The notes under the pieces: generated by a model | Seen by the model: only the letters and a program-made list of their open reading frames with translations | Told to the model about the DNA's origin: nothing | Databases searched by the model: none | Shown here: positions 1 through 64,000 of the stretch, piece by piece | Numbering within the stretch: position 1 is the first letter of the stretch | Layout of the letters: each line of letters starts with the position of its first letter | Made by a program: the position numbers and the translations under genes | Origin: a virus | Reading direction: 5' to 3' (one strand) | Virus genome (UHGV): UHGV-1374897 | Length of the DNA: 64,000 bases

Positions 1-34
1 GCATGATTTGTTGAGCGAGTGCGATGGGTTTCAT
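1..34 (-). CDS. 5' end (11 codons) of a paralog of the 76..651 gene; continues beyond the window
   Basis: Positions 1-77 are a near-identical direct repeat of 618-694, which covers the start codon and first codons (MKPIALAQQIM) of the 76..651 gene. Confidence 0.3.
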   Translation of the reverse strand, partial: MKPIALAQQIM

Positions 35-75
35 ATCTGTTTTGTTTTTGTAGAGTGATGTGAGGTTTCTAAATG

Positions 76-651
76 TTAAACTCTCAAATTGCATTGGAAG
101 GAACTCTTGTGGAGTGAGAGGATTTCATCCTTAGATAGCGTGCTCATGTTAAGCACCATGTGGTCAGGCGTCATGGACAGAATCTCCGCACCCGGCTCCG
201 TAGGAAATATACAACCCAATTTAACGGAGCGGGCAAGAGATGGACGAGCCTTAAACATAGCATCGTAAAGGGTTTTGCTATACCTAACGGCGTAAAAATT
301 ATGGTAGGAAAATAGGGTGGCATAATCATGGTTTTCTCCGCGCTTCACCTTATGGTAGTTGAGACGAAGGATGCGCACCGTTCTATCCTCATAGGCATTC
401 GGGTCGTAGAGTGTCCTAATCGCAAAGAAGATGCCTGACGTGAATACCTCCCCAATACCAAAGGATTCAATCAGGAATTTGGTCTGTTCAGATTGGAGAA
501 TATTATCCTCCGGGTTCCGGGGAATATAGAACTCTCCCTTGACATGGGCAGGAAGAACAATAGGGCTTCCAAGTTTTCCGGTACGACCATTATTATCCCG
601 TGCCCAAGAATGAAGGAGCATGATTTGTTGAGCGAGTGCGATGGGTTTCAT
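76..651 (-). CDS. hypothetical early protein (191 aa)
   Basis: Long minus-strand ORF in the early block; upstream region carries the conserved ATTAGAACC...ATG leader. Confidence 0.6.
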   Translation of the reverse strand: MKPIALAQQIMLLHSWARDNNGRTGKLGSPIVLPAHVKGEFYIPRNPEDNILQSEQTKFLIESFGIGEVFTSGIFFAIRTLYDPNAYEDRTVRILRLNYHKVKRGENHDYATLFSYHNFYAVRYSKTLYDAMFKARPSLARSVKLGCIFPTEPGAEILSMTPDHMVLNMSTLSKDEILSLHKSSFQCNLRV

Positions 652-689
652 ATCTGTTTTGTTTTTGTAGAGCCATGTGGGGGTTCTAA

Positions 690-1043
690 TTAGAAGATAG
701 GTCGAGTGAATCCCATATCTTCAAGGCAACGGGCGAGGCGATTTGCCTCCAGCTGGTGCCGCTCTAGGCGTCGGCGTATGATGTCAATGCCCCACTCTAC
801 CAATAGCTGGAAGACAAACCAGCCTGTGATGATGACGCACCATGTAAGGTACGATATGAGAAGTTCACCAGTGGCAAGGAGATAACCTAAACAAACCAGT
901 GCGCTTACGAGGGCAACAATGCCCACTACCGAATGCAGGTGCTCCACGAGGCTCCACAGGGTATGAAGCCTGTCGGCTCGCCCGATGTGGTGGAGACATT
1001 GCTTGCGGAGGATGACGACGTTAGATTCTTTTTCGGGTGTCAT
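690..1043 (-). CDS. hypothetical small membrane protein (117 aa, two hydrophobic helices)
   Basis: ORF on the early-block strand; hydrophobic stretches VVGIVALVSALVCLGYLL and WCVIITGWFVFQLL; conserved upstream leader. Confidence 0.55.
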   Translation of the reverse strand: MTPEKESNVVILRKQCLHHIGRADRLHTLWSLVEHLHSVVGIVALVSALVCLGYLLATGELLISYLTWCVIITGWFVFQLLVEWGIDIIRRRLERHQLEANRLARCLEDMGFTRPIF

Positions 1044-1073
1044 ACTATAGAGCTATGTGAGAGTTCTAAAGGT

Positions 1074-1679
1074 TCAACGGAGTACGAGCTTCACGGTTTC
1101 CAGATTCAAATCGTCGTTCCATTTGTTGCTCGTAAACTTCACCATGCAGGGGAGGAAGAAACGTTCTGCCAGCTTGCGAACCTTTATGGAATTGATATTG
1201 TTCATAGATTCCTTATCGGGTGTGAGGAATCGGAAGCGCATATAGGTGAGGCTACCATCAACCATGAAGTCCACCGCCCCCGCTTCCTGCGCAATACGCA
1301 GTCCCACTTCCTGCCAGTTCTGATTCACCACCGCAGTAAAGTGCTTTGCCAGTTCTATGGCATCCCCTACAGTCAGAGCCGCCGTTTCCGCAAGTTTCCA
1401 CACCGTGCCATTCCACTTCAACTTGTGGAGCCGGACAATGCACGCGCCATTGTGTGTGCGTTCCAGTTCGATTGCGTAGGGCCGCATGTACGGCTTAACA
1501 TATGCCGTTCCTTCTCCATTCCATTCGGAAGGCCTGTCTATCCTATGGGATATTACACCTGCCTTAAAAGAAAAGATTGCAGGTTGAAGTTTATTGATTC
1601 GATTTGTGAGCTTAAGCCATTCCGTGCGGGAAAGTTCATCACGTTTCCTGCCTGTAATATCAATGTCAAATGCAGTCAT
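1074..1679 (-). CDS. hypothetical early protein (201 aa)
   Basis: ORF on the early-block strand with the conserved ATTAGAACC upstream motif. Confidence 0.55.
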   Translation of the reverse strand: MTAFDIDITGRKRDELSRTEWLKLTNRINKLQPAIFSFKAGVISHRIDRPSEWNGEGTAYVKPYMRPYAIELERTHNGACIVRLHKLKWNGTVWKLAETAALTVGDAIELAKHFTAVVNQNWQEVGLRIAQEAGAVDFMVDGSLTYMRFRFLTPDKESMNNINSIKVRKLAERFFLPCMVKFTSNKWNDDLNLETVKLVLR

Positions 1680-1928
1680 AATTTTGTAGTGTTCTTTGTT
1701 GGTTCTAATAGGAAGAAATAATTTTTAGTATGTATGATACAATCCTTCAAGGATATGTGCATAGGCTTCAACTTGTTCGGTAGGTACGATATGGAAGCCA
1801 TTGCAACTTGCGAGCCGTTCAATATCCCTCATTTGCCGGGTAGTAGTTTGTGAATATTCTTTGGTTGTAACATACAGTACTTTGCCTCGACGGTCAAGGG
1901 TGGCAACGTGCGTTTGATAGGAGAAAAG

Positions 1929-2054
1929 TCAGTTGCCCTGCCATGACATAGAGCGCAAACGCCATCCGTCTAATCCGGTTCGCAAGGGAGACTTGCCACT
2001 TTCTTTTCTGCCTTCAATGTATTCCTTGCCTAATTTTTCAATGTAGGTTCTCAT
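1929..2054 (-). CDS. possible micro-protein (41 aa, MRTYIEKLGKEY...)
   Basis: Below the 60-aa ORF cutoff, but it is preceded by the same ATTAGAACC...ATG leader as neighbouring early genes; the 1725-1928 stretch holds further short ORFs. Confidence 0.3.
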   Translation of the reverse strand: MRTYIEKLGKEYIEGRKESGKSPLRTGLDGWRLRSMSWQGN

Positions 2055-2122
2055 GGTGTTTTGTTATTTGGTTAGAGTTATTTGAGGGTTCTAATAAATA
2101 GGGTAGCTGGGGCGGGTTTAGG

Positions 2123-2872
2123 TCATGCCCTGTAGGAGGGAAGGGTAGAAACGGTTGTGTGGTTATAGTCGAAGCGAGAGTATTGTACACCAGTCAGGCT
2201 TTCAAGGTCTTGCTTCAATCTCTTCACTTGTTCTTCCACTTTAACGGCTTGTGCAAAATAGGCGCACACGTAGTCGGAATCGCAAAGGCGGGTATTTGAT
2301 TCCTCAATCTCCCGGAGCTTGGTATCAAGGCGAACCATATCATTGAAGATTCCTTCAATGAATTTCTCCATGTCCCTTCCGGTGACAATTCGCTTCTGCT
2401 TTTGCGTCAGCTCATTGACGTCAAACTTAAAGGAAATATTCACGGAATCAAACATGCCGGGGAGGATATGATGAAACACCACTTGCGGCCACGTATAGCG
2501 GCTCCAATTTATGTAAGCGTGGATTTTAATGTCCGCCTCAACACTTTGTGTAATTGCGGTGGCCAGACAGTCTTCCAGCATCCGGTCTACTCGGACGTTA
2601 TAGACCTTACCTGCAAACCGGGGGAGGCGTTCGGCCACTAGTGCCAGCATGCGGTGAGTAATAAGGGCGGCCAGACCGTGAGCGGCATTATCTCGGACGA
2701 CCTGTTTCAGGTTATGCCCCATGTTGCGCACCGAGATGACATAGTCATTCTGATTATTCTCCATGAGGTCATCCCGTGTTTCAGCTACGGCGGCATCGAT
2801 AGCGGCATTTGCCCGTTCAATAAGGGCATCAATGGCGGTGACAGTGGTGGGGATTGTGATTGTAGTATTCAT
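2123..2872 (-). CDS. hypothetical early protein (249 aa)
   Basis: ORF directly downstream of early promoter/hairpin cassette E1. Confidence 0.6.
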   Translation of the reverse strand: MNTTITIPTTVTAIDALIERANAAIDAAVAETRDDLMENNQNDYVISVRNMGHNLKQVVRDNAAHGLAALITHRMLALVAERLPRFAGKVYNVRVDRMLEDCLATAITQSVEADIKIHAYINWSRYTWPQVVFHHILPGMFDSVNISFKFDVNELTQKQKRIVTGRDMEKFIEGIFNDMVRLDTKLREIEESNTRLCDSDYVCAYFAQAVKVEEQVKRLKQDLESLTGVQYSRFDYNHTTVSTLPSYRA

Positions 2873-2914
2873 AGTATTATTCTTTCTATCGGTTTATTGT
2901 TGTTTGGTTTATTG

Positions 2915-3000
2915 TTGCGGGGCTTGTCCCCGTTGGATAGTTTCAGGTTAGCAGATTTTCTTACCTTGTCAAATACTTTTTATATGTATGACAAAAGGCG
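2915..3000 (-). promoter_or_regulatory. early promoter cassette E1: A/T-rich upstream element, -35 TTGACA, 16-bp spacer, -10 TAACCT, then 5' stem-loop CGGGG-cttgt-CCCCG (2918-2932)
   Basis: A conserved sequence (minus-strand reading AAAAAGTATTTGACAAGGTAAGAAAATCTG) recurs at five early intergenic sites; the GC hairpin starts about 6 nt after the predicted transcription start. Confidence 0.5.
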
Positions 3001-3008
3001 TATCCTAT

Positions 3009-3437
3009 TTATTTTGAGAAGAGAACAACGAGGGGTACAGGAATATCCAAAAAGTTTCTATCCGTGTAGAGAGTAAAAGAATCGGAGTTTGTGCCATAAT
3101 ACTGCACGGCTCTTTCCCGGAATACTCTAATAGAGTTGCTTCTCACATACGGTTCGGCTTTCGGTTCGCACGTAGGAACGGTGGTTGTGCAATCGGAAAG
3201 ACGAGCACGGAACCTTTCTGTATTTTCAATCAAGTCCTGCACCTTGTATGCGTTAAACTCTACAAGTTTAATGCTAACGGCATTCTGAATACTGACGTGT
3301 TCATGAATCTCATGCTCGTCCGGGTAGTAGTCATAGGTGCGCACAATGCGGCACTTTTCACCTCGGCTATTAACGGCGTTTGATGAAACGTCTTGCGCTT
3401 CCGTAGTTCCCCATACTTCAATCTCATTTTCTTTCAT
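3009..3437 (-). CDS. hypothetical early protein (142 aa)
   Basis: ORF downstream of cassette E2. Confidence 0.55.
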   Translation of the reverse strand: MKENEIEVWGTTEAQDVSSNAVNSRGEKCRIVRTYDYYPDEHEIHEHVSIQNAVSIKLVEFNAYKVQDLIENTERFRARLSDCTTTVPTCEPKAEPYVRSNSIRVFRERAVQYYGTNSDSFTLYTDRNFLDIPVPLVVLFSK

Positions 3438-3462
3438 AGTATTATTCTTTCTATTGTTTTGT

Positions 3463-3560
3463 TGATATAGTTGCCACCCTTCCGGTGGCTGATGAATGTA
3501 CTTTAGCAGATTTTCTTATCTTGTCAAATACTTTTTGTAGAGCGGCGTAGTTATTCAGCT
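3463..3560 (-). promoter_or_regulatory. early promoter cassette E2 (TTGACA-N16-TAAAGT, then hairpin GCCACC-cttcc-GGTGGC)
   Basis: Same conserved cassette as E1. Confidence 0.5.
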
Positions 3561-3576
3561 TTAACGGGTTCCATAT

Positions 3577-3966
3577 TCATTGAATGATACGCAGATAAGA
3601 TACATGCTGAGAATTAGAATGCCGGGTATCTTCTACCTGTTGGACGTTTTCAATGCCGAAAGGGAACCATGCTATCTTTTCCGCTAGCGATAATCTTTCA
3701 AGGGTTAAATACGGGGATTCATCCACGGATGAAATTATCATAACGTCATAAGCACCTACTCGATAGATAGAAAACGTATCTTTCAGGCGCATGCTTCCCG
3801 GCTTGGCAAACTTGTCCAGTAGTACTTCCGAAACCGCCCACACGGCGGGGGAAAGAGTATACTCTTTTCGGTGCAAGGAATTAAAGCTTTCAATAGTCAG
3901 GTGTACTTTGCCATTACCTTCTACTTTTATTTCCTTTCTGATATGTAATTCTGATATGTCTTTCAT
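3577..3966 (-). CDS. hypothetical early protein (129 aa)
   Basis: ORF on the early-block strand. Confidence 0.55.
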   Translation of the reverse strand: MKDISELHIRKEIKVEGNGKVHLTIESFNSLHRKEYTLSPAVWAVSEVLLDKFAKPGSMRLKDTFSIYRVGAYDVMIISSVDESPYLTLERLSLAEKIAWFPFGIENVQQVEDTRHSNSQHVSYLRIIQ

Positions 3967-3995
3967 GGTCTGTAATTTATGATTGGTTTATTGTT

Positions 3996-4151
3996 AAACC
4001 CCGGAATCCCCGGAACCCGTTGCACCCGATATCCCCCGCATTCCGGGGGCGGGAATTATTCCTTTGTCTTTCTACTTTATCTTTCTATGTGGTTAGAGTT
4101 ATTTGACGGGTTCCGGGGATTCCGGGGTTTAAATGTTCCATGTGGAACAAT
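3996..4151. repeat. Composite inverted-repeat element: perfect 23-bp IR (3996-4018 and 4108-4130, with CCGGAA motifs) flanking an 89-bp spacer, followed by the 14-bp palindrome GTTCCATGTGGAAC (4135-4148)
   Basis: The two arms are exact reverse complements; the palindrome and 21 bp of its context recur identically at 8296-8319. Confidence 0.8.
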
Positions 4152-4181
4152 TTTGATTCCCCGGAACAAGCCGCAAGTGGT

Positions 4182-4715
4182 TTATATTCTTCCAGTTACC
4201 AGCGTTTGGCCGTGCATCGTCCGAACCCAGAAATTAACGATATCACGGGGACGGGGGGATACATTGTGCCCGTTCATATCGGTGAAAGTATGTCCCGTTT
4301 CTACCAAGGCTATCAGATTGCGGATGACACTCCGCAGGGTTTGATTTCCTTTCAGATACACCTTTACCCGGCTACCGTCTGTGAGCTTAAGTTCAAGGTA
4401 GCAGTTAGTCATCCGGCAACCCGGATTTATCCATGATAGGACGGCACCCATAAAGCGAGGCAGGACATAGTATTTTACACAGTCACAGGGCAAGCCAAAG
4501 GCGGGCGTGCTGGTGAAATGTGCTTCCGGCTGGTCGTCCACAGGGCAAACTAGGAAATAATCTTTTTCCCACTCTTCAATGTTTTCAAGGTCTTCATCTC
4601 TCATATCTTCCTTGCCTTCCCCGTATTCAAGGGGATAGACTGCCCATTCTGGAATGTAATGGATAAGGGCATAGTCCGATACTTTAAGCACTTCCGGTTT
4701 AGTTGTAGTCTTCAT
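4182..4715 (-). CDS. hypothetical early protein (177 aa)
   Basis: ORF on the early-block strand. Confidence 0.55.
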   Translation of the reverse strand: MKTTTKPEVLKVSDYALIHYIPEWAVYPLEYGEGKEDMRDEDLENIEEWEKDYFLVCPVDDQPEAHFTSTPAFGLPCDCVKYYVLPRFMGAVLSWINPGCRMTNCYLELKLTDGSRVKVYLKGNQTLRSVIRNLIALVETGHTFTDMNGHNVSPRPRDIVNFWVRTMHGQTLVTGRI

Positions 4716-4769
4716 AATATGGTTGCTTTCTATTGTTTATTATTAGTTTGATTTTATAGAGCGGCGTAG

Positions 4770-5093
4770 TTATTCAATGGGGAGCGGCGTAATTATAGAA
4801 GCTTTAGCTACTGACTGGCAGAACCGTTGTTCCAGATACCGGTTAATTTCCTCCGGGTCGTAGGTACACCAAGCCCCTAACTCATTCTCATTCACCGCCT
4901 GCCACAAGCGCACAATGTCAGAATCATCTAATGTGGGCAGGGCGTCCCACGGGTATATGTTAAGCAGGGCGGCAATAGGGCGTGCATGTGAAGGTGATGT
5001 GGCGAAAAAGATAAGGGACAGAAGGCCGTCACCGTTTTCGTAGAATGCCCATGCGGGGATTTCATTGTCTTTCAGTTCAATTTGAGTGTTCAT
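4770..5093 (-). CDS. hypothetical early protein (107 aa); paralog of 7143..7505
   Basis: Clear protein similarity to 7143..7505 (MNTQIELKDNEIPAWAFYENGDGLLSL vs MNTQIKLQDGETLTWAVHENGAGILSL; shared HARP.AA...PWD). Confidence 0.6.
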   Translation of the reverse strand: MNTQIELKDNEIPAWAFYENGDGLLSLIFFATSPSHARPIAALLNIYPWDALPTLDDSDIVRLWQAVNENELGAWCTYDPEEINRYLEQRFCQSVAKASIITPLPIE

Positions 5094-5130
5094 GTTATAG
5101 TGTTGTTTAGGTTTTCAGTTGTATGATAAA

Positions 5131-5457
5131 TTAGAGCGGCCAAGAAATAGTTTCCGGGGAATCAGAAAGGGCTAGTACAAAGTCAGTTTCAAACTGTCTT
5201 ATCACAATATATCCGAAGTCCGGTGTATATCCTTTAAGCTTTCCCAGAATGCACCAAGCATCCATTCTGATTTTAATCTCGCTACCCCTTGGCAGGGCGG
5301 CAAGTAGCTTCCTTGCTTTTTCGATTCCCTTGCATACCCTATCCGTAACGGTAAGCATGAGGGCGGTATCTTCCTTCCAGTTATGGGGCAAGATTGTCAT
5401 CTTGTCAGGGTCTGATACGTCCATTTCGTCATAGTCTAATTTTAGTATTTCTTTCAT
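5131..5457 (-). CDS. hypothetical early protein (108 aa)
   Basis: ORF downstream of cassette E3. Confidence 0.55.
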   Translation of the reverse strand: MKEILKLDYDEMDVSDPDKMTILPHNWKEDTALMLTVTDRVCKGIEKARKLLAALPRGSEIKIRMDAWCILGKLKGYTPDFGYIVIRQFETDFVLALSDSPETISWPL

Positions 5458-5487
5458 AAGTTATTTCTTTCTAATGGTTTGAGGTTA

Positions 5488-5580
5488 TGCGGGGGCTTGT
5501 CCCGCTTGCTGATTTTAGTTTATCGGATTTTATTATCTTGTCAAATACTTTTTTAGGGCGGTGTAATTTTTCAGGGGGAA
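5488..5580 (-). promoter_or_regulatory. early promoter cassette E3 (TTGACA-N16-TAAACT, then hairpin around 5491-5510)
   Basis: Conserved cassette. Confidence 0.5.
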
Positions 5581-5581
5581 C

Positions 5582-5884
5582 TTAACGGTTATACACAATC
5601 CTTGCGCCCGCTTCCTCCAGTGCGAGGCATAGCGGGTCGGAAATAAAGGCACGGCTAACTACCATTTCGCCGGGGTGGTAGCTTTCAATGCTTATTGCCC
5701 GCATTTCCCCCGATTCCCGGCACCTGACAAGTAGGCTTGCCTTGCTTCCGGTTGCTTCCGCTAGTGCGGCGATTAGTTCCAGCTCTTCATCATGTCTTGC
5801 GGATAGTTGGAATAGATAGGGGCGTGTTTCCCGGATATGAGCGGCTAAAATATTGATTGCCGTTTTCTTTTCGTCTTCATTCAT
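5582..5884 (-). CDS. hypothetical early protein (100 aa)
   Basis: ORF on the early-block strand. Confidence 0.5.
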   Translation of the reverse strand: MNEDEKKTAINILAAHIRETRPYLFQLSARHDEELELIAALAEATGSKASLLVRCRESGEMRAISIESYHPGEMVVSRAFISDPLCLALEEAGARIVYNR

Positions 5885-5961
5885 GGTCTTATTTCTTTCT
5901 ATTGTTGTTTTTTGATTTTTGATTTTATAGGGCGGTGTAACTTTTCAAGGGAGGTTGGATT

Positions 5962-6390
5962 TTAGTAAATCTCTTCCAGCTCTTCCCATTCACCCGGCCG
6001 GGTGAAGAAGGTTTTAAGTTCCGCATATTCATGGCACGCCCCCGTGTACTTGCTATAGGAAGTCATGTCATAATCCCCCGTTTCCTCGTCATATCGGGGC
6101 AATCCCATTTCTATACAAAAGTCTTGATATGAGCCACAATCGGATTTACACAGACAGGCAAGGACGTCATAGGCGGTTGGCGTCTTGTGCTGGTCGGCGT
6201 GAGACTGGTAGAACGTGATGAAGATTGCTTGCCTTTCGCCCTTTTGAGGACTTTCCCGGTGTAAGACAATTTCCCATGTACTATGAGGCTCTTTGTCCCA
6301 CAAGGGAACATATCTTCCCTTATATTTCCCGGTGATTCTGATTCCACAATTTCTTAGGAATCTTTTTGCGTGTTCTGTATAGATGCTCAT
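5962..6390 (-). CDS. hypothetical early protein (142 aa), Cys/His-rich
   Basis: ORF on the early-block strand; an overlapping 78-aa ORF in another frame is probably spurious. Confidence 0.5.
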   Translation of the reverse strand: MSIYTEHAKRFLRNCGIRITGKYKGRYVPLWDKEPHSTWEIVLHRESPQKGERQAIFITFYQSHADQHKTPTAYDVLACLCKSDCGSYQDFCIEMGLPRYDEETGDYDMTSYSKYTGACHEYAELKTFFTRPGEWEELEEIY

Positions 6391-6459
6391 TGTCTTATTT
6401 CTTTCTATTGTTTAATTGTTAATATGTTAATATGTTAGGGCGGTGTAACTTTTCAGAAA

Positions 6460-7012
6460 TTAAACCCGGCTTACCAGTTTGAGGACAAGGTTTAACCCGT
6501 CATCATAGGTGCGCACCATGTGCCGGCCCGCCCCATAGGTCTCACATTGTGCGGGGGTTAAATAGTAGCGGTGAACGAAAAACGCAGGACTAGGCCGGCC
6601 GTAGCGGTTAAAATCCCATGAGGCAGGGGCCTGTGAATCGTCCCATTGCAACCATGCAACGGGAACATATCTCTGTGAAGTATAAAGGTCTACGAGCTTA
6701 TCAGTAGACAAGGCGAAAAGCCACTTGCCCCCGTGAGAGTGGATTGAATCGAAAACGTCATCCAGCGGGACTACCGCACCGGGGTTTTTGACTAGGGTGG
6801 CAATCTCGCCAGTAGGTAGGATTGTCCACACCGCCGTGACACGCCCGCCGTCACTATCGCCCCCTACGTAGGCAAACCGTTTCGCCCCCTCGTAAAAGTC
6901 CGGGGAATGTACGTCTACCGCCCCCCCGGATTCCGGCCGGGTGCAAGTCCCGGAAATGATTTGCGAGGCCCGTGAATGTGGTTGCGGGTACGTTAATAAT
7001 TTGATTCTTCAT
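6460..7012 (-). pseudogene. early gene interrupted by a +1 frameshift at a G7 (plus-strand C7) tract at 6921-6927: ATG at 7010-7012 gives MKNQIINVPATTFTGLANHFRDLHPAGIRGG..., which leaves the frame of the 123-aa ORF 6460..6831
   Basis: The ATG at 7012 sits at the conserved distance from cassette E4 with the typical A-rich leader. The 6460..6831 ORF has no in-frame ATG (the track start is GTG) and stays open upstream in-frame as far as the homopolymer. Removing one G fuses the two frames. Confidence 0.5.
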
Positions 7013-7055
7013 TGTTTTATTTTCCTTTCTTCTTTTAGTTTTCGTTTTGTTGTCC

Positions 7056-7145
7056 GGGGGTTGTCCCCCGTTGATGATTTCAATTTATCAGATTTTCTTA
7101 CCTTGTCAAATGTTTTTTGTTTTTGTATGACACAATCGTAAGTTA
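7056..7145 (-). promoter_or_regulatory. early promoter cassette E4 (TTGACA-N16-TAAATT, then hairpin CGGGGG-ttgt-CCCCCG)
   Basis: Conserved cassette. Confidence 0.5.
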
Positions 7146-7505
7146 TTCATCCGCAATGTTGAAGGCCTTGCGGGCGGCGTATCCCATGCGGTCTGTCTCC
7201 ATGATTGTCACTAGTTCCCCGGTGGGATAGATAACGGTGTTATGTGCAACCGGACGGCCCGCCTCGTGCCTCAAAAAGCGGTGGATATCCGCAATGTCAT
7301 AGTTAACCCCGTCCCACATGTGCACCATGTCCAAATCCTCAAGGGCGGGGGCAACGTCCCAGGGGAAAATGTCAAACACGGCCGCAACAGGGCGGGCATG
7401 TGCGATTGTTTCTGCGTACAGGACGAGGGACAAAATGCCCGCGCCGTTTTCGTGCACCGCCCATGTGAGAGTTTCACCGTCTTGTAATTTGATTTGAGTG
7501 TTCAT
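7143..7505 (-). CDS. hypothetical early protein (120 aa); paralog of 4770..5093
   Basis: Protein similarity to 4770..5093; downstream of cassette E5. Confidence 0.6.
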   Translation of the reverse strand: MNTQIKLQDGETLTWAVHENGAGILSLVLYAETIAHARPVAAVFDIFPWDVAPALEDLDMVHMWDGVNYDIADIHRFLRHEAGRPVAHNTVIYPTGELVTIMETDRMGYAARKAFNIADE

Positions 7506-7544
7506 GATTTAGTTTCCTTTCTTGTTAGTGTTTCTATTGTTTCC

Positions 7545-7625
7545 GGGGTTGCCCCCGTTGATGATTTAACTTTAACCTATTTTATCTTGTTGTCAAATGT
7601 TTTTTGTTTTTGTATGACACAATTA
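7545..7625 (-). promoter_or_regulatory. early promoter cassette E5 (TTGACA-N16-TAAAGT, then hairpin)
   Basis: Conserved cassette. Confidence 0.5.
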
Positions 7626-7673
7626 TAACACGCAGATAATGAGCGAGTTACAACGCGCCGGAAAGAAAACCAC

Positions 7674-7701
7674 TTGACGCCCCCCGCCAGTATGTTAAAT
7701 T
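7674..7701 (+). promoter_or_regulatory. sigma70-like promoter TTGACG-N16-TAAATT for the rightward gene 7768..8151
   Basis: Good spacing and a TAnnnT -10. Confidence 0.45.
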
Positions 7702-7767
7702 GCAATCATCCACCGGGGAACAACCCGGAAATGAGAACACTAATTAAATAGATAGGAGATTAAAATC

Positions 7768-8151
7768 ATGAACAATCAAACTATAAGCAATGACGCCCCC
7801 GCACCAAGAGACCGGGAAAATAAGATGAAGCTCGTGAGAGCCGCCGCCGCTAATTTAAGAGACACAATCACCTACGCCCGCCTCGCTATTGTGCCGGATA
7901 AGCGGCTCGGAGACGTAGACTATCTTGAGGCGGTGGAAGCTCTCTATTGCGGCCCCCTTGGCACGGATGACGCAGACCCTACAGAGATTTTGCTCTCTGT
8001 CACTTACGGTGCCGGATTGCCCGCCGATAAAGCGGATGATGTTGAGTACGAGCTACGCTTCATTGTTGATTCTCTACCATTCACCCCGGATGACTTTTTC
8101 CGGGGAACAGGAGACGGCACAAAGGAATACGGTGCGGTCTTTACTCTCTAA
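7768..8151 (+). CDS. acidic hypothetical protein (127 aa, about 23 Asp/Glu); the first rightward gene
   Basis: ORF with a strong Shine-Dalgarno (TAGGAGAT, 8 nt before the ATG), unlike the SD-less early genes. The net acidic composition suggests a possible DNA-mimic or anti-restriction role, but this is unproven. Confidence 0.55.
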   Translation: MNNQTISNDAPAPRDRENKMKLVRAAAANLRDTITYARLAIVPDKRLGDVDYLEAVEALYCGPLGTDDADPTEILLSVTYGAGLPADKADDVEYELRFIVDSLPFTPDDFFRGTGDGTKEYGAVFTL

Positions 8152-8221
8152 AAACCAACGGGTTACGATTGTGTCATACAACTTCCCCGGTATCCATTGC
8201 ACCCCCGGATTCCCCGGCACA

Positions 8222-8245
8222 CTATATATAGAGAGAGAGAGAGAC
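8222..8245. repeat. (TA)4(AG)8 microsatellite
   Basis: tatatatagagagagagagagac. Confidence 0.9.
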
Positions 8246-8284
8246 GGCACCCCCGGTTCCTTTGGATTCTTTTGGATTTAAATT

Positions 8285-8368
8285 GTAAATGTAAATGTAA
8301 ATGTTCCATGTGGAACAATCCGGCAATCGGGCAATCGGGCAATCCGGCAATCGGGATTCCGGATTCCG
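8285..8368. repeat. Repeat cluster: (TGTAAA)3, palindrome GTTCCATGTGGAAC (8303-8316), (GGCAATCGG)4 tandem, (GGATTCC)2
   Basis: Directly visible tandem repeats; the palindrome is identical to 4135-4148. Confidence 0.85.
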
Positions 8369-8759
8369 GGGTTGTGGTGGGATAGCGGGTTCAACGGGTT
8401 CCGTTGTTGCTATCGGGTTCCGGGGGTGCAACAATATGACGTACAAGATATAGGGGTTTTACATTTTTGTAAAACTATTAGTCCAATACTTGACTATTAA
8501 TGAGGGAAGGATACCTATACCCCTATGGGTATGGCTTGTATGTTGTTGATACTTAACCAGTACCAGACCGGACAATTTAAGGGCAAGACCGTGCCCCTTT
8601 TCTGCCTTCTCCAGCGCCTTCAATTTCAATCCCTATCGGAATAGTAGGAAAACCAAAACCCCGATTTTGCATTATATGTATTATGCGAAGTATGGAAGCG
8701 GATTCCTTTGAGCATCAATGAGTTACGCATATCAGGGTGCCAGTGGGAAACAGACTTTG

Positions 8760-9040
8760 CATCCCCGGATTCCATGGAGACCTACAGACCACTTCATACC
8801 ATAAGTTTCTTATCATCAGACGGTTGCAACAGATTCCGGGGATTCAATGGGTTGCATGCCGTACCGTTCCCGTGACGAGGGCGGGAGCAGTCCATGGCAG
8901 GCGGCATACCGTTTCCGTTGCAATACGGGGACCTATCATACCGATTCCGCTACAGGTGGGGGGATAGGCAGGCCGCTGAAACATACTGATTCCGGTGCAA
9001 TCAGGGCAAAAAGGTTCCGTGATGCACCGATTCCGTGGGT
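8760..9040. repeat. Iteron-like array: at least 6 degenerate copies of (C/T)GATTCCG(N)TGCAAT-like sites spaced about 40-60 bp apart
   Basis: gattccgggg (8832), gtttccgttgcaatacgg (8910), ccgattccgctacagg (8942), ctgattccggtgcaatcagg (8988), ccgattccgtgggtatagg (9028). Confidence 0.5.
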
Positions 9041-9177
9041 ATAGGGGGAAACTGGATGCCAAGGAAATCCAAACACCACCACGGTTTCCCAGGCTCCGGG
9101 GTTGCACGCGGCCCATAGTAAATAGTTGGGTCAAATTTTTTCCGTGGGGTACGGGGGAGGGGGTACCCTTCTGGGCA

Positions 9178-9303
9178 TGTCAAGCAAAATCGACACGCGG
9201 CCGTTCCACGGGCGGGATATACTTCTGGTCTGTTTCAGCCTCATCTGGTCTGCACCTTATCTCCGACTTGTCAAGCAAAATCGACACGCGGCCGTTCCAC
9301 GGG
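9178..9303. repeat. Perfect 35-bp direct repeat TGTCAAGCAAAATCGACACGCGGCCGTTCCACGGG (9178-9212 and 9269-9303, period 91 bp)
   Basis: Exact duplicate. The overlapping plus-strand ORFs 8995..9390 and 9126..9320 merely translate the repeat (SKIDTRPFHG twice) and are probably not genes. Confidence 0.85.
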
Positions 9304-10228
9304 GGGACGTATCGACCTAGAAGGCGGGCATACTCTTCGGGCAAATTTACTAGAGTGTGGCGGGGTATAGGTAGCGAGATGGTACATTAGTCATGAAACA
9401 GGAGATAGGGCACTACCATCGACCAAATTTGCGCACGGCGGGCATAATGCGAGGGAGCGGCTCTCACGGATTTGGCGGTAAAGAAAAAGCCCGCAGGTAG
9501 CTTGACGAGACTACCCACGGGCGTAACTATGGAAAATGCCTGTAGAAAGGAGAGTGTTTGGTCCGCTCCTGTGGCGAGCAAGTTCCTTGCTTGGGATAGC
9601 CAGAAGCATTGAGCTTAGCTGGTTCGGTTGCCGTTCGGAGCGAACAGGTGCAACATATCACATCAGGGGAGAAAGTCAAGAGGAAATCAGCGTGATGGAC
9701 GCGTTTACGAATTTAATCCAGTGTGGCGAGGTAGAAGGAGGGGATGGGGTCCGGGTGGATAGTTGTAGCGGAGGGATGGTTGCGGCGCGTTCTAGGGTAG
9801 GACCCTCGATTAAATTCAGGGGATTTGGGGATTGTCTGTCATGTGCAACCCGTTTGGCCAATATACAAAGTTCTTGACATTTGTTTAGGGTGTGCTATCC
9901 TACGCCAGTTCGTAAGCATTGCAGAACGGCAAGAACCACGGCGTTTAATAGGTTCTGCCACCAAGACAATGCACCAATCCCAAGGCGACGGACTACATTT
10001 GTTTGTAGGTGTTGATGGAACCCCGGAGGCAGGTTTATCCTGTTTCCGGGGTTTTCTTTTACCCAATAGCCTCAAAATCAAGGTAAGCGATTGAGAATTA
10101 AAATCATAGTAGGAAGACATTAAGGTTAAGGAGCTTGCTCTCCTATAACTGACCTTGAAGGCATTACCAATGTTTAACACAGGTTCGGCTCTTCATAAGT
10201 CGTTGAGAATCAGTAAAACCCCCTTCGG

Positions 10229-10714
10229 CTAACAGAGTTTAACAGAGGCCTAACATTGGCTCTGTGATAGTTAAGTGCTTTAGATTGAACCGCTTCTGAA
10301 ATCCTAACACTTAACATTGATACCATTGAATATTATATACGTATATAGGGAACCCTATACCCCTTTTCTTATAAAAAAATATTAAAAATAAATATGTATT
10401 ATGTTATGTTATTTTAGAAAAAAGGACGCTACTACCGTTTCACTATCAATCACTTATGACCTAACAATAACTAATTGACACCTCTGTTAGCCCCGGAACC
10501 CACGGAACCCAGAATCCACGGAATAACAGAAGCAAGTTCCTCATAATCAATGGACTTCTCAAATCCTAACAGAGGTGTCAAAAACTTATCAATCAGCCGA
10601 AAACTCTGTTAGGGTCTGTGTTAAAACGAGCAACCTCAATAGGTTACAACTACCAAAGAATTGGAACAGAGGGCACCTTTGTCCCAATCCTAACACAATA
10701 ACACAATAACAGAC
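10229..10714. promoter_or_regulatory. Cluster of CTAACAGAG sites, including a 16-bp IR TTGACACCTCTGTTAG (10475-10490) / CTAACAGAGGTGTCAA (10566-10581), plus CACGGAAC repeats (10494-10525), upstream of the first replication-module gene
   Basis: Motif copies at 10229, 10241, 10482, 10566, 10604 and 10688. Confidence 0.45.
10323..10432. promoter_or_regulatory. AT-rich tract (candidate DNA-unwinding element)
   Basis: ttataaaaaaatattaaaaataaatatgtattatgttatgttattttagaaaaaag, in an otherwise roughly 50% GC genome. Confidence 0.4.
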
Positions 10715-10718
10715 CATC

Positions 10719-11594
10719 ATGACACAGTTTTTGAATTTTCACTTGACAGCCCGCGTCCTGTCTGCTACCGTGCCGTCGATGAATACATCAACACCACAAA
10801 ACACTAGTCGGACCGTCGAGGACCATGTGAACCAGTTTGTGCTGGAGTACATGCTCTATCTGCGGAGTTTCATGGATGAATATCCCATCGCAGGGGTATC
10901 TCCCCGCAACAGTTCATGTTGCGACGCCATCTACCTCGAAAATGATTCCCTCCCAATATATATACAGGGACCGGACAGTCGCCCGCTATCGTCTACGCCA
11001 TTGGTGGCTTTGCTTCAATATTTGGCAGAGCGGCCCTTCGTCCGGTTTACGCTTCCGACATTCTACCAGCTCCTGACCACAATATATGGTTCCCCGGTAA
11101 CCGAGACCCCATTCAACCGATTGCTCTGCGCATCCACGGTAGCCCTCGATATCGCGGATTCCGTGGGTTCCGAGGGTGCCATGTTCACGCTCGCGCCACG
11201 GGCTATGGACTTTGTACGGAACCTTCCCAAGAGCAAAGATACGGAGACCATCAAACTGATAGAAGAGAACTTCCATATCCCATGCCCCGTAGCCCAAGGT
11301 CCTGCGTCCAATTCCCACTTCATCTATTGGGAGGTGATGCCACAACTGACCACCGACACCGCGAGGCGATACCTGAAAGTGCTTCACTTCGCACAAGAAG
11401 GGAGACGTAGTCCCGTAGGTATTTTCGCCCTCCATCGTAATGAGGTCTATTCCCTTTCCAGCCTCATGTCCACCTTGCGCGAGATGAACGAGAGGCAACT
11501 TATTCAGTGGCCCAAAGAAGGCGAGAAGGAAAGCGCGGAGGCCCGTATAGAAGAATTTGAACCCGTCTTCGCAACTATTGAACCCAAGAAGTAA
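10719..11594 (+). CDS. hypothetical protein (291 aa)
   Basis: First plus-strand ORF after the non-coding region; no recognisable motifs. Confidence 0.55.
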   Translation: MTQFLNFHLTARVLSATVPSMNTSTPQNTSRTVEDHVNQFVLEYMLYLRSFMDEYPIAGVSPRNSSCCDAIYLENDSLPIYIQGPDSRPLSSTPLVALLQYLAERPFVRFTLPTFYQLLTTIYGSPVTETPFNRLLCASTVALDIADSVGSEGAMFTLAPRAMDFVRNLPKSKDTETIKLIEENFHIPCPVAQGPASNSHFIYWEVMPQLTTDTARRYLKVLHFAQEGRRSPVGIFALHRNEVYSLSSLMSTLREMNERQLIQWPKEGEKESAEARIEEFEPVFATIEPKK

Positions 11595-11599
11595 ACGCC

Positions 11600-14470
11600 G
11601 TGTCTATACCGGAAACAAAACTGACCGCCGTAGGCCTAACCAACGGACAACTCACCTATGATAAGGATAAATTCCCCAATGCCGGGGGATGCAACCATCC
11701 GAATCAAGTGAACCTTGCGGACGTGGAGAGCTTTTTCTCCGCGCCCGCCGGGGCTAAAATTCAGCCCCAGCTACTGCGTTGGAGGTTCTTCTCAACCATG
11801 TACGACATGAAGGAAGGGAGGGAGCCGCGAGTTTCTCTCCCCTCCCTCTTCACCCGTACCTATAAGAAGTGGGAAGACCAGGGGTGGCTACCTCTGGTGA
11901 AGCGGGCACTCCCTGCCTTCGTCCCCTCCGTCAAGTTCCTCGGTGCGCCCAAAGAGTTGGACGGCATGTACTTCTCCAATAAGAAGCAAGTCATGACCGA
12001 TTTCTATTCTTGGGAACATACCGGAATATTTGGGATAGATATTGACCGTGGCCATGATGGGAATACGGATGATGCGGATGCTCTCTTCTCCACTGCCCAA
12101 TCCATTCTTCCCACTATTCCCGGATTCCTCTTCGCATATACCAGCCCCAGCGGCGGGATTAAGGCGTTGTTCCGTATCTCCGCATCCTATACTCAAAAGC
12201 TCAACAACCCCGGAGCATCCACGGATTCCACGGATAAAACGGCTACCGAGGTTGCGGAGGAACTGCTGGACAAGCGTCTCCTTCTCCATAGTGCCATCTA
12301 CCACTATATCGCGGAGACCGTGGAATCCCGGACGGGACTATTCACGGACCCGCGATGCGATGACCCTGCACGTCTCCAATACATCTATTGGGGCCAGTAC
12401 ATCGCGCCGTTAGGGGATGAGGCTCCCTACTTTACCTTACCCTCTGACACCGAGGAACTGATTGCCAAGTATGGTAAGAAGAAAGCACCGAGGACCCGCT
12501 CCTGCAACCGTGAACTGCGCGAAGGCGAAGTGTTGCCGCAGGTGTTCCGCGACTTCGCTAACTGGTTGGAAAATAGAGGACACGAGCCGGAGGCGACCGC
12601 GGTACGTGAGATGCTTAGGACCAGACCGGATGGTAATAACCGTCTCTACAACTACTGCCCCTGTTGTAAGGAAGCATGTACCAATGCTCGCCAGAATACG
12701 GACCTCATGCTGGAAATCAACTTGGACTTCCCTCTTCAATCGTTCTTCTTCTGTCTTCACGGCTCCTGTCAGGACCGGAAGAAGGTGAAGCTCCCGATGC
12801 AGAAGTTGTGGAAGATATATACCACGGACCTCGAAGCCAGAGAGAACTACGAAAGCGAATGCGATGACAAGAACCAGTTGGAAGTCTATCCGTGGGCCAG
12901 TTCCCTTCCTCTGATGGAATGCGCACAACGTGGTCTTGACGTTAATAACCGAGGGACTAAAGGACTGCCTGAACGTAGTGAAATTGACTACAACGGATTG
13001 GCATACCTCCATGTGAAGAAGGATGGAACTCCGCGGATTACGATTGACAACCTCCGCATCATGTTGCAAGGCCTTGGCTACCTTCCCGTGCGCAACTTGT
13101 TGCGTGATTCCAATGAGTTGCTCGACCTCAATACAGGTAAGTTCTATAACACGGACAAGGACACGCTAGCCACACTCACCGCATGGTGGGAGAGGCTTAC
13201 GGATGGAGCACACACTCCGCTCAAGTATTTCTCCGACGCGTTCTATGCGCTCTGCCCTCGTGCCTCCTATCACCCGCTTGCCACTCTCGTTTGTTGTAAC
13301 GAATGGGACGGGCAGGACAGGTTGTCCGAGTACTTGAGCCTTCTTCCCATGAATCAGGAGCACCCGGTTCCCCAAGCCCCCGAAGGCATGGAGCCATTTA
13401 CTCCCGACACATGGAGAGATGCAGTTCTCACTACGTGGCTCGTCACCGTATGGCGACGGCTCATCCTCCATATCACCGGACGAGATTCCGAGATTCCGCA
13501 GAACTACATGCCCATCTTTGTCGGACCTCCCGCTACGGGTAAGGACAAGTGGGCAGACAACCTCTTCGGAAATATTAAGGGCTTAATGACAGACGTGCAG
13601 GACATGTCCTCCCAAGGTGTTGACCTCTCCATGCTTCTCTCCCAGTTGGTGGTGCTCAAGTGGTCCGAAGTGGATGACATCCTACAGAACCGCAAAATGA
13701 GTTCCCGCATTAAGAAGCTTATCACTTCCAACGCTTCTACGGACCGAAGGAAGTATGCGGAGAACCTGTCAGACTTCCAGCACATCGCCAGCTTCATTGG
13801 CTCTACCAACGATGACCAGCCGCTCATTGACCCCACAGGGAACCGTCGATTCATCCTCCTATATACGGGCTACCCGGAGACGCAGGAACGAGCCTTCGAT
13901 GCTACGTGGGAACGAGTGGACCGTATGATGGCTATTGACAAGGTACAGCTTTGGGCGCAGATTAAATACATCTCGGACCATGCGGGTCCCGGTGAATTTA
14001 CATGGAGAAAGCTTACCGACGTGTCGGAAGACTTCAACAAGGAATACGGTGTTGACCTTGGAAGTGAAGAATACCTCGCCAATATGGTTCGTCCGGTCGA
14101 TTACAAGTGTGACAAGACGAAGGATGGTTCTGACATTGCTAGGGCCTTCTATGAGCAAGTATCTACACCCAAGGCTCTTCTCCGGTACATTAAGGCGCAA
14201 CAACAGGATAGGGCCTTCCTCGACATCAAGGAACCCACGGCATCCGAGACTAAATCGTTTACGAACGCCCTCGGAAGCGTTTACGCTAACTGCAACGTGA
14301 ATGTCAAGTTCACGGATTCAACGCAGATTGTGCGTAAGAACACCTCCTTCCGTCGCATGACCTACTTAATGGTTGAGGACTGGTTGAGGGTTTTGGATGC
14401 GGAATCTAAGGAACGATGGTACGCAAGATTCCCTGAATGGAAGGAAAGAGACTTACATGTAGAACTGTAA
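11600..14470 (+). CDS. DNA primase-polymerase/helicase fusion (N-terminal AEP primase, Cys-rich zinc module, C-terminal SF3/D5-like helicase), GTG start
   Basis: AEP motif I IFGIDIDRGHDG and an SGG motif II; Cys cluster CPCCKEAC...CLHGSC; Walker A VGPPATGKDKW, Walker B LVVLKWSEVDD and motif C STND of SF3 helicases. Confidence 0.75.
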   Translation: MSIPETKLTAVGLTNGQLTYDKDKFPNAGGCNHPNQVNLADVESFFSAPAGAKIQPQLLRWRFFSTMYDMKEGREPRVSLPSLFTRTYKKWEDQGWLPLVKRALPAFVPSVKFLGAPKELDGMYFSNKKQVMTDFYSWEHTGIFGIDIDRGHDGNTDDADALFSTAQSILPTIPGFLFAYTSPSGGIKALFRISASYTQKLNNPGASTDSTDKTATEVAEELLDKRLLLHSAIYHYIAETVESRTGLFTDPRCDDPARLQYIYWGQYIAPLGDEAPYFTLPSDTEELIAKYGKKKAPRTRSCNRELREGEVLPQVFRDFANWLENRGHEPEATAVREMLRTRPDGNNRLYNYCPCCKEACTNARQNTDLMLEINLDFPLQSFFFCLHGSCQDRKKVKLPMQKLWKIYTTDLEARENYESECDDKNQLEVYPWASSLPLMECAQRGLDVNNRGTKGLPERSEIDYNGLAYLHVKKDGTPRITIDNLRIMLQGLGYLPVRNLLRDSNELLDLNTGKFYNTDKDTLATLTAWWERLTDGAHTPLKYFSDAFYALCPRASYHPLATLVCCNEWDGQDRLSEYLSLLPMNQEHPVPQAPEGMEPFTPDTWRDAVLTTWLVTVWRRLILHITGRDSEIPQNYMPIFVGPPATGKDKWADNLFGNIKGLMTDVQDMSSQGVDLSMLLSQLVVLKWSEVDDILQNRKMSSRIKKLITSNASTDRRKYAENLSDFQHIASFIGSTNDDQPLIDPTGNRRFILLYTGYPETQERAFDATWERVDRMMAIDKVQLWAQIKYISDHAGPGEFTWRKLTDVSEDFNKEYGVDLGSEEYLANMVRPVDYKCDKTKDGSDIARAFYEQVSTPKALLRYIKAQQQDRAFLDIKEPTASETKSFTNALGSVYANCNVNVKFTDSTQIVRKNTSFRRMTYLMVEDWLRVLDAESKERWYARFPEWKERDLHVEL

Positions 14471-14514
14471 GAGAAGGAGTTACAACTCCCTCAAAAATTT
14501 CTTCCAAAAACTTC

Positions 14515-14542
14515 TTGACAAAAATCTAATCTTTGATACATT
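14515..14542 (+). promoter_or_regulatory. sigma70-like promoter TTGACA-N16-TACATT, followed by a 5'-UTR stem-loop (GGGATT...AATCCC, 14555-14580)
   Basis: Consensus -35 and a TAnnnT -10; the same TGATACATT -10 context as the promoter at 20479. Confidence 0.5.
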
Positions 14543-14625
14543 GGCCTCGTCACCGGGATTCCGGGGCGGGGCCAATCCCGTTCCGCTAATCCCATAGAAT
14601 ACAACTAAGCAAACAAGCAACAAAC

Positions 14626-15012
14626 ATGACTACGACAACCGACGACAACATGGTCACCGAGTTGAAAGCTCTTGAATCCGAGCTTCGCTCACAGGTGGAA
14701 AAAGCCGAAGCGGAATTGAAGTCCCTTCGCAATAACCACAACCGCATTGTCAAGCTAATCAATCTCCTTGATGGTCTTGGCAACTTGATGAATAATACGC
14801 ACGTTACCACGGTTGCGGATTCCCCTCGCCCCGGCTATAGCAAGAATGGCAAGAAGCTGGGACGTCCGTCCAATGAACGTCTCGCCAACTTGAAGGCGCA
14901 GAACCAGAACCTCCGCGAACGTTGTGAACTTAGCCAGAAGCGCGACCAGCTGAACAAGGCCATTGACTCCCTTGATTGGATTATCGACTTGCAGGAAGAA
15001 GGTGAATACTAA
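14626..15012 (+). CDS. coiled-coil protein (128 aa)
   Basis: Heptad-like ELKALESELRSQVEKAEAELKSLRNN. Confidence 0.55.
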   Translation: MTTTTDDNMVTELKALESELRSQVEKAEAELKSLRNNHNRIVKLINLLDGLGNLMNNTHVTTVADSPRPGYSKNGKKLGRPSNERLANLKAQNQNLRERCELSQKRDQLNKAIDSLDWIIDLQEEGEY

Positions 15013-15024
15013 ATCTAACCTCTT

Positions 15025-15345
15025 ATGCCCAAAAGACTTATGACATTGGAAAACATGGACTACTCTCAAAGATTTAGGGATAACCTCGAGGACACGTTAG
15101 AGCAGATGCTTCCGGTTCTCTCATTCATACCCTTTGTCCTTACCCTAGTGGTTAAAGGGTATTCTCCTGAATATTCGTGGATGACGTGCTTCTTAGCGGT
15201 ACTCGGCAGTCACGTGCTTCAAATTCTCTTTGTTGTTACGGTGAACTCCATTCCGAAGAAGGATTCTTTCTTTTTCGGGGCGGTCGCCGCCGCTGGTTTC
15301 TACTTAGTCCCTATACTCTGCCTCTATAATGCGATGAAGAGCTAA
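15025..15345 (+). CDS. small integral membrane protein (106 aa, about 3 TM)
   Basis: Hydrophobic segments FIPFVLTLVV, CFLAVLGSHVLQILFVV and AAAGFYLVPILCLY. Confidence 0.5.
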   Translation: MPKRLMTLENMDYSQRFRDNLEDTLEQMLPVLSFIPFVLTLVVKGYSPEYSWMTCFLAVLGSHVLQILFVVTVNSIPKKDSFFFGAVAAAGFYLVPILCLYNAMKS

Positions 15346-15347
15346 TC

Positions 15348-15608
15348 ATGAAAGACCTAGCAGAATTATCCCCCTACATGGGCATCTATTACCTCTCCCT
15401 ATCTATGGGCTTTCTGGTCAATGGCATGCCCCTACTGAACTCCCTCATCTTCTCGCTCATTCTCGTCCTCATCGTTCTGTGGGTGTGGTCCTTCATCTAC
15501 ATCACCATCACGCACCTATTGAAACGGAGTAACCGGGACATGAACGTCAATATCTTTGGCCTCTCCGCAACATTGGTCACCCTCTTCTTCATTATCATAT
15601 CACTCTAA
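15348..15608 (+). CDS. small integral membrane protein (86 aa, 2-3 TM)
   Basis: Hydrophobic segments; immediately follows the previous gene. Confidence 0.5.
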   Translation: MKDLAELSPYMGIYYLSLSMGFLVNGMPLLNSLIFSLILVLIVLWVWSFIYITITHLLKRSNRDMNVNIFGLSATLVTLFFIIISL

Positions 15609-15611
15609 ACT

Positions 15612-15995
15612 ATGTACAACGAAATTGCAATCGCCGCCCAAACAGTTGATTCCCACTTCTCCTATATGGGATTAGAGGAATCAGCCGCTGACCTCCTGCG
15701 CCATCTTCTGTGGGAGATTGAAGAATACCGGGAAGCTGACGCGGAGGACCGCGTAAAGGAGGCAACCGACATCGCCATTCTCGCATTGCGCCTCGTCGCG
15801 GCGACCGGACGGGATGAAGGTTTCACCTTTGAGGATAGCGTACACCTTACAAACGAAAAATGCCGGGAAGTCGTGAACCGCATGAACCGTGCCGTGAAAC
15901 TGTACAAGAAGGACAGAACCGCCGGAATTCCTATGAGCACACCTCAAGAATACTACGCGCAAGCGAAGGAACAACTAAATACACCCAAACACTGA
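15612..15995 (+). CDS. MazG-like nucleotide pyrophosphohydrolase candidate (127 aa)
   Basis: Acidic E-x2-E-x-ExxE...D helix pattern (LLWEIEEYREADAEDRVKEATDIAILAL) reminiscent of the MazG/HisE fold. Confidence 0.35.
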   Translation: MYNEIAIAAQTVDSHFSYMGLEESAADLLRHLLWEIEEYREADAEDRVKEATDIAILALRLVAATGRDEGFTFEDSVHLTNEKCREVVNRMNRAVKLYKKDRTAGIPMSTPQEYYAQAKEQLNTPKH

Positions 15996-17914
15996 TGCAC
16001 GAAGAATTAGATAAGAACCCTATATCATTTTCACTGCCTCGCATTCCGGGGTATGAAATGGAGATTACAGACGACCAGACCAAACTCACAGGCGATACTC
16101 TTGCCGTTGACTTTGAAACATACTACGAGGGGAAATATTCCCTTAAGTTCATGGACCCGCATTCCTACTGTCTGGACCCACGGTTCGACGCATACATCAT
16201 GTCCGTCTATGACGGGAAGTATTGCTGGGTAGGACATCCGAAGGATTTTGACTGGGAGAAAACTACGAAGGACAAAACCCTTGTCGCGTTTAACGCCAGC
16301 TTCGACTATGCCGTTTACCTCTTCGCACTTCACGCGCCGGGGTCCAAGGGCATCCCATGTACTCCCAGTTTCCGGCCGCCCTTCAAGGAGTGGCTCTGTT
16401 CCCGTGCCGCTTCCAACTATCTCGCCATCTATGGCTCTCTTGACAAGATTGTCGCAAAACTTTGGGGAGTAGAGATTAGCAAGGAGGTCCGAGCCAAGGC
16501 CGAAGGCGTTGATTTCCGCAAGATGGAAGTCATCCCAGACGACATGAAGGAATACGTGGCGGGCGATAGTTACTACTGTCTCGCCGTGTGGGACAAGATG
16601 AAGAACTTCTGGCCGGAAGATGAACGGGAATGCTGGCTCAATACCTGCATCATGGGATGGCGCGGAGTTCCTACTTCCCGCCAGTATCTTCTTGACGGAT
16701 TGGAGAAACTCCATCAGGCGCAGGAGGAATACAAGGAAGCTATCCCGCTTGAAAAGAAACTCTCCATTCCCCAACTACGTAGAGCGTGCGAGGAACTGAA
16801 CATCCCGCCGCCGGAGACGACGAGTAAGGCCAGCGAACTATTTACGGACTGGCTGGAAGAGTATGGCCACCTCGTTCCGTGGGTAACTCTTATCGGGAAG
16901 TACAGGAGCGTGAACCGCATGATTAGCATTACCGAGCGTATGCTTTCCCGCGTCTATACTGACCATGAAGGGATAGAACGTCTCCCCTATACGCTGACCT
17001 ACTGTGGCGCAAGTACGGGTCGCTGGACTGCCGGGGGCGACAAGCTCAACCTGCAACAGCTTAACCGTGAAGACGTTCTGGGCTTTAACCAGCGCAACGC
17101 CATTCAAGCACCCGAAGGGTATAAGCTCGTGGTATGTGACTGGGCCGGGATTGAAGCACGTCTGACCGCTTGGCTCTGCGGGCAGGAGAAAATTCTTGAT
17201 ACCCTCCGTGCTGGTGAGAAGGACATCTATGCCGCTAACGCGAAAGGTTGGGGCCTCATCCCCGCGGATGTCAAGGACTTCAAACAGTACTGCAAGGAAA
17301 CTCCGGGGCAAGCGGACCTTCGTCAGCATGTGAAGGCGGGGGTACTTGCTTGCGGCTTTAGTGCTGGATGGGGGGCTATTCAACGCTCGAACCCCGGAAT
17401 GGACAGGGACCAGTGCCAAGCGATTGTGGACATGTACCGCAGTCGTAGCCCAGAAGTGGTAGCATGGTGGAGAGAGTTGGACGCGCTGGCCGCTCGTGGC
17501 TATCGTACCCCCTCTCATAGTTTTGCGCTCTCCCTTCCCTCTGGCCGGAAGCTCTATTATCGTAACTGTTACAAGAAACTCATTCAACCCAAGGACGGTC
17601 GTCGTCCCTATTTCGTAACCTGCGTCGATTTCGGATACAAGTCCTCCATTGTCAATACTAACCTCCTTAGCAACAATAACATCCAGTCAATCGCACGTGA
17701 CCTCATGGTCCGCACGTTCAATCGCTTGTGCAAGGAATTAGAGGGTGCGCAACCTATCCTTCTCGTGCATGACGAAGCCGTAGTGATGGTTCCGGCTGAC
17801 CATGCCGAGGAATACGCCCAGCGCATCGAACAGATAATGGAAGATACTCCCCAGTGGGCTTCTTCCCTTCCGCTCCTTGCCGAACCTGAAATCATGGACA
17901 AGTATCGCAAATGA
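15995..17914 (+). CDS. family-A DNA polymerase with 3'-5' exonuclease domain (start probably at the ATG at 15995, MHEELDK..., in frame with the longer 15860 ORF)
   Basis: Exo I DFETYYEG and Exo II FNASFDYAVY; pol motif A VVCDWAGIEARL; motif B RQHVKAGVLACGFSAGWG; motif C LLVHDEAVV. Confidence 0.85.
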   Translation: MHEELDKNPISFSLPRIPGYEMEITDDQTKLTGDTLAVDFETYYEGKYSLKFMDPHSYCLDPRFDAYIMSVYDGKYCWVGHPKDFDWEKTTKDKTLVAFNASFDYAVYLFALHAPGSKGIPCTPSFRPPFKEWLCSRAASNYLAIYGSLDKIVAKLWGVEISKEVRAKAEGVDFRKMEVIPDDMKEYVAGDSYYCLAVWDKMKNFWPEDERECWLNTCIMGWRGVPTSRQYLLDGLEKLHQAQEEYKEAIPLEKKLSIPQLRRACEELNIPPPETTSKASELFTDWLEEYGHLVPWVTLIGKYRSVNRMISITERMLSRVYTDHEGIERLPYTLTYCGASTGRWTAGGDKLNLQQLNREDVLGFNQRNAIQAPEGYKLVVCDWAGIEARLTAWLCGQEKILDTLRAGEKDIYAANAKGWGLIPADVKDFKQYCKETPGQADLRQHVKAGVLACGFSAGWGAIQRSNPGMDRDQCQAIVDMYRSRSPEVVAWWRELDALAARGYRTPSHSFALSLPSGRKLYYRNCYKKLIQPKDGRRPYFVTCVDFGYKSSIVNTNLLSNNNIQSIARDLMVRTFNRLCKELEGAQPILLVHDEAVVMVPADHAEEYAQRIEQIMEDTPQWASSLPLLAEPEIMDKYRK

Positions 17915-19266
17915 GCGCACTTACTCCATTCCCGCCCCAAGAGGATTGCATCCATGATATGGTGGACGCGATTACCCGGCACGGCTATGTGATAAATAAA
18001 TCCTGCACGGGTACGGGGAAAACATTGGTTACTATCGAAACCGCGAAGGCTATGGGCAAGAGGCTTCTCGTCGTCTGCCCTGCCATCGTAGTGACCCAAT
18101 GGAAGCGAGCGATTGAACAGCAAGGAGCGGACGCGGTGGATGTCCTCTCATGGGAGAAGGTGCGCAGGGGAAGTACCTCCTACTACAAACGCCCTACAAA
18201 GGTTCCCAAGTCCCGGATAGTCTTCGGGGCTTGGACCCTTCCCGACGATTCCTTGCTGGTCCTTGATGAAAGCCACAAGGCCAAAACCTATGGTAGCCAA
18301 AGCAACATCATGGCATTAACTGCGGCTCATCAAAGGCTTCCAACGATTATGCTTTCTGCTACTCCTTTTATGTCTCCCCTCGATATGAGCGTTCCTGCAA
18401 CGTATGCCAAGTGGATTCAAGACCCTCGGCGCGGGTTCTGGCTCTGGGCACGCATGCACGGATGCACTGACAGCTTCTGGGGAGGTATCGAGTTTAAGCT
18501 CAACCCGCGCAATCATGCCATGATGGAGAGCCTGAAACAAAAGCTCTTCACTGCTGGCGTTATGACAGAGATTGACAAGGATAGACTTGACACATTCTTC
18601 CCGGAGAATAGAATCGAATATCTGTCCGTGGACGTAGACATGAAAGGTATGAGAGAGATTAAACAGTTGCAGAAAGCACTTGACAAGCTGGACAAATCAT
18701 GGGACCAGTCCATCGAACGGGCTAACGAGAAGGGAATCGAACTTCCCGCTATCGTTGAACTCCTTCGGCTTCGCCAGCAATCTGAATTGGCTAAGCTCCC
18801 CACGATGGCAGAGAAGGCAGTCGAACTTCTGGATAGTGGATATAGCGTCGCCATCTTCGTGTCTTTCCTCGACAGTCTCTCCACACTCTCGGAACTCATT
18901 AACAATAAATCGGGGAGAACAGTTCCCTACTCCGAGATTAGTGGAGCGGTGACTGGGAAGAACCGACAGGAAGAGGTGGACAAGTTCCAACGGAATGGAG
19001 TTCCTCTCGCTCTCGTGCAGATTAGTGCAGGAGGAACGGGTGTGTCTCTCCACGATACGGAGGGTGGCCACCCCCGCGCCGCGCTTATCTCGCCCGATTT
19101 TTCCCTCTCGTCACTCCTGCAAGCTCAAGGACGTATTGCCCGTCTCGGTGCAAAGTCACACACCTTGCAGTACATTGTGACCGCCTCCGGTACGGTGGAG
19201 GAACGAATCATACAATCACTCAACACAAAAGAAATTTGCTTTAACGCATTAACATCAAATGGCTAA
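17911..19266 (+). CDS. SF2 (DEAD/SNF2-like) helicase
   Basis: Walker A CTGTGKTLV, DExH box VLDESHKAK and motif VI QAQGRIARLG; its start overlaps the polymerase stop (ATGA). Confidence 0.75.
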   Translation: MSALTPFPPQEDCIHDMVDAITRHGYVINKSCTGTGKTLVTIETAKAMGKRLLVVCPAIVVTQWKRAIEQQGADAVDVLSWEKVRRGSTSYYKRPTKVPKSRIVFGAWTLPDDSLLVLDESHKAKTYGSQSNIMALTAAHQRLPTIMLSATPFMSPLDMSVPATYAKWIQDPRRGFWLWARMHGCTDSFWGGIEFKLNPRNHAMMESLKQKLFTAGVMTEIDKDRLDTFFPENRIEYLSVDVDMKGMREIKQLQKALDKLDKSWDQSIERANEKGIELPAIVELLRLRQQSELAKLPTMAEKAVELLDSGYSVAIFVSFLDSLSTLSELINNKSGRTVPYSEISGAVTGKNRQEEVDKFQRNGVPLALVQISAGGTGVSLHDTEGGHPRAALISPDFSLSSLLQAQGRIARLGAKSHTLQYIVTASGTVEERIIQSLNTKEICFNALTSNG

Positions 19267-20473
19267 TAACGAAACCAACACTCACAGCAAGTACAGTCCG
19301 AGTAAGATGGCATTGCTCGCTACCTGTCCCGGATATATGCCTCGCCCCATGACTAAAGAGGAAGAAGAGGATGACTTCTCCCCGGCGGCCATTGGGACCC
19401 GTGTTCACGCGGCCCTCGAAACCAAGAACCCAGAATCCCTTCTTACCAAGCATGAACACATCCTCTACACTGCGGCATCCAACATGGTGGATAGGCTCAT
19501 GTCCATCTTCGCAACCGAGGTACAAACGGACAAGGTAGAAGTACTCCCTGAACACAAGTTTGAAGGAATCGTCTTCAACCCAGACGACGAAGCACAAACC
19601 GGAACGGCTGACGTTCTTGTCCGGCATGGCGATACTTCCATGATTATCGACTACAAAATGGGGATGGTCCCTGTCTCTGACCCTGCCGAGAATACCCAGT
19701 TCATCTACTATGGTTTGCTGGAAATGGCAGAACGCCCTGAATGTAAGCGTATTATCCTTGCGGTGGTACAACCCAGCCAGACCGAAAGCATGAAGATTGC
19801 GGCGTTCTACCGTGATGGTAAGGGGCCGAAGTTCACTACCGACATGTCTGTCGTCCCTATGGATGAAGCTACCGCGAGGGAAAGCATGGGCGCAGTCATC
19901 GCCCGCCATTGCCGTGACGCGGAGAACCCCTATGCCTACTCATCCTCTCCGCACGTCTGCCCCTACTGTTCCCGTCTTGCCCAGTGCAAGAAGGTGACCA
20001 GCATGGCCCGTAACTTCTCGCTCAAAGTGTTGAAGGACAAGGACCTAGCCGAGGGGATGATTGATAACGTCGGTACGGCGATGGACAACCCGGAAACCCT
20101 TGGCTCCCTTCTTTCCTTTGCGAACATTATCGCGGAGGCCAACAAGGTGCATAAGGACTATGCCAAGACCCTCTTCGCTTGCGGCATTGATGTTCCCGGA
20201 TGGAAGTACGCACGGCGAGGCAATACCGTGAAGGTGGACAATGATGCCTTCCGTGCCTACGTCGAGCAGTACATTTCCCCAGAGGAAATTCTGGACAGCA
20301 TCTCCCGCCTTCCTGTGTCGAAGCTTCTTGACATGGTGGTAGATAAAAACAAAGTTGAAGGAGCCACCCGTGCCGAGATGAAGGAGGCCAAGGAATCGTT
20401 GCTCGAAGAGCTTCAAGAACTTGGAGTAGTGAAAGAAGTGACGAGCGCGATGGCTTTGCTCAAAATCAAATAA
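19259..20473 (+). CDS. Cas4/RecB-family PD-(D/E)xK exonuclease with Cys cluster
   Basis: GTADVLVRHGDTSMIIDYKMG (D...D/E-x-K core); C-terminal CPYCSRLAQC plus N-terminal CPGY, a plausible 4Cys Fe-S ligand set. Confidence 0.65.
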   Translation: MANNETNTHSKYSPSKMALLATCPGYMPRPMTKEEEEDDFSPAAIGTRVHAALETKNPESLLTKHEHILYTAASNMVDRLMSIFATEVQTDKVEVLPEHKFEGIVFNPDDEAQTGTADVLVRHGDTSMIIDYKMGMVPVSDPAENTQFIYYGLLEMAERPECKRIILAVVQPSQTESMKIAAFYRDGKGPKFTTDMSVVPMDEATARESMGAVIARHCRDAENPYAYSSSPHVCPYCSRLAQCKKVTSMARNFSLKVLKDKDLAEGMIDNVGTAMDNPETLGSLLSFANIIAEANKVHKDYAKTLFACGIDVPGWKYARRGNTVKVDNDAFRAYVEQYISPEEILDSISRLPVSKLLDMVVDKNKVEGATRAEMKEAKESLLEELQELGVVKEVTSAMALLKIK

Positions 20474-20478
20474 AGTTC

Positions 20479-20506
20479 TTGACAAAATCCTGAACTATGA
20501 TACATT
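20479..20506 (+). promoter_or_regulatory. sigma70-like promoter TTGACA-N16-TACATT, followed by a roughly 190-nt structured leader
   Basis: Consensus hexamers; the leader contains the IR TAAGTACTAAAGAGTTACTTA. Confidence 0.5.
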
Positions 20507-20694
20507 CAACCACGTACCCACGGGGAGTGGGGAACGGGCAACAAAGCCGACGACCGTGGAGATTCGAGTTCCGCGACGAAGAGGTACTCTCTTTCTAGCG
20601 TAGCGAATCGTTGAAGCGGTAATTATATAAGTACTAAAGAGTTACTTATATAAATCCCAAGCCCTCAACCCAAAACCAAGAATAAACGAATACT

Positions 20695-21462
20695 ATGGCT
20701 ACTAAGAAAACAGAACACGAAACCTTGGGAATGGACCCGGAAGACGCATTGGAACTGGGAACTCCCGAACCCAATCAACTCGCAACCGCTACGGAATACC
20801 ACTCCTTCGAGGGCGAGACCGACGCTTCGGACATCCAGATTCCCTACCTCAAACTGTGGCAAGCCTCTTGTGATGAAGCCAAATTGGAAGAACCGATTGG
20901 CAGTTTGGGCGCGTTCCTTCTCAATGGTCTGGTCGTTGCCGAGCGCAATAATCCTCTTGAATGTATCGTATTGAAGGCTCGTAAGTTCTTCCGCGAATAC
21001 ATCCCGTACAACGAACGTCAGCCCGGCGTTTACGCTAAGACGTGGAATACGAAGGAAGAGTATGAAGCAGAAGGATTCGACAAGTCGCAGGTCAACCGTG
21101 CCCTTGCCATGTGGCTACTGGTTAAGAAGCCGCAGGGTATTAAGGACGCAAGTACCACCGAGGATGACCTTGACGCTCTCTTCACCATTGACTTCATGGG
21201 CGACCAGTGGACGCTGGCACGATACACCCCGGAAGGTAACCAGTACACGGGCGTTGGTGCTCCCTTCATCCAGTTCATGATGTTGAAGGGTAGTAAGCTC
21301 GGCTCCCTGCCCTTCCGTGTGCAGATTGGTGCACAACGCGCCGTCTCCCGCGACGGGAAGAACAGCTACGCCAAAGCGTATCTCAAGTTCAAACCGCATC
21401 CTGTGGAAGGACAGGTTGAAGCCATCCAAGAGATGGGCCTCCTTTCCGCGGTAACCAAGTAA
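20695..21462 (+). CDS. hypothetical protein (255 aa); its position between the nuclease and the resolvase suggests a single-strand annealing or ssDNA-binding role
   Basis: ORF; no diagnostic motif; the function is inferred from synteny only. Confidence 0.5.
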   Translation: MATKKTEHETLGMDPEDALELGTPEPNQLATATEYHSFEGETDASDIQIPYLKLWQASCDEAKLEEPIGSLGAFLLNGLVVAERNNPLECIVLKARKFFREYIPYNERQPGVYAKTWNTKEEYEAEGFDKSQVNRALAMWLLVKKPQGIKDASTTEDDLDALFTIDFMGDQWTLARYTPEGNQYTGVGAPFIQFMMLKGSKLGSLPFRVQIGAQRAVSRDGKNSYAKAYLKFKPHPVEGQVEAIQEMGLLSAVTK

Positions 21463-21532
21463 CCCCCTCCCGGCTCTGACGGGTTTATCCCGTAGCACCG
21501 CATTGCGGGTAAAAAAGGAGCACGTTCCATTC

Positions 21533-21570
21533 GGCCATCATAGTACGCTATGGTGGCCGTCTTATTTTTG
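21533..21570 (+). terminator. rho-independent terminator (11-bp stem, TACG loop, T-tract)
   Basis: GGCCATCATAG-tacg-CTATGGTGGCC followed by gtcttatttttg. Confidence 0.6.
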
Positions 21571-21574
21571 TGCT

Positions 21575-21603
21575 TGACCTTCTGGACTTTGTGGGATATA
21601 TTC
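21575..21603 (+). promoter_or_regulatory. sigma70-like promoter TTGACC-N17-TATATT; the -10 ends 4 nt before the ATG (leaderless or near-leaderless)
   Basis: Consensus hexamers directly abutting the start codon at 21608. Confidence 0.45.
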
Positions 21604-21607
21604 TCCT

Positions 21608-22123
21608 ATGCAACTAGTAGGAGTTGACCCCGGAACCCACGGTGCCCTTGTACTCGCGGACACCCGGAGCAAGAAAATCTGGATAAAGCACATGCCAGAG
21701 GACGAAAGGGAACTGGAAATCATATTAAACAAACTGCCACGTAGCCGTCATCGTATCATGTACATTGAGAAGATGTCCTATGCCATGAGCGGGGGTGGCA
21801 AGGTGTCCAATCCGAGAAGTAGTGGCGTATTGGGAGAGGCAACCGGGAAGGTCCTCGGTTACGCCGCGGCGGCGGGGTACGCCGTCACAAAGGTTTCCCC
21901 AATCGTATGGATGAGGGCCGTGGGGGCGTATGATACGGGCCTGACCGCCCGTGACCGCACGAAGTGGAAGAACAACCTGAAACGCATCGCGATGGAGAAC
22001 TTCCCCGGCGCGAAGGTGACATTGCAGAACGCGGACGCTCTTCTCATTCTACTGTATGCGTACCGGGAACTGAACGACGACCACACACTGACCCTCGACA
22101 ACTGGGATATAGAAAGGATATAG
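21608..22123 (+). CDS. RuvC-like Holliday-junction resolvase
   Basis: N-terminal MQLVGVDPGTHGALVLAD matches the RuvC/RNase-H-fold hhGhDPG start; 171 aa. Confidence 0.7.
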   Translation: MQLVGVDPGTHGALVLADTRSKKIWIKHMPEDERELEIILNKLPRSRHRIMYIEKMSYAMSGGGKVSNPRSSGVLGEATGKVLGYAAAAGYAVTKVSPIVWMRAVGAYDTGLTARDRTKWKNNLKRIAMENFPGAKVTLQNADALLILLYAYRELNDDHTLTLDNWDIERI

Positions 22124-22124
22124 C

Positions 22125-23969
22125 ATGGCACGACACTTTACCCGCTACGGACGACAATGGGAGTACGGAGTTTCGGAATTGGACATCGAACTCTGGTGCT
22201 TCAAATACGCATGGCCCGAAGAGAAGGGAGGGCTGGGCAGGTATGGACACGCTAAGAACGCCATCAATCTCCTGTGGAATTACAAGGGCAGTCCTACTCC
22301 CATTATCTGGACACCGTGGATTGAACGGATGATTGAAACCGCGTGCAAATATGATGTGGTCATCATGGGTGGAGGCTCGTCCTCTGGGAAGTCATTATCT
22401 ATGGCTATCATGGCGACGCTCTTCTATCTGGCTGACCCGGTCGATACCCTTTGCCTAGTCACATCGACTACTATTGAAGGTGCGAAGAAACGTATCTTCA
22501 AGGATATTAAACGGTTGTGGCGCAAGGAATTTCCGGGTAAGCTCGTTGACGGTAAGGGACAGATTAAAGGCGTGAACGAGGACGGGGATATTGATGATTC
22601 CCGTGGCATCTCCATTATCCCCTGCGCGAACGTCGGCGACCCCAGTAGCCGATTTATCGGTATTAAGGCAAAGAACATGCACGTCTTTTACGACGAGCTT
22701 TCCGAATTGCCGATTGAACTCGTCGAGGTGTGGCGTACCAACCTCATCACCAACAGAGCGGACACGCCGCCTACCCTGATGGCCGCCTCTAACCCCAAGA
22801 GCCGCACCGATGCCTTTGGTGTTATGGCTATGCCCAAGGATGGGTGGAACAGCGTTGACATCTTTGAGGAATACGAGTGGGAGACCAAGGACGGGATTTA
22901 CATCCGCTTCGACAACACCCAGAACCCCCGCATCAAATATGGCCGCGAGGATTGGAGCTTCTACACCCCGTTGGACATCGTTCAGCAAACGATTGAACAG
23001 TACGGGGAGAATAGTCCGTTCGTGATGCGGTTCCACCGGGCCACCTTTTCAGATGATACGGAAGAAGGTTCACTAATGTCGGAGGCTGAAATTTACGGCA
23101 GTGGCGCGGATGCCATGCCTGTCTGGGGAGACGGCGAGTTGATTACCATCGCAGGATTGGACCCTGCCTACACCAACGGCGGCGACCAGTCCTGCCTTAA
23201 ACTCGCCAAAGTCGGACGAACGGTTGAAGGGCTTTGGGCGTGCGCGGTGTTCCGTACCTATCTGTTGAAGTCTACGTCCGACAAGGAACGGATGAAGCAA
23301 AGGAACTTCGACATCGCCCAGCAAGTTGGAGAGATTCTCCGGGCCAACGGGGTTGAGAGCAAGTACCTTGCCGTAGACGTAACCGGAGGTACTGGTTTCA
23401 TCGACATCCTCGCCCAGCATGTCGGCACGGACTTCCAGACGGTCAGCTTCGCGGGTATGGCGAGCAAGGTGCCCATTGGCCTGTTGCAGAATCAAGAGGC
23501 ATGTCAGCAATATAGCAACAAGGTCTCCGAGCTTTGGGGGTGCATGAAACTGGCAATCAATGCTCGCCAACTTTATGGCCTTGACCCGACAACTATCGTC
23601 GAGCTTAAATCCCGGCTCTACACCATGAATGGAACCCGAATTGCCGTGGAACCCAAGGCGGCCATGAAGAAGCGGATTCATAAATCCCCGGACAACGCGG
23701 ACGCACTAGCACTATTGGTGCACGTGTGCCGGGGAATCATGGGACCGGAGTTCGGTAAGATTAGGCTTGACATTCAGAACCATAAGGTGGTAGAACATCA
23801 AGAGGTAATCAAATATCGCGAAGACGGAACCGCATATATTGAAGCCGCAGACATTGGCAGGTACCTCGGAGGCTTCGTCGGAGGCAATGCCACCGCTCCT
23901 GCCTCCGCTCCTGCCCGCGACACCTTTGCCTCCGACGTAACCGCCGCAATGAACATGCTATGGACCTAA
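22125..23969 (+). CDS. terL: terminase large subunit
   Basis: Walker A VVIMGGGSSSGKSLSMAI, an ATPase coupling region, and a C-terminal nuclease-like region (LDPAYTNGGDQSCLKL); 614 aa. Confidence 0.8.
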   Translation: MARHFTRYGRQWEYGVSELDIELWCFKYAWPEEKGGLGRYGHAKNAINLLWNYKGSPTPIIWTPWIERMIETACKYDVVIMGGGSSSGKSLSMAIMATLFYLADPVDTLCLVTSTTIEGAKKRIFKDIKRLWRKEFPGKLVDGKGQIKGVNEDGDIDDSRGISIIPCANVGDPSSRFIGIKAKNMHVFYDELSELPIELVEVWRTNLITNRADTPPTLMAASNPKSRTDAFGVMAMPKDGWNSVDIFEEYEWETKDGIYIRFDNTQNPRIKYGREDWSFYTPLDIVQQTIEQYGENSPFVMRFHRATFSDDTEEGSLMSEAEIYGSGADAMPVWGDGELITIAGLDPAYTNGGDQSCLKLAKVGRTVEGLWACAVFRTYLLKSTSDKERMKQRNFDIAQQVGEILRANGVESKYLAVDVTGGTGFIDILAQHVGTDFQTVSFAGMASKVPIGLLQNQEACQQYSNKVSELWGCMKLAINARQLYGLDPTTIVELKSRLYTMNGTRIAVEPKAAMKKRIHKSPDNADALALLVHVCRGIMGPEFGKIRLDIQNHKVVEHQEVIKYREDGTAYIEAADIGRYLGGFVGGNATAPASAPARDTFASDVTAAMNMLWT

Positions 23970-24619
23970 GAGCCGCTGCAAAGATTTCTACACCCAAACC
24001 GATTTCCAACGAGAACACCGTTATAAGGAAGGCCATTGAGATGTACAAGGCCGGAACTCCCGTGCCCGTCATCTCGGAAGTTACTGGCCTTCCCCGTGAA
24101 CGTGTTGATAAGATTGTTGATAGCGTCCAACTCTCGAAGGAGGAACTGGCTATCCGCAATGAACTTCTCAATACGTACACGCAGAACACACAGGCACGCA
24201 TCCTCCAACGCCAAGAGGCGAGGACGAAGATAGAGCTTGACATCGTTGAATCCATGAGTAGTCAGTACAAAGAACTGATGAACAGTGGATTCTCCCGTGT
24301 CGCTTCCTTCATGGCCGACGCAGAGATACAATCAATTAAGGATGTACCTCTCTTCCTCTCTATCATGGAGCGAAGCCACGGCCTGTGGGAGAAGTTTAAC
24401 GAAGCGATTGCGAAGCGCGACATGGACCTACTGTCACAGGTTATCCAGCAGTTCGAACTGGAACAGACCGAGATAGTGACGCAGATGGGATTGCAGGGAG
24501 GACCAGTAACTCTGAACAAGGATGGCACTCGCCCTGAACTGGAAGAAGGAAGCGCGGCCCGTACCATCACCTTGAAGCTCAAGAAGAAGGGCGAAAAGCC
24601 CGAAGAAGACACTAAATAA
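23960..24619 (+). CDS. DNA-binding (HTH) protein, small-terminase candidate (219 aa)
   Basis: N-terminal HTH-like IRKAIEMYKAGTPVPVISEVTGLPRERVDKIV and a coiled-coil C-terminus; it overlaps the terL stop. Confidence 0.35.
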   Translation: MDLRAAAKISTPKPISNENTVIRKAIEMYKAGTPVPVISEVTGLPRERVDKIVDSVQLSKEELAIRNELLNTYTQNTQARILQRQEARTKIELDIVESMSSQYKELMNSGFSRVASFMADAEIQSIKDVPLFLSIMERSHGLWEKFNEAIAKRDMDLLSQVIQQFELEQTEIVTQMGLQGGPVTLNKDGTRPELEEGSAARTITLKLKKKGEKPEEDTK

Positions 24620-24621
24620 AC

Positions 24622-24649
24622 TTGACAAGATTCTTTTTTCTTCTATATT
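24622..24649 (+). promoter_or_regulatory. sigma70-like promoter TTGACA-N16-TATATT; the ATG is 6 nt downstream
   Basis: Consensus hexamers. Confidence 0.45.
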
Positions 24650-24655
24650 GAGGTC

Positions 24656-25420
24656 ATGTCCAAACCCGAAAACATTCAGGAAGTATTCCGTCGTTGGACC
24701 CCGGTAGCTCTCATGAACTTGCCGGAGGAAGTGAAGACCCCAGAAACGTTCCCCGATTATATGGGGACGGATGATGAACCGTTGCCTGTTGGTCATAGTC
24801 AGGGAATTCTGACGGTCATTGGGTACTCCCATGATGTCCGATACCCCTATGTCGTGCAATGTGCATGTGGGAATGTGGTCACGATGAACCGTCTGCAATT
24901 AACGCGCAAGCAATACCATTGTGGATGCCTGACCCAAATCATGCGCTCATCCTATCTTATCCGCTTGCGGGTAGAAGCTATGCGTTCATGGTGGCAACAG
25001 GTTCCTCTGTGGCTCGATGACCTTGACAAGCTTCGCGAACACGCGAAGAAGTACAAGAAGGCCGTCAAGAGAACGCGTAAGTACAACGCCAAACTCTCAC
25101 ATGTCGAGTACGCGGACGACCCGCTGACGTTTGACAGGGAGGTAGAGACCTCCGGTAGCCCTGACGGGGCAGACGCTTTCCTTTCCCTCATCGCACCGTC
25201 GGAGGAATATAGTCAGTTCCTACGCAGTATTGCCGAGAAGCTGACCAAGGAATATAAACCTTGGCCCGCAATCCCGATGGCGAATACAAGCGCGTATGCC
25301 AGTTACAAGAACGAACTGCCCGAATTTGACGCGGCTACCTTCATTAACTTCGTCAACTACCTTGCAGACGCACAAGAGAATGAAACCCTGAAACCCACCA
25401 CGGAGTATGGCCATAAGTGA
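24656..25420 (+). CDS. hypothetical protein with a CxC...CxC motif (254 aa)
   Basis: ORF; QCACGN...HCGCLTQ. Confidence 0.5.
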   Translation: MSKPENIQEVFRRWTPVALMNLPEEVKTPETFPDYMGTDDEPLPVGHSQGILTVIGYSHDVRYPYVVQCACGNVVTMNRLQLTRKQYHCGCLTQIMRSSYLIRLRVEAMRSWWQQVPLWLDDLDKLREHAKKYKKAVKRTRKYNAKLSHVEYADDPLTFDREVETSGSPDGADAFLSLIAPSEEYSQFLRSIAEKLTKEYKPWPAIPMANTSAYASYKNELPEFDAATFINFVNYLADAQENETLKPTTEYGHK

Positions 25421-25898
25421 GAATGCCGCCGTCTTCCATGAGGTAGCACAGGATAAGGAGGTGTGGGGAAAAGCATGGAGATACCGTGCCTACTACCTTG
25501 CGTGGGTGAACGGGAAGTCCGCGAGGCTTGCGCCTACACGTGGCGAGGTCATGCACCCCTACCCTGACCGGGCGAACCCTACACACGTGATGGCCTTTAA
25601 GGATGTTGACCCGGTGCATGGAGTGCGTCCTAAATACTTTCGGACAAAGATATTCTCGAATAGTACGGAAACCCCACTCATCAGACCCCTCACGCTAACT
25701 CCGGGCAGTCCTCGAAAGTACCCCTTCTTCTCCTATCTAATGTATGAGCCTCTCGTCGAATCCCAGCTCTACTTCCGCTGGTATCTCTTCCAGCAGTTGG
25801 TAACTGAATGGGCATTCAATATCCTGCCGCCTCAAGCGGACACATCCTTGGGCATACAGGCTGAACGCCGCGCCCTCAAAGCAACTAAAACAAAATAA
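25407..25898 (+). CDS. hypothetical protein (163 aa)
   Basis: ORF. Confidence 0.45.
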   Translation: MAISENAAVFHEVAQDKEVWGKAWRYRAYYLAWVNGKSARLAPTRGEVMHPYPDRANPTHVMAFKDVDPVHGVRPKYFRTKIFSNSTETPLIRPLTLTPGSPRKYPFFSYLMYEPLVESQLYFRWYLFQQLVTEWAFNILPPQADTSLGIQAERRALKATKTK

Positions 25899-25904
25899 AC
25901 GACA

Positions 25905-26795
25905 ATGGCTACAATAGCAATCCCTTGTGAACCTCGCGTCCTCATCAACGGCGCGAACATTGCACAGAACCTCATTGACAGCGTTGCGGCTTCCAGCCGT
26001 GGCGACCACGATGTTTGGCTCCTGCTCCCTTACCGGGCCAAGGCCGCCGCTGAACCCATGATTAAAATCTTGAAGAATCAGTTCCGGGACCTTCGCACGA
26101 TTGAGTTGCTGACCCCTGTCACGGATAATTACGCACTCGTTACTCATCTCTTCGCCCGACTGCAACAGGCTCTGGCTTACGAGAACGCGCCGGACGAACG
26201 AGCTATCATTTGGGTTTCCGAACGCGGCAATGAAAAGTTTAAGCCCGGCGCGATTGATACGCTGGATGCAACGTTCTATCGCAAGAAGGCTCCGGTTATT
26301 GCGGGCAAGTATTTTACGATTCCTGCCACCGAGAACTCTTATGAATCCCGCACCGTGGACGGAACCTTCGTCATGTCCAGCCAGCTGGCGAAACTCTATC
26401 CCCAGCGAGTTCCCTACGTCACCATCTCCCAGCATTTCCGTCTCTTCCTTGACAAGGTGCTGACCGAGAAGTGCTTCAACGTGGAGAACTGGGACGACCT
26501 CATCACCGTTGGTGAAATCCCTGACGCGGACAACTTTAAGCTTCCCCAAGTTCTTGGCGAAGTCACGGTGACGACCCCTGCCGAGGTATCTATCGCCAGC
26601 TTCAAAGCGGAATCTGTCAATATGATGGGACAGTCCGAGCAAGTCGGTGGAGCTACGAAGGCTCGCGAAGACTTAAGGAACGTTGAGGACTTGACACCGA
26701 GCGTGAAAGTTGCTACACCTTCTCCTGTGAAGTCCAAGACCAAGAAAGCCATGAAGGCTGACGCGGTTACGGGCGAAGAAGAAATAGACAAATAA
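25905..26795 (+). CDS. hypothetical protein (296 aa)
   Basis: Plus-strand ORF consistent with the operon direction; the antisense ORF 25737..26642 is Arg-rich and judged spurious. Confidence 0.5.
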   Translation: MATIAIPCEPRVLINGANIAQNLIDSVAASSRGDHDVWLLLPYRAKAAAEPMIKILKNQFRDLRTIELLTPVTDNYALVTHLFARLQQALAYENAPDERAIIWVSERGNEKFKPGAIDTLDATFYRKKAPVIAGKYFTIPATENSYESRTVDGTFVMSSQLAKLYPQRVPYVTISQHFRLFLDKVLTEKCFNVENWDDLITVGEIPDADNFKLPQVLGEVTVTTPAEVSIASFKAESVNMMGQSEQVGGATKAREDLRNVEDLTPSVKVATPSPVKSKTKKAMKADAVTGEEEIDK

Positions 26796-26800
26796 CTGAC

Positions 26801-29071
26801 ATGCCGAAACCAGACGCAAATGCTCCCGTAGGTCCGGGGGTTATTGGCGTGGTTGACGAGAACGGAACCCTTCTCAAGCGAAGGGTTCCGACCGCTGACC
26901 AAGCCCGCGCCTTGCTCTACTTCTGCCTCACCGCTGACCAGCTATCCATGCAAGCGAGGACAGAGGCACAGGCAGAGCTGGACGGACAACGCCCGTATGA
27001 CCCAATGGCCCTTTCCGCAGTTGGTCAGAATTATCGAACCAACTACAACTTCCGCACGATGCGGATTGTTCGTGAAAAGGTGGCGGCCAGCCTCCGTGAA
27101 GTGTGGGATAACCCCGAACTTGTTTCGGTGCAAACCACCTTTGGCGATAACGCCCGTCGCCCCATTTATTCAGACATCCTTTCCACCGAAGTAACGAAGA
27201 TGGTCAAGTCCATGCCGGGATTCACCTCCATCATGACAGACCTTCTTCACAACTTCTCATTCCACGGCTTCGGCCTTGCTTACTTTGAGGACCCTGACAC
27301 TTGGTACTTCAAGGCAGGTAGTCTGAACGAGTTTGCCTTCGAGCGAAAGGTTAAGCCGGACAGTAGCACCCTTGAGGTTGTGTTTGCTACTCGTACCCTT
27401 CGTGCCCATGAACTCTACGATTTCATTCGTGACCCGCAGACCGCAAGGGAAGCCGGCTGGGATGTGGAAGAGGTCATGAAGGTGTTGAAGACCTGTAGTT
27501 ACAATCAGACGGTACAGCCCCAGCGTATCTCTTGGGAGACCGAGAAGATGCTTAAAAACGGAGACTACACCCTGACCGACGTAATTGGAACCAGTATTCC
27601 GATTGCCCACATGTGGGTTCGCGAATTCAACGGTACGGTTACTCACTCCATCTTCTTCGTCAACGGAAGCGGCGGCAATGGTCAGGATGTGAAGCGTGAC
27701 CAGAACCGCGATGTAGATGACACCAAGTTCCTCTACACCAAGGAAGGAGCCTACAACTCTATGGAAGAAGCCTTCATTCTCTTCCCGCTGGGCAGTAGCA
27801 CCAATGGAGATATTCATGCCCTTCGCGGATATGGCAATGACCTTCTGCCTCACACTCGTGTCATTGACAAGTTGATGAACCAAGCGACGGACGCGGCGTT
27901 CCTCGGCATGGCGTTAAACGTCTCTGCCACCAATGAAACCTCCCGTCTCTCCGCAATGGTGAACCCGATGGGGGCCTATACCATTTTGGACCCATCAACG
28001 CAAGTGGTTCCTAATCCCGTACCGAATCTGCAACAAGTTGCTGGAACTCCCCTCGCATTCTTGCAGAACCAAATCCGGGAACGCTTGGGCGAGATTGACG
28101 TGAATGCTGATGGAGGCATGGGCCGCACCCAGCTGGAAGCTGAAATCCGTATGGGCAATGCGAGCAAGGTCAGCAATAACATCATGGATATGCTCTTGGA
28201 GCACATGACCATTCTTCTCCGTGAAATCGTTCGCCGTATCATCCGCAAGGACTACGATGAAGGGATTGGCGGGTTTAAGGAACGTGAACGCATGCTCCAA
28301 CGTCTGGACGAAGCAGGTGTGCCAAGGGATGCCTTCTTCGCTATCGACCTTGACAGCGTTACCGCTCTCCCGCCTATCGGTGCGGGCAGTAAGGTTCGCC
28401 GTACAATGGCTCTCCGTCAGTGTCTCAACTACATGCAGTTCATGCCACGAGCTGGGCAGGAACGTCTCATCCGCATGGCTATTGCCAACGAAACGAATGG
28501 ACGCACCGCGCAGTTGTTCATGCCGTTGAAGGATGACCCCAACCCGTCCGAAACCGTGGCCGCCTCTATCGCATCCATCCAGAACAACCAGCTCATGGCA
28601 GGTCAGGAAGTTCCGGTTATGCCAAACGAGGACCACAGGACACACGCGGAAGTGCATGCCAACTTCATCATGTCCATGCTACCGGACGCACAGCTGGAAC
28701 CCGAAGAGATGGCCCAGCTTGCCCAGCCGCTACAGCTTCTGGTCGCCCAGTTGGCAGGACACATGGACTATTTGCAGGCCGCCAAGGAAGTTGTCCCTGA
28801 ATTTGAACAGTACGAGAAACTGGTCAAGAGGTGCAACGAGGTTATTACCAACGGCATGCGGGCCTTGGAAGCGATGCAACAGAACGAAGAAGCGGCTCCC
28901 CAAGAAGGACCTACTCCTGAACAGATGAAAGCCGAAGCCGAAATTGAATTGAAGCGCATGAAGACGGAAGCTGAAATCCAGTTGGCTAAGGAAAAGCAGG
29001 ATGCCGAGATTACTCGTAACGCCGTAGAAGCCAACGCTAAAGCGGCTCAATCGCTGGGAGGTGCACGATGA
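26801..29071 (+). CDS. portal protein candidate (756 aa)
   Basis: Size and position (after terL, before scaffold and capsid); acidic coiled C-terminus. Confidence 0.45.
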   Translation: MPKPDANAPVGPGVIGVVDENGTLLKRRVPTADQARALLYFCLTADQLSMQARTEAQAELDGQRPYDPMALSAVGQNYRTNYNFRTMRIVREKVAASLREVWDNPELVSVQTTFGDNARRPIYSDILSTEVTKMVKSMPGFTSIMTDLLHNFSFHGFGLAYFEDPDTWYFKAGSLNEFAFERKVKPDSSTLEVVFATRTLRAHELYDFIRDPQTAREAGWDVEEVMKVLKTCSYNQTVQPQRISWETEKMLKNGDYTLTDVIGTSIPIAHMWVREFNGTVTHSIFFVNGSGGNGQDVKRDQNRDVDDTKFLYTKEGAYNSMEEAFILFPLGSSTNGDIHALRGYGNDLLPHTRVIDKLMNQATDAAFLGMALNVSATNETSRLSAMVNPMGAYTILDPSTQVVPNPVPNLQQVAGTPLAFLQNQIRERLGEIDVNADGGMGRTQLEAEIRMGNASKVSNNIMDMLLEHMTILLREIVRRIIRKDYDEGIGGFKERERMLQRLDEAGVPRDAFFAIDLDSVTALPPIGAGSKVRRTMALRQCLNYMQFMPRAGQERLIRMAIANETNGRTAQLFMPLKDDPNPSETVAASIASIQNNQLMAGQEVPVMPNEDHRTHAEVHANFIMSMLPDAQLEPEEMAQLAQPLQLLVAQLAGHMDYLQAAKEVVPEFEQYEKLVKRCNEVITNGMRALEAMQQNEEAAPQEGPTPEQMKAEAEIELKRMKTEAEIQLAKEKQDAEITRNAVEANAKAAQSLGGAR

Positions 29072-29385
29072 AACCAGTGCCCACCTACACTGTCGAAGGG
29101 TTCAAAAGCAACAAGGCGGCGACTGGTCGCCTTGCTGAACTCCTGCATGACCCGGTAATGGAAGAAGCTCTCTGCATTGTTCAGTCGAAACTCAATGCGA
29201 CATTACAGCCCACAATGGAAGCCGCCGCATTGAATGGAGCTTTCGCGGCAGGGGCCAAATCCGTCATCGCCGCTCTTTTCAATCTGGCCGAAGAGAATGA
29301 AGAAACCGAATCCCCGGTAACTATGATGAATCATCCCATGACCGAGCGTAACGCTTGGATTAACTCACTTTCACCCAACAAGTAA
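29068..29385 (+). CDS. hypothetical head-module protein (105 aa)
   Basis: ORF overlapping the portal stop. Confidence 0.45.
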   Translation: MKPVPTYTVEGFKSNKAATGRLAELLHDPVMEEALCIVQSKLNATLQPTMEAAALNGAFAAGAKSVIAALFNLAEENEETESPVTMMNHPMTERNAWINSLSPNK

Positions 29386-29392
29386 TACATAG

Positions 29393-30622
29393 ATGGACAA
29401 CGTAAATATTCCCGCAGTAGCGGAGGGCATCATAGGTGGTGCCATTCACAACGACGTACATAACATTTTTGAACAGACCCTGTTCGCCCCGGAACCCACG
29501 GATTCCACTCAACCCGTTAATCCCACCAGCCCCACGGCTCCTATTGAATCCCCGGACGGTACGGTAGTCATGCCAGATGCTGGGCCTCGCATCGCTGATG
29601 ATGAAGTAGTGAACCCCACGGGAACCGTCCTTGACGAGACACAGAACGACGAGACACAGAACGACGAGACACAGAACGACGAGGAACAGAACAACGAGGA
29701 TGAACAGAACAACGAGGATGAACAGAACAACGAGGATGAACAGAACAACGAGGAACAGAACAATGGTCCTAAGGAACAGAAAGCGAGCAAGGCCGCGAGC
29801 AAGGCATTCGCCGAGATGCGCGTCCAGTTGAGGGGCGCGAAGAAAGAAATCGCGGACTTGAAGGCCAAGCTGGAAGAAGCGGGTAAATCCTCTCCCAACA
29901 ATGAAGAGCTTGAATCTCTGCGAGAAATTGTACGCGGCTATGCCTTCACCGCAACCGAAGAATACAAGACCAATGTAACTGCCCCGTACAATAAGGCTAA
30001 CGCCAAGCTTGCGGAGATTGCCCGCGCGAGTGGAGCCTCCCTCGACATGGACAAGCTGAATGAAGTTGCCCTTAATCCCGACCTCGACGAGTACGACCGT
30101 GAAGAAGCCTACGAAGCAATCGGAAAAGAGTTGGGCATCAGCGATTCCGCCTTGTTCAAGTTTGTCCGTATGGCTAAGGTTCGTGACGCGGCCATCGTTG
30201 CTCACGGAAATTATCAGGCCGAAGCCGATAAATACGTTGAAGAGTTGAAGGCCAGCCGGGGCGGCAAGCCGGAGGCCGGGACCTACACCGTCAACCTCGA
30301 CAACTACACGTTGGAAGCGATGAAGGAACGCGCCAAGGAACTGGGCATGACCACGGAGATTACCGAAGAGAATGTGAAGCACGCACGCCATCTCGCCCAT
30401 AAAATAAATAATGGTTCCTTCATGGACGGCGCACTGGCCGAACTCATGGTTAAGGAACTGGCAGATGCTCGCGCGACAATCGAGGCTCTCAACGTGAAGG
30501 TGGCCAAACTCCGCAAGGCCCGCCCCTCCGCTAACGGTGGTAGCCCTGAAGCCCCAGAGACCCGGCCGCCCGCTGGGCCGACCGCAGTCGGGGACATTAT
30601 TGGTAGTGCCTTTGGATTATGA
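29393..30622 (+). CDS. scaffolding protein candidate with an internal tandem repeat (409 aa)
   Basis: Very acidic, coiled-coil, immediately upstream of the capsid gene; repeat tract ETQNDx3 + EDEQNNx3 (29630-29760). Confidence 0.45.
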   Translation: MDNVNIPAVAEGIIGGAIHNDVHNIFEQTLFAPEPTDSTQPVNPTSPTAPIESPDGTVVMPDAGPRIADDEVVNPTGTVLDETQNDETQNDETQNDEEQNNEDEQNNEDEQNNEDEQNNEEQNNGPKEQKASKAASKAFAEMRVQLRGAKKEIADLKAKLEEAGKSSPNNEELESLREIVRGYAFTATEEYKTNVTAPYNKANAKLAEIARASGASLDMDKLNEVALNPDLDEYDREEAYEAIGKELGISDSALFKFVRMAKVRDAAIVAHGNYQAEADKYVEELKASRGGKPEAGTYTVNLDNYTLEAMKERAKELGMTTEITEENVKHARHLAHKINNGSFMDGALAELMVKELADARATIEALNVKVAKLRKARPSANGGSPEAPETRPPAGPTAVGDIIGSAFGL

Positions 30623-30656
30623 TAAATAATCCTTGACATACTGGTAATTTTATGAC

Positions 30657-30692
30657 AAGAATGGGGCATCAAATGCGGTGTCCCATTCTTGC
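30657..30692 (+). terminator. stem-loop (10-bp stem CAAGAATGGG / CCCATTCTTG) after the scaffold gene; a partial terminator or attenuator
   Basis: Inverted repeat; a weak T-tract follows. Confidence 0.35.
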
Positions 30693-30834
30693 TTTCCCGC
30701 GAGCAAACCAAAACAAACCTTTATGCAGGTGTGAAAATTCTTGGTCCTGACCCTGCCATGACCGCGTAAGACCCCAAAACAAATTCTTCCAAAGAGTACT
30801 AGGCGTTGCAAATTAAACCAAATTTAATTTACAA

Positions 30835-32091
30835 ATGGCTACTACTCCTAACGAAATTCAGGCCCAAGAATTGAAGCTGGTCACGATGACCAACCTTCTT
30901 AACGCCAACATGTTCAGCACCTTTGCTCGTACTTCTCCGTGGAACTCCCAGATGATTATGACGGGAGAATGGACTGACGGTGTTGGTGATTCCGGGCGTA
31001 TCGCAACCTTCGGTGCTACGGACCCCCGTCCCGAATGGATGAACATTAACCTCGATTCCACCTCTGACCAGATTCCGATTACGGTAAATGATACGGGGGC
31101 TACGGAATACTCCTACAGCCGCTTCATCACGAGGCTTGCCTCCCAGAAACTGGACGTACTCCGCATGCGTCAGTCTTGGCAAGCTAAGCAACAGGCCGAG
31201 AATGTGGTGAAGCAGTTGGTCCGTGCCGTCGGTAATACTTGGTCTCGCTTCTACCGTGAGAGCTACATCAAAATCGCCAGCTACAAACTCATCCCCACGA
31301 AGGCGGGTGTTGTCGGTCTCGATGTCGTGAACAACGATATTAACTCCATGCCGGAAGTTAAGCCCGAAGCCGCGCTGAATGATGACCTGATGAACCAAGC
31401 TTGGCAGTTGCTCATCAATGAAGGTGCTGGCGAATCTGCCGCTCTGATGGACCAAGGTTCCCCTGTCTTCTTGGCTTACACGTCTAAGGACACCGTGGAC
31501 TTCATCCTGCGTCACAACGAAGTTATCCGCAAGGACTGGAACTTCGCAGAGGCCGCGGAAGGCAAGGATGCTACTCTCCTGCGTCAGCTGGGCGTGAAGT
31601 GGACGTACAAGGGCTTTACCTACATCGTGGACAACATGAACCCCCGCTACACCTTCGACGACAGCAAGCCGACTGGTCAGAAGTGGGTGGAAGTTCCCCA
31701 GTATATCAAGGTGGAAACGACTGTTGGTAACCGCTATGTGCCGAACCCCGCGTACATGAACGCCCCCTACGAAGATACGATTATCTTTGTGAAGGACGTG
31801 TACAAGTCCCTCGTTCCTCGTCCGGTGTCTGCCTACGGTCAGGCCAAGTGGGACCCTGTGACTTACGCTGGTGAGCTGACTTGGGTGAACAACAAGGACA
31901 ACGGCGGTAACTACATGGGTACGCAGGGCCTGTTCATCGCGACACTTTCTGCCGCTCCGATGCCTGTCTTCCCGCGTCACGGTGTAGTCATCCGACACAT
32001 TCGCACGACCGCTGGCCGCGAACTCGTCGGTGCTGACGGTAAGCCCGTTGGCTCTCTGGTAAGTACCCCTGCAGTAGTATCTGGCCTCTAA
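30835..32091 (+). CDS. major capsid protein candidate (418 aa)
   Basis: Position after the scaffold, size, and a strong terminator immediately downstream. Confidence 0.5.
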   Translation: MATTPNEIQAQELKLVTMTNLLNANMFSTFARTSPWNSQMIMTGEWTDGVGDSGRIATFGATDPRPEWMNINLDSTSDQIPITVNDTGATEYSYSRFITRLASQKLDVLRMRQSWQAKQQAENVVKQLVRAVGNTWSRFYRESYIKIASYKLIPTKAGVVGLDVVNNDINSMPEVKPEAALNDDLMNQAWQLLINEGAGESAALMDQGSPVFLAYTSKDTVDFILRHNEVIRKDWNFAEAAEGKDATLLRQLGVKWTYKGFTYIVDNMNPRYTFDDSKPTGQKWVEVPQYIKVETTVGNRYVPNPAYMNAPYEDTIIFVKDVYKSLVPRPVSAYGQAKWDPVTYAGELTWVNNKDNGGNYMGTQGLFIATLSAAPMPVFPRHGVVIRHIRTTAGRELVGADGKPVGSLVSTPAVVSGL

Positions 32092-32115
32092 GCCTAAACC
32101 TATAACCCTTAAACC

Positions 32116-32153
32116 GAGGCGGGCGGGATGAACCCGCTCGCCTCAATTTTTAT
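32116..32153 (+). terminator. rho-independent terminator after the capsid gene
   Basis: GAGGCGGGCGGG-atgaa-CCCGCTCGCCTC followed by aatttttat. Confidence 0.7.
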
Positions 32154-32157
32154 CTAC

Positions 32158-32430
32158 ATGAAGATTACGTATGACCCTGAAAAATTTGGAGACCTTAAAC
32201 CGGGGGATGATGTTCAGCTCATGGGAGTTGGCGTTGTTTCAGATGACGGCAAGTCTATTGAGATTGTTTCTATCGAGGACCAAGAAATAGGTGACGATGA
32301 TAGCGACGACGAGGACGAGACCGAAGGAGAAACCGAATCTCCCAAACAGGAAACCGAAACCGAAGAAGCCGAAGAACTGGCAGAAGGAGCCGACATTGGT
32401 TCTATTATCGCCTCTGGCTTTGGAGCATAA
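32158..32430 (+). CDS. highly acidic small protein (90 aa; DDDSDDEDETEGETE), possibly capsid-associated
   Basis: The track ORF begins at 32128 inside the terminator loop; the ATG at 32158 after the T-tract is the more plausible start. Confidence 0.45.
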   Translation: MKITYDPEKFGDLKPGDDVQLMGVGVVSDDGKSIEIVSIEDQEIGDDDSDDEDETEGETESPKQETETEEAEELAEGADIGSIIASGFGA

Positions 32431-32444
32431 CCTTTTTAACTAGT

Positions 32445-32954
32445 ATGGAAATCAACGTTCCCACTACAGAACCAGTTGTCCTCGAATCAGGAGTTGAGAA
32501 TACGCTCATTCCCAGCAAGGAAGGAGACTTTCTTATTACTATCACCAGTGATAGGGGAGTTCCTGTCGTCAAACTGACGGAGGACGAGAAGACCCTTGCC
32601 GAAGGTTCTTCCCTCGTAAACCGGGAGTTCAAAGCACATCTCAAAGCCGCCGGGAATTTAACTGTTACGGAATCTCTTTCGGGGACCGTATTAACCCTAG
32701 AAGTCCGTGCCGCAACACCTCTGGCGGTGCAAACAATTCCCGTAGCTATGGGAGTTAAGCACTTGGTGTCTATTCCCACTAATCAACCCGAAGTTCTTTA
32801 CTTCGGTATTGATGTTGAAAATAGTGTTCAAAGTGTATTAGTGAATGATGGAGATATTATTATCCCTGCGTCGGATACTGCGCACATTCCCGTGAATAGG
32901 GGAATAACTTTAACTCCCCTTATTCATCAAGCTAAAACAGTAGCAAACTCTTAA
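32445..32954 (+). CDS. virion structural protein candidate (169 aa)
   Basis: ORF in the structural operon. Confidence 0.4.
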   Translation: MEINVPTTEPVVLESGVENTLIPSKEGDFLITITSDRGVPVVKLTEDEKTLAEGSSLVNREFKAHLKAAGNLTVTESLSGTVLTLEVRAATPLAVQTIPVAMGVKHLVSIPTNQPEVLYFGIDVENSVQSVLVNDGDIIIPASDTAHIPVNRGITLTPLIHQAKTVANS

Positions 32955-32966
32955 CGAATAATAATT

Positions 32967-33938
32967 ATGGCAGTAGTAAATCTTCCCATTCCCGCAGAGA
33001 ATGCAACTATCGCTCGCGGGCAAATCTATCAGCTTACCGGACTGACCGAGGCTACTCGGTATAAGTTTATTGTCACGTCTACCAAGTGCCCGCATGTGGT
33101 CATCGCGAAAGACGAGGCGTTGGAGCAGTTGGAAGCCGAAGGGTATCTTTCTGGCCGTGCTTTCTACTTCGCGACGGAAGGTGGTCAGACTAACGCTTAC
33201 CTCCGCATCGATGCCCTTGAGGGCGCGGAGATTACCTTGACTATGAAGGCTGACCAAATTCCGGCTCCCGAAGAAGCAACTCTTCCCGCAGACTTATCAC
33301 CTGACAAGTGGTATAGTATCGGTGATTTAGTCGCAGATACGGGGTACGAATTGAAAGTAAGTGCGGAAGTCCCTGTAACCGTATTTGTCAAGACAGGAGA
33401 TACCATTGCAGACGCAATAGAAGAACCTCCGTTTGTAACTGCCGCAGGGACCACTCGTTTCACTTCCACCGGTACGAAAGCGTGGGTATACGTAGATGGA
33501 GCAGTAAAGGCTAACGTTGACATCGTAGCCGCACAGGGGGTTGAGGGTTTTACCGCTCCCCAGCTTACGACCATTTCGGACACCGTTTCCGACGTAGCTC
33601 TTGTAGGTCCTACCCCTGCCGGATATTACCGCGTGGACTTCGTGACAGAGGCCACCGCGCCTGAATTCCAATACGATGGCAACATCACTATCCAGAACCA
33701 GAACGTAGTCCTTACCGACGTAGTTGGGGAAGCAGGGGCGCAAGGTCTTCTTCCTCTCACGGCCTCACAGGGTATTGTGACTGGTAAGAACCTTCGAGGA
33801 ACTCTTATCTTTTCACAGGGAACCGCTCTTGGTGCGGGACAGCGAGCCGCCGTTGCCTCGTTCCAGATTCCTACGGGCGGTGATGCCAGGACCTTTAAAG
33901 GGACTGCGGTGATTACCTTCGTTGGAAATATCGCATAA
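32967..33938 (+). CDS. virion structural protein candidate (323 aa), Thr/Val-rich and predicted beta-rich
   Basis: ORF in the structural operon. Confidence 0.4.
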   Translation: MAVVNLPIPAENATIARGQIYQLTGLTEATRYKFIVTSTKCPHVVIAKDEALEQLEAEGYLSGRAFYFATEGGQTNAYLRIDALEGAEITLTMKADQIPAPEEATLPADLSPDKWYSIGDLVADTGYELKVSAEVPVTVFVKTGDTIADAIEEPPFVTAAGTTRFTSTGTKAWVYVDGAVKANVDIVAAQGVEGFTAPQLTTISDTVSDVALVGPTPAGYYRVDFVTEATAPEFQYDGNITIQNQNVVLTDVVGEAGAQGLLPLTASQGIVTGKNLRGTLIFSQGTALGAGQRAAVASFQIPTGGDARTFKGTAVITFVGNIA

Positions 33939-33952
33939 CCAATAATTAAACC

Positions 33953-33998
33953 TTGACGGGGCTGAACTCATGAGCTAAACTTCTATGGGTTCAGCCCC
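33953..33998 (+). promoter_or_regulatory. sigma70-like promoter TTGACG-N17-TAAACT embedded in a hairpin (arms GGGGCTGAAC / GTTCAGCCCC); the -10 lies in the loop, and a T-run follows
   Basis: Consensus hexamers and a perfect 10-bp IR. Confidence 0.45.
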
Positions 33999-34012
33999 AA
34001 ATTTTTACTATC

Positions 34013-36169
34013 ATGGCACGTAAACGTTCTTCTAAAATCAATATTGAAAACTACGTCAACGGTTCTCCTATTACGCCGGGCGTAACCTATAAGCTGGGCG
34101 ATGCCGACACGCACACCGCGTGGCTTCTTGCTTCCAGTTCTCCCTGTCTCTTCAAGCTTTCCGCTACCGCTCCTACTGACGAATTGTGGTCCAACATTAC
34201 GCCGGAACAGTTCATCATCAATGGTTCGGTCGCGGGACAGGTGATTGAGATTGCATCTCCCAACGGTAAGTACTTCGTCGTCCCCACTAACGCACAGGAC
34301 AAGAACGCCTCCGTCGAAAGTGCACACGCGACGATTGCACTTCACCCGCTGGGGTTCGACTACAACCAAGAGTATCAGGCCCTCCCGCTGGACGGTGATG
34401 GTCCTGTCTCCGAAGGTTTCTACAAAATCTCCAACCTCGAAAGCGGTAAGCTCTATTCTATCAATGTGCATCCTGACTTGGGCGGCTTGATGGAAACGAA
34501 GCCTAATCCGGAATTCAGCTATGCGCTCTTTAGTGTAGGAGCCGACAACAATCCTAAGGCCTTCCTCGCTGGCGGCAAGACTACTGCCCAGCTGGTCTTT
34601 GTGGCAACTGAAACTTCCGCAATTCTTTCTATCGGCAGTACGATTGAAGAAGCGGACTACTTTGTCTCCATCAGAAATTTTAGTTTAGGCTCCGGTGAGG
34701 GTGCGGGGTTTGACCCCTCCCTAGACCAGAATATCACCGGGGCATGGAATTTCACCAACACGGCGGGATTGGTTCTCGGAAACGAAGTTCCTTTAGTTCT
34801 CGGACAAGGGGATGACGCGGTGAAAATCCGCGGAAATGGTAACGGAGCCGCAGTCATTGAGGGGACGAACGCTTCCCACATGGACGTTGCGATTCCTGTC
34901 AAGTTCCAAAACCCCACCACTTTTGATGACGGCATTAGCTTCGTTGCCACCACTGGCGAGAAGATGAAGTGCATCCTCTTCGGCAAGGAGAGCGGTCCTA
35001 CGCGAGCCATACTTTACGAAGAATCCAATGGGTACCTCTCCGTAACTGACCCCAACAGCATCAATGATAGGTCTATGACCTTTGATGGGGCAGGGAACCT
35101 GTGGTTTCACAAACAGGAAAACCACCACGGTCCCGCTTTTTTCTATACCGAGGTCAGACTGGAGGGCTTTACTAACGTGACCGGGACTTTTACATTCAGC
35201 AAAACCCCCAATGCCAACGCCGGGATTAACATCCCTCTGACCGTGGGTGCACCGACGGATACGGCGGCGGTTAATCGCTTTTATGCGTTGGGATTGGCCG
35301 GTGCTATGTCGGCGTTGGTTCAGCCTATATACCTTAATTCCAGTTCAATCACAGTCACGGGTTCCATTTCTAAAGCTTCCAACGGTACTCTTGCCGGGTT
35401 GACGCAGCGTTTTTCGGTGGGCGCGGCTTCTGCCGGGTCCAATGCGTACGGGTCAGCGGTTATTCCCCTGATAGGACCTAACGGTCAATTTAATTACAGT
35501 TCCGTGTGCGGATTTTCCCTTGCGGTCAACGCGACAGCCTTCGCTAAATTTACTTTTGGCATAGGCCGCGGCTCAAAAACCAACAGAACCGGGTTGACGA
35601 TGGATTCTTATTCTATGATTCCGGGGAACGAGCTGGCCGTCAACCATGGGGAAATCATCGATGTTACCATCAATACGCCTTACGATACTGTCCGCAAGGG
35701 GTATGAAATCAGAGTAAGGGAAATCTTTTATGTATCGTCCGTTGGACACTGGCAGGTGAAGACGACAACCGTATTTCTTCCGGTAGGCCATAATGAGCTG
35801 ATGCCAAACGGGCTGAACAGGCTTATTTACATGCAGAGCGGGCTGCCGAGTACAGCAGTGCGGGAGGAAAAGGCGGCTCTTTATATGGAGCTGGGAGGCG
35901 GCAGTACCAATACCCTGTTCAAGATAGCTTCTCTCCGCGGCTTCATCGCTTTCGAGGCAGGAACAGGCGTAAGCACCCTGATTATCGACGCGCGCAATGA
36001 GAAAACATATGCCCTTTCAGCCGACGCGGGCACAGGCACCAGGCACCTTTATTCCAATGGATTGACCAATCCAACCTATCACGCATTGGAAGCAATGGCC
36101 GTCAATGCCATTGAAACCGAAGAAACGGCGGATTTTGAAGATATTAACATCCCCCTTGAACAGGCATGA
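34013..36169 (+). CDS. tail fibre or tail structural protein candidate (718 aa)
   Basis: Large Gly/Ser/Thr/Asn-rich beta-rich protein after the head genes. Confidence 0.4.
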   Translation: MARKRSSKINIENYVNGSPITPGVTYKLGDADTHTAWLLASSSPCLFKLSATAPTDELWSNITPEQFIINGSVAGQVIEIASPNGKYFVVPTNAQDKNASVESAHATIALHPLGFDYNQEYQALPLDGDGPVSEGFYKISNLESGKLYSINVHPDLGGLMETKPNPEFSYALFSVGADNNPKAFLAGGKTTAQLVFVATETSAILSIGSTIEEADYFVSIRNFSLGSGEGAGFDPSLDQNITGAWNFTNTAGLVLGNEVPLVLGQGDDAVKIRGNGNGAAVIEGTNASHMDVAIPVKFQNPTTFDDGISFVATTGEKMKCILFGKESGPTRAILYEESNGYLSVTDPNSINDRSMTFDGAGNLWFHKQENHHGPAFFYTEVRLEGFTNVTGTFTFSKTPNANAGINIPLTVGAPTDTAAVNRFYALGLAGAMSALVQPIYLNSSSITVTGSISKASNGTLAGLTQRFSVGAASAGSNAYGSAVIPLIGPNGQFNYSSVCGFSLAVNATAFAKFTFGIGRGSKTNRTGLTMDSYSMIPGNELAVNHGEIIDVTINTPYDTVRKGYEIRVREIFYVSSVGHWQVKTTTVFLPVGHNELMPNGLNRLIYMQSGLPSTAVREEKAALYMELGGGSTNTLFKIASLRGFIAFEAGTGVSTLIIDARNEKTYALSADAGTGTRHLYSNGLTNPTYHALEAMAVNAIETEETADFEDINIPLEQA

Positions 36170-36558
36170 ACAACGCAGAAATACAAATTCAATTCCCACA
36201 GCCCGGCGACTGGACAAAGCTCATTATGAGCGTAATCTACGCGGACGCACTGGGCTTTACGCACCTTGACCAGTACAATGAGACCACAGTTCCGGAGGAG
36301 CAGATACCTGCAATAGCCAAGGCTATCGAGGCCATTGCCGCTCTTGACGAACAGTGGCAAGCGTGCCAAGTTTGGGCACGATTGGGAGATATTCCATCCC
36401 CTTCCAGCCCGACGGACAGGGTGCCCGCAGTCCTTCTGACTGTCGAGGCTACCGGGGATTCCGGGGGTACAAAAATATTTACCCCTGACCAATATCCCCA
36501 GTTCGTACTCACTGATAGTGGTACACTATCCTTCTTTAACTTCTTCACAAAAGGATGA
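36166..36558 (+). CDS. hypothetical protein (130 aa)
   Basis: ORF overlapping the previous stop. Confidence 0.45.
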   Translation: MNNAEIQIQFPQPGDWTKLIMSVIYADALGFTHLDQYNETTVPEEQIPAIAKAIEAIAALDEQWQACQVWARLGDIPSPSSPTDRVPAVLLTVEATGDSGGTKIFTPDQYPQFVLTDSGTLSFFNFFTKG

Positions 36559-36618
36559 TAATCATGAGCTTACTCGAACTTCTTGACTTACTTGGCTGGA
36601 AGCGCAAGTAGCACATCG

Positions 36619-36650
36619 CCCCGGAGGCTAACCCCTCCGGGGATTTTTAT
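36619..36650 (+). terminator. rho-independent terminator
   Basis: CCCCGGAGG-ctaacc-CCTCCGGGG followed by atttttat. Confidence 0.75.
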
Positions 36651-36663
36651 TGAAATAATTTCT

Positions 36664-36691
36664 TGACAAATAATAAAATTATTATATGGTG
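36664..36691 (+). promoter_or_regulatory. sigma70-like promoter TTGACA-N16-TATGGT; the ATG at 36697 is 5 nt downstream (leaderless)
   Basis: Consensus -35 and a TAnnnT -10. Confidence 0.45.
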
Positions 36692-36696
36692 GTGCC

Positions 36697-37281
36697 ATGT
36701 CCAAGACATCAAACACCAAACAGATAACCAAGATTATTATTGACGAGGCCAATGGCTTGACACACGTTTATATGTCAGACCTTAGCCCGAAAATAGTTAA
36801 AGCCAATACCACGGCCCCAACGAACATTCCTACCAAGAGCGAATTCTCTTTTCGCGATGAATCCGAAGAATCGCAAGCAGTAGTTGAGAAGGCCTTTGAT
36901 GAGGCATTCCCAGAGGAAGAACAACCTTCCCTGTTCTGTCCTATCTGCGGGGGTCTGCTGGAAGAAAGACGGAAGGGTAACTACGAGTTCATTCAATGTG
37001 TGAGTTGCTCACTGGCCGTGCAAGGATGTGATAACGATGACCCGGAGACAGCGTATGAAGAGGCATGGAATAATGCTCGATTCTTCATTGACCATTGTCC
37101 TCCGGTTCTGCGTCTTCAACCCGGTGCCGAAATCCAGTACTTCGACGGTATGTTCCGTCGGCATACCGGAATCGTTGCAGGAAGAACCCGCGTCTCCATG
37201 CACATCCTGTTGGAAGACGGACGAAGCATTGAACCCGGCAGGATAGTTGAATGGCCGAGGGGAATGGAGCAAGCCGAGTAA
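36697..37281 (+). CDS. zinc-ribbon protein (194 aa)
   Basis: CPICGG...(17 aa)...CVSCS. Confidence 0.5.
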   Translation: MSKTSNTKQITKIIIDEANGLTHVYMSDLSPKIVKANTTAPTNIPTKSEFSFRDESEESQAVVEKAFDEAFPEEEQPSLFCPICGGLLEERRKGNYEFIQCVSCSLAVQGCDNDDPETAYEEAWNNARFFIDHCPPVLRLQPGAEIQYFDGMFRRHTGIVAGRTRVSMHILLEDGRSIEPGRIVEWPRGMEQAE

Positions 37282-37299
37282 CCATGAAGGAGAACAATC

Positions 37300-37761
37300 A
37301 TGAACGCATTGCATCTATCAACCACACAATACTTCGCGCTTGCGGGCCTTTTCGCGCTTGCGGGTGTAGCTTTCCGCGGCTTAGGAGGTACTGCCCTCAC
37401 CGAGATGGCCAAGAGGCTGAAAGCTCACTTGAAGCTCATTGGCATTGAGACCAATAGCTACCGGACGAGAGGAAGCGAGTATACCCTATATGAGCGCAAG
37501 GAAATGGAGAACATGTACAACCGTATCTTCAATACCTCGGTTCAGTGGGTTATCTTTGGGCTAATCGGACTAACTGTAAGTATCATTGCCGAGTGCCTCT
37601 TCACTCTTCCCGCACCTCCGCTTTATGTCCTCTCTCTTATCTCCGCATGGATTGCCGCATGGTATCTCTTTATTGTTGTATCTAACTACATAACCACGGG
37701 GGTTTTCATGTGGATGACCCGCTATCGACTTTACCGCGAATACCCAAACATCAAATTCTAA
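37300..37761 (+). CDS. integral membrane protein (153 aa, 3-4 TM)
   Basis: Hydrophobic helices (FALAGLFALAGVAF; VIFGLIGLTVSIIAECLF; SLISAWIAAWYLFIVV). Confidence 0.5.
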   Translation: MNALHLSTTQYFALAGLFALAGVAFRGLGGTALTEMAKRLKAHLKLIGIETNSYRTRGSEYTLYERKEMENMYNRIFNTSVQWVIFGLIGLTVSIIAECLFTLPAPPLYVLSLISAWIAAWYLFIVVSNYITTGVFMWMTRYRLYREYPNIKF

Positions 37762-37763
37762 CC

Positions 37764-38171
37764 ATGAAGAACAAAGTAAAACTCGGAATGATTGTCCGCG
37801 TCGACTACGGCCCTTGCGGTCGCGTCGTGGAAATCGACAACGAACGTTCTTCCTACCCGTACAAGGTACGCTATTCGGGAGGATTAGCGGAGTGGGCCTC
37901 TGCTAACCAGATGGAGGAAATTCTAGATGCACCAGAAGAATCTGTCCGCGCTGGTTGCAATAACACCGCCAAACCCCGGCGACCGTTCAAGAGAGGGGAT
38001 AGGGTACAATTCGTTCCTCGTGGCTGGGTAAGCTACGATGAAGAGCCTATGCCCTATCAGGAGTACGCGGTTTACGATGATGAAGACAGCGACGGCTGGG
38101 TAGCTATCGATGGAGTGACCACCAACTACTTCAACACCGTTATGTTCTTTGACCTTAAACTAATCGACTAA
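37764..38171 (+). CDS. small protein (135 aa) with the K-x-(K/R)-x-G-x-(I/V)-V-R...G-x-(C/G)-G N-terminal motif shared with 46699..47136 and 47111..47626
   Basis: MKNKVKLGMIVRVDYGPCGRVVEI; the ATG at 37764 follows the previous stop. Confidence 0.5.
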   Translation: MKNKVKLGMIVRVDYGPCGRVVEIDNERSSYPYKVRYSGGLAEWASANQMEEILDAPEESVRAGCNNTAKPRRPFKRGDRVQFVPRGWVSYDEEPMPYQEYAVYDDEDSDGWVAIDGVTTNYFNTVMFFDLKLID

Positions 38172-38289
38172 CTATGACGATATTTGTTGGTATTACTGAC
38201 ATCCTCGCATGGGGTGCTATTGCTCTGTGCGCACTCGCCCTATTCACCCTGTGGGTAATCGAAACCATTAAGAAACACATCAAGAGAAA

Positions 38290-39306
38290 ATGAACGACGA
38301 ACCAAATTGTTGGACCTGCGCATACCGTGACCTCCCTGAAACCGCGGAACCCTGCGCCAGTTGTGACATGTACTTTAGCCACTTTGAATCCAGTGAACCC
38401 ACGGAATCCACGGACACCGCGGCAAGCGAGGATGCACGGAGGTGCTCCCTCTGCAAATTCCGTGATACCTTGCTGGTGCAATCCCCCTGCCAGAAGTGTG
38501 CTCTCACTCCCGGACTTCCCAGCTTCACCTCCGATACCAACAAATTGGTAGAGATGGAGATGATGAAGCGGGAAGAAGCAAAGCAGAAGGAAGCCAAGAT
38601 GGCTGGTCCTACCTGTCTGACATGTAAACATAAGGGGGTATCTATCGAAGAGGAACCCTGCATCTCCTGCAACGGCTATCAGAATTATACCCCAGATGAA
38701 TCTGCGCCATGTGCCGAAGGTACGGACGAGAACGATGATGTCATCGAACCGTGCAATACTTGCACTCACCGGGATAACCTCCGTTGCAATCCTCCATGCT
38801 CTCATTGCCAACAGGAGCGGGGAATTGAGTACCCGGAATATGAAGAAGCGGAAGAGGATGAAGAGGATGTCCTCTCCCCCTGCGCTACCTGTAAGTACGG
38901 GGACTTGCCCGGAACCACGGGACCCTGTGCTTCCTGTTTCGACGAGGGGCTGGACCATCCATTGAACTACGAGGAAGCCACGGAATCCGGGGACGAAGGC
39001 ACCGTGGGTTCCGGAATCAAAGGAATCGTGCCACAGCATATTGTTGATATGTTTACCGAAAGAGTGAAGCAAGCGGCCCTCCGGTTCGTGAACGAATGCA
39101 ATGCCCATCCACGTCCTTGCCCGTACTGCGGAGAAATCCCGGAGGTCGTAGAGGAAGCCATCTACCCCGGAGAGAAACATTGCTACGTCGTCTGCAACGG
39201 GGCCAAGCTTCTTCCTCATAGCATTTCCATTCATGGCCGCACTCGCGAAGAAGCGGCGGCCCACTGGAATAGCTTCGTATTAACTATGAAGTCCCAAGAA
39301 AAATGA
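38290..39306 (+). CDS. multi-zinc-ribbon protein: at least six repeated C-x2-C...(P)C-x2-C units (338 aa)
   Basis: CWTCAYRD..CASCDMY; CSLCKFRD..CQKCA; CLTCKHKG..CISCNGY; CNTCTHRD..CSHCQQ; CATCKYGD..CASCF; CPYCGE..CYVVCNG. Confidence 0.55.
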   Translation: MNDEPNCWTCAYRDLPETAEPCASCDMYFSHFESSEPTESTDTAASEDARRCSLCKFRDTLLVQSPCQKCALTPGLPSFTSDTNKLVEMEMMKREEAKQKEAKMAGPTCLTCKHKGVSIEEEPCISCNGYQNYTPDESAPCAEGTDENDDVIEPCNTCTHRDNLRCNPPCSHCQQERGIEYPEYEEAEEDEEDVLSPCATCKYGDLPGTTGPCASCFDEGLDHPLNYEEATESGDEGTVGSGIKGIVPQHIVDMFTERVKQAALRFVNECNAHPRPCPYCGEIPEVVEEAIYPGEKHCYVVCNGAKLLPHSISIHGRTREEAAAHWNSFVLTMKSQEK

Positions 39307-39403
39307 ACAACCACTGGATAACCATTAGCGGGGGAAGATTCGTCCTCCCCATTAACTCCATACTAATCGCGGAGGGAGACCTCGCCGCATAACATTTCAT
39401 CTC

Positions 39404-39634
39404 ATGAACCTTCCATACATTGGACAAATTAAACAACTGCGTAACTTCCTTCTTGGAGAGAAACTCATGTCCCCGGCTCTCCTTGCTATCCTCTCGGACA
39501 CAGAGCTTATCGACAAGCTCATCGCGGATGGATTCTCCTTCGTCGTACCATATAACGGTGGATATACGACCGCGGATGAAATTCTCCTAATTCCCAATGA
39601 CGCATTGAACCATGCAACGAAACTCTCACGCTAA
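39404..39634 (+). CDS. hypothetical protein (76 aa)
   Basis: ORF. Confidence 0.35.
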   Translation: MNLPYIGQIKQLRNFLLGEKLMSPALLAILSDTELIDKLIADGFSFVVPYNGGYTTADEILLIPNDALNHATKLSR

Positions 39635-39724
39635 ACGTATGTACACACTAATCGGATTCCTTCTCGGTATTCTCTTCTACTACATCATCGAGAACAATAA
39701 TAACGACAACGACTTTACCCCTGC

Positions 39725-40201
39725 ATGAGAACCAATAGTAGAGGACTAATCGTCCATCCCGGATTGAAACATCCACGGAGGCCACGGCATAGTACTCCCC
39801 CGGTAAAGAATATACCGAAGGGCTACATTGCCACCGGGGAGATTGCCGATAAAATTGGGAGAAGCTCCGTGTGGGTAATTCACGCCCTGAACCGATTGAA
39901 GGTCAAACACGTTCGTTGCGGCCACACCATGTACTGGGAAGGGGAAGGAGCCAATGACTATATTCAGATGCAGGTCAAAGGCCTATATGACAGTATCCCG
40001 GAAGGGTACGTTGATGTAGCTACCGCATTGGAATCTACGGGACTAAAGTCCCCTGCGTATCTGACCACCCTATTCAAGCGGGGCAAAGTTCAACGTGTAC
40101 GGTATCGTGATGATAGCGACCCTCGCGGTCGTAGGACACGATTCGCGTACAATCTGGTTGACTTGTTGTCCCATTTAGGTTTAGATAGCTCTGACGTATG
40201 A
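39725..40201 (+). CDS. DNA-binding protein (HTH), putative regulator (158 aa)
   Basis: Helix-turn-helix-like ATGEIADKIGRSSVWVIHALNRLKV. Confidence 0.4.
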   Translation: MRTNSRGLIVHPGLKHPRRPRHSTPPVKNIPKGYIATGEIADKIGRSSVWVIHALNRLKVKHVRCGHTMYWEGEGANDYIQMQVKGLYDSIPEGYVDVATALESTGLKSPAYLTTLFKRGKVQRVRYRDDSDPRGRRTRFAYNLVDLLSHLGLDSSDV

Positions 40202-40551
40202 GAACGACCTACTCCACAACCAGAACCGTACAGAAGGGCCAGAGCAATCAACAAACCTTGCTCGGTCTCCTTCTGAATATTGACCTCCTTGACCCTTCGC
40301 TCCCTCTCGACTATGTTCGTGTCCTTCTGTACATGCACGCCAATGGCTTCGAGCAGAAACATGAGAATCCGACAATAAGTGAGGGCACTCGCATTCCCAT
40401 ATCTTCTCTTTACTCTATCCTGCGCAAGCTGGAAGAAAAGGGGTATCTTGAATACGAGGGAGTGAGGGGGTCGAGGAAACAAACTAAAAGTAAACTAACT
40501 CCGAAAGGTATCACTTTCTGTCGTGACATCTTCCGGCCACACACAATCTAA
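40198..40551 (+). CDS. winged-helix transcriptional regulator (MarR/PadR-like, 117 aa)
   Basis: ISSLYSILRKLEEKGYLEYEGV wing motif. Confidence 0.45.
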   Translation: MRTTYSTTRTVQKGQSNQQTLLGLLLNIDLLDPSLPLDYVRVLLYMHANGFEQKHENPTISEGTRIPISSLYSILRKLEEKGYLEYEGVRGSRKQTKSKLTPKGITFCRDIFRPHTI

Positions 40552-40559
40552 TCAACAAC

Positions 40560-40994
40560 ATGGAAAAGAACAATCTCGATGAACAGGCAGAAGTCGCGGC
40601 CAAGCTCTATAGCATGGCTGAACTTCCAACCCCGTGGGACCAGCTCACCGCGGTAAAGAAGAAGCCCTACATGAATATGGCGGGCAAACTAATCAAGGGA
40701 GAGGCTGACATCTTTGCCCAGCTGACGGCGAAGTACTGCGTCGCCCTTGGCGTACCCGGCAAGTACAAGACTATCATCTCCGGGATTATTAGTGCCGCCC
40801 TTGGAGCTTTAGCCATGTTTGGAGCATTGGGGCAGAGTAGTTGCACCTACGCAGATGTGAGTAAGGACCGCGCAGTTATCTGCAATGGAGAATCCTGTGT
40901 AATCGTTAGTCCCGGAAGGTTGACCTTTACGCAGGAACAGCCCAAGACGGATGCAGGTCCGGTAGTAATTCCCTCCAAAGAATACTGCAAATAA
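40560..40994 (+). CDS. hypothetical protein with one TM segment (144 aa)
   Basis: Hydrophobic stretch IISGIISAALGALAMFGALG. Confidence 0.45.
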   Translation: MEKNNLDEQAEVAAKLYSMAELPTPWDQLTAVKKKPYMNMAGKLIKGEADIFAQLTAKYCVALGVPGKYKTIISGIISAALGALAMFGALGQSSCTYADVSKDRAVICNGESCVIVSPGRLTFTQEQPKTDAGPVVIPSKEYCK

Positions 40995-40995
40995 T

Positions 40996-42027
40996 ATGGC
41001 AGAAGAGTATCAAGAGATTCCACAAGCTCCTGACCTCTTTAATCATCCCGTACCCTCGGTTCCCGTGGGCACGGAGATGTTTAATGAGGCCCCGCCATTT
41101 GATTCGATGCCGGACCCGATTGCCCCTGTCTATGGGGATAGTGATATAGGGACGTTCCATACTCCGGTATATAATGATGACCCCCTCATGCGCAACCGGG
41201 AAGAGAGCATGTTCTCCGTCGTGTATGACCCAAAGGATTCCGGGCCTAACGCAAAGGTCATGTACACCTGCGGTGTTGTCATTGATGATAATAAGGTGCA
41301 TGAAATTGGTGGTGCGCCGGGGACGTTGAAGGCAGTGGATAGTGGAGAGAAGGCACCATTGGATAAGGATATTATCTGGTACGTAAACGTAAAGAGTGAC
41401 CGCAAATCTTCTACGGTAAGTAGCAAGAAAGATACCAGCGCGGACTTCTCCGTCCCCATTGCGAGGATGAGCAAGGGCAGGAACGGATATATCCAGCAAC
41501 TTCACCGAGGTGCTATCTTCATTGGAGGTGGCGGCGGTGGCGGCAAGTTCCCATACAAGGTCACGACGACTAAGGAGCAGGACGCAAACAAGAACTGGCA
41601 TACCTACGCAGTTATCGAGCCGGGCGGTTTCCGTGATACCGAACGGAAGAAGGTGGAGATTGACGGGTTCAAAGACGGGGCGGCTAAGAAGGAAATCGTA
41701 ACCGATGGTGAACTTCCCGTACTCCTTGAATGGGAATACACTTGGCCCGCCAATACCGTGACGAACGCCAAGCTGGTTGTTGATGATAAGCCGTGGGATG
41801 GTAAGGAGGTAATCACTCCGATTGAGAGTGCCGAGGGAACGGGTAAGAGCAAATGCGCGATTGCCATCCTGACAGTAACGCGAAACCCGCAGGACAATAG
41901 TCTCGACGCAACCGTGAAATCCCAGCTGGTCAATACTGGACTGGCCGCCGTCTGGTATAGTGGCTACGTGGACGGAGTAAGCGGACATGTTGGGCAATAT
42001 GCAGAAGTAAGTACCGTAGCACCATGA
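40996..42027 (+). CDS. hypothetical structural protein (343 aa; Gly-run GGGGGGK)
   Basis: ORF; the antisense ORF 40927..41997 is judged spurious. Confidence 0.45.
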   Translation: MAEEYQEIPQAPDLFNHPVPSVPVGTEMFNEAPPFDSMPDPIAPVYGDSDIGTFHTPVYNDDPLMRNREESMFSVVYDPKDSGPNAKVMYTCGVVIDDNKVHEIGGAPGTLKAVDSGEKAPLDKDIIWYVNVKSDRKSSTVSSKKDTSADFSVPIARMSKGRNGYIQQLHRGAIFIGGGGGGGKFPYKVTTTKEQDANKNWHTYAVIEPGGFRDTERKKVEIDGFKDGAAKKEIVTDGELPVLLEWEYTWPANTVTNAKLVVDDKPWDGKEVITPIESAEGTGKSKCAIAILTVTRNPQDNSLDATVKSQLVNTGLAAVWYSGYVDGVSGHVGQYAEVSTVAP

Positions 42028-42836
42028 AGTCTCACCTCTTACTCCCCACGAACTCGTCGAAGGATATTTCGGTTTTAATGAGGAAGAATAATCCTGACTA
42101 CACTGAACAATATAAAAGTAGTTTGTGGTATGGAACCCAAGGACCCACGGTTTCCGGGCTTCCTGTACCTCTAGGTCGAGCCGTAGCTATTTCACCAAAC
42201 GCAACGCATAAACCGGGGATTAAGTGCAAGAACCTTGTGGACGCGTGGAAAGTCTTCAACACATTGAAAGGATTTAATTCCATCGCGCTTCCGGCGAAGT
42301 TGCCTAGTCAGAATGGCATTCCCGGAGGCGTCGATGCTCGTACTCAATATCGAGTATACGAGCCAGCACTTTGGTTCGCATGGCAGGGAGTGCCGGAAGG
42401 AACTGAAATTACTCCACATGAAGTCACATTGCAGGAAGCCCGCGATTGGCCCTACTATGACGACGGCTGGCTATACCAAAACAGTATATACGGACCACAT
42501 TATGGAAACGGATTTATGGATAATATGTGGTACATTGAATCAGAAAGTGGAGCAGTTTATCTGGATGTAAGTATCGATTTAAGCTTCAAGTATGAGAGAA
42601 AAACATCCTCTGGTGTATGGCAGACCTTTTCGATACTTGCCTATGTAGGCTACCCCATTAAATATTGGGCGAATGGGAATAAGGCTTCCATGCGAACAGT
42701 CACATGGAACACCACGATAGGTGGAGTAGAAGTTGACTGCATTGGAAGTTATTACTGTTGGACCCCCTACGTTGCCGCTCCCGAAATCTCCCAAATGAAT
42801 CAATGGTTTAAGGGATTACAGTTCACGACACTTTGA
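42024..42836 (+). CDS. hypothetical protein (270 aa), aromatic-rich
   Basis: ORF. Confidence 0.45.
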   Translation: MKSHLLLPTNSSKDISVLMRKNNPDYTEQYKSSLWYGTQGPTVSGLPVPLGRAVAISPNATHKPGIKCKNLVDAWKVFNTLKGFNSIALPAKLPSQNGIPGGVDARTQYRVYEPALWFAWQGVPEGTEITPHEVTLQEARDWPYYDDGWLYQNSIYGPHYGNGFMDNMWYIESESGAVYLDVSIDLSFKYERKTSSGVWQTFSILAYVGYPIKYWANGNKASMRTVTWNTTIGGVEVDCIGSYYCWTPYVAAPEISQMNQWFKGLQFTTL

Positions 42837-42885
42837 TATAGCAGTACAACTGGCTTATCGATTTCGTACATCGAAATGTCAGGAC

Positions 42886-42950
42886 GTTAAACTCCCACGG
42901 AACCCACGGAACCCACGGCCAAATGGTCACAATGGGTTCCGTGGGTTCTC
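42886..42950. promoter_or_regulatory. CACGGAAC site array: three direct copies then one inverted copy (GGGTTCCGTGGGTTC), followed by GTGTCATAC about 17 nt upstream of the -35
   Basis: cccacggaacccacggaacccacggcc ... gggttccgtgggttc; the GTGTCATAC element also sits at the same offset upstream of the early promoters. Confidence 0.45.
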
Positions 42951-42977
42951 CGTTGTGTCATACCAATTAAAAATTTC

Positions 42978-43005
42978 TTGACCAGAATCTTCTTCTGTGT
43001 ATGAT
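42978..43005 (+). promoter_or_regulatory. sigma70-like promoter TTGACC-N16-TATGAT (leaderless arrangement)
   Basis: Consensus hexamers. Confidence 0.45.
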
Positions 43006-43012
43006 GGCGGGC

Positions 43013-43678
43013 ATGGACAATAACTTCCATTACATCATTAGCGCGTATAACCCCTCCCTTCATTGGCCGGAGAGGGAATCAAACCTAATCCATTACACGG
43101 TCAATTATCTTAAATCCCTGCACATCCCCGGCGAGCGCATTACCGTCATGTCCGAGGACCTTGGCGTTCTTTCATGGGCCAAAGCGGAGGGGCTGAACGT
43201 TGCCCGCGTCCCTGACGCACCCGATGAAGCCATCCTCTCCATCGCCGCAGAGCATGCGGGAATGGACATCATGGTGCTCGATACTCAATGCCCGGTGCGC
43301 GAAGCGGACCTTCTCGACGTTATGGCTAGCCAGATAGCTACCGAGAAGGATGTCATCTTCATCTCCGCATACATGGGAATGAAGCGGGCGGCCATCGAAG
43401 ACTTCCCTGCATGGACCAGTATAGTTGACGGTAGTGTGTGGGGGTTCCGGCACGATAGCGACCTGAAAGCCATTAAGAAAATGAGAAGTATCTATTATGT
43501 CTATCATGACGCGTTCGCCGGACACTTCGGAGTGAGCCTCGACTACCAATACGACAAGGAGGTTCTCGACATCGCCGTGAAACGCGGCTGGGAAAAGAGC
43601 GCAAGCACCGCTCCATGCTCCGCGGATTATCCGCGCCGCGTGCAGATTATGGTTGACAAACCCAAACAGAATATCTAA
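43013..43678 (+). CDS. nucleotidyl- or glycosyl-transferase-like protein candidate (about 222 aa; the track start 43001 lies inside the -10)
   Basis: The N-terminal region HYIISAYNPSLHWPERESN...DIMVLDTQCP weakly resembles GT-A/NTP-transferase folds. Confidence 0.3.
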   Translation: MDNNFHYIISAYNPSLHWPERESNLIHYTVNYLKSLHIPGERITVMSEDLGVLSWAKAEGLNVARVPDAPDEAILSIAAEHAGMDIMVLDTQCPVREADLLDVMASQIATEKDVIFISAYMGMKRAAIEDFPAWTSIVDGSVWGFRHDSDLKAIKKMRSIYYVYHDAFAGHFGVSLDYQYDKEVLDIAVKRGWEKSASTAPCSADYPRRVQIMVDKPKQNI

Positions 43679-43692
43679 TCTTCATTCACACC

Positions 43693-44145
43693 ATGAACAC
43701 AAACCAATTATATTTTGACGGAAGCCTCGGACAGTTTATTCGCAAGGCGAACTACGAACAGGTAAGCGTAAATCCCACGTTGGAAGTTCAGCATGGAATG
43801 TCCTCTCTCATCCTCCCTCTCGGTGCAGGATTTAAGGGAGACCTCCGGTTTAATTTCTCCCATGCCTCTGCTCTTCTTGTCAACGTCTCCCCGTCAAGCC
43901 CCTTTGCATGGAAGATTCAGTTAGCCCCGCTCAACGCCGGAGCCTTGCCTGTATGGAAGACAGTCGCGTCTGGCATGACGTCCTCGGTGAAACCCGGAGG
44001 CACTGCTGACACCATTATCCTTCCTACGGACATCTTTGAATTAGACCCTGCCGAATATCCTGTCGGGACCTACTGGATGACTGTTGAGTTCTCCAATACG
44101 GTTGACTGGACCCGCACCTTCCCCTTCACACTTCAAATCATCTAA
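43693..44145 (+). CDS. hypothetical protein (150 aa)
   Basis: ORF. Confidence 0.45.
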   Translation: MNTNQLYFDGSLGQFIRKANYEQVSVNPTLEVQHGMSSLILPLGAGFKGDLRFNFSHASALLVNVSPSSPFAWKIQLAPLNAGALPVWKTVASGMTSSVKPGGTADTIILPTDIFELDPAEYPVGTYWMTVEFSNTVDWTRTFPFTLQII

Positions 44146-44147
44146 CC

Positions 44148-44519
44148 ATGCAACTTGATTTATCCCACATCCTGCAACTCTACCCCGTCCTGAAGGTCCT
44201 CCATTACCAGACAAGTAGTGGATTCCATCATGAACGATACGACGATGCGGTAGAAGAATTGGGCGGCATTGCCGACAGTTTCATTGAAACCTATCTCGGA
44301 CTACATGGCCGCGACTGGATGGTAAAGCCCATGCTGGTGCGTCCCGTGTTGCCTGATACTTCTACTAATTGCATTATCCTGTACAGAAATGTCATCCTAC
44401 ATGACATCGTTCCCTACCTCTACACCATTGCCGGGAATGAACCCGCGCTAAGGAAACTGGCAGAGGACTTCGAGCAGAGTGCCCAAAAGATTTACGGACT
44501 ACTGAACAATTACGTCTAA
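44148..44519 (+). CDS. hypothetical protein (123 aa)
   Basis: ORF. Confidence 0.45.
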   Translation: MQLDLSHILQLYPVLKVLHYQTSSGFHHERYDDAVEELGGIADSFIETYLGLHGRDWMVKPMLVRPVLPDTSTNCIILYRNVILHDIVPYLYTIAGNEPALRKLAEDFEQSAQKIYGLLNNYV

Positions 44520-44527
44520 TAGAACCC

Positions 44528-45037
44528 ATGCCTACAACAACTCGCGTCCGAGAATTTTTTCTTTGTTCCGACGGCCCGGAGAGCAACCCCGAAGTAATAG
44601 CCACGGTACTTCCAAGGCTTGACGGGGTTTGCTCCCGCGCCCGGTCCTTGACATGGGGCGTTATTGCCTATTCCCTCTCTCACTTCAACCTGCCCTTCGG
44701 GGTTGCCTTGGAGAACATGAGGAACGGTTATTGTGCCCGCGTCGTAGGAACGTCTACTGGGGAGGAAACCGAAGATGGGGATGAAGCCGCCGACGTTACC
44801 CCTTGGTTCATCCTGCAATCCTTTAAGACCGAGAGCGGCGAATGGGACTACCGTTTCATGGCGTTGGAACCAATAGAGGCAGGAGCCGCCATTGATATGA
44901 AGAGGGATTATCTCCTTCCCGATGGATGGTATAAAGTCGGAGAAGAGGTAACTCTTCGCAACGATTTCATCGCCTCCTTCTGTTGGGAGATTGCCATTCC
45001 CGGCGACCCTCAAAAAATAGAAACCGCAAACGTATAG
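44528..45037 (+). CDS. hypothetical protein (169 aa)
   Basis: ORF. Confidence 0.45.
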   Translation: MPTTTRVREFFLCSDGPESNPEVIATVLPRLDGVCSRARSLTWGVIAYSLSHFNLPFGVALENMRNGYCARVVGTSTGEETEDGDEAADVTPWFILQSFKTESGEWDYRFMALEPIEAGAAIDMKRDYLLPDGWYKVGEEVTLRNDFIASFCWEIAIPGDPQKIETANV

Positions 45038-45048
45038 ACGAATAAATC

Positions 45049-45288
45049 ATGAACGACAAAGTAGCTATTTTAGAAGACAAAGGATTTGGATTCTTCCGAG
45101 TAACTCACTGTGGAAGTGTCATTGCAGATTTTCTTTACTGCACTGGCTCTGGTGAACAAGGATATATGACACGAGATTCCGCAAAGAAACTGGCAACGAA
45201 GATTGCCCGCTACGTAGTTAGCAGAGGGACAGTTTGTACCATCGAGGGAGTATCACTTAACCAAATCTATTTCAACACCGATGACTGA
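45049..45288 (+). CDS. paralog-array member 1 (79 aa)
   Basis: Shares the FxxYC...G(F/Y)(F/M)T(K/R)(D/E)xAKKLAxKIA motif with the next six ORFs. Confidence 0.6.
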   Translation: MNDKVAILEDKGFGFFRVTHCGSVIADFLYCTGSGEQGYMTRDSAKKLATKIARYVVSRGTVCTIEGVSLNQIYFNTDD

Positions 45289-45517
45289 CACTCTAAATAT
45301 TACCACCGTAGATGACCCCGATATCGGGTTTTTCTGGGTCCTGCTTGAAAACTGTTGCGTTGCCACCTTTTACTATTGCGTGAAAGATGATAGTGGCTTC
45401 TTCACCAAGGAGCAAGCTAAGAAACTGGCCGACAAGCTCTCCCGCAAAATTGAGAAGAGCATGATTATCGAAACCGAAAAGGGAATCAAATTGGAAAGGA
45501 ACAACATCAATGAATAA
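45281..45517 (+). CDS. paralog-array member 2 (78 aa)
   Basis: GFFTKEQAKKLADKLSRKIEKSMIIETEKGIKLERNN; an 8-nt ATGACTGA overlap with member 1. Confidence 0.65.
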   Translation: MTDTLNITTVDDPDIGFFWVLLENCCVATFYYCVKDDSGFFTKEQAKKLADKLSRKIEKSMIIETEKGIKLERNNINE

Positions 45518-45746
45518 CGATTCAGATACCCGTGTTTATGACCTCCCTACTAGCGGAATGTTCCGCGTCAGGCACAGAGGAAGTTGCGTCGCCGTTTTCA
45601 ACTATTGCGTGGCAGATGAAAGCGGCTTCTTCACCAAGAAGCAAGCTAAGAAACTAGCCATCAAGCTCGCCCGCAAAATTGAGAAGAGCACGGTCATAGA
45701 AACAAAGATGGGAATCAAACTTAAAAGGAACAATACTAATGACTGA
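45510..45746 (+). CDS. paralog-array member 3 (78 aa)
   Basis: GFFTKKQAKKLAIKLARKIEKSTVIETKMGIKLKRNN; an 8-nt overlap. Confidence 0.65.
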   Translation: MNNDSDTRVYDLPTSGMFRVRHRGSCVAVFNYCVADESGFFTKKQAKKLAIKLARKIEKSTVIETKMGIKLKRNNTND

Positions 45747-45981
45747 CACTCTAAATATTACCACCGTAGATGACCCCATTGCCGGATTTTTCCGGGTCAT
45801 GCTTGAAAACTGTTGCGTTGCCGCCTTTTACTATTGCACGGAAGGCGAGGAAGGACATTTCACCAAGAAGCAAGCCAAGAAGCTGACCGAGAAGCTAGTC
45901 CGCAAAATTGAAAATAGTACGACCATCAAAACCAAAAAAGGATTTAAACTTAAAAGGAACAACAATGACCAACGAGATTAG
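45739..45981 (+). CDS. paralog-array member 4 (80 aa)
   Basis: N-terminal 13 codons identical at the DNA level to member 2; HFTKKQAKKLTEKLVRKIENSTTIKTKKGFKLKRNN. Confidence 0.65.
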   Translation: MTDTLNITTVDDPIAGFFRVMLENCCVAAFYYCTEGEEGHFTKKQAKKLTEKLVRKIENSTTIKTKKGFKLKRNNNDQRD

Positions 45982-46213
45982 TATTGTAGATAATAAGAGA
46001 GTAGGAATCCTCAAGGTGAAATATGAGGGAGATACCTTTGCCATCTTTAACTATTGTCAGGAGGGAGACGAGAAGGAACAGTGTTATCCCACGCGCGAAA
46101 GGGCTATAGAAATGGCGAAGATGGTTGCTCGCCATCTCATCCACGCGAATCCCGTTATGACAGAAAGGGGCATTGACCTTTACCCGACAGACTATACAAT
46201 CCAAGACGAATAA
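45965..46213 (+). CDS. paralog-array member 5 (82 aa, divergent)
   Basis: FAIFNYCQEG...; start context AACAACAATGACCAACGA identical to that of member 7. Confidence 0.55.
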   Translation: MTNEISIVDNKRVGILKVKYEGDTFAIFNYCQEGDEKEQCYPTRERAIEMAKMVARHLIHANPVMTERGIDLYPTDYTIQDE

Positions 46214-46216
46214 ATC

Positions 46217-46462
46217 ATGAATGACAAAGTAAGAATTTTCGAGAATAAAATGCTCGGCGGGTTCGAAGTGGAATATGATGGGATTGCCGTTGCCCAATTT
46301 TTCTACTACACAGAGTGGGACGAACGGGGCTTCATGACGCGAGACGCGGCAAAGAAACTGGCAACGAAGATTGCCCACAAAATTGAGAAGAGCATGATTA
46401 TCGAAACCGAAAAGGGAATCAAACTACTTAAACCGAAAAGGAACAACAATGACCAACGATAA
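46217..46462 (+). CDS. paralog-array member 6 (81 aa)
   Basis: GFMTRDAAKKLATKIAHKIEKSMIIETEKGIKLLKPKRNN. Confidence 0.65.
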   Translation: MNDKVRIFENKMLGGFEVEYDGIAVAQFFYYTEWDERGFMTRDAAKKLATKIAHKIEKSMIIETEKGIKLLKPKRNNNDQR

Positions 46463-46706
46463 ATATCTACTGGAAACCTTCTTAATGGAATACCCGCGAG
46501 CAGGAATCATTGCGGTGATTCATCGAAACTACCGTATCGCTATGTTCCCCTATCACAGGAATGAGGATGAGAAGGGACTTCCGACAAGAGACTTCGCCCT
46601 CGAAATGGCAATCGAACTTCGTGACAAGATTAAGAAATGCACGACGGAAGAATCCGACACGGGGATTACCTTCGTCGAAAAGGAACAACCAATCTTCAAT
46701 GACTAA
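46449..46706 (+). CDS. paralog-array member 7 (85 aa, divergent)
   Basis: IAMFPYHRNEDEKGLPTRDFALEMAIELRDKIKK retains the motif spacing. Confidence 0.55.
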   Translation: MTNDKYLLETFLMEYPRAGIIAVIHRNYRIAMFPYHRNEDEKGLPTRDFALEMAIELRDKIKKCTTEESDTGITFVEKEQPIFND

Positions 46707-47136
46707 CAAACGCAGATTCAAAAAGGGAGACCTTGTTCGGTTCATCAACACAGGAAGACATCCCGGGAGATGTCTAGGTCTAGTGGAAGGTTCCCTCATG
46801 TATGTTCAAGAGGTTGAGGATAATAACTTCGAAATCCTTGTCAAGGACAGAGACAACGCATGGAGGCGGCTTCCCTTCTACGAGTTTGAGCTAGTGGAAG
46901 AGACCGAACATGAAGTCTTCGTCCGATACACACGGGACGAGGCTATCATCCTCTTCAACTATCAGCCCGTTCTCCGCATACCTACCAGATATAAGCTGGG
47001 CGACCAAGAGGTTGACATGTGCTGTGAGGTAGAGGACTGGGCTAATCAAATCGTTGAGGACCTTAACGAGCATGTCATATTACCAGATATAAACAAAACC
47101 AAAAACGAAAATGAAAGCAGGACCCGGAAAAGTTAA
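46699..47136 (+). CDS. small protein (145 aa) with the N-terminal KRRFKKGDLVRFINTGRHPGRC motif
   Basis: The ATG at 46699 overlaps the previous stop; paralogous to 47111..47626 and 37764..38171. Confidence 0.5.
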   Translation: MTNKRRFKKGDLVRFINTGRHPGRCLGLVEGSLMYVQEVEDNNFEILVKDRDNAWRRLPFYEFELVEETEHEVFVRYTRDEAIILFNYQPVLRIPTRYKLGDQEVDMCCEVEDWANQIVEDLNEHVILPDINKTKNENESRTRKS

Positions 47137-47626
47137 GACCAGATTTAAGTGCGGGGACATCGTTCGCAGAGTAGATACGGGGAGATGCGGGACCTGCGGG
47201 GATAGCATCCCAACAGGGTCTATCCTCCGGGTAATGTCCGACGAGGATGTTGCTGGTGTCGTTCGTGTCCATTACCCTCAAGCGGATAGTGAAGACGAAG
47301 AGATACAGGATGTCATGTGGTATGAAATCGAACCCGTACCCACGGAAGCCAAGGTAGAAGTAACCTCGGATATAGTTCGAGTTAAGTTGGACACCTATGT
47401 TGTCGCAGGAATTACCAACGAAATCCCCACCCCGTTGGGCACTCTTCATTTCAAGCAATGGGGTGAAGAGATTGCCCAGTCGATGGCTAACATCATTAAC
47501 CTTCAAATCTCATTGGGGAAGCTAACCCCTGACGGAATCAAAGTAGAAAAAACTAATGACAAGGAAAGACAAGATAAAGGAAATACAGAAGTGGGCGGGA
47601 ACTTCACCCGACGGTATCCTTGGTGA
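47111..47626 (+). CDS. small protein (171 aa) with the N-terminal KTRFKCGDIVRRVDTGRCGTC motif
   Basis: Paralog of the previous gene. Confidence 0.5.
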   Translation: MKAGPGKVKTRFKCGDIVRRVDTGRCGTCGDSIPTGSILRVMSDEDVAGVVRVHYPQADSEDEEIQDVMWYEIEPVPTEAKVEVTSDIVRVKLDTYVVAGITNEIPTPLGTLHFKQWGEEIAQSMANIINLQISLGKLTPDGIKVEKTNDKERQDKGNTEVGGNFTRRYPW

Positions 47627-48314
47627 TAAGACCATTGATGCTATATGGAAGAAGATACAACCCACGGTTTCCGTGGAACCCGATGAACAACCCAACGATT
47701 CCCCGGTATCCGCGGCATACGTGTCCCCGGCAGAGCTTGTCCGCAAGGGCATGGCTAAGAAGATTCTCAACATGGAGGATTACAAGATTACCGGGCCGGA
47801 ATCTCTGCGCGTAACTCGCCTCCCCTCTGGCGACGGCGGCGGCACGTGGGAGATTGCCGGTATCTGTGATGGGATTGAACCCAAGGAATTCAATCTAATC
47901 AAATCCATGTTGGACCGGGGCGATAGAGAAGCGGCATGGGATGAATGCCTCCGCTATGTTCTCGCTAATACGGAACCACTGGTTGCCAAGGGAGTTGCAG
48001 GATGCTACGCCATTGAGTTCATGCTTCGCGACATGACCTTCAACATGGGTGTGGCGGGAACGACTAAGGTCGTCCAGCGCATGCTCGACATTGGTATTGA
48101 CGGCAAGTGGGGGAAAAATACCCAAGCCAAATGGACACATGCCATTCAATCATGGGATGAAATGGTAGTCCTCGATTTGCTGGACCGTGCTTGTCGTGCC
48201 CGCTATCATTCCATTGTAAGGGCCAATCCGGTGAAGGAAAAGTTCCTTACGGGCTGGATGAACCGATGCGATGCACGACATGCTTACGCCCTAACTCTGT
48301 TGTCAAGGAAATAA
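47556..48314 (+). CDS. endolysin candidate: muramidase-like core flanked by peptidoglycan-binding repeats (252 aa)
   Basis: Peptidoglycan-binding-domain-like repeats (SPDGILGDKTIDAIWKKIQ; GIDGKWGKNTQAKW) and a GH108-like DGGGTWEIAGI segment. Confidence 0.45.
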   Translation: MTRKDKIKEIQKWAGTSPDGILGDKTIDAIWKKIQPTVSVEPDEQPNDSPVSAAYVSPAELVRKGMAKKILNMEDYKITGPESLRVTRLPSGDGGGTWEIAGICDGIEPKEFNLIKSMLDRGDREAAWDECLRYVLANTEPLVAKGVAGCYAIEFMLRDMTFNMGVAGTTKVVQRMLDIGIDGKWGKNTQAKWTHAIQSWDEMVVLDLLDRACRARYHSIVRANPVKEKFLTGWMNRCDARHAYALTLLSRK

Positions 48315-48327
48315 GTGGGGAATTTTC

Positions 48328-48384
48328 TTGACCCGTTAAACCCCAAATGATAACATGGCGGCAAGGTAATTCCTTGCCGCCATG
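48328..48384 (+). promoter_or_regulatory. sigma70-like promoter TTGACC-N17-TAACAT followed by the hairpin CATGGCGGCAAGG-taatt-CCTTGCCGCCATG, which includes the start codon of the next gene
   Basis: Consensus hexamers; perfect 13-bp IR (48353-48383). Confidence 0.45.
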
Positions 48385-48804
48385 TTTAAATTCGTCGCAC
48401 AGCTTAACACCATTGACGGCAACGTGTGGACTTTGCTTCTCACTCGTATCGTCGATGAAATGTCTCCCGCATATCTCGTATTTGTGGGAGTTATTTACGT
48501 GGCAGTAAAGCTGGCATATAAGTACCTCTCAAAAAAGATAGAGTTTAGTCTTGACAAGGAGAAGTCCTTTCTCATATTATTGCAAGAAGCTCTAAGAGTT
48601 ATATCCGAGTTGGATGATTCTCTAGACCAATTACATGGAAAAATAGACAATCTACGAAGCGACCATGAAGAGATAATCGACCGCGCCTTCTGCGCTATCT
48701 CGCAACAAGATACACCCCCCTCCGACAGAAATGAAACTATTCAATCTGTTCCGAAAAAGCCCCGAGCAGGAACAACTCGAAAACGAGTTGTCTCGGAATC
48801 TTAG
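48382..48804 (+). CDS. membrane protein (1 TM), holin or spanin candidate (140 aa)
   Basis: TM segment LVFVGVIYVAVKLAY; adjacent to the endolysin candidate. Confidence 0.4.
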   Translation: MFKFVAQLNTIDGNVWTLLLTRIVDEMSPAYLVFVGVIYVAVKLAYKYLSKKIEFSLDKEKSFLILLQEALRVISELDDSLDQLHGKIDNLRSDHEEIIDRAFCAISQQDTPPSDRNETIQSVPKKPRAGTTRKRVVSES

Positions 48805-49243
48805 TCAGTTGCAAAAACGAATTCGCGCGTGTGGCGAAAAGATTCATGCACGGAATCAATTCTATGCCTCCCTTCCTCTTGGTCGCGAGGGTGAGCTAAA
48901 ACTGCCCAGAAACCAATGGGCCTATTTTTTACGAGGGAAAGTAGGAATTCGTTATGACGGCGAGACCCTTACCTCTTCGGTTACACAGGTTAAAACTCGT
49001 GAAGAAGTTCAACTGCCAAGAATTATTGACGCGGAGAGAAGCCATAAATTACTTGTCATACGAGGATATGTTATTGACAGGAGAACAAACCGCACCTATT
49101 ATCGGGGCGAGACAGTAAGTTTTCAGCGGGGAGAACCAATGCAATTAACGTTGAACGGACATGTGCACATGTTGTGGACACCCCCGCTTCCCGGTGCAAT
49201 CATGCCGTTCTATCAAACCAATATACATGGCCTTAATTCCTAA
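48731..49243 (+). CDS. hypothetical protein (170 aa)
   Basis: ORF. Confidence 0.4.
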   Translation: MKLFNLFRKSPEQEQLENELSRNLSQLQKRIRACGEKIHARNQFYASLPLGREGELKLPRNQWAYFLRGKVGIRYDGETLTSSVTQVKTREEVQLPRIIDAERSHKLLVIRGYVIDRRTNRTYYRGETVSFQRGEPMQLTLNGHVHMLWTPPLPGAIMPFYQTNIHGLNS

Positions 49244-52118
49244 CACTCCGGCCTCCAACCCACAGCCTCCGACGATACCCATTGGAACCACGGATTCCTC
49301 GTGGCGCAATGGGTTCAGTCCTGACAGGCCAATGGGTGAGCCGATAATTAACTTTCCCACTCCTGTGGTAAAGAACGTGATGTTCTTCGTTGAGAGGATT
49401 GCCAAGAATCCCAGCGAGATTACCATTGAATTGGGAACTCCGTTCGTACCCACCGCAGGTACGACCTTCCTCCCGTTCATGCGGGATGCAGTTCTCGTGC
49501 ATGTCGAACCCGTCAATGAGGCGGCGAGACAGCACGTTTATCGTTTCTACTACATGGTCCCGCCGGAACAGCAGTTCCGATATAACATTCAGGACATGAA
49601 GAAAATCCGTGACGGCTATACGTTGAAAGATACTGCCGCTACGGGTAAGTTCATGGGTCCGGATGCAGACACGGAAGAGTTGAAGGACTTCTACGAGATT
49701 ACACGGGAATGGGTGGAACCCACGGATTCCGCGTATGCCCCGCTCCCTCTTGGCTCGTTTGACCCCAGCAACGAAAAGCTTGACCCTGACTTCTATGACC
49801 AGCATTTCTACACGGCATACGATGCCCAGCTGGTATATGAAGAAGTAGCCCAGTTCGAAGAGGAACACCTGCGCAAGTACTTTCGTAGGGTCATCCGTGT
49901 GTATAAAACCCTGCCCGGCCCGGTGGTTAAAGAGTTCGTCCCTTATAACATTTGGCAGAAGGGAGATACGGTGTGGGATGAAGGTGGTCCGGGAACGTCC
50001 CTGCCCGAATCTGAATGGGTGGCGCAGACTGCAATTAAGTTATCGAGAGAGGTCTGGGCCGCGCCGCTTTGGCCCGTCGATGGCGGAGGGAAGGAACCGG
50101 GACAGGCTCGCATTCCTCACATGCCCCTCCTTGAACTGGACAATAAGCCCGTTAGTGCTGGCTGGGACAAGGGCAGTTATCCGAGTACGCAGATGTACAC
50201 CCTTGTATCTATGTACAAACGGAACAGTAACATTGCGGAGAAAGAGGAACAGAACAGCCTCTCCGGTAATTGTTGTAACCCTGATTCCCGTTTTGTCCGG
50301 TGCATCAATACAACCGTGACGACTAGCCAGTCCGTTGACTGGACAGCGAACGGCAATGTCCCGGCGATTGACCCTCCTGACCCCGGCGAGAACTGTAGCC
50401 AATGGCGTGTAGATTCCTCTGTGGTGGTCCATGAAGGATATAGCCACAAGGAAACGCGAAAGAGTTGCACCACCTACGACCAGATTGATGAATTCTGGGA
50501 ATCCTCGTTTGACAGGATAACCAATCAGGTCTATCCTGTACTGCGGAAGATTGTACATAATCCGAGCACTGACTTCGATACCGATTGGCAGAAGGAAGGA
50601 TTCACCAAATACACGGATGCCGTGGGCAATACCTACTATGGCCGGAAGCTGGAAACCCCGGAAACCGAGGAAGCCATTACCATCCCCGACACGCCGTGGA
50701 CCAAAATCGGATATAACCTTTCTGACTTTACTGCGGTTGAGGATTCGGTCCCGGCCACGGGTATGCTCCATACCATGTCCCTCATCAATGGATGGAACGA
50801 CCCCAGTTACCCCCAGTTCGCGAATACTTTTGCATTGCTCGGCTCGTTTAGTACGGACAACCAGCATGCTGACCGAGGTATGAACGTGGGCATCCGGTTT
50901 AAGGGTATGCGCTGGTGGAACATATATATCCAGAACAGCTATCCCGAAGTCCAATCCCCCGGCACGATTGAAGCAGGATATTATTACAACGCCCCCAACC
51001 CTGACGGTCCGTGGCTGACACAGAACGGCCAGTACAAGATTGGGATGGAAGCGATTATCCGTGATACCCTCTATGCGGAGGGCGTAACGAGCGCACCGTG
51101 GACGTTCCCACTGGGCGTCATGGATGGTACTGCCATCTACCAGCGAGCCAATGGATATAACCCAGAGATGAAATTCTCCGCGGGCACATTGCCCTCTGGT
51201 ATTGGCAACGTATATCTGGATGTGGAGAACGGCCAGCTGAACATGACCGCCATTGTCATTAACCCCAATGGCAATGCCATCAATGGAATCATCCCCATCC
51301 ACATCAACGGGACAGAGGTCTTTAATATTGAGGTAGTCACGACTAGCAATACAGGACAACCCGACCTGCCGGAACCTACGGTCAATACATCGAACGGCGC
51401 GAAGACTAAATACCGTGCCGGGAACTATGTCCTTAACGCCGCAGTTGCCGAGAAGATTACCCTGACCTACGACGGAACGAAGTTCCCCTACTTCCAGTTC
51501 GGTGTCACTATATGCAGTCTCCGAGGCAATACGTTCAAGGTCACGATGAGCGACAAAATTCAGCGCGTCGTCCTGCGCCAATGGGTGAACCCCTGCTACG
51601 CCGTAGATAGTTACATGCAGATTCCGGGAATCGGGTACTACAAAAAATATACTACGACGATGAACTACAGTTTTCCCGCCGTGCTCGGTACAGTTCGTTG
51701 GGTTCCGTGGACTACGAGGCCCGACCTTTCTGGCAAGAATGCTGGACAGTACTTCCCGCAGACCACGATGAAGAGGGACAGCTATTCCGGTCCCTGCACT
51801 GCCGTGGTTGAAGAGGCATTCTCCCCTGACGGTACATGGCCTAAGGGCTGGGGCCTAGGTACTTCACCGCAGTTCACGACGAACAGCGGGTACTTCTCCA
51901 CGCCGCTTTGCGATTACCGTATGCCCGCATGTCTCCATGCGCCCATGAATGTCTCCGTAACAATCGGCAATCAGGATGCCAAGTGGCTTCCCGGTGCGTT
52001 CAATACCACGTTCGCCGGAACCTCCGAGACTGACTGGAAACCCGTGACCTCCTATTACGCATCCCCATGGAACGGCGGCATGTTGTGCAAGAAAGTAACA
52101 ATCTATCCTCCCAATTAA
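49227..52118 (+). CDS. large virion structural protein (about 963 aa), tail or receptor-binding candidate
   Basis: The ATG at 49227 (MALIPNTP) overlaps the previous stop; Trp/Tyr/Asn/Gly-rich beta-type composition. Confidence 0.4.
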   Translation: MALIPNTPASNPQPPTIPIGTTDSSWRNGFSPDRPMGEPIINFPTPVVKNVMFFVERIAKNPSEITIELGTPFVPTAGTTFLPFMRDAVLVHVEPVNEAARQHVYRFYYMVPPEQQFRYNIQDMKKIRDGYTLKDTAATGKFMGPDADTEELKDFYEITREWVEPTDSAYAPLPLGSFDPSNEKLDPDFYDQHFYTAYDAQLVYEEVAQFEEEHLRKYFRRVIRVYKTLPGPVVKEFVPYNIWQKGDTVWDEGGPGTSLPESEWVAQTAIKLSREVWAAPLWPVDGGGKEPGQARIPHMPLLELDNKPVSAGWDKGSYPSTQMYTLVSMYKRNSNIAEKEEQNSLSGNCCNPDSRFVRCINTTVTTSQSVDWTANGNVPAIDPPDPGENCSQWRVDSSVVVHEGYSHKETRKSCTTYDQIDEFWESSFDRITNQVYPVLRKIVHNPSTDFDTDWQKEGFTKYTDAVGNTYYGRKLETPETEEAITIPDTPWTKIGYNLSDFTAVEDSVPATGMLHTMSLINGWNDPSYPQFANTFALLGSFSTDNQHADRGMNVGIRFKGMRWWNIYIQNSYPEVQSPGTIEAGYYYNAPNPDGPWLTQNGQYKIGMEAIIRDTLYAEGVTSAPWTFPLGVMDGTAIYQRANGYNPEMKFSAGTLPSGIGNVYLDVENGQLNMTAIVINPNGNAINGIIPIHINGTEVFNIEVVTTSNTGQPDLPEPTVNTSNGAKTKYRAGNYVLNAAVAEKITLTYDGTKFPYFQFGVTICSLRGNTFKVTMSDKIQRVVLRQWVNPCYAVDSYMQIPGIGYYKKYTTTMNYSFPAVLGTVRWVPWTTRPDLSGKNAGQYFPQTTMKRDSYSGPCTAVVEEAFSPDGTWPKGWGLGTSPQFTTNSGYFSTPLCDYRMPACLHAPMNVSVTIGNQDAKWLPGAFNTTFAGTSETDWKPVTSYYASPWNGGMLCKKVTIYPPN

Positions 52119-52123
52119 AGCTC

Positions 52124-52867
52124 ATGGCATTTATTACTAAATCCTATTTGACCTATCGCAATGTTTGCGACGAGCTTTGTATGCTCATCACAAACCAGCC
52201 GCCATCCAAGTCCAATGTTGACTTCCGTCGCATATTGAAGGAAGCGCAGAACCTCCTGCTCAATGAGGCCACGGTATCCCCGGATTCCGTGGATACCTTG
52301 GACTTTGAAGGAATCCCTCGCGGGGGTTCTATCTCCCTGCCCGAAGAGTATGATAGTATTGTCGAGGCATGGTCGCCCAGCGGTAAGAAATACAACATCA
52401 TCGACCGGGCCATGTTCGAAAGCAACACTTGGTTCCGTTCCGAATATCCGAAGCACGATAGCGGCTATCATGCTATCATGCTGGACATGGGGCTGAATGA
52501 ACAGAACCTCCGCACCTACTCGGTATTGTCTGGCAGTAACGGCATCAACGACAACCCCGCGAGCAACGTCATGACGGTTTCGGCACGGTGCGCATTGCGC
52601 GGCCTGTCTCTTAACATTTATGATGACGCGGCATGGGAGGACAAGGAGGTTCGTATCTACCCCGGATGTCTTCCCGCATTGAAGGCGATGATGCTGGCCG
52701 TGGTCTATAATGAACAGGGCAACACCCAAATGGGGACGGACAGCTACGGCCTTGCCGTCAAATACCTGAATGACCACCTGCGCAAATATCGTCAGGGAAC
52801 GTATCAGGCTCCGAACATTATTCAGAATGGCGGCATCATGCAATGCCCCGGACTTAACCTCATGTAA
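52124..52867 (+). CDS. hypothetical virion protein (247 aa)
   Basis: The ATG at 52124 directly follows the previous stop. Confidence 0.4.
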   Translation: MAFITKSYLTYRNVCDELCMLITNQPPSKSNVDFRRILKEAQNLLLNEATVSPDSVDTLDFEGIPRGGSISLPEEYDSIVEAWSPSGKKYNIIDRAMFESNTWFRSEYPKHDSGYHAIMLDMGLNEQNLRTYSVLSGSNGINDNPASNVMTVSARCALRGLSLNIYDDAAWEDKEVRIYPGCLPALKAMMLAVVYNEQGNTQMGTDSYGLAVKYLNDHLRKYRQGTYQAPNIIQNGGIMQCPGLNLM

Positions 52868-52869
52868 TC

Positions 52870-53967
52870 ATGGCTACCAAACGTACAGACATATCGAGCG
52901 AGACGAGCGCGAGCGGGGGCATCCCCGCCGCCAAGTCCATTAAGCAGAAGACGATGGACGAGGTGCTTCCGAAGACGAACCCCGACATCCCCCTCCGTCC
53001 AATGAATAACAACGACCCGAACAAACCCGTCGACGCGAAGGAGATGAACACCATCGCCGCGGCCAATAGTAACCACGGCATCAAGAATCCCCCCGCATCC
53101 GCGGCTCCCACGGCGGCCCAGTCTCCTAGTCCCTATGGGCGGGGGATTACTGAGGTCGACCCCAACAGCGCGGCCTACGCCGCCCAGCAACGGGCGACCT
53201 ATGCGGCGGGCATGCAACAAGCCGCGGCGGGGAAACTCTCTGCGGAGGACAGGCTTATGCTTCGTGGCGTGGACCAGAACATAAGCCGTGGGCAGATGCC
53301 TGTCATATCTCCGACTATGCCGACACAAGCGACGGCTTCCACGGGTTCCAAGGGTTCCGCTCCAACCGCTAGCCCCGACACCTCTATGGCTGGGTTCTAT
53401 GCGTATGCGGAGAAGAAGCTTGGCCCGGAGAAGTTCCAGATATTCATGAACATGCCGGATGCGGATAGGAACGCGATGTATAGCAAGTTTGTAGAGAGCC
53501 AGACCAAGAACGTGCCCGCCGCGGGAGCTACCGCGGGAACTACTGCCGCCCCCTCTGGCTCTAGGTTCCCCGCCTCTGCTCTCCCCTCCGGCAATTCCTC
53601 CATACCTACGAGCGTCCCGACGACTGCGGGTACTGGCACGGCCGAGAATATGCTACGAACCTTGAGGGATGAAACCGCCAGCCCCGAAGCGAGAGCACAG
53701 GCGCAAACATACCTCCGCGTCCGAACCATGTACGCCCAGCCGGAAAAGTTTGGTAAGGAGATTAAGACCCTCGAAAAACTGGAACGGGCTAAAATACAAG
53801 AACTGCGCAACATGTTCAGGAATCGGCACAACATCCGGGACCCCCGCTTCGCTCGGCAATACGCGCAGTATAAAGCCCTACAGAAGAAAGACCCGCAAGC
53901 GAGGCTCGCCCTCTACACTGAACTGATGAAGGGACCGGAGTTCACTCACTTGGACTTCCGAAAATAA
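52870..53967 (+). CDS. Ala/Pro/Ser/Thr-rich low-complexity protein (365 aa), internal-virion or tail-assembly candidate
   Basis: ORF immediately upstream of the giant gene. Confidence 0.4.
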   Translation: MATKRTDISSETSASGGIPAAKSIKQKTMDEVLPKTNPDIPLRPMNNNDPNKPVDAKEMNTIAAANSNHGIKNPPASAAPTAAQSPSPYGRGITEVDPNSAAYAAQQRATYAAGMQQAAAGKLSAEDRLMLRGVDQNISRGQMPVISPTMPTQATASTGSKGSAPTASPDTSMAGFYAYAEKKLGPEKFQIFMNMPDADRNAMYSKFVESQTKNVPAAGATAGTTAAPSGSRFPASALPSGNSSIPTSVPTTAGTGTAENMLRTLRDETASPEARAQAQTYLRVRTMYAQPEKFGKEIKTLEKLERAKIQELRNMFRNRHNIRDPRFARQYAQYKALQKKDPQARLALYTELMKGPEFTHLDFRK

Positions 53968-53989
53968 TTTGTCATAATTAATATTTCAC

Positions 53990-54041
53990 TTGACCCTTGC
54001 CCCACTCATGATAGGATAGCGAAGACCCACATGAGTGGGGC
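53990..54041 (+). promoter_or_regulatory. sigma70-like promoter TTGACC-N16-TAGGAT with the -10 inside the loop of a 12-bp-arm hairpin (GCCCCACTCATG ... CATGAGTGGGGC)
   Basis: Consensus hexamers, perfect IR, A/T-rich upstream element. Confidence 0.45.
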
Positions 54042-54069
54042 AAACTTATTATACTAATACTCAACAAAT

Positions 54070-57000
54070 ATGGCCATTGACTTTAGTACCGCCAATATGT
54101 CCGACTTCACTCCGAAGTCGGGAAGCAGTATTGCACGTGAACAGCGAGCCGTAGAAAGGCACGCCGCGTGGCAAGAGACGCAAGCGCAGAAACAAGAAGA
54201 CAGAAAACAGAAAGCACTGGACCGCGAGCAAAGGCTAGCGGAAAAGAGACAGACCCGTGCGGAGAAAGCCGCAGAAGCCACCGCAGAGTTTGACACCTTT
54301 ATCGTTAAGTCCGTGGATGCCTTTGCGGAGAAACAGAAAAAGGATGCGGAACACGCGAAGAATGTAGAATGGCAAGATAAATCCCGCGCCCATACGGAAC
54401 AAGAATGGAAAACCGCCGAGGAAAATAAAGCCCTCGACATCTTGAACAAAGGAAACCGTGGGTACAGCTTTGAGGGAATCGACTACATGAAAGACTATGT
54501 AGAGCGCGGAGAGGATGCACTGGTTGATTTGACGGCCGCCGCTCGTGGCGATAAGGATGCTATTAAAAAGATTACGAATAATACGGGCATCGTCGCAGTC
54601 CTTTCCTCCGAACTTCCTCCCCAACATTCTGCATTCTTATCCCGCTCTGGCTTCGGAAGTGGAGAGGACGGGAACCCCGTCGTAACGGAAAAGTTCCTCG
54701 CTATTGCCGCGGACAGAAACCGTAACGCAAAGGCGGTGGCCAAATCCATTGCCACCACAATGGAGAAGGCCCGGAAGGATTACCTCAACAAGAATCTAGA
54801 TGTTGTGTCTGGTAAACCTACGGCACAAGCCATCGAGACCGCACCTATTGCTTACACCGCAGAAGAAATAGAAAGCGTCATCAATACGATTAGGCGCGAA
54901 GACATTGGCAACTATCGTGCCGCTAAGGCTCTTTACGACAAACACCGCTCTTCTTCGACGGAGGGCGTGCAGAAGAAAACCCCCAGCCAAACGAGCGTGG
55001 GGGAGCTTGGCGTTGGCGAATTCTCTGATTCAGCACCTTCATTTACTGGGAATGTTTTTGCTGAACTCGCCAACCTTTCCAAGTCTCCCAGCAAAATGTT
55101 CCGACTTGTCCGCGACTACGGGGATTACCTGTCCCGGAGTACGGAAGATATTAAATCCCCGGAAGCCAAGGAATCCGATTCCCTTTCTCCCGCCGCTAAA
55201 CGTGCAGGGGAAATGGCAGTAGCGCAGGTTAAAGCCGTGGACAACATTGTCTCGCGGATGGAAGAGAGCTACACCGGATTGGATGCCGTGGGACTAAGGG
55301 ATGCTCTCCTTAACCCCGAAGCAGTAGCTTCTGCGGCATTGGCCCTTGCCCCCGGCGTGGACATGGATGCAGTGCGCGAACGAGCAAATACCTTAGCCAC
55401 CGAGCGTCATGCCGTGGTAACCTCCGACTACCAGAAAGCAATGGCTGATGCCATGATGGAAGAATTGGCTACAAGGTTTCCGGGGGTTCCGAAGAATATA
55501 TTACTACAGGCCGGGACGACGAAACTGATTCAGGACTATACCACCAAAGCTACACCGAGAGGCACCCTCATGGATGCAGTCAAAGGCGCACTGGCTAACT
55601 ACCGAAGCGCGGCAGGACAAGTTGCGGACGTACTTACCTTCCAACCGGGGAATAGTGTGGGCAAGACCACTGACCCAATGAGTACGATGGAATGGAGGAA
55701 GGGAACGAGGCACGGCTCTTGGGAGTATGGTGTAGTGGGAGGCCCTGCCTTTGAAGTAGGTCCCGAACAGTTGAAGGAATACATGGCCCAGTACCATATT
55801 GAAAGTACTCGCGATGCCCTTAACTCCCTCTCCCATGCCGCACGTATGGGTGACTTGGGCGTAGGTCGTGGCAGTCTCTTTGCGTACAACCCGCACACCA
55901 AGGAAGTTGATACGAACGCCACACTCGAACTGAACCCCAATGCTCTCTACAATGATAAGCTGATGGACCAGAGCATAGAGGCTCTCCGTGCTAGTGGCGC
56001 GGACGAAGGTCTCATCAATCGCACCATTGAGAAGTTCCAGAACCTCCGCAAGAAATCCGCACAGGAACTTGTGAAGGACAACATTGCATTGGACGAGACG
56101 CTGGGGACGCTTCGCGATACGTGGCTTGGCTCCGGCTTGCAGTTCAACCCTATCTTGACTGAATCCATGAAGCATCTGGACAAGCACCTTTCCTTCAAGA
56201 ATTTTTACAACGAACAGAAGGAAGTGGGCAAGAGTGACGAGGACATCCTCTCCGCATGGCAGGAGAAAGGGCAAGACACCATCAACTCTGTTCTCCGTGG
56301 GTTGCAGATAGGTACACACAAGGCAATCGACCTTGGGACAGGTGCCGCCTATGGTGCTCTTCTCTTTGCACAGAATGCAGTTGGCAGTCGTGCGGCGATG
56401 GAACATACCCGCACCCTCTGGGACCAGCTGAACAAAAAACAGGAAGCGGAAGCTGAACTTGTTCGAGGCAATATCCTTGCGGATTATACTGCGGAAATCG
56501 CTAACCTCGGCTACCAAATGGTAGCAACCGCGGGGGCTGGTAAAGTTGGCGGCCTCGCTGGGCGTGCACTGGAACGTACCGCGCTATCGCGGTTCGCGAA
56601 GGCAACGGCTAACGTTGTAGCGAAGCGGGCAGAAGCTCTTGTCCCTGCCGCCCGTCCGGGATTGGCGGGACGTTTGAGTGGAACTATTCAGCGCAACCTC
56701 GACAACCTTGCGGCGTTGAACCTCGAACGGGCAGGAGCTGGAGCCGGGGTAAATCTTAGCATCATCTCGCAGGTTGCACCGAATGCTTACTCCGACATCT
56801 TCTATACCATTTATGATAGGGAGATGGAAGGGAAGGAACCGACTGCCGAGAACACGAACAGGGCACAGAGCATTGCCAACATGCGTGCCCTCTTTGGTGC
56901 GGCTCTCGTATCTACTGGTAGTACTCTCATCAACAACCGCGCAGGTATGGATTCCTTCATGCGTAAGATTGTTGGGGCTAAAAACCTTCGCGGTCAATCT

Positions 57001-60000
57001 CCATTCCAAACTCTTGAACGGAAGATGGCCGGATGGAGAAGCAAGCCATTTAAGGAGATGAACACGAAGAAAAAGACGTTTGCCGTTGCTTCCTATCTGT
57101 ACAGCACGAGCAAGGCCGTAGTGGAAGGAGCCACCGAAGAACTGGCAGACGAATTCCAAGAATGGGCATTTACCGAACTGGTGAAGAACGGAGAAATCTC
57201 TGAATCTTCTATTGCCACTACCGACCAAGTGATTAGCGGTGCCATAAAGATTGCTTTCCTCGGAGGTATCGGCGGCTACGTTGGTAGCCACTTAGCTGGT
57301 GAAGGGAACATACGTTTCCAAACCGAAGCCGCTCCAACTCTCGATGTAAAGGATGCTACTTCCATGCTACCGGATATTACGAAAGATGCGAGCAACATCA
57401 TCGAGGAAACGGGCAAAGCCATTACCAAAAACAATGTGCCGGAAAGCTTGGTAGAAACCGGAAAGAAGGTTATCGAGATTGCCGGGGAGAAGGGGGATGC
57501 CGCGGAAGTTGCCCGCGAATGGGTGGACAAATCCATTGCCCATGAAAGTCTAGTTGTCTCCGACGAAACCCGCAAGGCATGGGTGGATGGCGCAGTCCGT
57601 ATGGGTATCAGCAACTTCACCCAGTTCCGCAACCTAGTTGAACGGGCCTCCGAAATACATACCTATGAGGGCAGTGCCGCGGCAAGCTCCTTCATGGCAG
57701 AAGCCATTAACGACTTGCCCAATACCCTGTCATTCCCAAATAAGGAAAACCTCGACACCATGCGAACCATGTTGTCCGAAGCCCTTGATGCTATGGGAGA
57801 CCGGGTTCAGGTTATCGAAGTAGACGACGACCTGTCCATCATTACTACAGGGGACGAGGACCTTGATGCCGCCATTAACGTTATTAACGGATTGACGGAA
57901 GCCGCGGCTACCACGGAATCCCCGGCTACCACGGAATCCCCGGCTACCACGGAACCCAAGGAATCCCCGGTAGCTATTGCCCGGAAGGAGAGGGACAATG
58001 CTATTGCCCCCATCACTGCTATGGTAGAGACGGGAGTAGTTACCCCCAGTTCCGTGGAAACCGTGGATAACATGGATGCGGCAATCGCCTCGTTCGATAG
58101 TAATACTGGTGCGTGGCTCTCCTATGGTACGCCATTGGAGCGCGGCGCGAAGCTCGTCTCCTTGAACGAGATGACCGGGATTAACGCCCCCATGATTACC
58201 AGCAACACGGGAGAAACCATTGTCATCGCTCCGCACGCAAGCATGTACAACACAGGTGAGGGAGGTACCCCCAGCACCAAGTGGGGAGACAAGGTCTCCG
58301 CTCTCAATCTCCCGACGGATGGGACTGGCGCAAATGCCTATGGCATCCTTTCGGACCTTCAAGCTAATGCCTCCCCCGCACAGGCCGCGGCCATTGATGG
58401 AGTGCTCCGCGCACTGCATGCCGCTGGTTTGGATGTTGCTATCCGAGCCACCAATGCCCCGGCGAACATCTCTTCCCCCGCCAGTATCACCTACATGAAC
58501 GGCACGGACGGGAAGCTTGTCGGCGGTGTCATTGACCTGTACGTGGACCGGGACAATGCGATTGAAAGCGTAACGGGAACGGTACTACACGAAGTCATCC
58601 ACCTCATTGACCGTCATCTTCGTGCCACCAACGCGGACTATTCCCAGCGGATGGATAAGATTAGAAGCGCGATTGCAGAGAACTACAACAATATTGTTGA
58701 TAGTCTCTCCGCTATGTATGATGCTAGCGTGGACATCAATGAGATGAACGCCATCGCCGCGCTCGCTTCTGACCTCAACTATGGTCTCCGCGGCCCGGAC
58801 GAATTTGCCAGTGTCGCGTTCTCCAATCCTGTCATGAACTTCATGATAGCGGAAGCTAGCGGAGACAATATAACCATCACGGATTTGGCTCGCTATGCCG
58901 AAGCGGCTGGAGGCAGGAGGCCCATTCATGTGCGCCTCATCGAATGGCTTAAGGATTTGATTAGGGACGTGCAACAAACTGCGGACGCTATGGACGGAAC
59001 CACCGCCGCAGAACACGTGGCTGAATGGGATTCCTATGTGGCCCGCATCGCGGACATGACCCCCGGCAAGTGGTTCGACATGCCTCGCACTCCGTCATGG
59101 AAGGTAGACGATACGGATTATACTATGGGCAACGGGGTAGATTATTTTAACCCGATGGCCTATGAGACTGACATGACCCGAAGACTGTCCTTCGGTCTGG
59201 CCGCAGAAATCATTGGCACGAATGCCGGGAACTGGGTAACCAGTATTAAGAACGGATGGCTGGGTGCAACCAAGAACTGGGACAAGGCTGGCATCAATGT
59301 TAAGTCCGAGGAACAGAAGCTGGTTGTGCTGGAACAAATGGCCAACGTGAATGCGGCATACGAACGTAGTATTAAACGCATTGACAAAATTGGCGATATG
59401 CTTCAACGCCGTGCGGATAAGCTGGGCTGGGATGCCGCTACGCGAAAGAAATGGAGCAAGTCCATTCTTGACATGTCGGGGAATATGGACAACGATATTG
59501 ACCCTGAAACTGTTGCACGCATTAACGCAGAGGCTCAAGCAGAAGTTCGTCAGCATGAACAGACCCGCGACTTCCGTATCGCGTTGGCTAAGAAGACCGT
59601 CACCGATGCCGTCAATAGGCACGCGGAAGCGGTGCGTCTGGCTAACTCCCTTGCGCTTAATAGTGAAGGGAGATTGGAAATCAACGACATGATGCGCCGG
59701 ATTAAAGACATGAGCGTCAAGGGATATGGTGCCATGCTGGACAAGCAGGTAGCTCTCCCCATGCTTTCCCAGCAGATTCACAAATCGCTCTCCGACCTTG
59801 GCTCTCGTATCTCCGCGACGGGGAATGCCAATCTGGAAACCACCTACTTTGGCCTTGCCCGCGACACACAAAACTATCTCGCGGATATGATTAACGAGGT
59901 GGATAGTCCCTTCTCTATGGATGAACTTCTGGACAGGTGGTCCAACCTTCGCAATGACTTCCTCTATGCGGAGAGTACAAACCATCCCACCATCGTCCCT

Positions 60001-63000
60001 ATGATTCAGGACATCGCTAAGACACGGGCCGAAGCTAAACAAATCATCCGGGAAGCCAAGGATGATTTCTACGCCGCAACAAAGCGAGCGGGCGTAACTC
60101 GCGCTGGCGTAGCTACCCCTGCTGGTTCCGTGTGGCTGAAACGGGACAACGCTATCCTCAATGCACGCCGTCAAAAACAAGCGGAGTATATGGCTAAGCG
60201 GGATGCCGCTGAACAGTGGCTTCTGTCACAGGGGGTTGTAGGTCAACTGGTCCACAATGTCATCGCCAATTCCCGTAAAGAAATTGCCGCAACGCAAATC
60301 TCTATTGCCAAGCTCATTGGAGATAGCCGCATGGCTGACAACGCCGCGGAGATGAATTATCTTCATCGCACCTACATGGCCGTAGGACGCCATGCCGGAG
60401 ACTTCACCCGGACGATGAAGGACATCATCGCAAACCCCAACGGAGAACTGGCGCAGAAATACGACGGTCTGACGAAACTGTTGCAGGAAGCCGCAATCTC
60501 TCATGCCGAAGCGCACCAGAGAGAACTGTCCGAAAACGTAAGCCAAGTGCTGGACAACATGCAGGCATTGGCCGCGCTCCACGACGAGTTGAAACTTCCG
60601 CTGGTGTCAGCTCCCACGGGAGCCTCCGCGAATTATAAACTCCTGTTCGAGGGTGTAGCCAAGAACTACAGGAACAGGGAAATTCTGGACTTCATTCAGA
60701 ACAACTTCGGCCAGGTTCAAATGCTTGCAGATTTGAGGGACGGCCACAACATCAGTGCCATATATAATAAGGCCATGAGCATGATAGCACAGGCAGACTA
60801 TCGCACGAAGTCAAAGATGACAGAGGCGAAGGAAACTCTGGACATGAATGCCAGAGATAGTTTCCTCGCTGATGTCTTCTCCAGCCTTCCGGGAAAAACG
60901 ATTGCGGACAAAATTGGCAGTCTTCAATCCCCGGCATCCGTGGCTTCCGAAGTGAACAAGGCCATCCCCACTATCCCGACTTCGGCCATTGACCAGATAT
61001 GGAACACGCCCGATATGAATGCCGCAGAACGACTGGACAAGACGCTCAATCTTCTTCGCGGTCAGGCTGGCGTTCTCATGAGGATGAACGGCATGGGCAA
61101 CGTCATCTCCGCTACCGACTTGAAAGCGTTGCAATATCCGGAACTCTCCCGCCTCGCAGTGAACGATGCCATGAAGGCCATTGACGAAGTTCTGTCCAAG
61201 AAGAGGACGAATGAAGATGCGCTGGCCCAGCGGAAACGCTTGCCCGAATGGCAGAGGAAAGCTATGTATGAACTTAGCGACCTCACCATTGGGGATGCCA
61301 TTGGGACGTTACAGAATACCCTATCCATGCAGTCGAAGATTGCCGTGAACCAGTTGCTTGCTGACGAGTATGCCTCCGTACTGAAAGCGCAGGGTGTGGT
61401 CGTACCCCCGAATTCCACAAACCGTACCTCGGACATGGTGGAAATCTCCTTGAAGAATACGAAGAATGCGTTGAACGGAATGTACGCCGACAAGGATGTA
61501 GCCGATGCCATCTACCGCATCTACAGACCGAGCGACGACATCCTGAATAACAGGACGGACGACTATAAGGAGGTGCGCAAGTACTGGCAGAAGTCCGGCA
61601 AGGGGCAAGGATGGTGGAATAAGGCGGGTGGCTTGGCTAACCTTTCTGTCTTAATAGCGAGTCCTAATTCCACGTTACGTAACTTATATGGTACAGTAGC
61701 TCAAATGACCCATGCGGGTGCACTCCCATTCACGGGGAGTAAAGACATCGCAAACCTTGTCGGGGACTGGGTCCAGTTGCGTAAGCTATGGTGGCTATCA
61801 CAGGGCAAGGACCTTGCTTCACAGGCTTCCGCGGATAGACTGCTGGCCGCGGAAGACAGGTACAACGAGAAGATTCGCTACTGGCAAGAGCTTGGTCTGC
61901 TGGACGCAGGTCAAGGGGAGTTCCTGCGCAACGTCTGGAAGTCTGACGAGTTCAGTAAGATGGCAGGAGAATTTGAAGAAGTGAATGAGGATTCCTTCTT
62001 CAAACTGGCCGAAGCTCTGAACGAGAAACAGGAACGGACGAAGGGCGAGGTGGCTAAGGATGCCGCCAAGATGGCGGGCAAAGTCGTAGCATGGCCCATC
62101 AAAACGATGTCCTTCGCCTATGGCTTGCCGGACGCGGCGGCCAAGATTGTTCTCTTCACTAACCAGAGAGCGATTGCCGATACCCAATTAAAGGTACAAC
62201 TGGCGCGGGCGAAGGGCAAGGCCAACCCCAATGCGCGGGACCAGATACTCATTGACGCGAGCCAGACTACCCAGAGTTGGGATGCTTATGTGGACAGGTA
62301 TACTGCCCACATGGTGAAGAGCTTGCTCCCCACGGGTTCGCGTACTCCTTCGTGGGTGAAAACCCTGAATATAGTTGCGGCTCCGTTCTTCATGTTCCAG
62401 TACCATACCTTCCAGTCTGTAGCCTACAACCTTGGCCACGCCATAGGTGAAGGGGTAGACGGTGTGTGGGCTATCAATAACGGCATGAAGAAGGAGGGGG
62501 CTTACCTCTTGGGACGCGCTATCCTTCGTACCGCGGGTTCCTTAGTAACTATTTCTGCAACCTCTGCGGTCTCTTCCTGGGTTGCCCGACAGATTATCGC
62601 CAGTGTCTTGGGAGATGACGATGACCGTAAAATCATTGACGACGCGGAAGTCATGAGGAAGCTGGCAGATAGTGGGCTAATTCCTGACTATGATAAGTTC
62701 GGGGACTTGATTGGCATCATAGATATGAAGCGACATGAGTTCGAGTATTTGAACCTTGAATACATGAACCCGTTCAAGACCATCAGGGTGTTAGCCAAAA
62801 CCCTGCCCAGCCTCTTCATGGATATGGATGTGGACAAGTGGGGGATGAACAAGGTTGCCGAACTGAAAAACCTGCTGGAAAATACGGTGCTTGAAGAATC
62901 CCTCCTTCTGAATGCCGCTTCTGAATTGTTTAATGAGGAAGACTTCAATTACAAGCATAGCCTCTCCGGTGATGAAAGCGTCAACGTTCTCCCGGCAGTC

Positions 63001-63726
63001 GGCAACGCAATCCTGTTGGCCGCAGGGCTGAACCCCTCGTTCGGCAGTGGACATACATGGCAAGTCCTTGAACGATTCGCGACGGTTGCCAATAAAAAGA
63101 TTCCCTTCTACGGCTGGGCAGTCAAGTCAGGTAAACAATTGTTTAGCGATACACCTGACATGAGTGCCGCGGCATACGGGTTACAGTCCTTGGGTGCGGG
63201 CCTCCGTCGTCCGAAGGATTTGACCGAAGCCCTTGCCGCCGGGTTAAAGAATGCCAACGCGGCAGTCACTAAGTCGAAGCGAATGAGCGTCCTTCGTCCG
63301 GACTTCTACAAGAGAATGGAATCCGGAGTGGATGTGGAATCTATGGAAGCCGTGGAAACCGCGGATGCCGTGAAGAATTTCACCAAGCTAGTCAATAGTG
63401 TCCGGTTTGTTACGGAAATTACAAACATGCTTGACCCCGCTCTGCGGAAGGAAGTTCTGGCTTCCGCGATTGAGAGTTCCGGTATGAGTGCCAAGACCTA
63501 CGGCGCGGCCATGAAAGGCATCATGCCCTACATCATTAGCCCGCAAGCAGGACGTGAGGCTATCGCGAAGCTCAACCGTGAATTGCAGAAGTCTAATACC
63601 ACGGACGAGGGCAAACGCCTAATCGAAGAGCAGAAGAAACTCATTATCAACCTCATGAGGAAGGGTAGCATTCAGATTGATGGGGCATTGAGTGTGGAGG
63701 AAATTCATAATCGGATGAAACAGTAA
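54070..63726 (+). CDS. giant virion-associated protein (3218 aa) with an HExxH zinc-metallopeptidase signature; ejected polyvalent or internal-core protein candidate
   Basis: Single uninterrupted ORF. Charged coiled-coil N-terminus (KQEDRKQKALDREQRLAEKRQTRAEKAAE); ESPATT x3 repeat (about 57900); VLHEVIHLIDRH with a Glu about 26 residues downstream (about 58585); last gene of the structural operon, with its own promoter and terminator. Confidence 0.7.
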   Translation: MAIDFSTANMSDFTPKSGSSIAREQRAVERHAAWQETQAQKQEDRKQKALDREQRLAEKRQTRAEKAAEATAEFDTFIVKSVDAFAEKQKKDAEHAKNVEWQDKSRAHTEQEWKTAEENKALDILNKGNRGYSFEGIDYMKDYVERGEDALVDLTAAARGDKDAIKKITNNTGIVAVLSSELPPQHSAFLSRSGFGSGEDGNPVVTEKFLAIAADRNRNAKAVAKSIATTMEKARKDYLNKNLDVVSGKPTAQAIETAPIAYTAEEIESVINTIRREDIGNYRAAKALYDKHRSSSTEGVQKKTPSQTSVGELGVGEFSDSAPSFTGNVFAELANLSKSPSKMFRLVRDYGDYLSRSTEDIKSPEAKESDSLSPAAKRAGEMAVAQVKAVDNIVSRMEESYTGLDAVGLRDALLNPEAVASAALALAPGVDMDAVRERANTLATERHAVVTSDYQKAMADAMMEELATRFPGVPKNILLQAGTTKLIQDYTTKATPRGTLMDAVKGALANYRSAAGQVADVLTFQPGNSVGKTTDPMSTMEWRKGTRHGSWEYGVVGGPAFEVGPEQLKEYMAQYHIESTRDALNSLSHAARMGDLGVGRGSLFAYNPHTKEVDTNATLELNPNALYNDKLMDQSIEALRASGADEGLINRTIEKFQNLRKKSAQELVKDNIALDETLGTLRDTWLGSGLQFNPILTESMKHLDKHLSFKNFYNEQKEVGKSDEDILSAWQEKGQDTINSVLRGLQIGTHKAIDLGTGAAYGALLFAQNAVGSRAAMEHTRTLWDQLNKKQEAEAELVRGNILADYTAEIANLGYQMVATAGAGKVGGLAGRALERTALSRFAKATANVVAKRAEALVPAARPGLAGRLSGTIQRNLDNLAALNLERAGAGAGVNLSIISQVAPNAYSDIFYTIYDREMEGKEPTAENTNRAQSIANMRALFGAALVSTGSTLINNRAGMDSFMRKIVGAKNLRGQSPFQTLERKMAGWRSKPFKEMNTKKKTFAVASYLYSTSKAVVEGATEELADEFQEWAFTELVKNGEISESSIATTDQVISGAIKIAFLGGIGGYVGSHLAGEGNIRFQTEAAPTLDVKDATSMLPDITKDASNIIEETGKAITKNNVPESLVETGKKVIEIAGEKGDAAEVAREWVDKSIAHESLVVSDETRKAWVDGAVRMGISNFTQFRNLVERASEIHTYEGSAAASSFMAEAINDLPNTLSFPNKENLDTMRTMLSEALDAMGDRVQVIEVDDDLSIITTGDEDLDAAINVINGLTEAAATTESPATTESPATTEPKESPVAIARKERDNAIAPITAMVETGVVTPSSVETVDNMDAAIASFDSNTGAWLSYGTPLERGAKLVSLNEMTGINAPMITSNTGETIVIAPHASMYNTGEGGTPSTKWGDKVSALNLPTDGTGANAYGILSDLQANASPAQAAAIDGVLRALHAAGLDVAIRATNAPANISSPASITYMNGTDGKLVGGVIDLYVDRDNAIESVTGTVLHEVIHLIDRHLRATNADYSQRMDKIRSAIAENYNNIVDSLSAMYDASVDINEMNAIAALASDLNYGLRGPDEFASVAFSNPVMNFMIAEASGDNITITDLARYAEAAGGRRPIHVRLIEWLKDLIRDVQQTADAMDGTTAAEHVAEWDSYVARIADMTPGKWFDMPRTPSWKVDDTDYTMGNGVDYFNPMAYETDMTRRLSFGLAAEIIGTNAGNWVTSIKNGWLGATKNWDKAGINVKSEEQKLVVLEQMANVNAAYERSIKRIDKIGDMLQRRADKLGWDAATRKKWSKSILDMSGNMDNDIDPETVARINAEAQAEVRQHEQTRDFRIALAKKTVTDAVNRHAEAVRLANSLALNSEGRLEINDMMRRIKDMSVKGYGAMLDKQVALPMLSQQIHKSLSDLGSRISATGNANLETTYFGLARDTQNYLADMINEVDSPFSMDELLDRWSNLRNDFLYAESTNHPTIVPMIQDIAKTRAEAKQIIREAKDDFYAATKRAGVTRAGVATPAGSVWLKRDNAILNARRQKQAEYMAKRDAAEQWLLSQGVVGQLVHNVIANSRKEIAATQISIAKLIGDSRMADNAAEMNYLHRTYMAVGRHAGDFTRTMKDIIANPNGELAQKYDGLTKLLQEAAISHAEAHQRELSENVSQVLDNMQALAALHDELKLPLVSAPTGASANYKLLFEGVAKNYRNREILDFIQNNFGQVQMLADLRDGHNISAIYNKAMSMIAQADYRTKSKMTEAKETLDMNARDSFLADVFSSLPGKTIADKIGSLQSPASVASEVNKAIPTIPTSAIDQIWNTPDMNAAERLDKTLNLLRGQAGVLMRMNGMGNVISATDLKALQYPELSRLAVNDAMKAIDEVLSKKRTNEDALAQRKRLPEWQRKAMYELSDLTIGDAIGTLQNTLSMQSKIAVNQLLADEYASVLKAQGVVVPPNSTNRTSDMVEISLKNTKNALNGMYADKDVADAIYRIYRPSDDILNNRTDDYKEVRKYWQKSGKGQGWWNKAGGLANLSVLIASPNSTLRNLYGTVAQMTHAGALPFTGSKDIANLVGDWVQLRKLWWLSQGKDLASQASADRLLAAEDRYNEKIRYWQELGLLDAGQGEFLRNVWKSDEFSKMAGEFEEVNEDSFFKLAEALNEKQERTKGEVAKDAAKMAGKVVAWPIKTMSFAYGLPDAAAKIVLFTNQRAIADTQLKVQLARAKGKANPNARDQILIDASQTTQSWDAYVDRYTAHMVKSLLPTGSRTPSWVKTLNIVAAPFFMFQYHTFQSVAYNLGHAIGEGVDGVWAINNGMKKEGAYLLGRAILRTAGSLVTISATSAVSSWVARQIIASVLGDDDDRKIIDDAEVMRKLADSGLIPDYDKFGDLIGIIDMKRHEFEYLNLEYMNPFKTIRVLAKTLPSLFMDMDVDKWGMNKVAELKNLLENTVLEESLLLNAASELFNEEDFNYKHSLSGDESVNVLPAVGNAILLAAGLNPSFGSGHTWQVLERFATVANKKIPFYGWAVKSGKQLFSDTPDMSAAAYGLQSLGAGLRRPKDLTEALAAGLKNANAAVTKSKRMSVLRPDFYKRMESGVDVESMEAVETADAVKNFTKLVNSVRFVTEITNMLDPALRKEVLASAIESSGMSAKTYGAAMKGIMPYIISPQAGREAIAKLNRELQKSNTTDEGKRLIEEQKKLIINLMRKGSIQIDGALSVEEIHNRMKQ

Positions 63727-63743
63727 CCCCTCCGTTTATATCC

Positions 63744-63790
63744 TTGACCTTCGGGGGCATGGGAGATATAATTCTCCCATGCCCTCTTTT
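63744..63790 (+). promoter_or_regulatory. Composite element: terminator hairpin GGGCATGGGAGA-tataat-TCTCCCATGCCC + TCTTTT, whose loop is the -10 (TATAAT) of the promoter TTGACC-N17-TATAAT
   Basis: Perfect 12-bp IR with a T-tract; consensus -35 17 bp upstream of the loop. Confidence 0.55.
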
Positions 63791-63811
63791 CGTATAGTAC
63801 CCAATCATATT

Positions 63812-64000
63812 ATGGCCACCCCTCCGGGAGGCTGGAAGTTTGTTGTCCCCGAATCCATGAGTGTCAGGCTCAAGGGAACCAAGGTTTCCGCGGGTTCACT
63901 GGAACAACTCCGCAAATCAGTCGCCCGTCTCTTCATGAATAACGGAGAACCCTTTCAGGTTGCGCTCTTTGAATCAGAGCTTTGCGCTTCTCTCCCTCCC
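63812..64000 (+). CDS. hypothetical protein, 5' part (runs off the window)
   Basis: ATG downstream of the promoter; ORF open to the window end. Confidence 0.35.
   Translation, partial: MATPPGGWKFVVPESMSVRLKGTKVSAGSLEQLRKSVARLFMNNGEPFQVALFESELCASLPP

Follow-up and report, generated by a model that had tools for sequence, protein, structure and literature searches.

A repeated unit of bacterial-type promoter and GC hairpin in front of early genes of an uncultivated gut phage

Near-identical stretches of DNA recur in front of small orphan genes of an uncultivated gut phage, and the questions they raise are which RNA polymerase reads them and what the short GC hairpin that accompanies them is for. 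The window analysed is the whole 64,000 nucleotide stretch of UHGV virus genome UHGV-1374897. That a control unit of about 100 bases is reused there, in which a short GC hairpin comes after a near-consensus bacterial promoter, is confirmed; phage control elements of this kind are well known, and it does not amount to a new transcription system. Near-identical sequence had been claimed for at least five early intergenic regions; five minus-strand copies (2872-7622) do align, and a divergent sixth copy (7662-7770) is found on the plus strand, as follows.

2872-2996, minus strand: cassette c1; upstream TTTTGTCATACAT at 2996-2984, −35 at 2972-2967, TGcTAACCT with the −10 at 2950-2945, predicted +1 at 2938, hairpin CGGGG-ACAAG-CCCCG at 2932-2918, ATG at 2872
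3437-3558, minus strand: cassette c2; upstream motif CTGAATAACTACGCCGCTCTA at 3558-3538, −35 at 3527-3522, TGcTAAAGT with the −10 at 3505-3500, predicted +1 at 3493, hairpin GCCACC-GGAAG-GGTGGC at 3489-3473 with arms unrelated to those of the other copies, ATG at 3437
5457-5574, minus strand: cassette c3; upstream motif CTGAAAAATTACACCGCCCTA at 5574-5554, −35 at 5544-5539, −10 TAAACT at 5522-5517, predicted +1 at 5510, hairpin GCGGG-ACAAGCC-CCCGC at 5505-5489, ATG at 5457
7012-7135, minus strand: cassette c4; upstream TTGTGTCATACAA at 7135-7123, −35 at 7109-7104, TGaTAAATT with the −10 at 7087-7082, predicted +1 at 7075, hairpin CGGGGG-ACAA-CCCCCG at 7070-7055, ATG at 7012
7505-7622, minus strand: cassette c5; upstream TTGTGTCATACAA at 7622-7610 and then the A-tract, −35 TTGACA at 7596-7591, −10 TAAAGT at 7574-7569, predicted +1 an A at 7562, hairpin CGGGG-GCAA-CCCCG at 7557-7544 and then the leader, ATG at 7505
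7662-7770, plus strand: cassette c6, divergent partner of c5; −35 TTGACG at 7674-7679, a GC-rich and non-conserved spacer of 16 nt, −10 TAAATT at 7696-7701, predicted +1 at 7708, hairpin CCGGG-GAACAA-CCCGG at 7713-7728, Shine-Dalgarno sequence TAGGAGAT, ATG at 7768

The plus-strand copy lies just beyond 2915-7625, the range first given for the finding. The parts come in one order: an A-tract, TTGACA, a spacer, (T/C)GnTAAnnT, a CA at the expected start, the GC hairpin and an A/C-rich leader. The −35 is TTGACA in the five minus-strand copies and TTGACG in the sixth, the spacer is 16 nt in all six, and the seventh nucleotide after the −10 is always an A preceded by C or T. The hairpin, with a stem of 5-6 bp, runs from +5/+7 to +19/+22 of the predicted start, and so the anatomy of the original prediction, a conserved −35/−10 and then a GC stem-loop near transcript positions +6 to +20, is borne out in every copy; 5'UTRs are 53-66 nt long. 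The core 20-mer TTTGACAAGRTAAGAAAATC occurs four times with at most one mismatch, always on the minus strand (2954, 3509, 5526 and 7091), where shuffles give 0.01 by chance. In the fifth minus-strand copy (−35 at 7596-7591) the spacer has diverged, and a repeat search joins all five into one 70-nt family. Two details need amending. The upstream element GTGTCATAC, taken to be general, is found in only three of the five minus-strand copies (c4, c5 and, as TTGTCATAC, c1), c2 and c3 carrying a different motif, YTACRCCGCYCTA; and a GC stem does follow each copy, but its loop, given as 3-5 nt, has 4-7 nt across the copies of the window and 3-9 nt among relatives.

The sequence makes it very probable that the cassettes are sigma-70-type promoters. 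The search pattern used to collect cassettes of related phages itself contained the −35 and −10, and their invariance in that set is therefore partly by construction; independent evidence comes from spacer divergence, from c6 and from a distant relative. In a 44-sequence alignment of relatives the upstream A-tract is invariant beyond the selection pattern, and a G at −14 and CATC at the start are nearly so (at least 90%). In c6 and in one subfamily of relatives (L055/L061/L066) the spacer bears no relation to the rest, yet the −35, −10 and start are retained, which is the pattern expected of a sigma-70-type promoter, and the distant relative (L046) has TTGACA-N16-TACTAT and then a hairpin of its own. 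Sites of the form TTGAC-N16-18-TAnnnT are also found genome-wide in plus-strand intergenic regions, in sense orientation, and four of them have an ATG 6-8 nt after the −10, a leaderless geometry. The 47 ORFs tested yielded neither an RNA polymerase domain nor a sigma domain. With its elements conserved and its spacer diverging, the original reading as strong host-RNAP promoters with a hairpin at the transcript's 5' end (about +6 to +20) is the best supported one.

The host is probably Akkermansia, an assignment that rests on two proteins. Of 50,697 records, a tail-fibre-like ORF (34013-36169) matches just three, all of them Akkermansia phages (44-46% identity, E about 1e-72), and the best match of the endolysin is in Akkermansia phage Chantilly (E = 3e-37). 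Cappable-seq of A. muciniphila describes promoters with a −35 element and a TATAAT box, YR at the start, and TSS of which about 10% are leaderless (PMC4782308); canonical promoters and leaderless transcripts of this sort fit the phage. This bears on whether the same bases might instead be a TTTG at −33 and a TAnnTTTG at −7 recognised by the primary sigma factor of a Bacteroidota host. The five minus-strand copies do read TTTGACA with TAAAnTG 19 nt later, most genes of the phage have A-rich leaders without a Shine-Dalgarno, and the primase N-terminus has a weak BT4734-like match. However the −7 element lacks the TTTG (TAAACTGA, TAAAGTAC and TAACCTGA), and the extra T is not conserved, since c6 and the remaining promoter-like sites on the plus strand have cTTGAC or cTTGACC. 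TAnnTTTG itself, with 26 matches, is neither enriched nor biased to a strand (12 on the plus and 14 on the minus), and there is a single instance of the composite motif. Together with a host that appears to be Akkermansia, with its canonical promoters and frequent leaderless mRNAs, this makes the Bacteroidetes-type reading, offered originally as an alternative, very unlikely.

The other alternative raised at the outset, that the hairpin is extruded from supercoiled DNA as the promoter of a virion single-subunit RNAP, as in N4, the −35/−10 resemblance being incidental, is barely credible. Its attractions are a phage genome of about 70 kb, a giant 3218-aa ORF (54070-63726) similar in size to the N4 vRNAP and perhaps the polymerase in question, and a GC hairpin with a 5-7-bp stem adjoining each early gene or transcription unit. 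Yet N4 early promoters lack a −35/−10, have their hairpins upstream of +1, and are defined by a conserved GC-rich heptamer centred at −11 and by the specific bases −11A/G, −10G, −8G and +1C (PMC4496689), whereas in the present phages the conserved part is TTGAC-N16-TAAnnT, upstream of the stem and at a fixed 11 nt from it. The hairpin here is downstream and free in sequence, with unrelated arms and loops of 3-9 nt that may even be inverted (ACAAG/CTTGT), and is absent from some cassettes. At E<=1 the giant ORF resembles nothing in Pfam, PHROG or PDB, and it has an HExxH motif but neither DxDGD nor T7-like motifs, so that no vRNAP-like protein was detected. The structures of N4 vRNAP and crAss gp66 are expected to be within the PDB set with which it was compared.

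If host holoenzyme reads the promoter, the hairpin needs an account of its own. Among 92 unique cassettes from related phage contigs, picked without regard to the hairpin, 80 have one against 10.3 in shuffles, and in 76 of these 80 it starts 10-12 nt after the −10. They comprise 41 distinct hairpins with 20 distinct 5' arms and 32 loop sequences, and each stem position is seen as both G-C and C-G, and at all but one position as A-T too; with arms so unrelated, it is structure and position that are kept and not sequence. A few relatives' cassettes (L021, L030 and L017) lack any hairpin, which is thus not essential. The five minus-strand hairpins have RNA fold energies of −9.2 to −12.7 kcal/mol (z-scores −2.5 to −3.4), but sense and antisense energies are almost equal (−9.96 and −9.61 kcal/mol), so action as RNA on the cassette strand is something that we infer. 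Stem-loops at 5' ends stabilise mRNA (PMC3997798), and obstacles shield downstream sites against RNase E scanning (PMC11194081). RppH-type enzymes require only 2-3 unpaired nucleotides (PMC3997798), and about 5 nt are unpaired at the predicted 5' end, so protection of that end would be incomplete. The most likely role, proposed tentatively, is that of a 5'-proximal RNA stabiliser or insulator.

A hairpin at a fixed position just past the predicted start of every early transcript could also be a specific RNA target of a phage protein, for nut/boxB-like antitermination or as the place where a regulator of translation or of an early-to-middle switch binds. Purine-rich, GNRA-like loops are frequent (GCAA, GACAA, GGAAG and ACAAG) and reminiscent of boxB pentaloops, and there are no evident terminators between the early genes. 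The diversity of arms and of loops, which include CTTGT, TTATT and CTCAAT, nevertheless makes sequence-specific recognition unlikely; apart from the CATC at the start site, nothing conserved and boxA-like is seen beside the hairpin, cassettes that lack a hairpin speak against such a target, and no early protein matches a known RNA-binding family. We regard this role as distinctly unlikely.

Another thought is that the inverted repeat acts mainly as DNA and has no role in the mRNA, as an attenuator or terminator of the kind seen in the promoter-early stem-loops (PeSLs) of T4-type phages, or as a recombination hotspot or target. The stem-loops of PeSLs (GGGG...CCCC) are transcription terminators and proposed recombination targets (PMC2839356). 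Here several breakpoints fall inside or at the edge of hairpins (2919, 3459-3464, 5476 and 7047-7058), one relative (L011) has a hairpin arm fused into coding sequence at microhomology, loop inversion is typical palindrome dynamics, and the near-equal strand energies are compatible with DNA-level action. Against it, no T-run follows the stem on either strand, a terminator scan flags none of the six cassette hairpins, and a terminator behind its own promoter would abort its own transcript. Recombination alone also leaves the fixed 11 nt to the −10 unexplained, since it could use homology at any point of the cassette. A purely DNA-level role is therefore unlikely.

Shuffling of early genes by way of the cassettes is, separately, fairly probable. 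Synteny end-points between relatives fall in regulatory motifs in 149 of 240 cases, or 28 of 60 clusters, where the motifs cover 13.6% of 1-8200 and the breakpoint counts are not phylogenetically independent. The gene at 5131-5457 is deleted exactly between the c3 hairpin (5476) and 5114, cassette-bounded modules have been translocated, near-identical cassettes occur in phages whose primases are only 30% identical, and the genes downstream of cassettes are orphans.

A leader without Shine-Dalgarno and rich in A had been counted as part of the cassette. The leaders are indeed A/C-rich, but AATAGAAAGAA, found in those of c1-c3, also stands before early genes with no promoter, and so is an independent translation-initiation or leader module, while c4 and c5 have AAAGGAA, weakly Shine-Dalgarno-like.

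4734-4724, 5903-5893 and 6409-6399, minus strand: AATAGAAAGAA without a promoter, each copy ending 8-12 nt 5' of an early-gene ATG

The motif has 9 matches against 1.03 expected, and 6 of the 9 are upstream of early ATGs.

The whole is probably best explained by a host promoter, a 5' hairpin and portable homology acting together. The cassette would be a strong promoter for the host's primary (sigma-70-family) holoenzyme, presumably used early, with a UP-element-like A-tract, a consensus −35 TTGACA, the 16-nt spacer and an extended −10 YGnTAAAnT. Initiation would occur at the A of the conserved CA, 7 nt 3' of the −10, and the first 22 or so transcribed bases would encode the stem-loop, leaving about 5 nt unpaired ahead of it and an unstructured A/C-rich leader with the ribosome-loading region behind. 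As a 5'-proximal obstacle or insulator the stem-loop may hinder 5'-end-dependent decay, by RNase E-type scanning or an RNase J-type 5' exonuclease, and give all early mRNAs one 5' context whichever ORF follows. With about 100 nt nearly the same from copy to copy, the cassettes could serve as portable homology where related phages gain and lose orphan early genes and pass them on to one another.

Known systems resemble parts of this. Lambdoid nut sites consist of boxA and a boxB hairpin, and share with the cassettes a small RNA hairpin close to the promoter in early transcripts, whose loop is often purine-rich and 4-5 nt long; here there is no conserved loop, boxA or N-like protein, and the hairpin (+6) is far nearer the start than any nut site. 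The T7 gene 10 leader is a 5'-terminal stem-loop stabiliser of mRNA, as are the E. coli ompA and papA 5'UTRs (Emory/Bouvet/Belasco 1992, as listed in PMC3997798), which likewise put a short stable hairpin at the start of a highly expressed transcript and an unstructured leader after it, with structure mattering over sequence, although the roughly 5 nt predicted to be single-stranded 5' of the stem here is above the classical tolerance. Nearest to the cassettes among known systems is the PeSL "mobile regulatory cassette" of the T4-type phages RB49/phi1 (PMC2839356; PMC4122927). There is no kinship of sequence or phage, ours being an approximately 70-kb PolA/VapE-primase phage without T4-like genes, and its stem-loop is not terminator-like, its leaders are mostly without Shine-Dalgarno, and the stem-loop is always 10-13 nt 3' of the −10 and thus transcribed, whereas PeSL stem-loops vary among five positions, none of them downstream of the start. 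What the two have in common is a repeated unit of about 100 nt in which a strong sigma-70-like promoter, AT-rich on its upstream side, is joined to a GC-rich GGGG...CCCC stem-loop; in both the unit precedes orphan genes of an early region that is plastic, and recombination and rearrangement breakpoints lie at the cassettes.

The recurrent cassette of the early block is real. At no more than one mismatch the 20-mer TTTGACAAGRTAAGAAAATC occurs four times, always on the minus strand, where shuffles lead one to expect 0.01 copies, and a fifth copy (c5), with its −35 at 7596-7591 and a diverged spacer, joins the other four minus-strand copies in one 70-nt repeat family, and so the original prediction of a repeated control element holds. 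A sixth copy (c6) lies on the plus strand just beyond the range of that prediction, where it forms a divergent pair with c5 and is predicted to drive the ORF at 7768. The six copies fall within 5 kb.

Cassettes of the early block, with predicted starts (the A 7 nt after the −10)
2872-2996, minus strand, cassette c1, predicted start 2938
3437-3558, minus strand, cassette c2, predicted start 3493
5457-5574, minus strand, cassette c3, predicted start 5510
7012-7135, minus strand, cassette c4, predicted start 7075
7505-7622, minus strand, cassette c5, predicted start 7562
7662-7770, plus strand, cassette c6 (TTGACG-N16-TAAATT, hairpin 7713-7728, ORF at 7768), predicted start 7708

One layout is common to all copies: an A-tract, the −35, a 16-nt spacer, (T/C/G)GnTAA(A/C)nT, the start, the hairpin and the leader. 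The −35 is TTGACA in five of the six and TTGACG in c6, and a TAA(A/C)nT −10, the 16-nt spacer and an A at the seventh nucleotide after the −10, preceded by C or T at the sixth, are present in all six. Stems are of 5-6 bp and in the window copies run from +5 to +7 through +19 to +22, with fold energies of −9.2 to −12.7 kcal/mol and z-scores of −2.5 to −3.4 for the five minus-strand hairpins, and the predicted 5'UTRs are 53-66 nt long. Two further motifs are not fixed parts of it. The upstream motif GTGTCATAC, proposed for each copy, is carried by only three, with YTACRCCGCYCTA in two others, and TTGTGTCATACAA was rejected as an obligatory part since it is present in just three of the six; further copies are on the plus strand, one at 8169 and one at 42953, the latter 5' of another promoter-like site, and the motif is probably a separate protein-binding site or a linker. 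In the leader, AATAGAAAGAA is a module in its own right, found also before three promoterless early genes. Downstream of the cassettes lie orphan ORFs with no Pfam or PHROG function. A run of seven G near 6925-6931 breaks the gene driven by c4 (6460-7012, minus) into two ORFs, of 52 aa and 123 aa. The related contig L063 has six G there, and manual reading of it restores one ORF of about 184 aa; the difference would be a sequencing error in a homopolymer or else a natural frameshift variant.

Judged by their sequence, the cassettes are most likely strong promoters for the host primary-sigma holoenzyme. All six copies combine a near-TTGACA −35 and a TAnnnT −10 with a spacer within the 16-18 nt of sigma-70-type promoters. 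Relatives were found with the exact 20-mer (30 stretches, IMG/VR gut contigs of up to 70 kb) and further ones through primase alignment, and in a MAFFT alignment of 44 of their cassettes the −14 G and the start CATC are at least 90% conserved and the A-tract, TTGAC and TAAnnT are invariant, an invariance to be read with the inclusion of the hexamers in the cassette retrieval pattern. Unrelated spacers are found in c6 and one subfamily of the relatives (contigs L055, L061 and L066), and it is this keeping of hexamers and A-tract while the spacer varies that makes the conservation pattern a sigma-70-type one. In L046, a relative more distant still, TTGACA-N16-TACTAT precedes a hairpin of its own and an A/C-rich leader. 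The C/T-A dinucleotide at the sixth and seventh nucleotides after the −10 is compatible with purine initiation by the holoenzyme.

A Bacteroidota-type promoter had been considered for the same bases. According to Bayley and colleagues in 2000 such promoters reportedly pair TTTG at −33 with TAnnTTTG at −7 over a distance of 19-21 nt. None of the cassette −10 regions contains TTTG, the composite motif occurs once in the 64 kb and away from any cassette, and TAnnTTTG has 26 matches in the window with no enrichment and no strand bias. This reading was therefore given up on the −7 element, on the genome-wide motif counts and on the host evidence, which points to Akkermansia.

That evidence comes from the virion and lysis proteins. 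The C-terminal half of a 718-aa tail-fibre-like ORF (34013-36169) has just three matches among 50,697 phage records, all of them Akkermansia muciniphila phages, at 44-46% identity and E about 1e-72, one being annotated as a tail fibre, and for the endolysin (47556-48314) that of Akkermansia phage Chantilly is the best match by 30 orders of magnitude. Matches to the two proteins are almost exclusively to the A. muciniphila phages Moulinsart, DTMo-2021a and Chantilly, which suggests that the roughly 70-kb lineage infects Akkermansia, a host assignment made with moderate confidence; the three Akkermansia phage relatives in the collection searched are just 31-37 kb. TerL peptides scanned against genome contigs for a host returned nothing, and the 20-mer gave eight single matches there in unrelated taxa, about four being expected by chance on our own arithmetic.

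Elsewhere in the genome a loose sigma-70 scan over whole segments gave a site count not above chance, and the informative sigma-70-like sites are only those that are high-scoring, intergenic and sense-oriented. High-scoring TTGAC-N16-17-TAnnnT sites occur genome-wide in plus-strand intergenic regions in sense orientation, often preceded by AAATTTC, and at four of them the geometry is leaderless, with an ATG 6-8 nt after the −10.

Intergenic sigma-70-like sites
14515, plus strand, sigma-70-like site
20479, plus strand, sigma-70-like site
21574, plus strand, sigma-70-like site, leaderless geometry
24622, plus strand, sigma-70-like site, leaderless geometry
36663, plus strand, sigma-70-like site, leaderless geometry
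42978, plus strand, sigma-70-like site, leaderless geometry
48328, plus strand, sigma-70-like site
53990, plus strand, sigma-70-like site

Downstream of the site at 14515 lies a long palindrome, GGCCTCG...CGGGGCC; it overlaps the expected start and has a compensatory change in the related contig L042. In A. muciniphila, Cappable-seq revealed promoters with a −35 element and a TATAAT box, starts of the YR type and a leaderless share of about 10% among transcripts (PMC4782308), and the promoter-like sites, the leaderless ATGs and the few Shine-Dalgarno sequences, which are missing from most genes of this phage, fit that picture.

The hairpin is conserved in a manner of its own. Among 92 unique cassettes chosen blind to it, by an A-rich upstream region and TTGAC[AG]-N16-TAAnnT, a strong hairpin is found in 80 as against 10.3 in shuffles, starting 10-12 nt after the −10 in 76 of the 80. 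Hairpin arms do not fall in consistent columns of the 44-cassette alignment, and hence a hairpin finder and shuffle controls were used. Across the relatives' cassettes the distinct hairpins number 41 and their different 5' arms 20 (CGGGG, GCGGGAG, GCCACC, TCCCCGCCC, CCGCC, GCCGC, CCGGG, GGGGA and ACCCGCT among them), the loops measure 3-9 nt and are inverted in some cassettes (ACAAG to CTTGT), and at every stem position both G-C and C-G are seen, with A-T too at all but one, and so pairing and position are kept and the sequence is not. A few relatives' cassettes have no hairpin at all, making it an accessory and not the promoter itself. The other alternative left open by the original prediction, promoters for an N4-like virion RNA polymerase, founders on this same diversity, since in N4 promoters the hairpin carries a conserved heptamer, GC-rich and with its centre at −11, together with −11A/G, −10G, −8G and +1C (PMC4496689), and the varied arms and loops of the cassettes, unlike these, hold no conserved heptamer. 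Nor was an RNA polymerase or sigma-factor domain detected in the 47 ORFs tested. The polymerase of the N4 type is a T7-like single-subunit domain within a giant virion protein. The 3218-aa ORF (54070-63726) is without sequence similarity in Pfam, PHROG or PDB and without DxDGD and T7-like motifs; rich in Ala and Lys, it contains an HExxH motif (VLHEVIHL) near residue 1506 and is a candidate for an ejection protein or an internal protein of the virion.

Transcripts from the host-type promoters would begin with pppA-N4-5, the GC stem-loop and then an A/C-rich leader. At the sequence level the stem-loop is not a terminator, because a terminator scan of both strands flagged none of the six cassette hairpins and none is followed by a T-run, CAACAA, CATAAC or GACAAC being there instead. 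Rfam gave no gathering-score match in the window and, at E<=1 for positions 1-11000, just two chance-level matches, neither at a cassette. The favoured role, held tentatively and at a little under an even chance, is that of a 5'-proximal structural obstacle or insulator. Two papers describe bacterial mRNAs as stabilised by 5'-terminal stem-loops, and obstacles as shielding downstream sites from 5'-end-dependent scanning by RNase E (PMC3997798; PMC11194081). Two points weaken such a role: the roughly 5 nt left unpaired 5' of the stem, as counted from the predicted start, are sufficient for RppH-type enzymes, and the antisense fold is nearly as stable as the sense fold, the difference being small and non-independent. 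A role purely at the DNA level is less likely than an obstacle in the RNA, as is a nut-like, specific RNA-protein target, the hairpin sequence being too variable for one protein to recognise. It is improbable that the fixed-position hairpin is the handle of a dedicated phage system, either an early-mRNA switch-off or processing factor or a hairpin-targeted recombination; if it were, a structure-specific phage factor would switch off or process all early mRNAs together, or recombination would yield mini-circles, mobile promoter-gene units of an integron-like sort, by which orphan genes spread between Akkermansia phages with replication modules just 30% identical.

The genome around the cassettes is that of a phage, with small minus-strand ORFs filling 1-7700 and, on the plus strand, a VapE-type primase-helicase, PolA, a helicase, a PD-(D/E)XK nuclease, TerL, structural genes, an endolysin and the 3218-aa ORF; between the two lies a repeat-rich non-coding region of about 2.5 kb. 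Against the 50,697 phage records neither megablast of 1-12000 nor tblastn of TerL gave a match, and PolA and the helicase gave matches at 26% identity or below only. A search for genome termini or direct terminal repeats had a single result, a 55-nt assembly overlap (L021/L042); this points to a circular assembly and is uninformative on termini. The ORFs at 7143-7505 and 4770-5093 (minus) share the N-terminus MNTQI(K/E)L(Q/K)D..., which makes them paralogous early genes, one with its own cassette and the other without. At 45049-46462 six small ORFs of 78-82 aa stand in a row, those starting at 45510, 45739 and 45965 having similar upstream sequences (…AAAGGAACAA…ATG), and the row resembles tandemly arrayed paralogues.

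Other repeated intergenic features
3530-3558, minus strand, second motif family, abuts c2
5546-5574, minus strand, second motif family, abuts c3
4749-4777, minus strand, second motif family, standing alone
5920-5948, minus strand, second motif family, standing alone
6428-6456, minus strand, second motif family, standing alone
46-80, minus strand, third motif family
663-697, minus strand, third motif family
1043-1077, minus strand, third motif family
1682-1716, minus strand, third motif family
2068-2102, minus strand, third motif family
8200-10700, ORF-poor region of about 2.5 kb, with a (GA)n run and TGTAAA three times
8316-8355, five 8-nt CAATCSGG repeats
9178-9215 and 9269-9306, two 38-nt direct repeats
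10320-10420, AT-rich stretch

The second family, YTGAAWAnYTACRCCGCYCTAnAAAA, lies directly after stop codons, with several synteny breakpoints on it, and could be a weaker TTGAAA-N15-TAAAAT promoter or a factor-dependent, perhaps middle, signal. The third, TTAGAACCnnCACATnnCTCTACAAAA, stands immediately 5' of the leftmost minus-strand genes and has CYCTAnAAAA in common with the second; a similar motif, TAGAACCAAAGACAACnCTACAA, occurs at about 3320-4400 of a distant relative (L043), and the family may be a promoter of a different temporal class or a processing signal. The ORF-poor region has many ATTCCGGGG/GGAACCC words, contigs of many relatives break within it, and at about 9350-10070 it contains a possible large structured RNA with no Rfam match, ending in a terminator-like hairpin (10018-10068). 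CCGGGGA/GGAACCC words, as in the non-coding 8200-10500, also make up a perfect 27-nt inverted repeat, TTAAACCCCGGAATCCCCGGAACCCGT, at 3994-4020 and 4106-4132 around 85 nt of the early block, with a breakpoint cluster beside it at 3962-3969.

Several relatives (L005, L011, L017, L023, L028, L030 and others) have a primase just 30-31% identical to that of the window and yet near-identical cassettes and early genes, and so early block and replication module have had different histories, that is, the genomes are mosaic. In a comparison of 1-8200 with every relative, 149 of the 240 end-points of alignments (62%) and 28 of 60 breakpoint clusters (47%), events that are not phylogenetically independent, fall in cassettes or the two other motif families, which cover 13.6% of that stretch. 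Seven relatives lack precisely the gene at 5131-5457, the deletion lying between the c3 hairpin (5476) and 5114, the gene at 3577-3966 and the c2-to-c1 module occur elsewhere in relatives at cassette- or motif-bounded positions, and in one relative a hairpin arm is fused into coding sequence at a microhomology. From these arrangements it seems rather probable that the cassettes act as recombination linkers for gene shuffling, a consequence better supported than the obstacle or insulator role of the hairpin.

Overall the cassette is a real and strongly conserved control element of a known kind, a repeated early promoter with a stem-loop, and what is new is the phage lineage and the host phylum. 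Current understanding is not overturned, and the worth of the cassettes is in annotation, where they chart in testable form the early transcription units of an uncultivated human-gut phage lineage of about 70 kb most likely infecting Akkermansia, in candidate strong and compact promoter/5'UTR parts for Akkermansia genetics, and in the 41 natural hairpin variants at a fixed position, a series suited to probing how 5'-proximal structure bears on mRNA fate in a non-model phylum.

The nearest known system is the PeSL, the promoter-early stem-loop mobile regulatory cassette of T4-type phages, in which GGGG...CCCC stem-loops and strong sigma-70-like promoters, AT-rich in their upstream region, precede orphan genes and mediate modular shuffling (PMC2839356; PMC4122927), the stem-loop acting as a transcription terminator or attenuator (PMC2839356). 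In contrast to PeSLs, which reside in T4-type myovirus genomes, the present cassettes belong to an unrelated phage lineage, their stem-loop has one fixed, transcribed position and is at the sequence level without terminator features, and their leaders mostly lack Shine-Dalgarno sequences. With no megablast or TerL match, and with a gene content of PolA, VapE primase and a DUF2800 nuclease, the cassettes are by this comparison an analogue of PeSLs and not a family member by descent. What the two share is a composite repeat of a sigma-70-like promoter and a GC stem-loop, present in many copies upstream of orphan genes, and a probable inter-cassette recombination that inserts, deletes or moves the flanked genes, here seen as specific cassette-bounded deletions and translocations, and so the PeSL idea of repeated promoter cassettes as shuffling linkers for orphan genes would extend past the T4-type phages.

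Follow-up and report, generated by a model that had tools for sequence, protein, structure and literature searches.

Short initiator-bound repeats beside an AT-rich stretch, placed in or near the replication genes, make up ori/crr of phage P4 (α primase-helicase) and the lambda origin; lambda ori lies inside gene O, and P4 depends on a second cluster of repeats (crr) far from the first. Plasmid cer and psi sites have an accessory sequence of about 160-180 bp beside the XerC arm, which is bound by accessory proteins. The origins of SaPIs consist of 6-12 short iterons with an AT-rich centre and opposite iteron orientations on either side, and the iterons are read by the C-terminal winged helix of Rep (PMC9371898). 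The 28-bp core of the chromosomal site dif has a 6-bp centre between its 11-bp arms, and known IMEXs carry dif-like attP sites (PMC5357621). The sequence of the canonical chromosomal parS site, TGTTCCACGTGGAACA, has likewise been described (PMC4368675, PMC7022226). Putative counterparts of an iteron origin, dif and parS occur together in a 2.5-kb stretch of the phage DNA considered here.

The window analysed is a stretch of 64,000 nt from virus genome UHGV-1374897, which belongs to a novel lineage of ~70-kb gut phages; a search of 50,697 phage records gave no DNA match. The initial annotation had described positions 8152-10718 as gene-poor, dense in ordered repeats and set beside a leftward early block. 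The first two statements are borne out. In a comparison of five genomes, substitutions in 8480-10718 show no 3-periodicity (p 0.4-0.9) and indels are common, and coding controls are periodic in the same test (p=6e-8 for the gene of a 291-aa protein, 5e-60 for the primase gene), which rules out hidden protein-coding genes and identifies the region as non-coding. Ordered, non-random repeats are dense, and every feature that had been listed is present, some in corrected form. The leftward block is there too, but it is not unbroken, since a + strand gene (7768-8151) interrupts it because a cassette is inverted in UHGV-1374897. The same architecture recurs in a distant relative, L023, whose primase protein is only 40% identical. 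Four things are seen directly in the DNA: how the region is built, how well it is conserved, that replicon types have exchanged their iteron sets, and that the arms of a dif-like site are identical to those of an Akkermansia site. On this basis we consider it reasonably likely that 8152-10718 is a composite hub of cis-acting elements, in which a replication origin is joined by dif and parS sites of host type and by small RNAs.

The elements that appear to be of host type are the following (where no strand is given, none is assigned).
8664-8691, - strand: dif-like Xer core, ACTTCGCATAA-TACATA-TAATGCAAAAT (11-bp arm, 6-bp centre, 11-bp arm).
8692-8753: conserved flank on the XerC-arm side, with ATCAATGAGTTA at 8714-8725, found by regex scan and resembling the IHF consensus.
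8302-8317: parS-like 16-bp palindrome TGTTCCATGTGGAACA, matching the canonical chromosomal parS at 15/16 positions.
4134-4149: second parS-like copy, also 15/16.

The dif-like site and the parS sites had been missed in the initial annotation. Segment 8664-8691 is the best match in the window to the dif sites of E. coli (20/28), V. cholerae (19/28) and B. subtilis (21/28), and its arms are, by inspection, symmetric at 8 of 11 positions. Both arms are identical (22/22) to a site that occurs once per assembly in 58 Akkermansia(ceae) species genomes; the centre agrees at 5/6 positions and the whole at 27/28. No other part of the window resembles those host loci. We regard the Akkermansia(ceae) site as dif because it is single-copy, has unconserved flanks and resembles known dif sites. 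The identity of the arms points to Akkermansia as the host of the phage. Among 41 related loci that carry a site, always one per locus, the dif-like site is identical in 31. On its XerC-arm side there follow a 62-nt flank that is conserved even in L023 (8692-8753, 81.5% identity) and then an array of GATTCCG repeats.

Segment 8664-8691 would be a Xer recombination site that copies the chromosomal dif of the host, and host XerC/XerD would act on it to resolve multimers of a circular, replicating phage genome. No integrase was found among the ~60 ORFs of the window, nor did any of these ORFs give a Pfam match to ParA or ParB; the remaining ~6 kb of the ~70-kb genome, beyond the window, may hold a gene for a recombinase or ParB. 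Since no integrase, ParA or ParB was detected, host XerC/XerD and host ParB would be the proteins that handle the phage DNA. Host XerCD could instead integrate the phage at dif, and the site would then be the attP of a temperate phage that behaves as an IMEX in Akkermansia. This alternative agrees with the identity of both arms to the host dif (centre 5/6) and with the absence of a detectable integrase from the window, but we judge it somewhat unlikely: each Akkermansia assembly holds one site and not the flanking pair of dif-like sites that marks an IMEX, the core pattern of the phage has 0 matches in 185,579 species genomes, the relatives assemble as ~70-kb circles, and two parS sites together with an autonomous replication module suit an episome better.

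The 16-bp palindromes match TGTTNCACGTGNAACA at 15/16 positions twice in the window and at 16/16 in relatives, and two sites with <=3 mismatches to parS are found in the window against 0.27 expected. Exact canonical parS is present in many relatives, two per genome where the loci extend far enough, and is absent from 430 kb of unrelated loci. More distant relatives (the L023 group) lack parS in their available DNA, and ParB half-sites (GTTCCAC) are not enriched. The putative ParB target on the phage reads TGTTCCA(C/T)GTGGAACA. Judged by sequence, 8302-8317 and its twin at 4134 may be host-type parS sites through which host ParB would segregate a plasmid-like carrier state.

Taken with resolution of multimers at the dif-like site, this suggests a possible, still tentative, picture in which a ~70-kb Akkermansia phage would persist by means of host XerCD acting on a copied dif, host ParB acting on two copied parS sites and an adjoining autonomous iteron origin, either as a stably segregating episome (a phage-plasmid with no par/res system of its own) or as a tailed-phage IMEX. 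The functions of the elements, every biochemical step, the Akkermansia host and the lifestyle are all read from sequence. No integrated or episomal copy of the phage was found in the 185,579 species genomes, so the lifestyle has no direct observational support. If the picture is true, a copied dif, two parS sites and an own origin would amount to a minimalist route of persistence for a large phage, and might account for how such phages are carried in the gut over long periods. The region also offers a sequence-based, tentative assignment of the phage to Akkermansia, a prominent gut commensal; in a full-text literature search, only 6 papers mentioned phages of Akkermansia.

The putative origin occupies the right end of the region.
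10165-10322, + strand: left iteron arm, TAACA[CG]A / CTAACA at 10175, 10230, 10240, 10250 and 10304, all forward.
10323-10432: AT-rich tract, putative DNA-unwinding element, with palindromes TATATACGTATATA and TATAGGGAACCCTATA.
10433-10718: right origin arm, with iterons in both orientations (reverse at 10483, 10605 and 10617; forward at 10524, 10567, 10691, 10699 and 10707).
10444-10456: IHF-consensus site TATCAATCACTTA, in the right arm.
10467-10490/10566-10589: 24-nt inverted repeat, in the right arm.
10491-10523: GGAACCC repeats, in the right arm.

The AT-rich tract, which the initial annotation had placed at 10323-10432, is confirmed: positions 10325-10424 have 19% GC, the minimum of the whole 64-kb window, the next lowest value being 26%. 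All four exact copies of CTAACAGAG in the 64 kb scanned fall in 10175-10715, as do all 11 TAACA[CG]A sites, which lie within about 270 nt of the tract; those to its left are forward, and those to its right comprise the three reverse sites and some forward ones. Eight primase-helicase types occur among 26 relatives, and the 7-mer around the AT tract is exchanged between them as a whole set. Most replicon types have a type-specific 7-mer that is repeated 9-12 times at the AT minimum, and where the 7-mer is unambiguous, every copy in the locus is located there. In two loci, L076 and L101, forward 7-mers lie on one side of the minimum and reverse ones on the other. The other replicon types examined likewise have an AT-rich minimum and conserved scaffold sequence at the corresponding place, and in L035 as compared with L042 the ori segment is cleanly swapped between flanks that are 94-98% identical. 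Since the 7-mers around the AT tract are replaced set-wise, the CTAACAGAG-type sites behave as origin iterons. The initial annotation had taken these sites for binding-site clusters of regulators. A replication origin in this region is thus probable, with the AT tract as the leading candidate for its unwinding element. GC skew, proposed earlier as a check, was dropped as evidence: the cumulative curve has a maximum at about 10200-10300, rather than the minimum of a classical origin, and it is confounded by the divergence of transcription at that point.

In the mechanism we propose, 10165-10718 would be an origin in which TAACAGAG-family iterons flank an AT-rich unwinding element of 100 bp. The iterons would probably be read by a DNA-binding domain of the adjoining module, the C-terminus of the primase-helicase and/or the 291-aa product, and reading would lead to helicase loading and the start of primer synthesis, as at SaPI Rep origins. 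In primases that go with the same iterons, the last 86 aa are identical; in those with different iterons this part is the most divergent (67% identity vs 82-98% elsewhere). The 291-aa protein is disfavoured as reader of iteron specificity, since its analogue is 99% identical in L035 and L042 despite their different iterons, although the primase C-terminus of L035 is off the contig. Predicted structures are of low confidence (pLDDT 57 for the AlphaFold model of the 291-aa protein; pLDDT 46 for the AF2 model of the primase C-terminus, too poor to show a winged helix); Foldseek with predicted structure gave no significant match, and a homology search with the primase C-terminal fragment retrieved no matches. 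The relatives, with at least eight interchangeable replication modules that each bring their own iteron set to one conserved scaffold, form a natural experiment, and the exchange should be useful for learning how primase-helicase initiators read their origins.

The final iterons of the right arm overlap with what is probably the promoter of the gene for the 291-aa protein, so that an operator role is possible. Taken to its limit, this would make the TAACAGAG sites operators of a switch for the rightward replication operon and the AT tract promoter/UP DNA, with the origin elsewhere. Three tandem sites do overlap what is probably the -10 region of the 291-aa gene, there is a TTGACA directly beside an inverted site, and the order of secondary structure in the 291-aa product is winged-helix-like in the model (pLDDT 57). 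Such an arrangement is unlikely to be the whole explanation, given 9-12 sites that extend over ~550 nt, in opposed orientation, to either side of the genome's deepest AT minimum, which matches published Rep-type origins. Autoregulation via origin iterons is common in iteron plasmids, so the operator and origin roles are not exclusive.

Between the dif-like site and the putative origin lies conserved DNA with two predicted transcription units.
9058-9177: conserved block, with an identity of 94-98% among close relatives and of 74% with L023.
9178-9215 and 9269-9306, + strand: two copies of a 38-nt direct repeat, 97% identical.
9336-9835: core, the most conserved non-coding block (29 distinct sequences, 96% mean column identity).
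9478-9679, - strand: predicted small RNA gene, promoter TTGACT-16-TATGTT at 9679..9652, transcript about 9646..9478.
9522..9489, - strand: its intrinsic terminator plus T-run.
9874-10062, + strand: predicted small RNA cassette, promoter TTGACA-16-TATCCT at 9874-9901, body ~150 nt, RNA about 9908-10062.
10019-10053, + strand: its terminator plus T-run.

In both predicted units a sigma-70-type promoter and an intrinsic terminator stand 150-170 nt apart. The promoter hexamers and the terminator of the - strand unit are invariant or consensus-preserving in the 29 sequences, and the predicted RNA has a fold z of -3.6. In the + strand cassette (fold z = -4.55) other strains conserve the promoter and terminator but have a different body between them; the relative G3 has two such cassettes. 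A structured non-coding RNA had been raised earlier as an alternative for the whole region. It is borne out in part, by these two predicted small RNA genes; for a large structured RNA there is no thermodynamic or convincing covariation signal. The Rfam search returned no family at its gathering score, the only near-match being rdlD on the + strand terminator hairpin (25.2 bits, E 0.066, gathering score 50), and no tRNA or tmRNA was found in the region. A role of the - strand RNA as an anti-Shine-Dalgarno repressor of early genes was also considered and rejected, there being no preference for early-gene starts (p = 0.8). The two small RNAs and the conserved 9060-9830 block would add regulation of an unspecified kind.

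The core at 9336-9835 is linked to at least four non-homologous types of replication module, and 9090-9690 is conserved as well as the primase gene and better than the 291-aa gene. The relative L079 has no 9215-9514, and part of the core is therefore dispensable. The wider 750-nt non-coding block (9060-9830) is as conserved as the primase gene. It is improbable that 9060-9830 is one large structured RNA of a new family, transcribed rightward. Conservation of 92-100%, above that of neighbouring genes, and retention across unrelated replication modules would suit such an RNA; the + strand of the block is G-rich, many one-sided changes are G-U compatible on that strand, and one hairpin has two compensatory pairs. 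Yet the alignment MFE of -117 is no better than that of column shuffles (-120.7 +/- 5), only 4 of 147 predicted pairs have changes on both sides, no Rfam family matches, no convincing + strand promoter or terminator is seen while a well-defined - strand pair lies inside the block, and L079 manages without 9215-9514. Neither the energies nor the pair counts support a single large RNA.

The direct repeat had been recorded as 35 bp long; it is real and measures 38 nt. In each unit a short GC hairpin comes after a 23-nt motif, TGTCAAGCAAAATCGACACGCGG, and the 23-nt core TGTCAAGCAAAATCGACAYGCGG gave 0 chance matches in shuffles. The 9178-9306 repeat has three exact copies in L023, plus a fourth near-copy at 8890. 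Read on the - strand, the 38-nt repeats score as weak terminators in a scan. That the 23-nt motif serves the phage as a sigma-70 promoter was rejected, since a -10 element accompanies only 2 of 27 copies. The motif also occurs in promoters of unrelated environmental phages; it and the conserved 750-nt block are leads of interest.

To the right of the conserved XerC-arm flank lies the array on which the initial annotation had based its origin.
8757-9042, + strand: GATTCCG-containing repeats of the TACCGATTCCGnTGC type, in one orientation, spaced 32-45 nt apart.

The array is ordered, as described, with five 18-nt copies at 8862-9042 and three 15-mers with <=1 mismatch inside 92 nt, although TGCAAT, given as part of a GATTCCG(N)TGCAAT consensus at 8760-9040, is present in only two copies. 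In G3 the GATTCCG repeats are kept while their spacers have diverged, a pattern typical of protein-binding sites. That the array is the iteron set of the origin, with the AT tract as its unwinding element, is nevertheless very unlikely. A distance of 1.3 kb, taken up by two predicted RNA genes and a 500-nt conserved block, separates it from the tract; its motif family shows ~5-fold enrichment across the genome and is found around both parS sites as well; and the array-bearing region is alignable (80-92%) in relatives with non-homologous replication modules, in which it is the repeats adjacent to the AT tract that change. Of the earlier origin proposal, an origin with the AT tract as putative unwinding element is supported; its iterons are more probably the sites beside the tract. 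No polar distribution of GATTCCG/CCCCGGA motifs around the putative ori was seen. The GATTCCG array possibly provides sites for accessory proteins beside the Xer site.

The left end of the region is made up of simple repeats.
8182-8440: hypervariable tandem-repeat zone, with CCCCGG/GGATTCC units, (AG)n, (TAAATG)n, CAATCGGG x5 and GGATTCC x2.
8230-8244: microsatellite (AG)7.5.
8279-8304: microsatellite (TAAATG)4.2.
8316-8355: microsatellite CAATCGGG x5, period 8.
8457-8474: palindrome TTTTACA-TTTT-TGTAAAA, inside a block alignable with closer relatives.

Repeat units and copy numbers in 8182-8440 differ in each relative. The microsatellites that had been reported are present, the period of the CAATCGGG array being 8 and not 9, and the reported palindrome is matched both by TGTTCCATGTGGAACA and by the sequence at 8457-8474. 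At least nine independent contigs of relatives end inside the region, but that the genome has its physical ends or is packaged from there is highly improbable, since the contig ends fall in tandem repeats, the TATATA tract or a duplicated CGTTCTAGGGTAGGACC module, two ~70-kb relative contigs that break in 8182-8440 have 55-nt end overlaps typical of circular assembly, which with the repeats account for the ends, and the terminase gene is 12 kb away.

Of the known systems, P4 ori/crr and lambda ori resemble the phage locus in layout, with no sequence similarity seen. Among Xer sites, chromosomal dif, the attP sites of IMEXs (CTXphi/VGJphi/TLCphi, the gonococcal island) and plasmid cer/psi share with the phage site a 28-bp core, host-copied arms and the lack of an own recombinase. 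The accessory sequence of cer/psi is longer than the XerC-arm flank of the phage and unrelated to it. Compared with other elements that exploit Xer, the phage has no integrated form that we could find, and its host would be a verrucomicrobium. As in chromosomal ParB-parS systems, its 16-bp palindrome is identical to the canonical one or 1 nt off, and there are two copies. The phage-plasmids P1 and N15 have their own ParA/ParB and their own centromere, whereas here none was detected and the site is of the host-chromosome type. The IMEX phages named in a review are filamentous, whereas the present phage is ~70 kb in size and has a large terminase gene (PMC5357621).

The closest likeness of the putative origin is to the Pri/Rep origins of SaPIs, with their self-loading helicases. 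In both, 6-12 element-specific short iterons in opposite orientation flank an AT-rich centre, the phage having 11 TAACA[CG]A sites on both sides of its AT centre, with the reverse ones on the right; and in both, ori lies beside a primase and a D5/VapE-like helicase, which are fused in SaPI5 as in the phage (PMC9371898). In SaPIs ori is immediately downstream of rep, whereas in the phage it precedes both the 291-aa gene and the primase-helicase gene, and some replicon types among the relatives insert a separate gene for a 260-330-aa product between ori and primase. The phage iterons are 7-9 nt long, its AT tract is longer (~100 bp), and the phage origin has an extra conserved scaffold consisting of the IHF-like site, TTTTAGAAAAAAGGAC and the GGAACCC repeats.

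The region 8152-10718 is most plausibly interpreted as a composite hub for maintenance and control that combines an autonomous iteron origin with a Xer site and a centromere, both of host type, two or more predicted small RNA genes and additional conserved DNA. It lies in a phage genome of ca. 70 kb, most of which is covered by the window, where a leftward block of small genes is followed by a gene-free stretch and then by rightward replication genes. The terminase is located downstream of the latter, and beyond it are more rightward genes without family matches, which are presumably structural.

Features of the region and its surroundings
76-7505, - strand: block of small leftward genes, each preceded by a repeated sigma-70-like promoter/leader unit
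4134-4149: parS-like site TGTTCCATGTGGAACA in an intergenic gap of the leftward block, conserved in relatives
8182-8440: microsatellite zone, different in every strain
8302-8317: parS-like palindrome TGTTCCATGTGGAACA, one base off TGTTCCACGTGGAACA; the palindrome was already noted in the initial annotation
8480-9060: moderately conserved stretch
8664-8691, - strand: dif-like site ACTTCGCATAA-TACATA-TAATGCAAAAT, the best dif match in 64 kb
9060-9830: highly conserved stretch (92-100% identity, the level of the primase gene and above the 70-90% of the 291-aa gene)
9178-9200 and 9269-9291, + strand: two copies of the 23-nt motif TGTCAAGCAAAATCGACAYGCGG
9679..9652 (promoter TTGACT-16-TATGTT) to 9522..9489 (13-pair intrinsic terminator, then TTTTTCTTT), - strand: predicted small RNA of ~165 nt
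9840-10040: stretch replaced between strains
9874-9901 (promoter TTGACA-16-TATCCT) to 10019-10053 (terminator), + strand: predicted small RNA of ~150 nt, z = -4.55
10040-10718: conserved within a single replicon type only
from 10719, + strand: unannotated 291-aa gene, the first of the rightward replication genes
from 11600, + strand: 956-aa primase with a VapE/D5-like helicase
after the primase-helicase, + strand: family-A DNA polymerase, helicase and exonuclease
54070-63726: 3218-aa ORF with no Pfam, PHROG or PDB sequence match

No DNA-level similarity to the window was found among 50,697 phage records, and the polymerase is only ~26% identical to any counterpart there. Relatives were drawn from IMG/VR, ENA, Logan and JGI; several of their records are labeled human gut metagenome, and two are ~70-kb contigs with 55-nt end overlaps, i.e., circular assemblies. 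The ORFs of 985 aa (49161), 718 aa (34013) and 756 aa (26801) have no Pfam or PHROG match. Many predicted starts of rightward genes, e.g., those at 32445 and 34013, lack a Shine-Dalgarno sequence and lie in A/T-rich leaders. Three tandem copies of a 229-nt unit, at 71% identity, occupy 45273-45964.

Several leftward genes are preceded by a ~130-nt repeat (2868-2996, 3433-3558, 5448-5574, 7008-7135 and 7492-7623) that looks like an early-promoter cassette; the last two copies, which were read, contain an upstream element, a TTGACA-16-TAAAGT/TAAATT promoter, a GC hairpin and a ribosome-binding site. Inverted copies of the upstream element, TTGTATGACACAAT, at 7610-7623 and 8168-8181 flank a gene cassette with its own promoter (7768-8151) whose orientation is inverted relative to three related phage genomes (G2, G3 and G4) and the metagenome locus L016, and which is missing from the related genome G1.

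The absence of genes from the region, as initially annotated, was borne out by a comparison of five genomes: codon periodicity of variable sites is absent from every sub-segment (p 0.4-0.9) but evident in the flanking genes that served as controls (p 6e-8 and 5e-60), and indels are frequent in the non-coding region. All sequence features listed in the initial annotation exist and require small corrections only. The direct repeat is 38 rather than 35 nt long, the 'GGCAATCGG' array has a period of 8, and TGCAAT accompanies only two of the sites of the GATTCCG array. Nowhere in the window is GC content lower than in the AT tract (10325-10424), at 19%; the next lowest value is 26%. The motif family GATTCCG/CCCCGGA/GGAACCC/CCACGGA is ~5-fold over-represented on both strands of the whole window, forms short tandem arrays within coding regions too (e.g., at 38386, 42894, 53332 and 57895) and is distributed without polarity around the putative origin.

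The dif-like site matches reference dif sequences of E. coli, V. cholerae and B. subtilis at 20, 19 and 21 of 28 positions, respectively, the next best match in 64 kb being 17-18; dif comprises 28 bp, with two 11-bp arms and a 6-bp centre (PMC5357621). A scan of 185,579 species genomes with both arms and a free centre retrieved 70 matches. Of these, 58 were in assemblies assigned to Akkermansia or Akkermansiaceae, each contributing a single site. In these assemblies the sequence is ACTTCGCATAA-TATATG-TAATGCAAAAT in 33 species, and 11 species, an A. muciniphila MAG among them, have a -TACATG- centre; the flanks of the site are unrelated between species. We infer that this site, present once per assembly, has the signature expected of chromosomal dif. 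The phage site is identical to it in the arms (22/22) and at 27 of 28 positions overall, and is the sole similarity between the window and the Akkermansia dif loci. Of the 41 related loci with such a site, always a single one per locus, 31 have the identical sequence, and the site falls in a block conserved even in the distant relative L023. The match thus points to Akkermansia as the probable host of the phage family, and a phage copy of the host dif implies that host XerC/XerD would act on phage DNA.

TGTTCCACGTGGAACA, from which the parS-like palindrome differs by one base, is the canonical chromosomal ParB site (PMC4368675, PMC7022226). The copies at 4134 and 8302 share an identical 21-nt context; GGATTCCGGGG repeats surround both, joined at 4134-4149 by CCCCGGAATCC repeats. 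The exact canonical 16-mer is present in many relatives, with two per genome where loci reach far enough, and is absent both from unrelated metagenome loci (430 kb) and from Akkermansia dif loci (536 kb); parS was not found in the DNA available for the L023 group. Searches of the ~60 ORFs of the window revealed no ParA or ParB and no family of integrases or other recombinases; ~6 kb of the genome lies outside the window.

The most economical mechanism would have the phage persist in a carrier state, much like a plasmid, on machinery borrowed from the host: the genome would replicate as a circle from the iteron origin, host XerCD would resolve multimers of the circle, and host ParB would segregate it. 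The main alternative is XerCD-mediated integration at dif. Since neither an integrated copy nor an episome of the phage was found in the reference genomes searched, the lifestyle is something we can only infer.

The initial suggestion of a structured non-coding RNA holds in part, solely with respect to the predicted small RNAs. Among 29 distinct sequences, the -35 element and terminator of the - strand unit are invariant and -10 changes preserve the consensus; the predicted RNA folds better than shuffles (z = -3.6). The + strand cassette retains its promoter and terminator in relatives while its body is replaced, and one genome has two such cassettes. The rest of 9060-9830 has no Rfam match and no energy advantage over column shuffles, with both-side changes in only 4 of 147 predicted pairs. 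This stretch holds two copies of a ~90-nt module, the downstream one at 9727-9817. Compared with every relative examined, the window has a 65-nt deletion between TTCGGGCA repeats (9335/9336), through which the upstream copy has lost its 3′ part. Locus L079 naturally lacks 300 nt (window 9215-9514, junction at CCACGGGCG repeats), a loss that spans the second 23-nt motif, the conserved core's 5′ portion and one of the two arms of the - strand terminator.

The 23-nt motif occurs in up to four copies in relatives, always on the + strand and confined to this region. A metagenome scan unexpectedly found its 18-mer TGTCAAGCAAAATCGACA also in unrelated contigs from the environment, at least 72 of them distinct, where its reverse complement, TGTCGATTTTGC-TTGACA, is followed at 16-18 nt by a -10-like hexamer in 60% of cases, compared with 19% for the remaining TTGACA sites of those loci. 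There it is apparently the -35 and upstream part of sigma-70 promoters; the downstream genes are diverse, several being phage- or mobile-element-like by eye. In the phage family, a -10 element accompanies only 2 of 27 copies of the motif.

An origin within the region, proposed initially, is supported, although the wrong iterons had been chosen; cumulative GC skew, suggested as a check, is uninformative, its maximum lying where transcription diverges. The primase-helicases of the relatives fall into at least eight types, 28-53% identical to one another, several of which are attached to one common left-hand DNA whose core (9336-9835) stays 93-97% identical. Homology between genomes with different types stops at ~9835-10064, and replication modules are swapped wholesale there between otherwise near-identical genomes. 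In some types, ori and primase are separated by an additional gene of 260-330 aa, whose product has a C-terminus that is winged-helix-like by eye. The L023 primase is 40% identical in protein, yet the architecture is the same: leftward genes, a 2.7-kb gap without genes, then primase. Still recognizable there are W8662-8753 (81.5%), W9022-9156 (74%), the AT tract and its scaffold, and the 23-nt motif, of which there are three exact copies and, at 8890, a near-copy.

In most types one 7-mer is present 9-12 times: TAACA[CG]A (window), TGTCACA, GTTGTTA, CTAACAA, GGAACAA, AAGGACA or TGAGACA, with a shorter AAGGAC in L079; the repeat is weaker in L041/L073 (5 copies) and was discerned by eye only in the L023 type. 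All copies of the unambiguous 7-mers in a 5-14-kb locus lie within ~600 nt of the local AT minimum, forward on one side and reverse on the other in L076 and L101 and in mixed orientations in other types, the window included. The types examined share a scaffold of AT tract, two inverted repeats, TTTTAGAAAAAAGGAC, an IHF-consensus-like (A/T)ATCAAnnnnTTA, a repeat pair and CCCCGGAACCCACGGAACCC. Between L035 and L042, exchange is limited to a ~540-nt ori segment with flanks 94-98% identical. The primases of L042 and L079, which have different repeats, are 82-98% identical except for the last 86 residues (67%), over which primases with the same repeats are identical; structure predictions for the candidate iteron-reading proteins were of too low quality to be used. 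Because three TAACA[CG]A sites overlap the likely -10 region of the replication operon, they may double as its operators.

SaPI origins have 6-12 short element-specific iterons and an AT-rich centre with opposed iterons on each side; the iterons are read by a winged helix at the C-terminus of a self-loading helicase, to which the primase may be fused (PMC9371898). The exchange of repeats by type, taken with this SaPI-like layout, makes 10165-10718 a fairly probable location of the replication origin, the putative phage origin having the anatomy published for those of SaPIs (PMC9371898).

Follow-up and report, generated by a model that had tools for sequence, protein, structure and literature searches.

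In AP2 domains the exposed sheet face makes the DNA contact through basic and aromatic residues and the sequence carries YRG and RAYD elements, and dsRBDs have an alpha-beta-beta-beta-alpha topology in which the motif T/S-K-K-x-A-K-K-L-A stands at the N-terminus of the helix after the three-stranded sheet. Plastic loci of small genes are known as well. The internal-protein (ip) loci of T-even phages are polymorphic, with a gene content that differs between close relatives, and the T4 internal proteins, among them the injected anti-restriction factor IPI*, share a conserved N-terminal capsid-targeting sequence and a prohead-protease site. Many anti-defence genes are early genes. Poxviruses adapt to host immunity by tandem copy-number change in 'genomic accordions'. 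For SegB in phage T6 segmental amplification of anti-defence loci has been described as an adaptation to host immunity (PMC13096335).

Here we describe a tandem gene array that shares some traits with each of these systems. It lies in UHGV virus genome UHGV-1374897, of which a stretch of 64,000 nucleotides was analysed as a whole (the window). DNA polymerase, helicase, large terminase and endolysin-like genes in the window, together with relatives that are IMG/VR viral contigs, confirm the phage origin assumed in an earlier reading made without database searches (the sequence-only reading). Gut phage genomes are mostly unannotated, and gene-content change between near-identical genomes is the best pointer to host-interaction functions. 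The array is a tractable case of this kind, as it combines an undescribed 80-residue domain with a confident predicted structure and a natural allelic series of 2-7 copies with visible recombination junctions.

Seven paralogous genes in tandem

Seven consecutive ORFs of 78-85 codons each occupy positions 45049-46706 on the + strand and are followed by two further genes, G and H:

45049-45288, + strand: member 1 (type A), 79 aa, pI 6.5; from ORF, alignment and family HMM (E 4e-34)
45281-45517, + strand: member 2 (type B), 78 aa, pI 4.9; from ORF, alignment and family HMM
45510-45746, + strand: member 3 (type C), 78 aa, pI 9.9; from ORF, alignment and family HMM
45739-45981, + strand: member 4 (type B'), 80 aa, pI 9.1; from ORF, alignment and family HMM
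45965-46213, + strand: member 5 (type E), 82 aa, acidic, pI 5.0; from ORF, alignment and family HMM
46217-46462, + strand: member 6 (type A'), 81 aa; mosaic with parts like members 1 and 2
46449-46706, + strand: member 7 (type F), 85 aa, acidic, pI 5.2; from ORF, alignment and family HMM
46699-47136, + strand: gene G, 145 aa; 8-nt overlap with member 7; paralogue of H
47111-47626, + strand: gene H, 171 aa; N-terminal SH3/KOW-like barrel and C-terminal sheet-plus-helix domain

Member 5 starts at ATG 45965 and not at TTG 45908 as given by the ORF lister. A tandem array of seven paralogues of about 80 codons had been proposed before, and one profile indeed matches all seven proteins, which align over their full length with G14, V18, A26, F28, Y30, T41, A45 and G67 invariant and with the N-terminal 13-15 residues as the least conserved part. 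The family HMM gave E 1e-25 to 1e-42 for exactly these seven ORFs and E > 4 for the next ORF in the window, so that the family grouping is far beyond chance. Pairwise protein identity is 23-68%, DNA identity between the array units is 60-86%, and members 2-4 show a 229-nt period in the DNA. Orthologues from related loci gave a dN/dS of ~0.35 (median 0.34; 99% of 453 pairs below 1), indicating that the array genes are coding. The two halves of the proteins hardly differ in this respect (0.39 in the N-terminal and 0.40 in the C-terminal half), with no sign of positive selection in the overall dN/dS of either. Reading frames are intact in all seven members and likewise across the related loci, where the ATG/stop overlap arrangement is also kept.

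The sequence-only reading had every junction as an 8-nt overlap, which is true of only three of the six internal junctions. Overlaps of the form ATGAnTrA were found at 1/2 and 3/4 (ATGACTGA), at 2/3 (ATGAATAA) and additionally between member 7 and gene G (ATGACTAA), whereas members 4 and 5 overlap by 17 nt, members 6 and 7 by 14 nt, and members 5 and 6 are separated by a 3-nt spacer. Translational coupling, which had been deduced from the overlaps, is plausible for the overlapping pairs but not uniform along the array, in a genome without Shine-Dalgarno usage: 11 of 68 starts in the genome carry such a site against 10.7 expected. The conserved AAAAGGAACAAC ahead of the next ATG was dropped as a Shine-Dalgarno candidate because of this lack of enrichment. 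A search for the Bacteroidota-type promoter pattern gave three matches against one expected, none of them useful.

Copy number and recombination among relatives

Across 29 related loci spanning the site the array holds between two and seven copies, although most of these loci have a left flank of 95-98% identity; a check for constant copy number thus revealed variation between near-identical genomes. At least 12 gene orders occur among the relatives, and several of these recur in at least two independent contigs. Type F is the last array gene in 28 of the 29 related loci and in the window, and type E is the first or second array gene in most relatives. Types E and F are near-constant across the relatives, as are genes G and H, which would suit morphogenesis or virion accessory proteins (decoration, chaperone or adaptor subunits) whose paralogues pair with variable structural partners. 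The position of the array, downstream of the terminase and presumed structural genes on the same strand and upstream of ORFs of 985 and 3218 aa, points in the same direction. However, 2-7 copies in near-identical genomes fit poorly with a fixed structural stoichiometry, and no structural family was matched in PHROGs or by fold in BFVD. The label 'structural module' is itself our inference, because the neighbouring genes are unannotated too; the ORFs of 3218, 756 and 418 aa had no PDB sequence match. We consider such a virion role quite unlikely, and the array proteins are probably not stoichiometric virion parts.

Traces of recombination are visible within the array and directly upstream of it:

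45036-45048, + strand: remnant AGACGAATAAATC, what is left (the 3' end) of a type-E copy that was deleted; abuts member 1 on its upstream side
45952-45975, + strand: 24-nt junction sequence AAAAGGAACAACAATGACCAACGA, identical to 46436-46459; unequal crossover at ACCAACGA

The 13 nt of the remnant also end member 5 (46204-46216), and in the related locus L003 a complete E gene stands between a 167-aa gene and type A, with AGAC common to both deletion ends. The first 39 nt of members 2 and 4 are identical (45281-45319 and 45739-45777), in agreement with the sequence-only reading. That reading had also taken the shared start context of members 5 and 7 as a sign of recent duplication. The contexts are identical over 24 nt, but a recent duplication of this pair does not hold, the two proteins being only 29% identical. 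As ACCAACGA is a microhomology common to the E and F starts, and the start of member 5 was created by a join there, the identical context is a recombination junction at ACCAACGA. A mosaic structure is seen in member 6, which resembles member 1 over the 5' two-thirds and member 2 over the 3' third, with a sharp breakpoint at ~46377: 28 nt are identical to member 1 (45181-45208 and 46349-46376) and 46 nt to member 2 (45445-45490 and 46378-46423). The 46 nt preceding member 6 and the stretch in front of member 1 are, in addition, 83% identical. In-frame fusions of members with one another, and also with G or H, were found in the databases.

The mosaic member 6, the type-E remnant and the join at ACCAACGA thus bear out recombination between paralogues, as suggested earlier, and microhomology junctions together with the mosaic point to unequal recombination. 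The array expands, contracts and reshuffles via unequal recombination between paralogues and at short microhomologies. With identities of 23-68% the paralogues are old, so the array is not a fresh amplification. Since exact runs of up to 46 nt recur between paralogues and might mislead de Bruijn assemblers, some of the copy-number variants and fusion ORFs may be chimeras of short-read assembly. Together with the free gain and loss of copies, this would agree with an array that has no function of its own, being either debris of duplication that is neutral or decaying or an artefact of assembly. The dN/dS value, the intact frames in all seven members and across related loci, the retention of such old paralogues in a compact phage genome and the recurrence of identical gene orders in independent contigs all speak against it and make this explanation very improbable.

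Genomic neighbourhood and distribution of the family

The array occupies a fixed slot in a co-directional gene block of an uncultivated ~70-kb phage whose relatives include human-gut viral contigs. It is followed by the SH3-like paralogues G and H and then by a lysis cassette:

47556-48314, + strand: endolysin-like gene with PG_binding_1 and PG_binding_3 (Pfam E 4e-10; PHROG 315 endolysin, E 5e-17)
48382-48804, + strand: holin candidate, 140 aa, one hydrophobic transmembrane-like segment; from the translation only

G and H are clearly related to each other (hhalign probability 100%, E 5e-47). The C-terminal half of G might represent a highly diverged copy of the array domain, in register by eye only, and the C-terminal domain of H resembles the array proteins in its order of secondary-structure elements. 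That G and H are homologous to the array family was not established, as the HMM finds nothing and the likeness is one of secondary-structure order only; hhalign against the array family gave E 0.003 and a probability of 10% for H and a non-significant E of 0.21 for G. As the array adjoins the endolysin-like gene and a single-pass membrane protein in the same direction, its products might, together with G and H, be lysis-timing regulators, i.e. soluble modulators of the endolysin and holin-candidate pair. Known antiholins and spanins, however, are membrane proteins, unlike the soluble array proteins, for which no transmembrane segment, signal peptide or lipobox was found in any member. Furthermore, the SH3-like domain of H matches KOW/Tudor/PsaE-type barrels and not cell-wall-binding SH3b. 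A role in lysis timing has very little probability.

Further features were noticed in the window. A palindrome at 42886-42950 (-43.6 kcal/mol) heads the gene block that holds the array, a wHTH-like protein is encoded at 40198-40551, and the dispersed 11-mer GGAACCCACGG occurs 21 times against 1.5 expected, a strong over-representation. Rfam gave no match within 42-50 kb.

A profile search of 1.84 billion representatives returned only 24 clusters matching the family, and look-ups of these gave no informative names. All family matches that bear context are syntenic viral contigs of ~70 kb from one phage lineage, several of them from human-gut collections. Neither the region nor member 3 nor the terminase had a match in 50,697 GenBank phage records (megablast/tblastn), and the only matches of the DNA polymerase in these records were ~25% identical. 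No relative was detected in 185,579 species genomes, which therefore offer no prophage or host clue. For the nine proteins scanned, Pfam, PHROG, NCBIfam and PADLOC gave no match at E < 0.01 but only sub-threshold noise; PADLOC covers defence systems, and neither it nor PHROGs gave a hit for the array proteins. An HMM search of PDB sequences with the family reached a best E of 0.14, and Foldseek against the BFVD viral structures found no match with E < 0.09. The suspicion that the family is undescribed was thus substantiated, and within the collections searched it is confined to one phage lineage and previously undescribed.

Predicted fold, charge and comparison with known systems

An AlphaFold2 model of member 3 (pLDDT 82) has the element order strand, strand, strand, short strand bridge, helix, strand, strand. 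Each array protein is accordingly predicted to form a three-stranded antiparallel sheet on one long amphipathic helix, with a small hairpin after it. Conservation is seen in the residues that face the core and in the helix N-cap T-[KR]-x-x-A, while the exposed sheet face varies between paralogues. A C-terminal basic motif, FFTKxQAKKLAxKLARKIEKS..IETEKGIKL..RNN, had been ascribed to all seven members; it is essentially intact in members 2, 3, 4 and 6 but not in 1, 5 and 7, where T-[KR]-x-x-A and the hydrophobic pattern alone remain. In types A, B, C and A' the surface of the helix is rich in Lys/Arg and conserved, the Lys-rich helix being read directly from the alignments. Members 3, 4 and 6 combine such a helix with a pI of 9.1-9.9; members 2, 5 and 7 are net acidic, with pI 4.9-5.2, and member 1, at pI 6.5, is close to neutral.

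The model shows the three-stranded antiparallel sheet and C-terminal helix of the AP2/ERF fold (PF00847). At the sequence level AP2 membership was rejected: PF00847 was reported for none of 122 members even at E <= 1, and the family reached an hhalign probability of 0.1% with five solved AP2 domains. The commonest weak Pfam match was Arm-DNA-bind_4 (PF14657), an arm-type DNA-binding domain related to AP2 that forms the N-terminus of tyrosine integrases, seen in 48 of the 122 members on GFFTKxQAKKLA at the end of the profile. Members in the window scored 12.8-13.4 bits, far below the curated cut-off of 22.3 bits, and the best E among the 122 was 0.013. PKR dsRBDs were weak sequence matches of the family (E 0.64), but dsRBD membership was rejected since the model has no N-terminal helix.

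The AP2-like predicted fold, the Arm-DNA-bind_4 matches, the basic helix of members 3, 4 and 6 and the position in a co-directional block adjoining the lysis genes would all agree with late-expressed DNA-associated proteins, i.e. small AP2-like or arm-type binders that coat or condense phage DNA and, like internal proteins, are packaged and injected with it, or site-specific regulators. A possible target is the dispersed GGAACCCACGG motif or its palindrome heading the gene block, and the excess of the one and the stability of the other fit this idea. Against it, three of the seven members are acidic, and the basic sheet residues of AP2 are not common to the paralogues. On the sheet, member 3 has R19, R21, H22 and R23, and members 2 and 4 have W/L/L/E or R/M/L/E in their place. 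Uniform DNA binding is unlikely because members 2, 5 and 7 are acidic and the exposed sheet face of 2 and 4 is not basic. Moreover, nothing links the GGAACCCACGG motif to the array proteins, the wHTH-like protein being an equally good candidate for binding it, and a conserved N-terminal targeting or cleavage signal of the T4 internal-protein kind is absent from the array alignment. We regard this late DNA-associated role as unlikely, although it ranks above the virion and lysis roles.

Our best reading, tentative and with somewhat less than even confidence as a whole, is that the region comprises seven separately translated paralogous genes for one family of ~80-aa soluble proteins. The variable members would be dispensable accessory binding modules, the basic helix plausibly contacting nucleic acid or another polyanion, and selection in host interaction (host takeover or anti-defence), diversifying or for dosage, would probably act on their number and combination. 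Small accessory genes variably present in a plastic locus, as found here, are typical of anti-defence genes but not specific to them. Of the putative anti-defence or superinfection roles suggested in the sequence-only reading, an anti-defence role is plausible, and the late-looking block beside the lysis cassette, not an obvious early region, speaks mildly against a classical early one. A bolder version, which we consider rather doubtful, has AP2-like-fold mini-proteins with target-specific sheet faces as a combinatorial toolkit, shuffled by recombination, in a gut phage with a Bacteroidota-like host, each paralogue addressing a different target among the host defences or serving the phage's own GGAACCCACGG sites. 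If true, this would mean a family with an anti-defence or regulatory role that has so far gone unrecognised and has plasticity of copy number built in. More generally, should the proteins block a defence system or bind DNA, they would be a family not known before from phages of an abundant gut lineage; should they do neither, the locus remains a record of how small-gene families in phages are shaped by unequal recombination.

Compared with the systems named at the outset, the array proteins share the predicted architecture of AP2/ERF and Arm-DNA-bind_4, a three-stranded antiparallel sheet on one helix, but lack the YRG and RAYD elements, include several acidic members and have an extra C-terminal hairpin. 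They are also stand-alone proteins of ~80 aa without a recombinase or HNH partner, and the scan of neighbouring genes turned up no recombinase domain. The KKxAK motif at the start of the helix recalls dsRBDs, but it is missing from members 5 and 7. As in the T-even ip loci, a plastic locus encodes small late proteins; neither sequence nor fold links these to the T4 internal proteins, and in contrast to their conserved N-terminus that of the array proteins is the most variable part. The recombination-driven tandem copy-number change of small accessory genes is shared with SegB/T6 and with the poxvirus accordions; a homing endonuclease was not observed beside the array. In those systems the repeats are near-identical, fresh and under acute selection, whereas the array varies in copy number without near-identical units and consists of old, diverged paralogues that have been reshuffled.

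Gene content of the array and its surroundings

The window is phage DNA: it encodes a family-A DNA polymerase, a large terminase, helicases and an exonuclease. No tRNA gene turned up in it. Its lineage is very poorly charted: the phage was absent from the GenBank phage collection and from a scan of one genome each of 185,579 species, and its terminase had no match among GenBank phages by tblastn. Its relatives come from viral contigs of IMG/VR and from metagenome contigs of Logan or ENA, with a typical length of 68-70 kb. Dataset 3300045988 supplied most IMG/VR matches; from their identifiers we infer a human-gut origin for it and for a 7000000071 sample. The host is possibly Bacteroidota-like, with which the missing Shine-Dalgarno enrichment at called gene starts of the whole window (11/68 versus 10.7 expected) would be compatible.

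Genes of the array and its neighbours
44528-45037, conserved upstream gene, 169 aa
45049-45288, +, member 1 (type A), 79 aa
45281-45517, +, member 2 (type B), 78 aa
45510-45746, +, member 3 (type C), 78 aa
45739-45981, +, member 4 (type B'), 80 aa
45965-46213, +, member 5 (type E), 82 aa
46217-46462, +, member 6 (type A'), 81 aa
46449-46706, +, member 7 (type F), 85 aa
46699-47136, gene G, 145 aa, overlaps gene H
47111-47626, gene H, 171 aa, overlaps gene G
47556-48314, endolysin-like gene, PG_binding_1 and PG_binding_3

The seven consecutive plus-strand ORFs at 45049-46706 recognised by the sequence-only reading are present, align over their full length and fit one family HMM (E 1e-25 to 1e-42), for which no other ORF of the 64-kb window scored better than E = 4. 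Their pairwise identity is 23-68%, with G14, V18, A26, F28, Y30, T41, A45 and G67 invariant in the end-to-end alignment, and members 2-4 show a 229-nt DNA period. The 8-nt overlap described for every junction is found only at 1/2, 2/3, 3/4 and between member 7 and the next gene; junctions 4/5 and 6/7 overlap by 17 and 14 nt, and 5/6 has a 3-nt spacer. Similarly, the long basic motif ascribed to all seven is intact in members 2, 3, 4 and 6 but not in members 1, 5 and 7. Members 2, 5 and 7 are acidic (pI 4.9-5.2), members 3, 4 and 6 basic (pI 9.1-9.9).

Among 118 distinct orthologous coding sequences out of 31 related loci (453 pairs), pairwise dN/dS had a median of 0.34 and was below 1 in 99% of the pairs, with a ratio of summed dN to summed dS of 0.37 and equal values for the N- and C-terminal halves. 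Relatives keep the reading frames and start/stop overlaps of the array genes. The members are thus real genes of a lineage-specific family under purifying selection. The antisense ORFs are by-products.

The array occupies a fixed slot between the 169-aa gene and G, H, the endolysin-like gene and a 140-aa protein. G and H are mutually paralogous (hhalign probability 100%), each combining an N-terminal SH3/KOW-like barrel with a C-terminal sheet-plus-helix domain, the latter perhaps distantly homologous to the array family, which reached E 0.003 and probability 10% against H by hhalign and no significance against G; the family HMM matches neither. No catalytic domain was recognised in the endolysin-like gene, and the 140-aa protein 3' of it, with a single hydrophobic segment, is a holin candidate, making 47556-48804 a probable lysis cassette. 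A role of the array in lysis regulation, to be considered with this cassette so close, appears very improbable to us. Further downstream lie a 985-aa ORF (49161-52118) with no Pfam match and, behind it, a giant 3218-aa ORF (54070-63726) matching neither Pfam nor PDB sequences.

Variation and recombination among relatives

When 31 related loci in other contigs (L-numbers) were scanned with the family HMM and each array gene was typed by its closest window member, 29 spanned the site and two were cut off or rearranged inside the array. Copy number, singled out for checking by the sequence-only reading, is not constant and runs from 2 to 7 across the loci spanning the site.

Gene orders of the array
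A-like, F: 2 copies, L028 and L029
E A' F: 3 copies, L030
E A C B' F: 5 copies, several loci
E A B C B' F: 6 copies, four loci
E0 E A C B' F: 6 copies, four loci
A B C B' E A' F: 7 copies, window and L009
E0 E A C B' A' F: 7 copies, L021

Type F is the last array gene in 28 of 29 loci, followed by G and H. Variation affects the A/B/C/B'/A' group, the types with the lysine-rich helix. Because all but two loci have a left flank (43001-45037) of 95-98% identity, the changes happen inside one phage population. G and H are more divergent than this flank (83-99% nucleotide identity between relatives), suggesting their allelic replacement.

Several junctions retain traces of recombination. L003 has a full E gene between the upstream gene and A, where the window keeps just the final 13 nt of E (AGACGAATAAATC, 45036-45048), with AGAC common to both deletion ends. 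The E of the window instead follows B' and begins with the first codons of F (ATGACCAACGA), the join lying within ACCAACGA, common to the starts of E and F. The identical 24-nt start context of members 5 and 7, correctly observed, is therefore a crossover scar at this join instead of a recent duplication, the genes being only 29% identical. Members 2 and 4 do share their first 39 nt, as initially reported. Member 6 is a mosaic that resembles member 1 up to 46376 (last 28 nt identical) and from 46378 is identical to member 2 over 46 nt. In-frame fusions between members, or of a member with G/H, occur in the database proteins P0001, P0002, P0113, P0121, P0122, P0129 and P0138; an example is the 229-aa F-G fusion at 6227-6916 of L003. 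The fusions with G or H, among them P0113, P0121, P0122, P0129 and P0138, are either real recombinants or assembly chimeras, and since exact shared runs reach 46 nt, some fusions and copy-number states may be chimeric. At least 12 gene orders were seen overall, several of them recurring in independent contigs, which argues that most variants are real; that the array is functionless debris or an assembly artefact seems highly unlikely.

Family range and predicted fold

The impression of an unrecognised family was confirmed, as no significant match was obtained in Pfam, PHROGs, NCBIfam, PADLOC or a PDB sequence search; the family is new to these libraries. A word-indexed search of 5.8 billion proteins gave 199 matches, none with a precomputed Pfam domain and only one with a source name ('hypothetical protein'), and when 1.84 billion cluster representatives were searched exhaustively with the profile, only 24 clusters emerged, of which 13 had E <= 1e-10. 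Every match with readable context is syntenic with the window, and the family therefore appears confined to one phage lineage.

AlphaFold2, supplied with a 122-sequence alignment and member 3 as target, returned a model (pLDDT 82, pTM 0.67) with strands at 8-12, 17-22 and 25-32, a helix at 43-60 capped by T42 and a small hairpin at 62-72. Along the strands the conserved residues alternate (F18, V20; A28, F30, Y32), and in the helix they have i, i+3/4 spacing (A46, L49, L53, I57), marking the protein core. Exposed sheet positions 19, 21, 27, 29 and 31 vary among paralogues, and the exposed helix face bears a conserved Lys/Arg run in types A, B, C and A'. The predicted fold looks AP2/arm-type-like, and the commonest weak Pfam match is the integrase arm-type Arm-DNA-bind_4 (48/122 members, best E 0.013), aligned on GFFTKxQAKKLA. 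Pfam AP2 was never matched by a family member and hhalign against five solved AP2 domains gave a probability of 0.1%; the fold looks alike, yet the family cannot be filed there. A dsRBD-like KKxAKK motif reached E 0.64 against PKR, but the first helix of the dsRBD is missing from the array topology.

Possible function and comparison with known loci

Host-interaction or anti-defence genes show such gain, loss and shuffling among near-identical genomes, and we therefore favour, tentatively, accessory host-interaction proteins. The variable members would be dispensable binding modules, the conserved basic helix may contact a polyanionic partner, most simply nucleic acid, and the diversified sheet face could hold targets specific to each paralogue. 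Accessory host interaction is argued against by a position that looks late, by the acidic members and by the absence of a positive-selection signal. Late DNA-associated, packaged or regulatory proteins are in our view unlikely; virion or assembly accessory proteins are more doubtful still.

The 11-mer GGAACCCACGG is strongly over-represented in the window (21 sites with at most one mismatch versus 1.5 expected), with nine exact copies at 10495, 11161(-), 14230, 21632, 29491, 39002(-), 42899, 42908 and 49715. The copies are mostly intragenic, often with CCCC in front and a degenerate second unit (GGAAYCCAC) behind, and could be protein-binding or regulatory sites; the stretch between 42950 and 49714 is free of them. 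At 42886-42950, in a 165-nt gap that precedes gene 43001 and heads the array's co-directional block, two copies in tandem and two inverted ones make up a long palindrome or hairpin (-43.6 kcal/mol, z = -4.97), which resembles an operator or an atypical terminator that lacks a U-tract. A recombination-shuffled toolkit of AP2-like binders, directed at host defences or at the phage's own GGAACCCACGG sites, is an improbable reading. About 6 kb upstream of the array, a 338-aa protein (38290-39306) weakly matches the Lar-like restriction-alleviation family phrog_599 (E 1e-3), its L002 orthologue has a weak precomputed Lar_restr_allev match, and it is possibly an anti-restriction gene.

A specialist would regard the array as an instructive case, not an unexpected one, and nothing unsettled in the field depends on it. 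The kind of locus is already familiar: a small-gene family limited to one lineage, in a plastic part of a phage genome, with variable copy number. AP2-domain proteins have been reported alongside anti-CRISPR loci (PMC10732046), and a precedent for such plasticity is found in T6, where anti-defence loci are amplified by SegB (PMC13096335).
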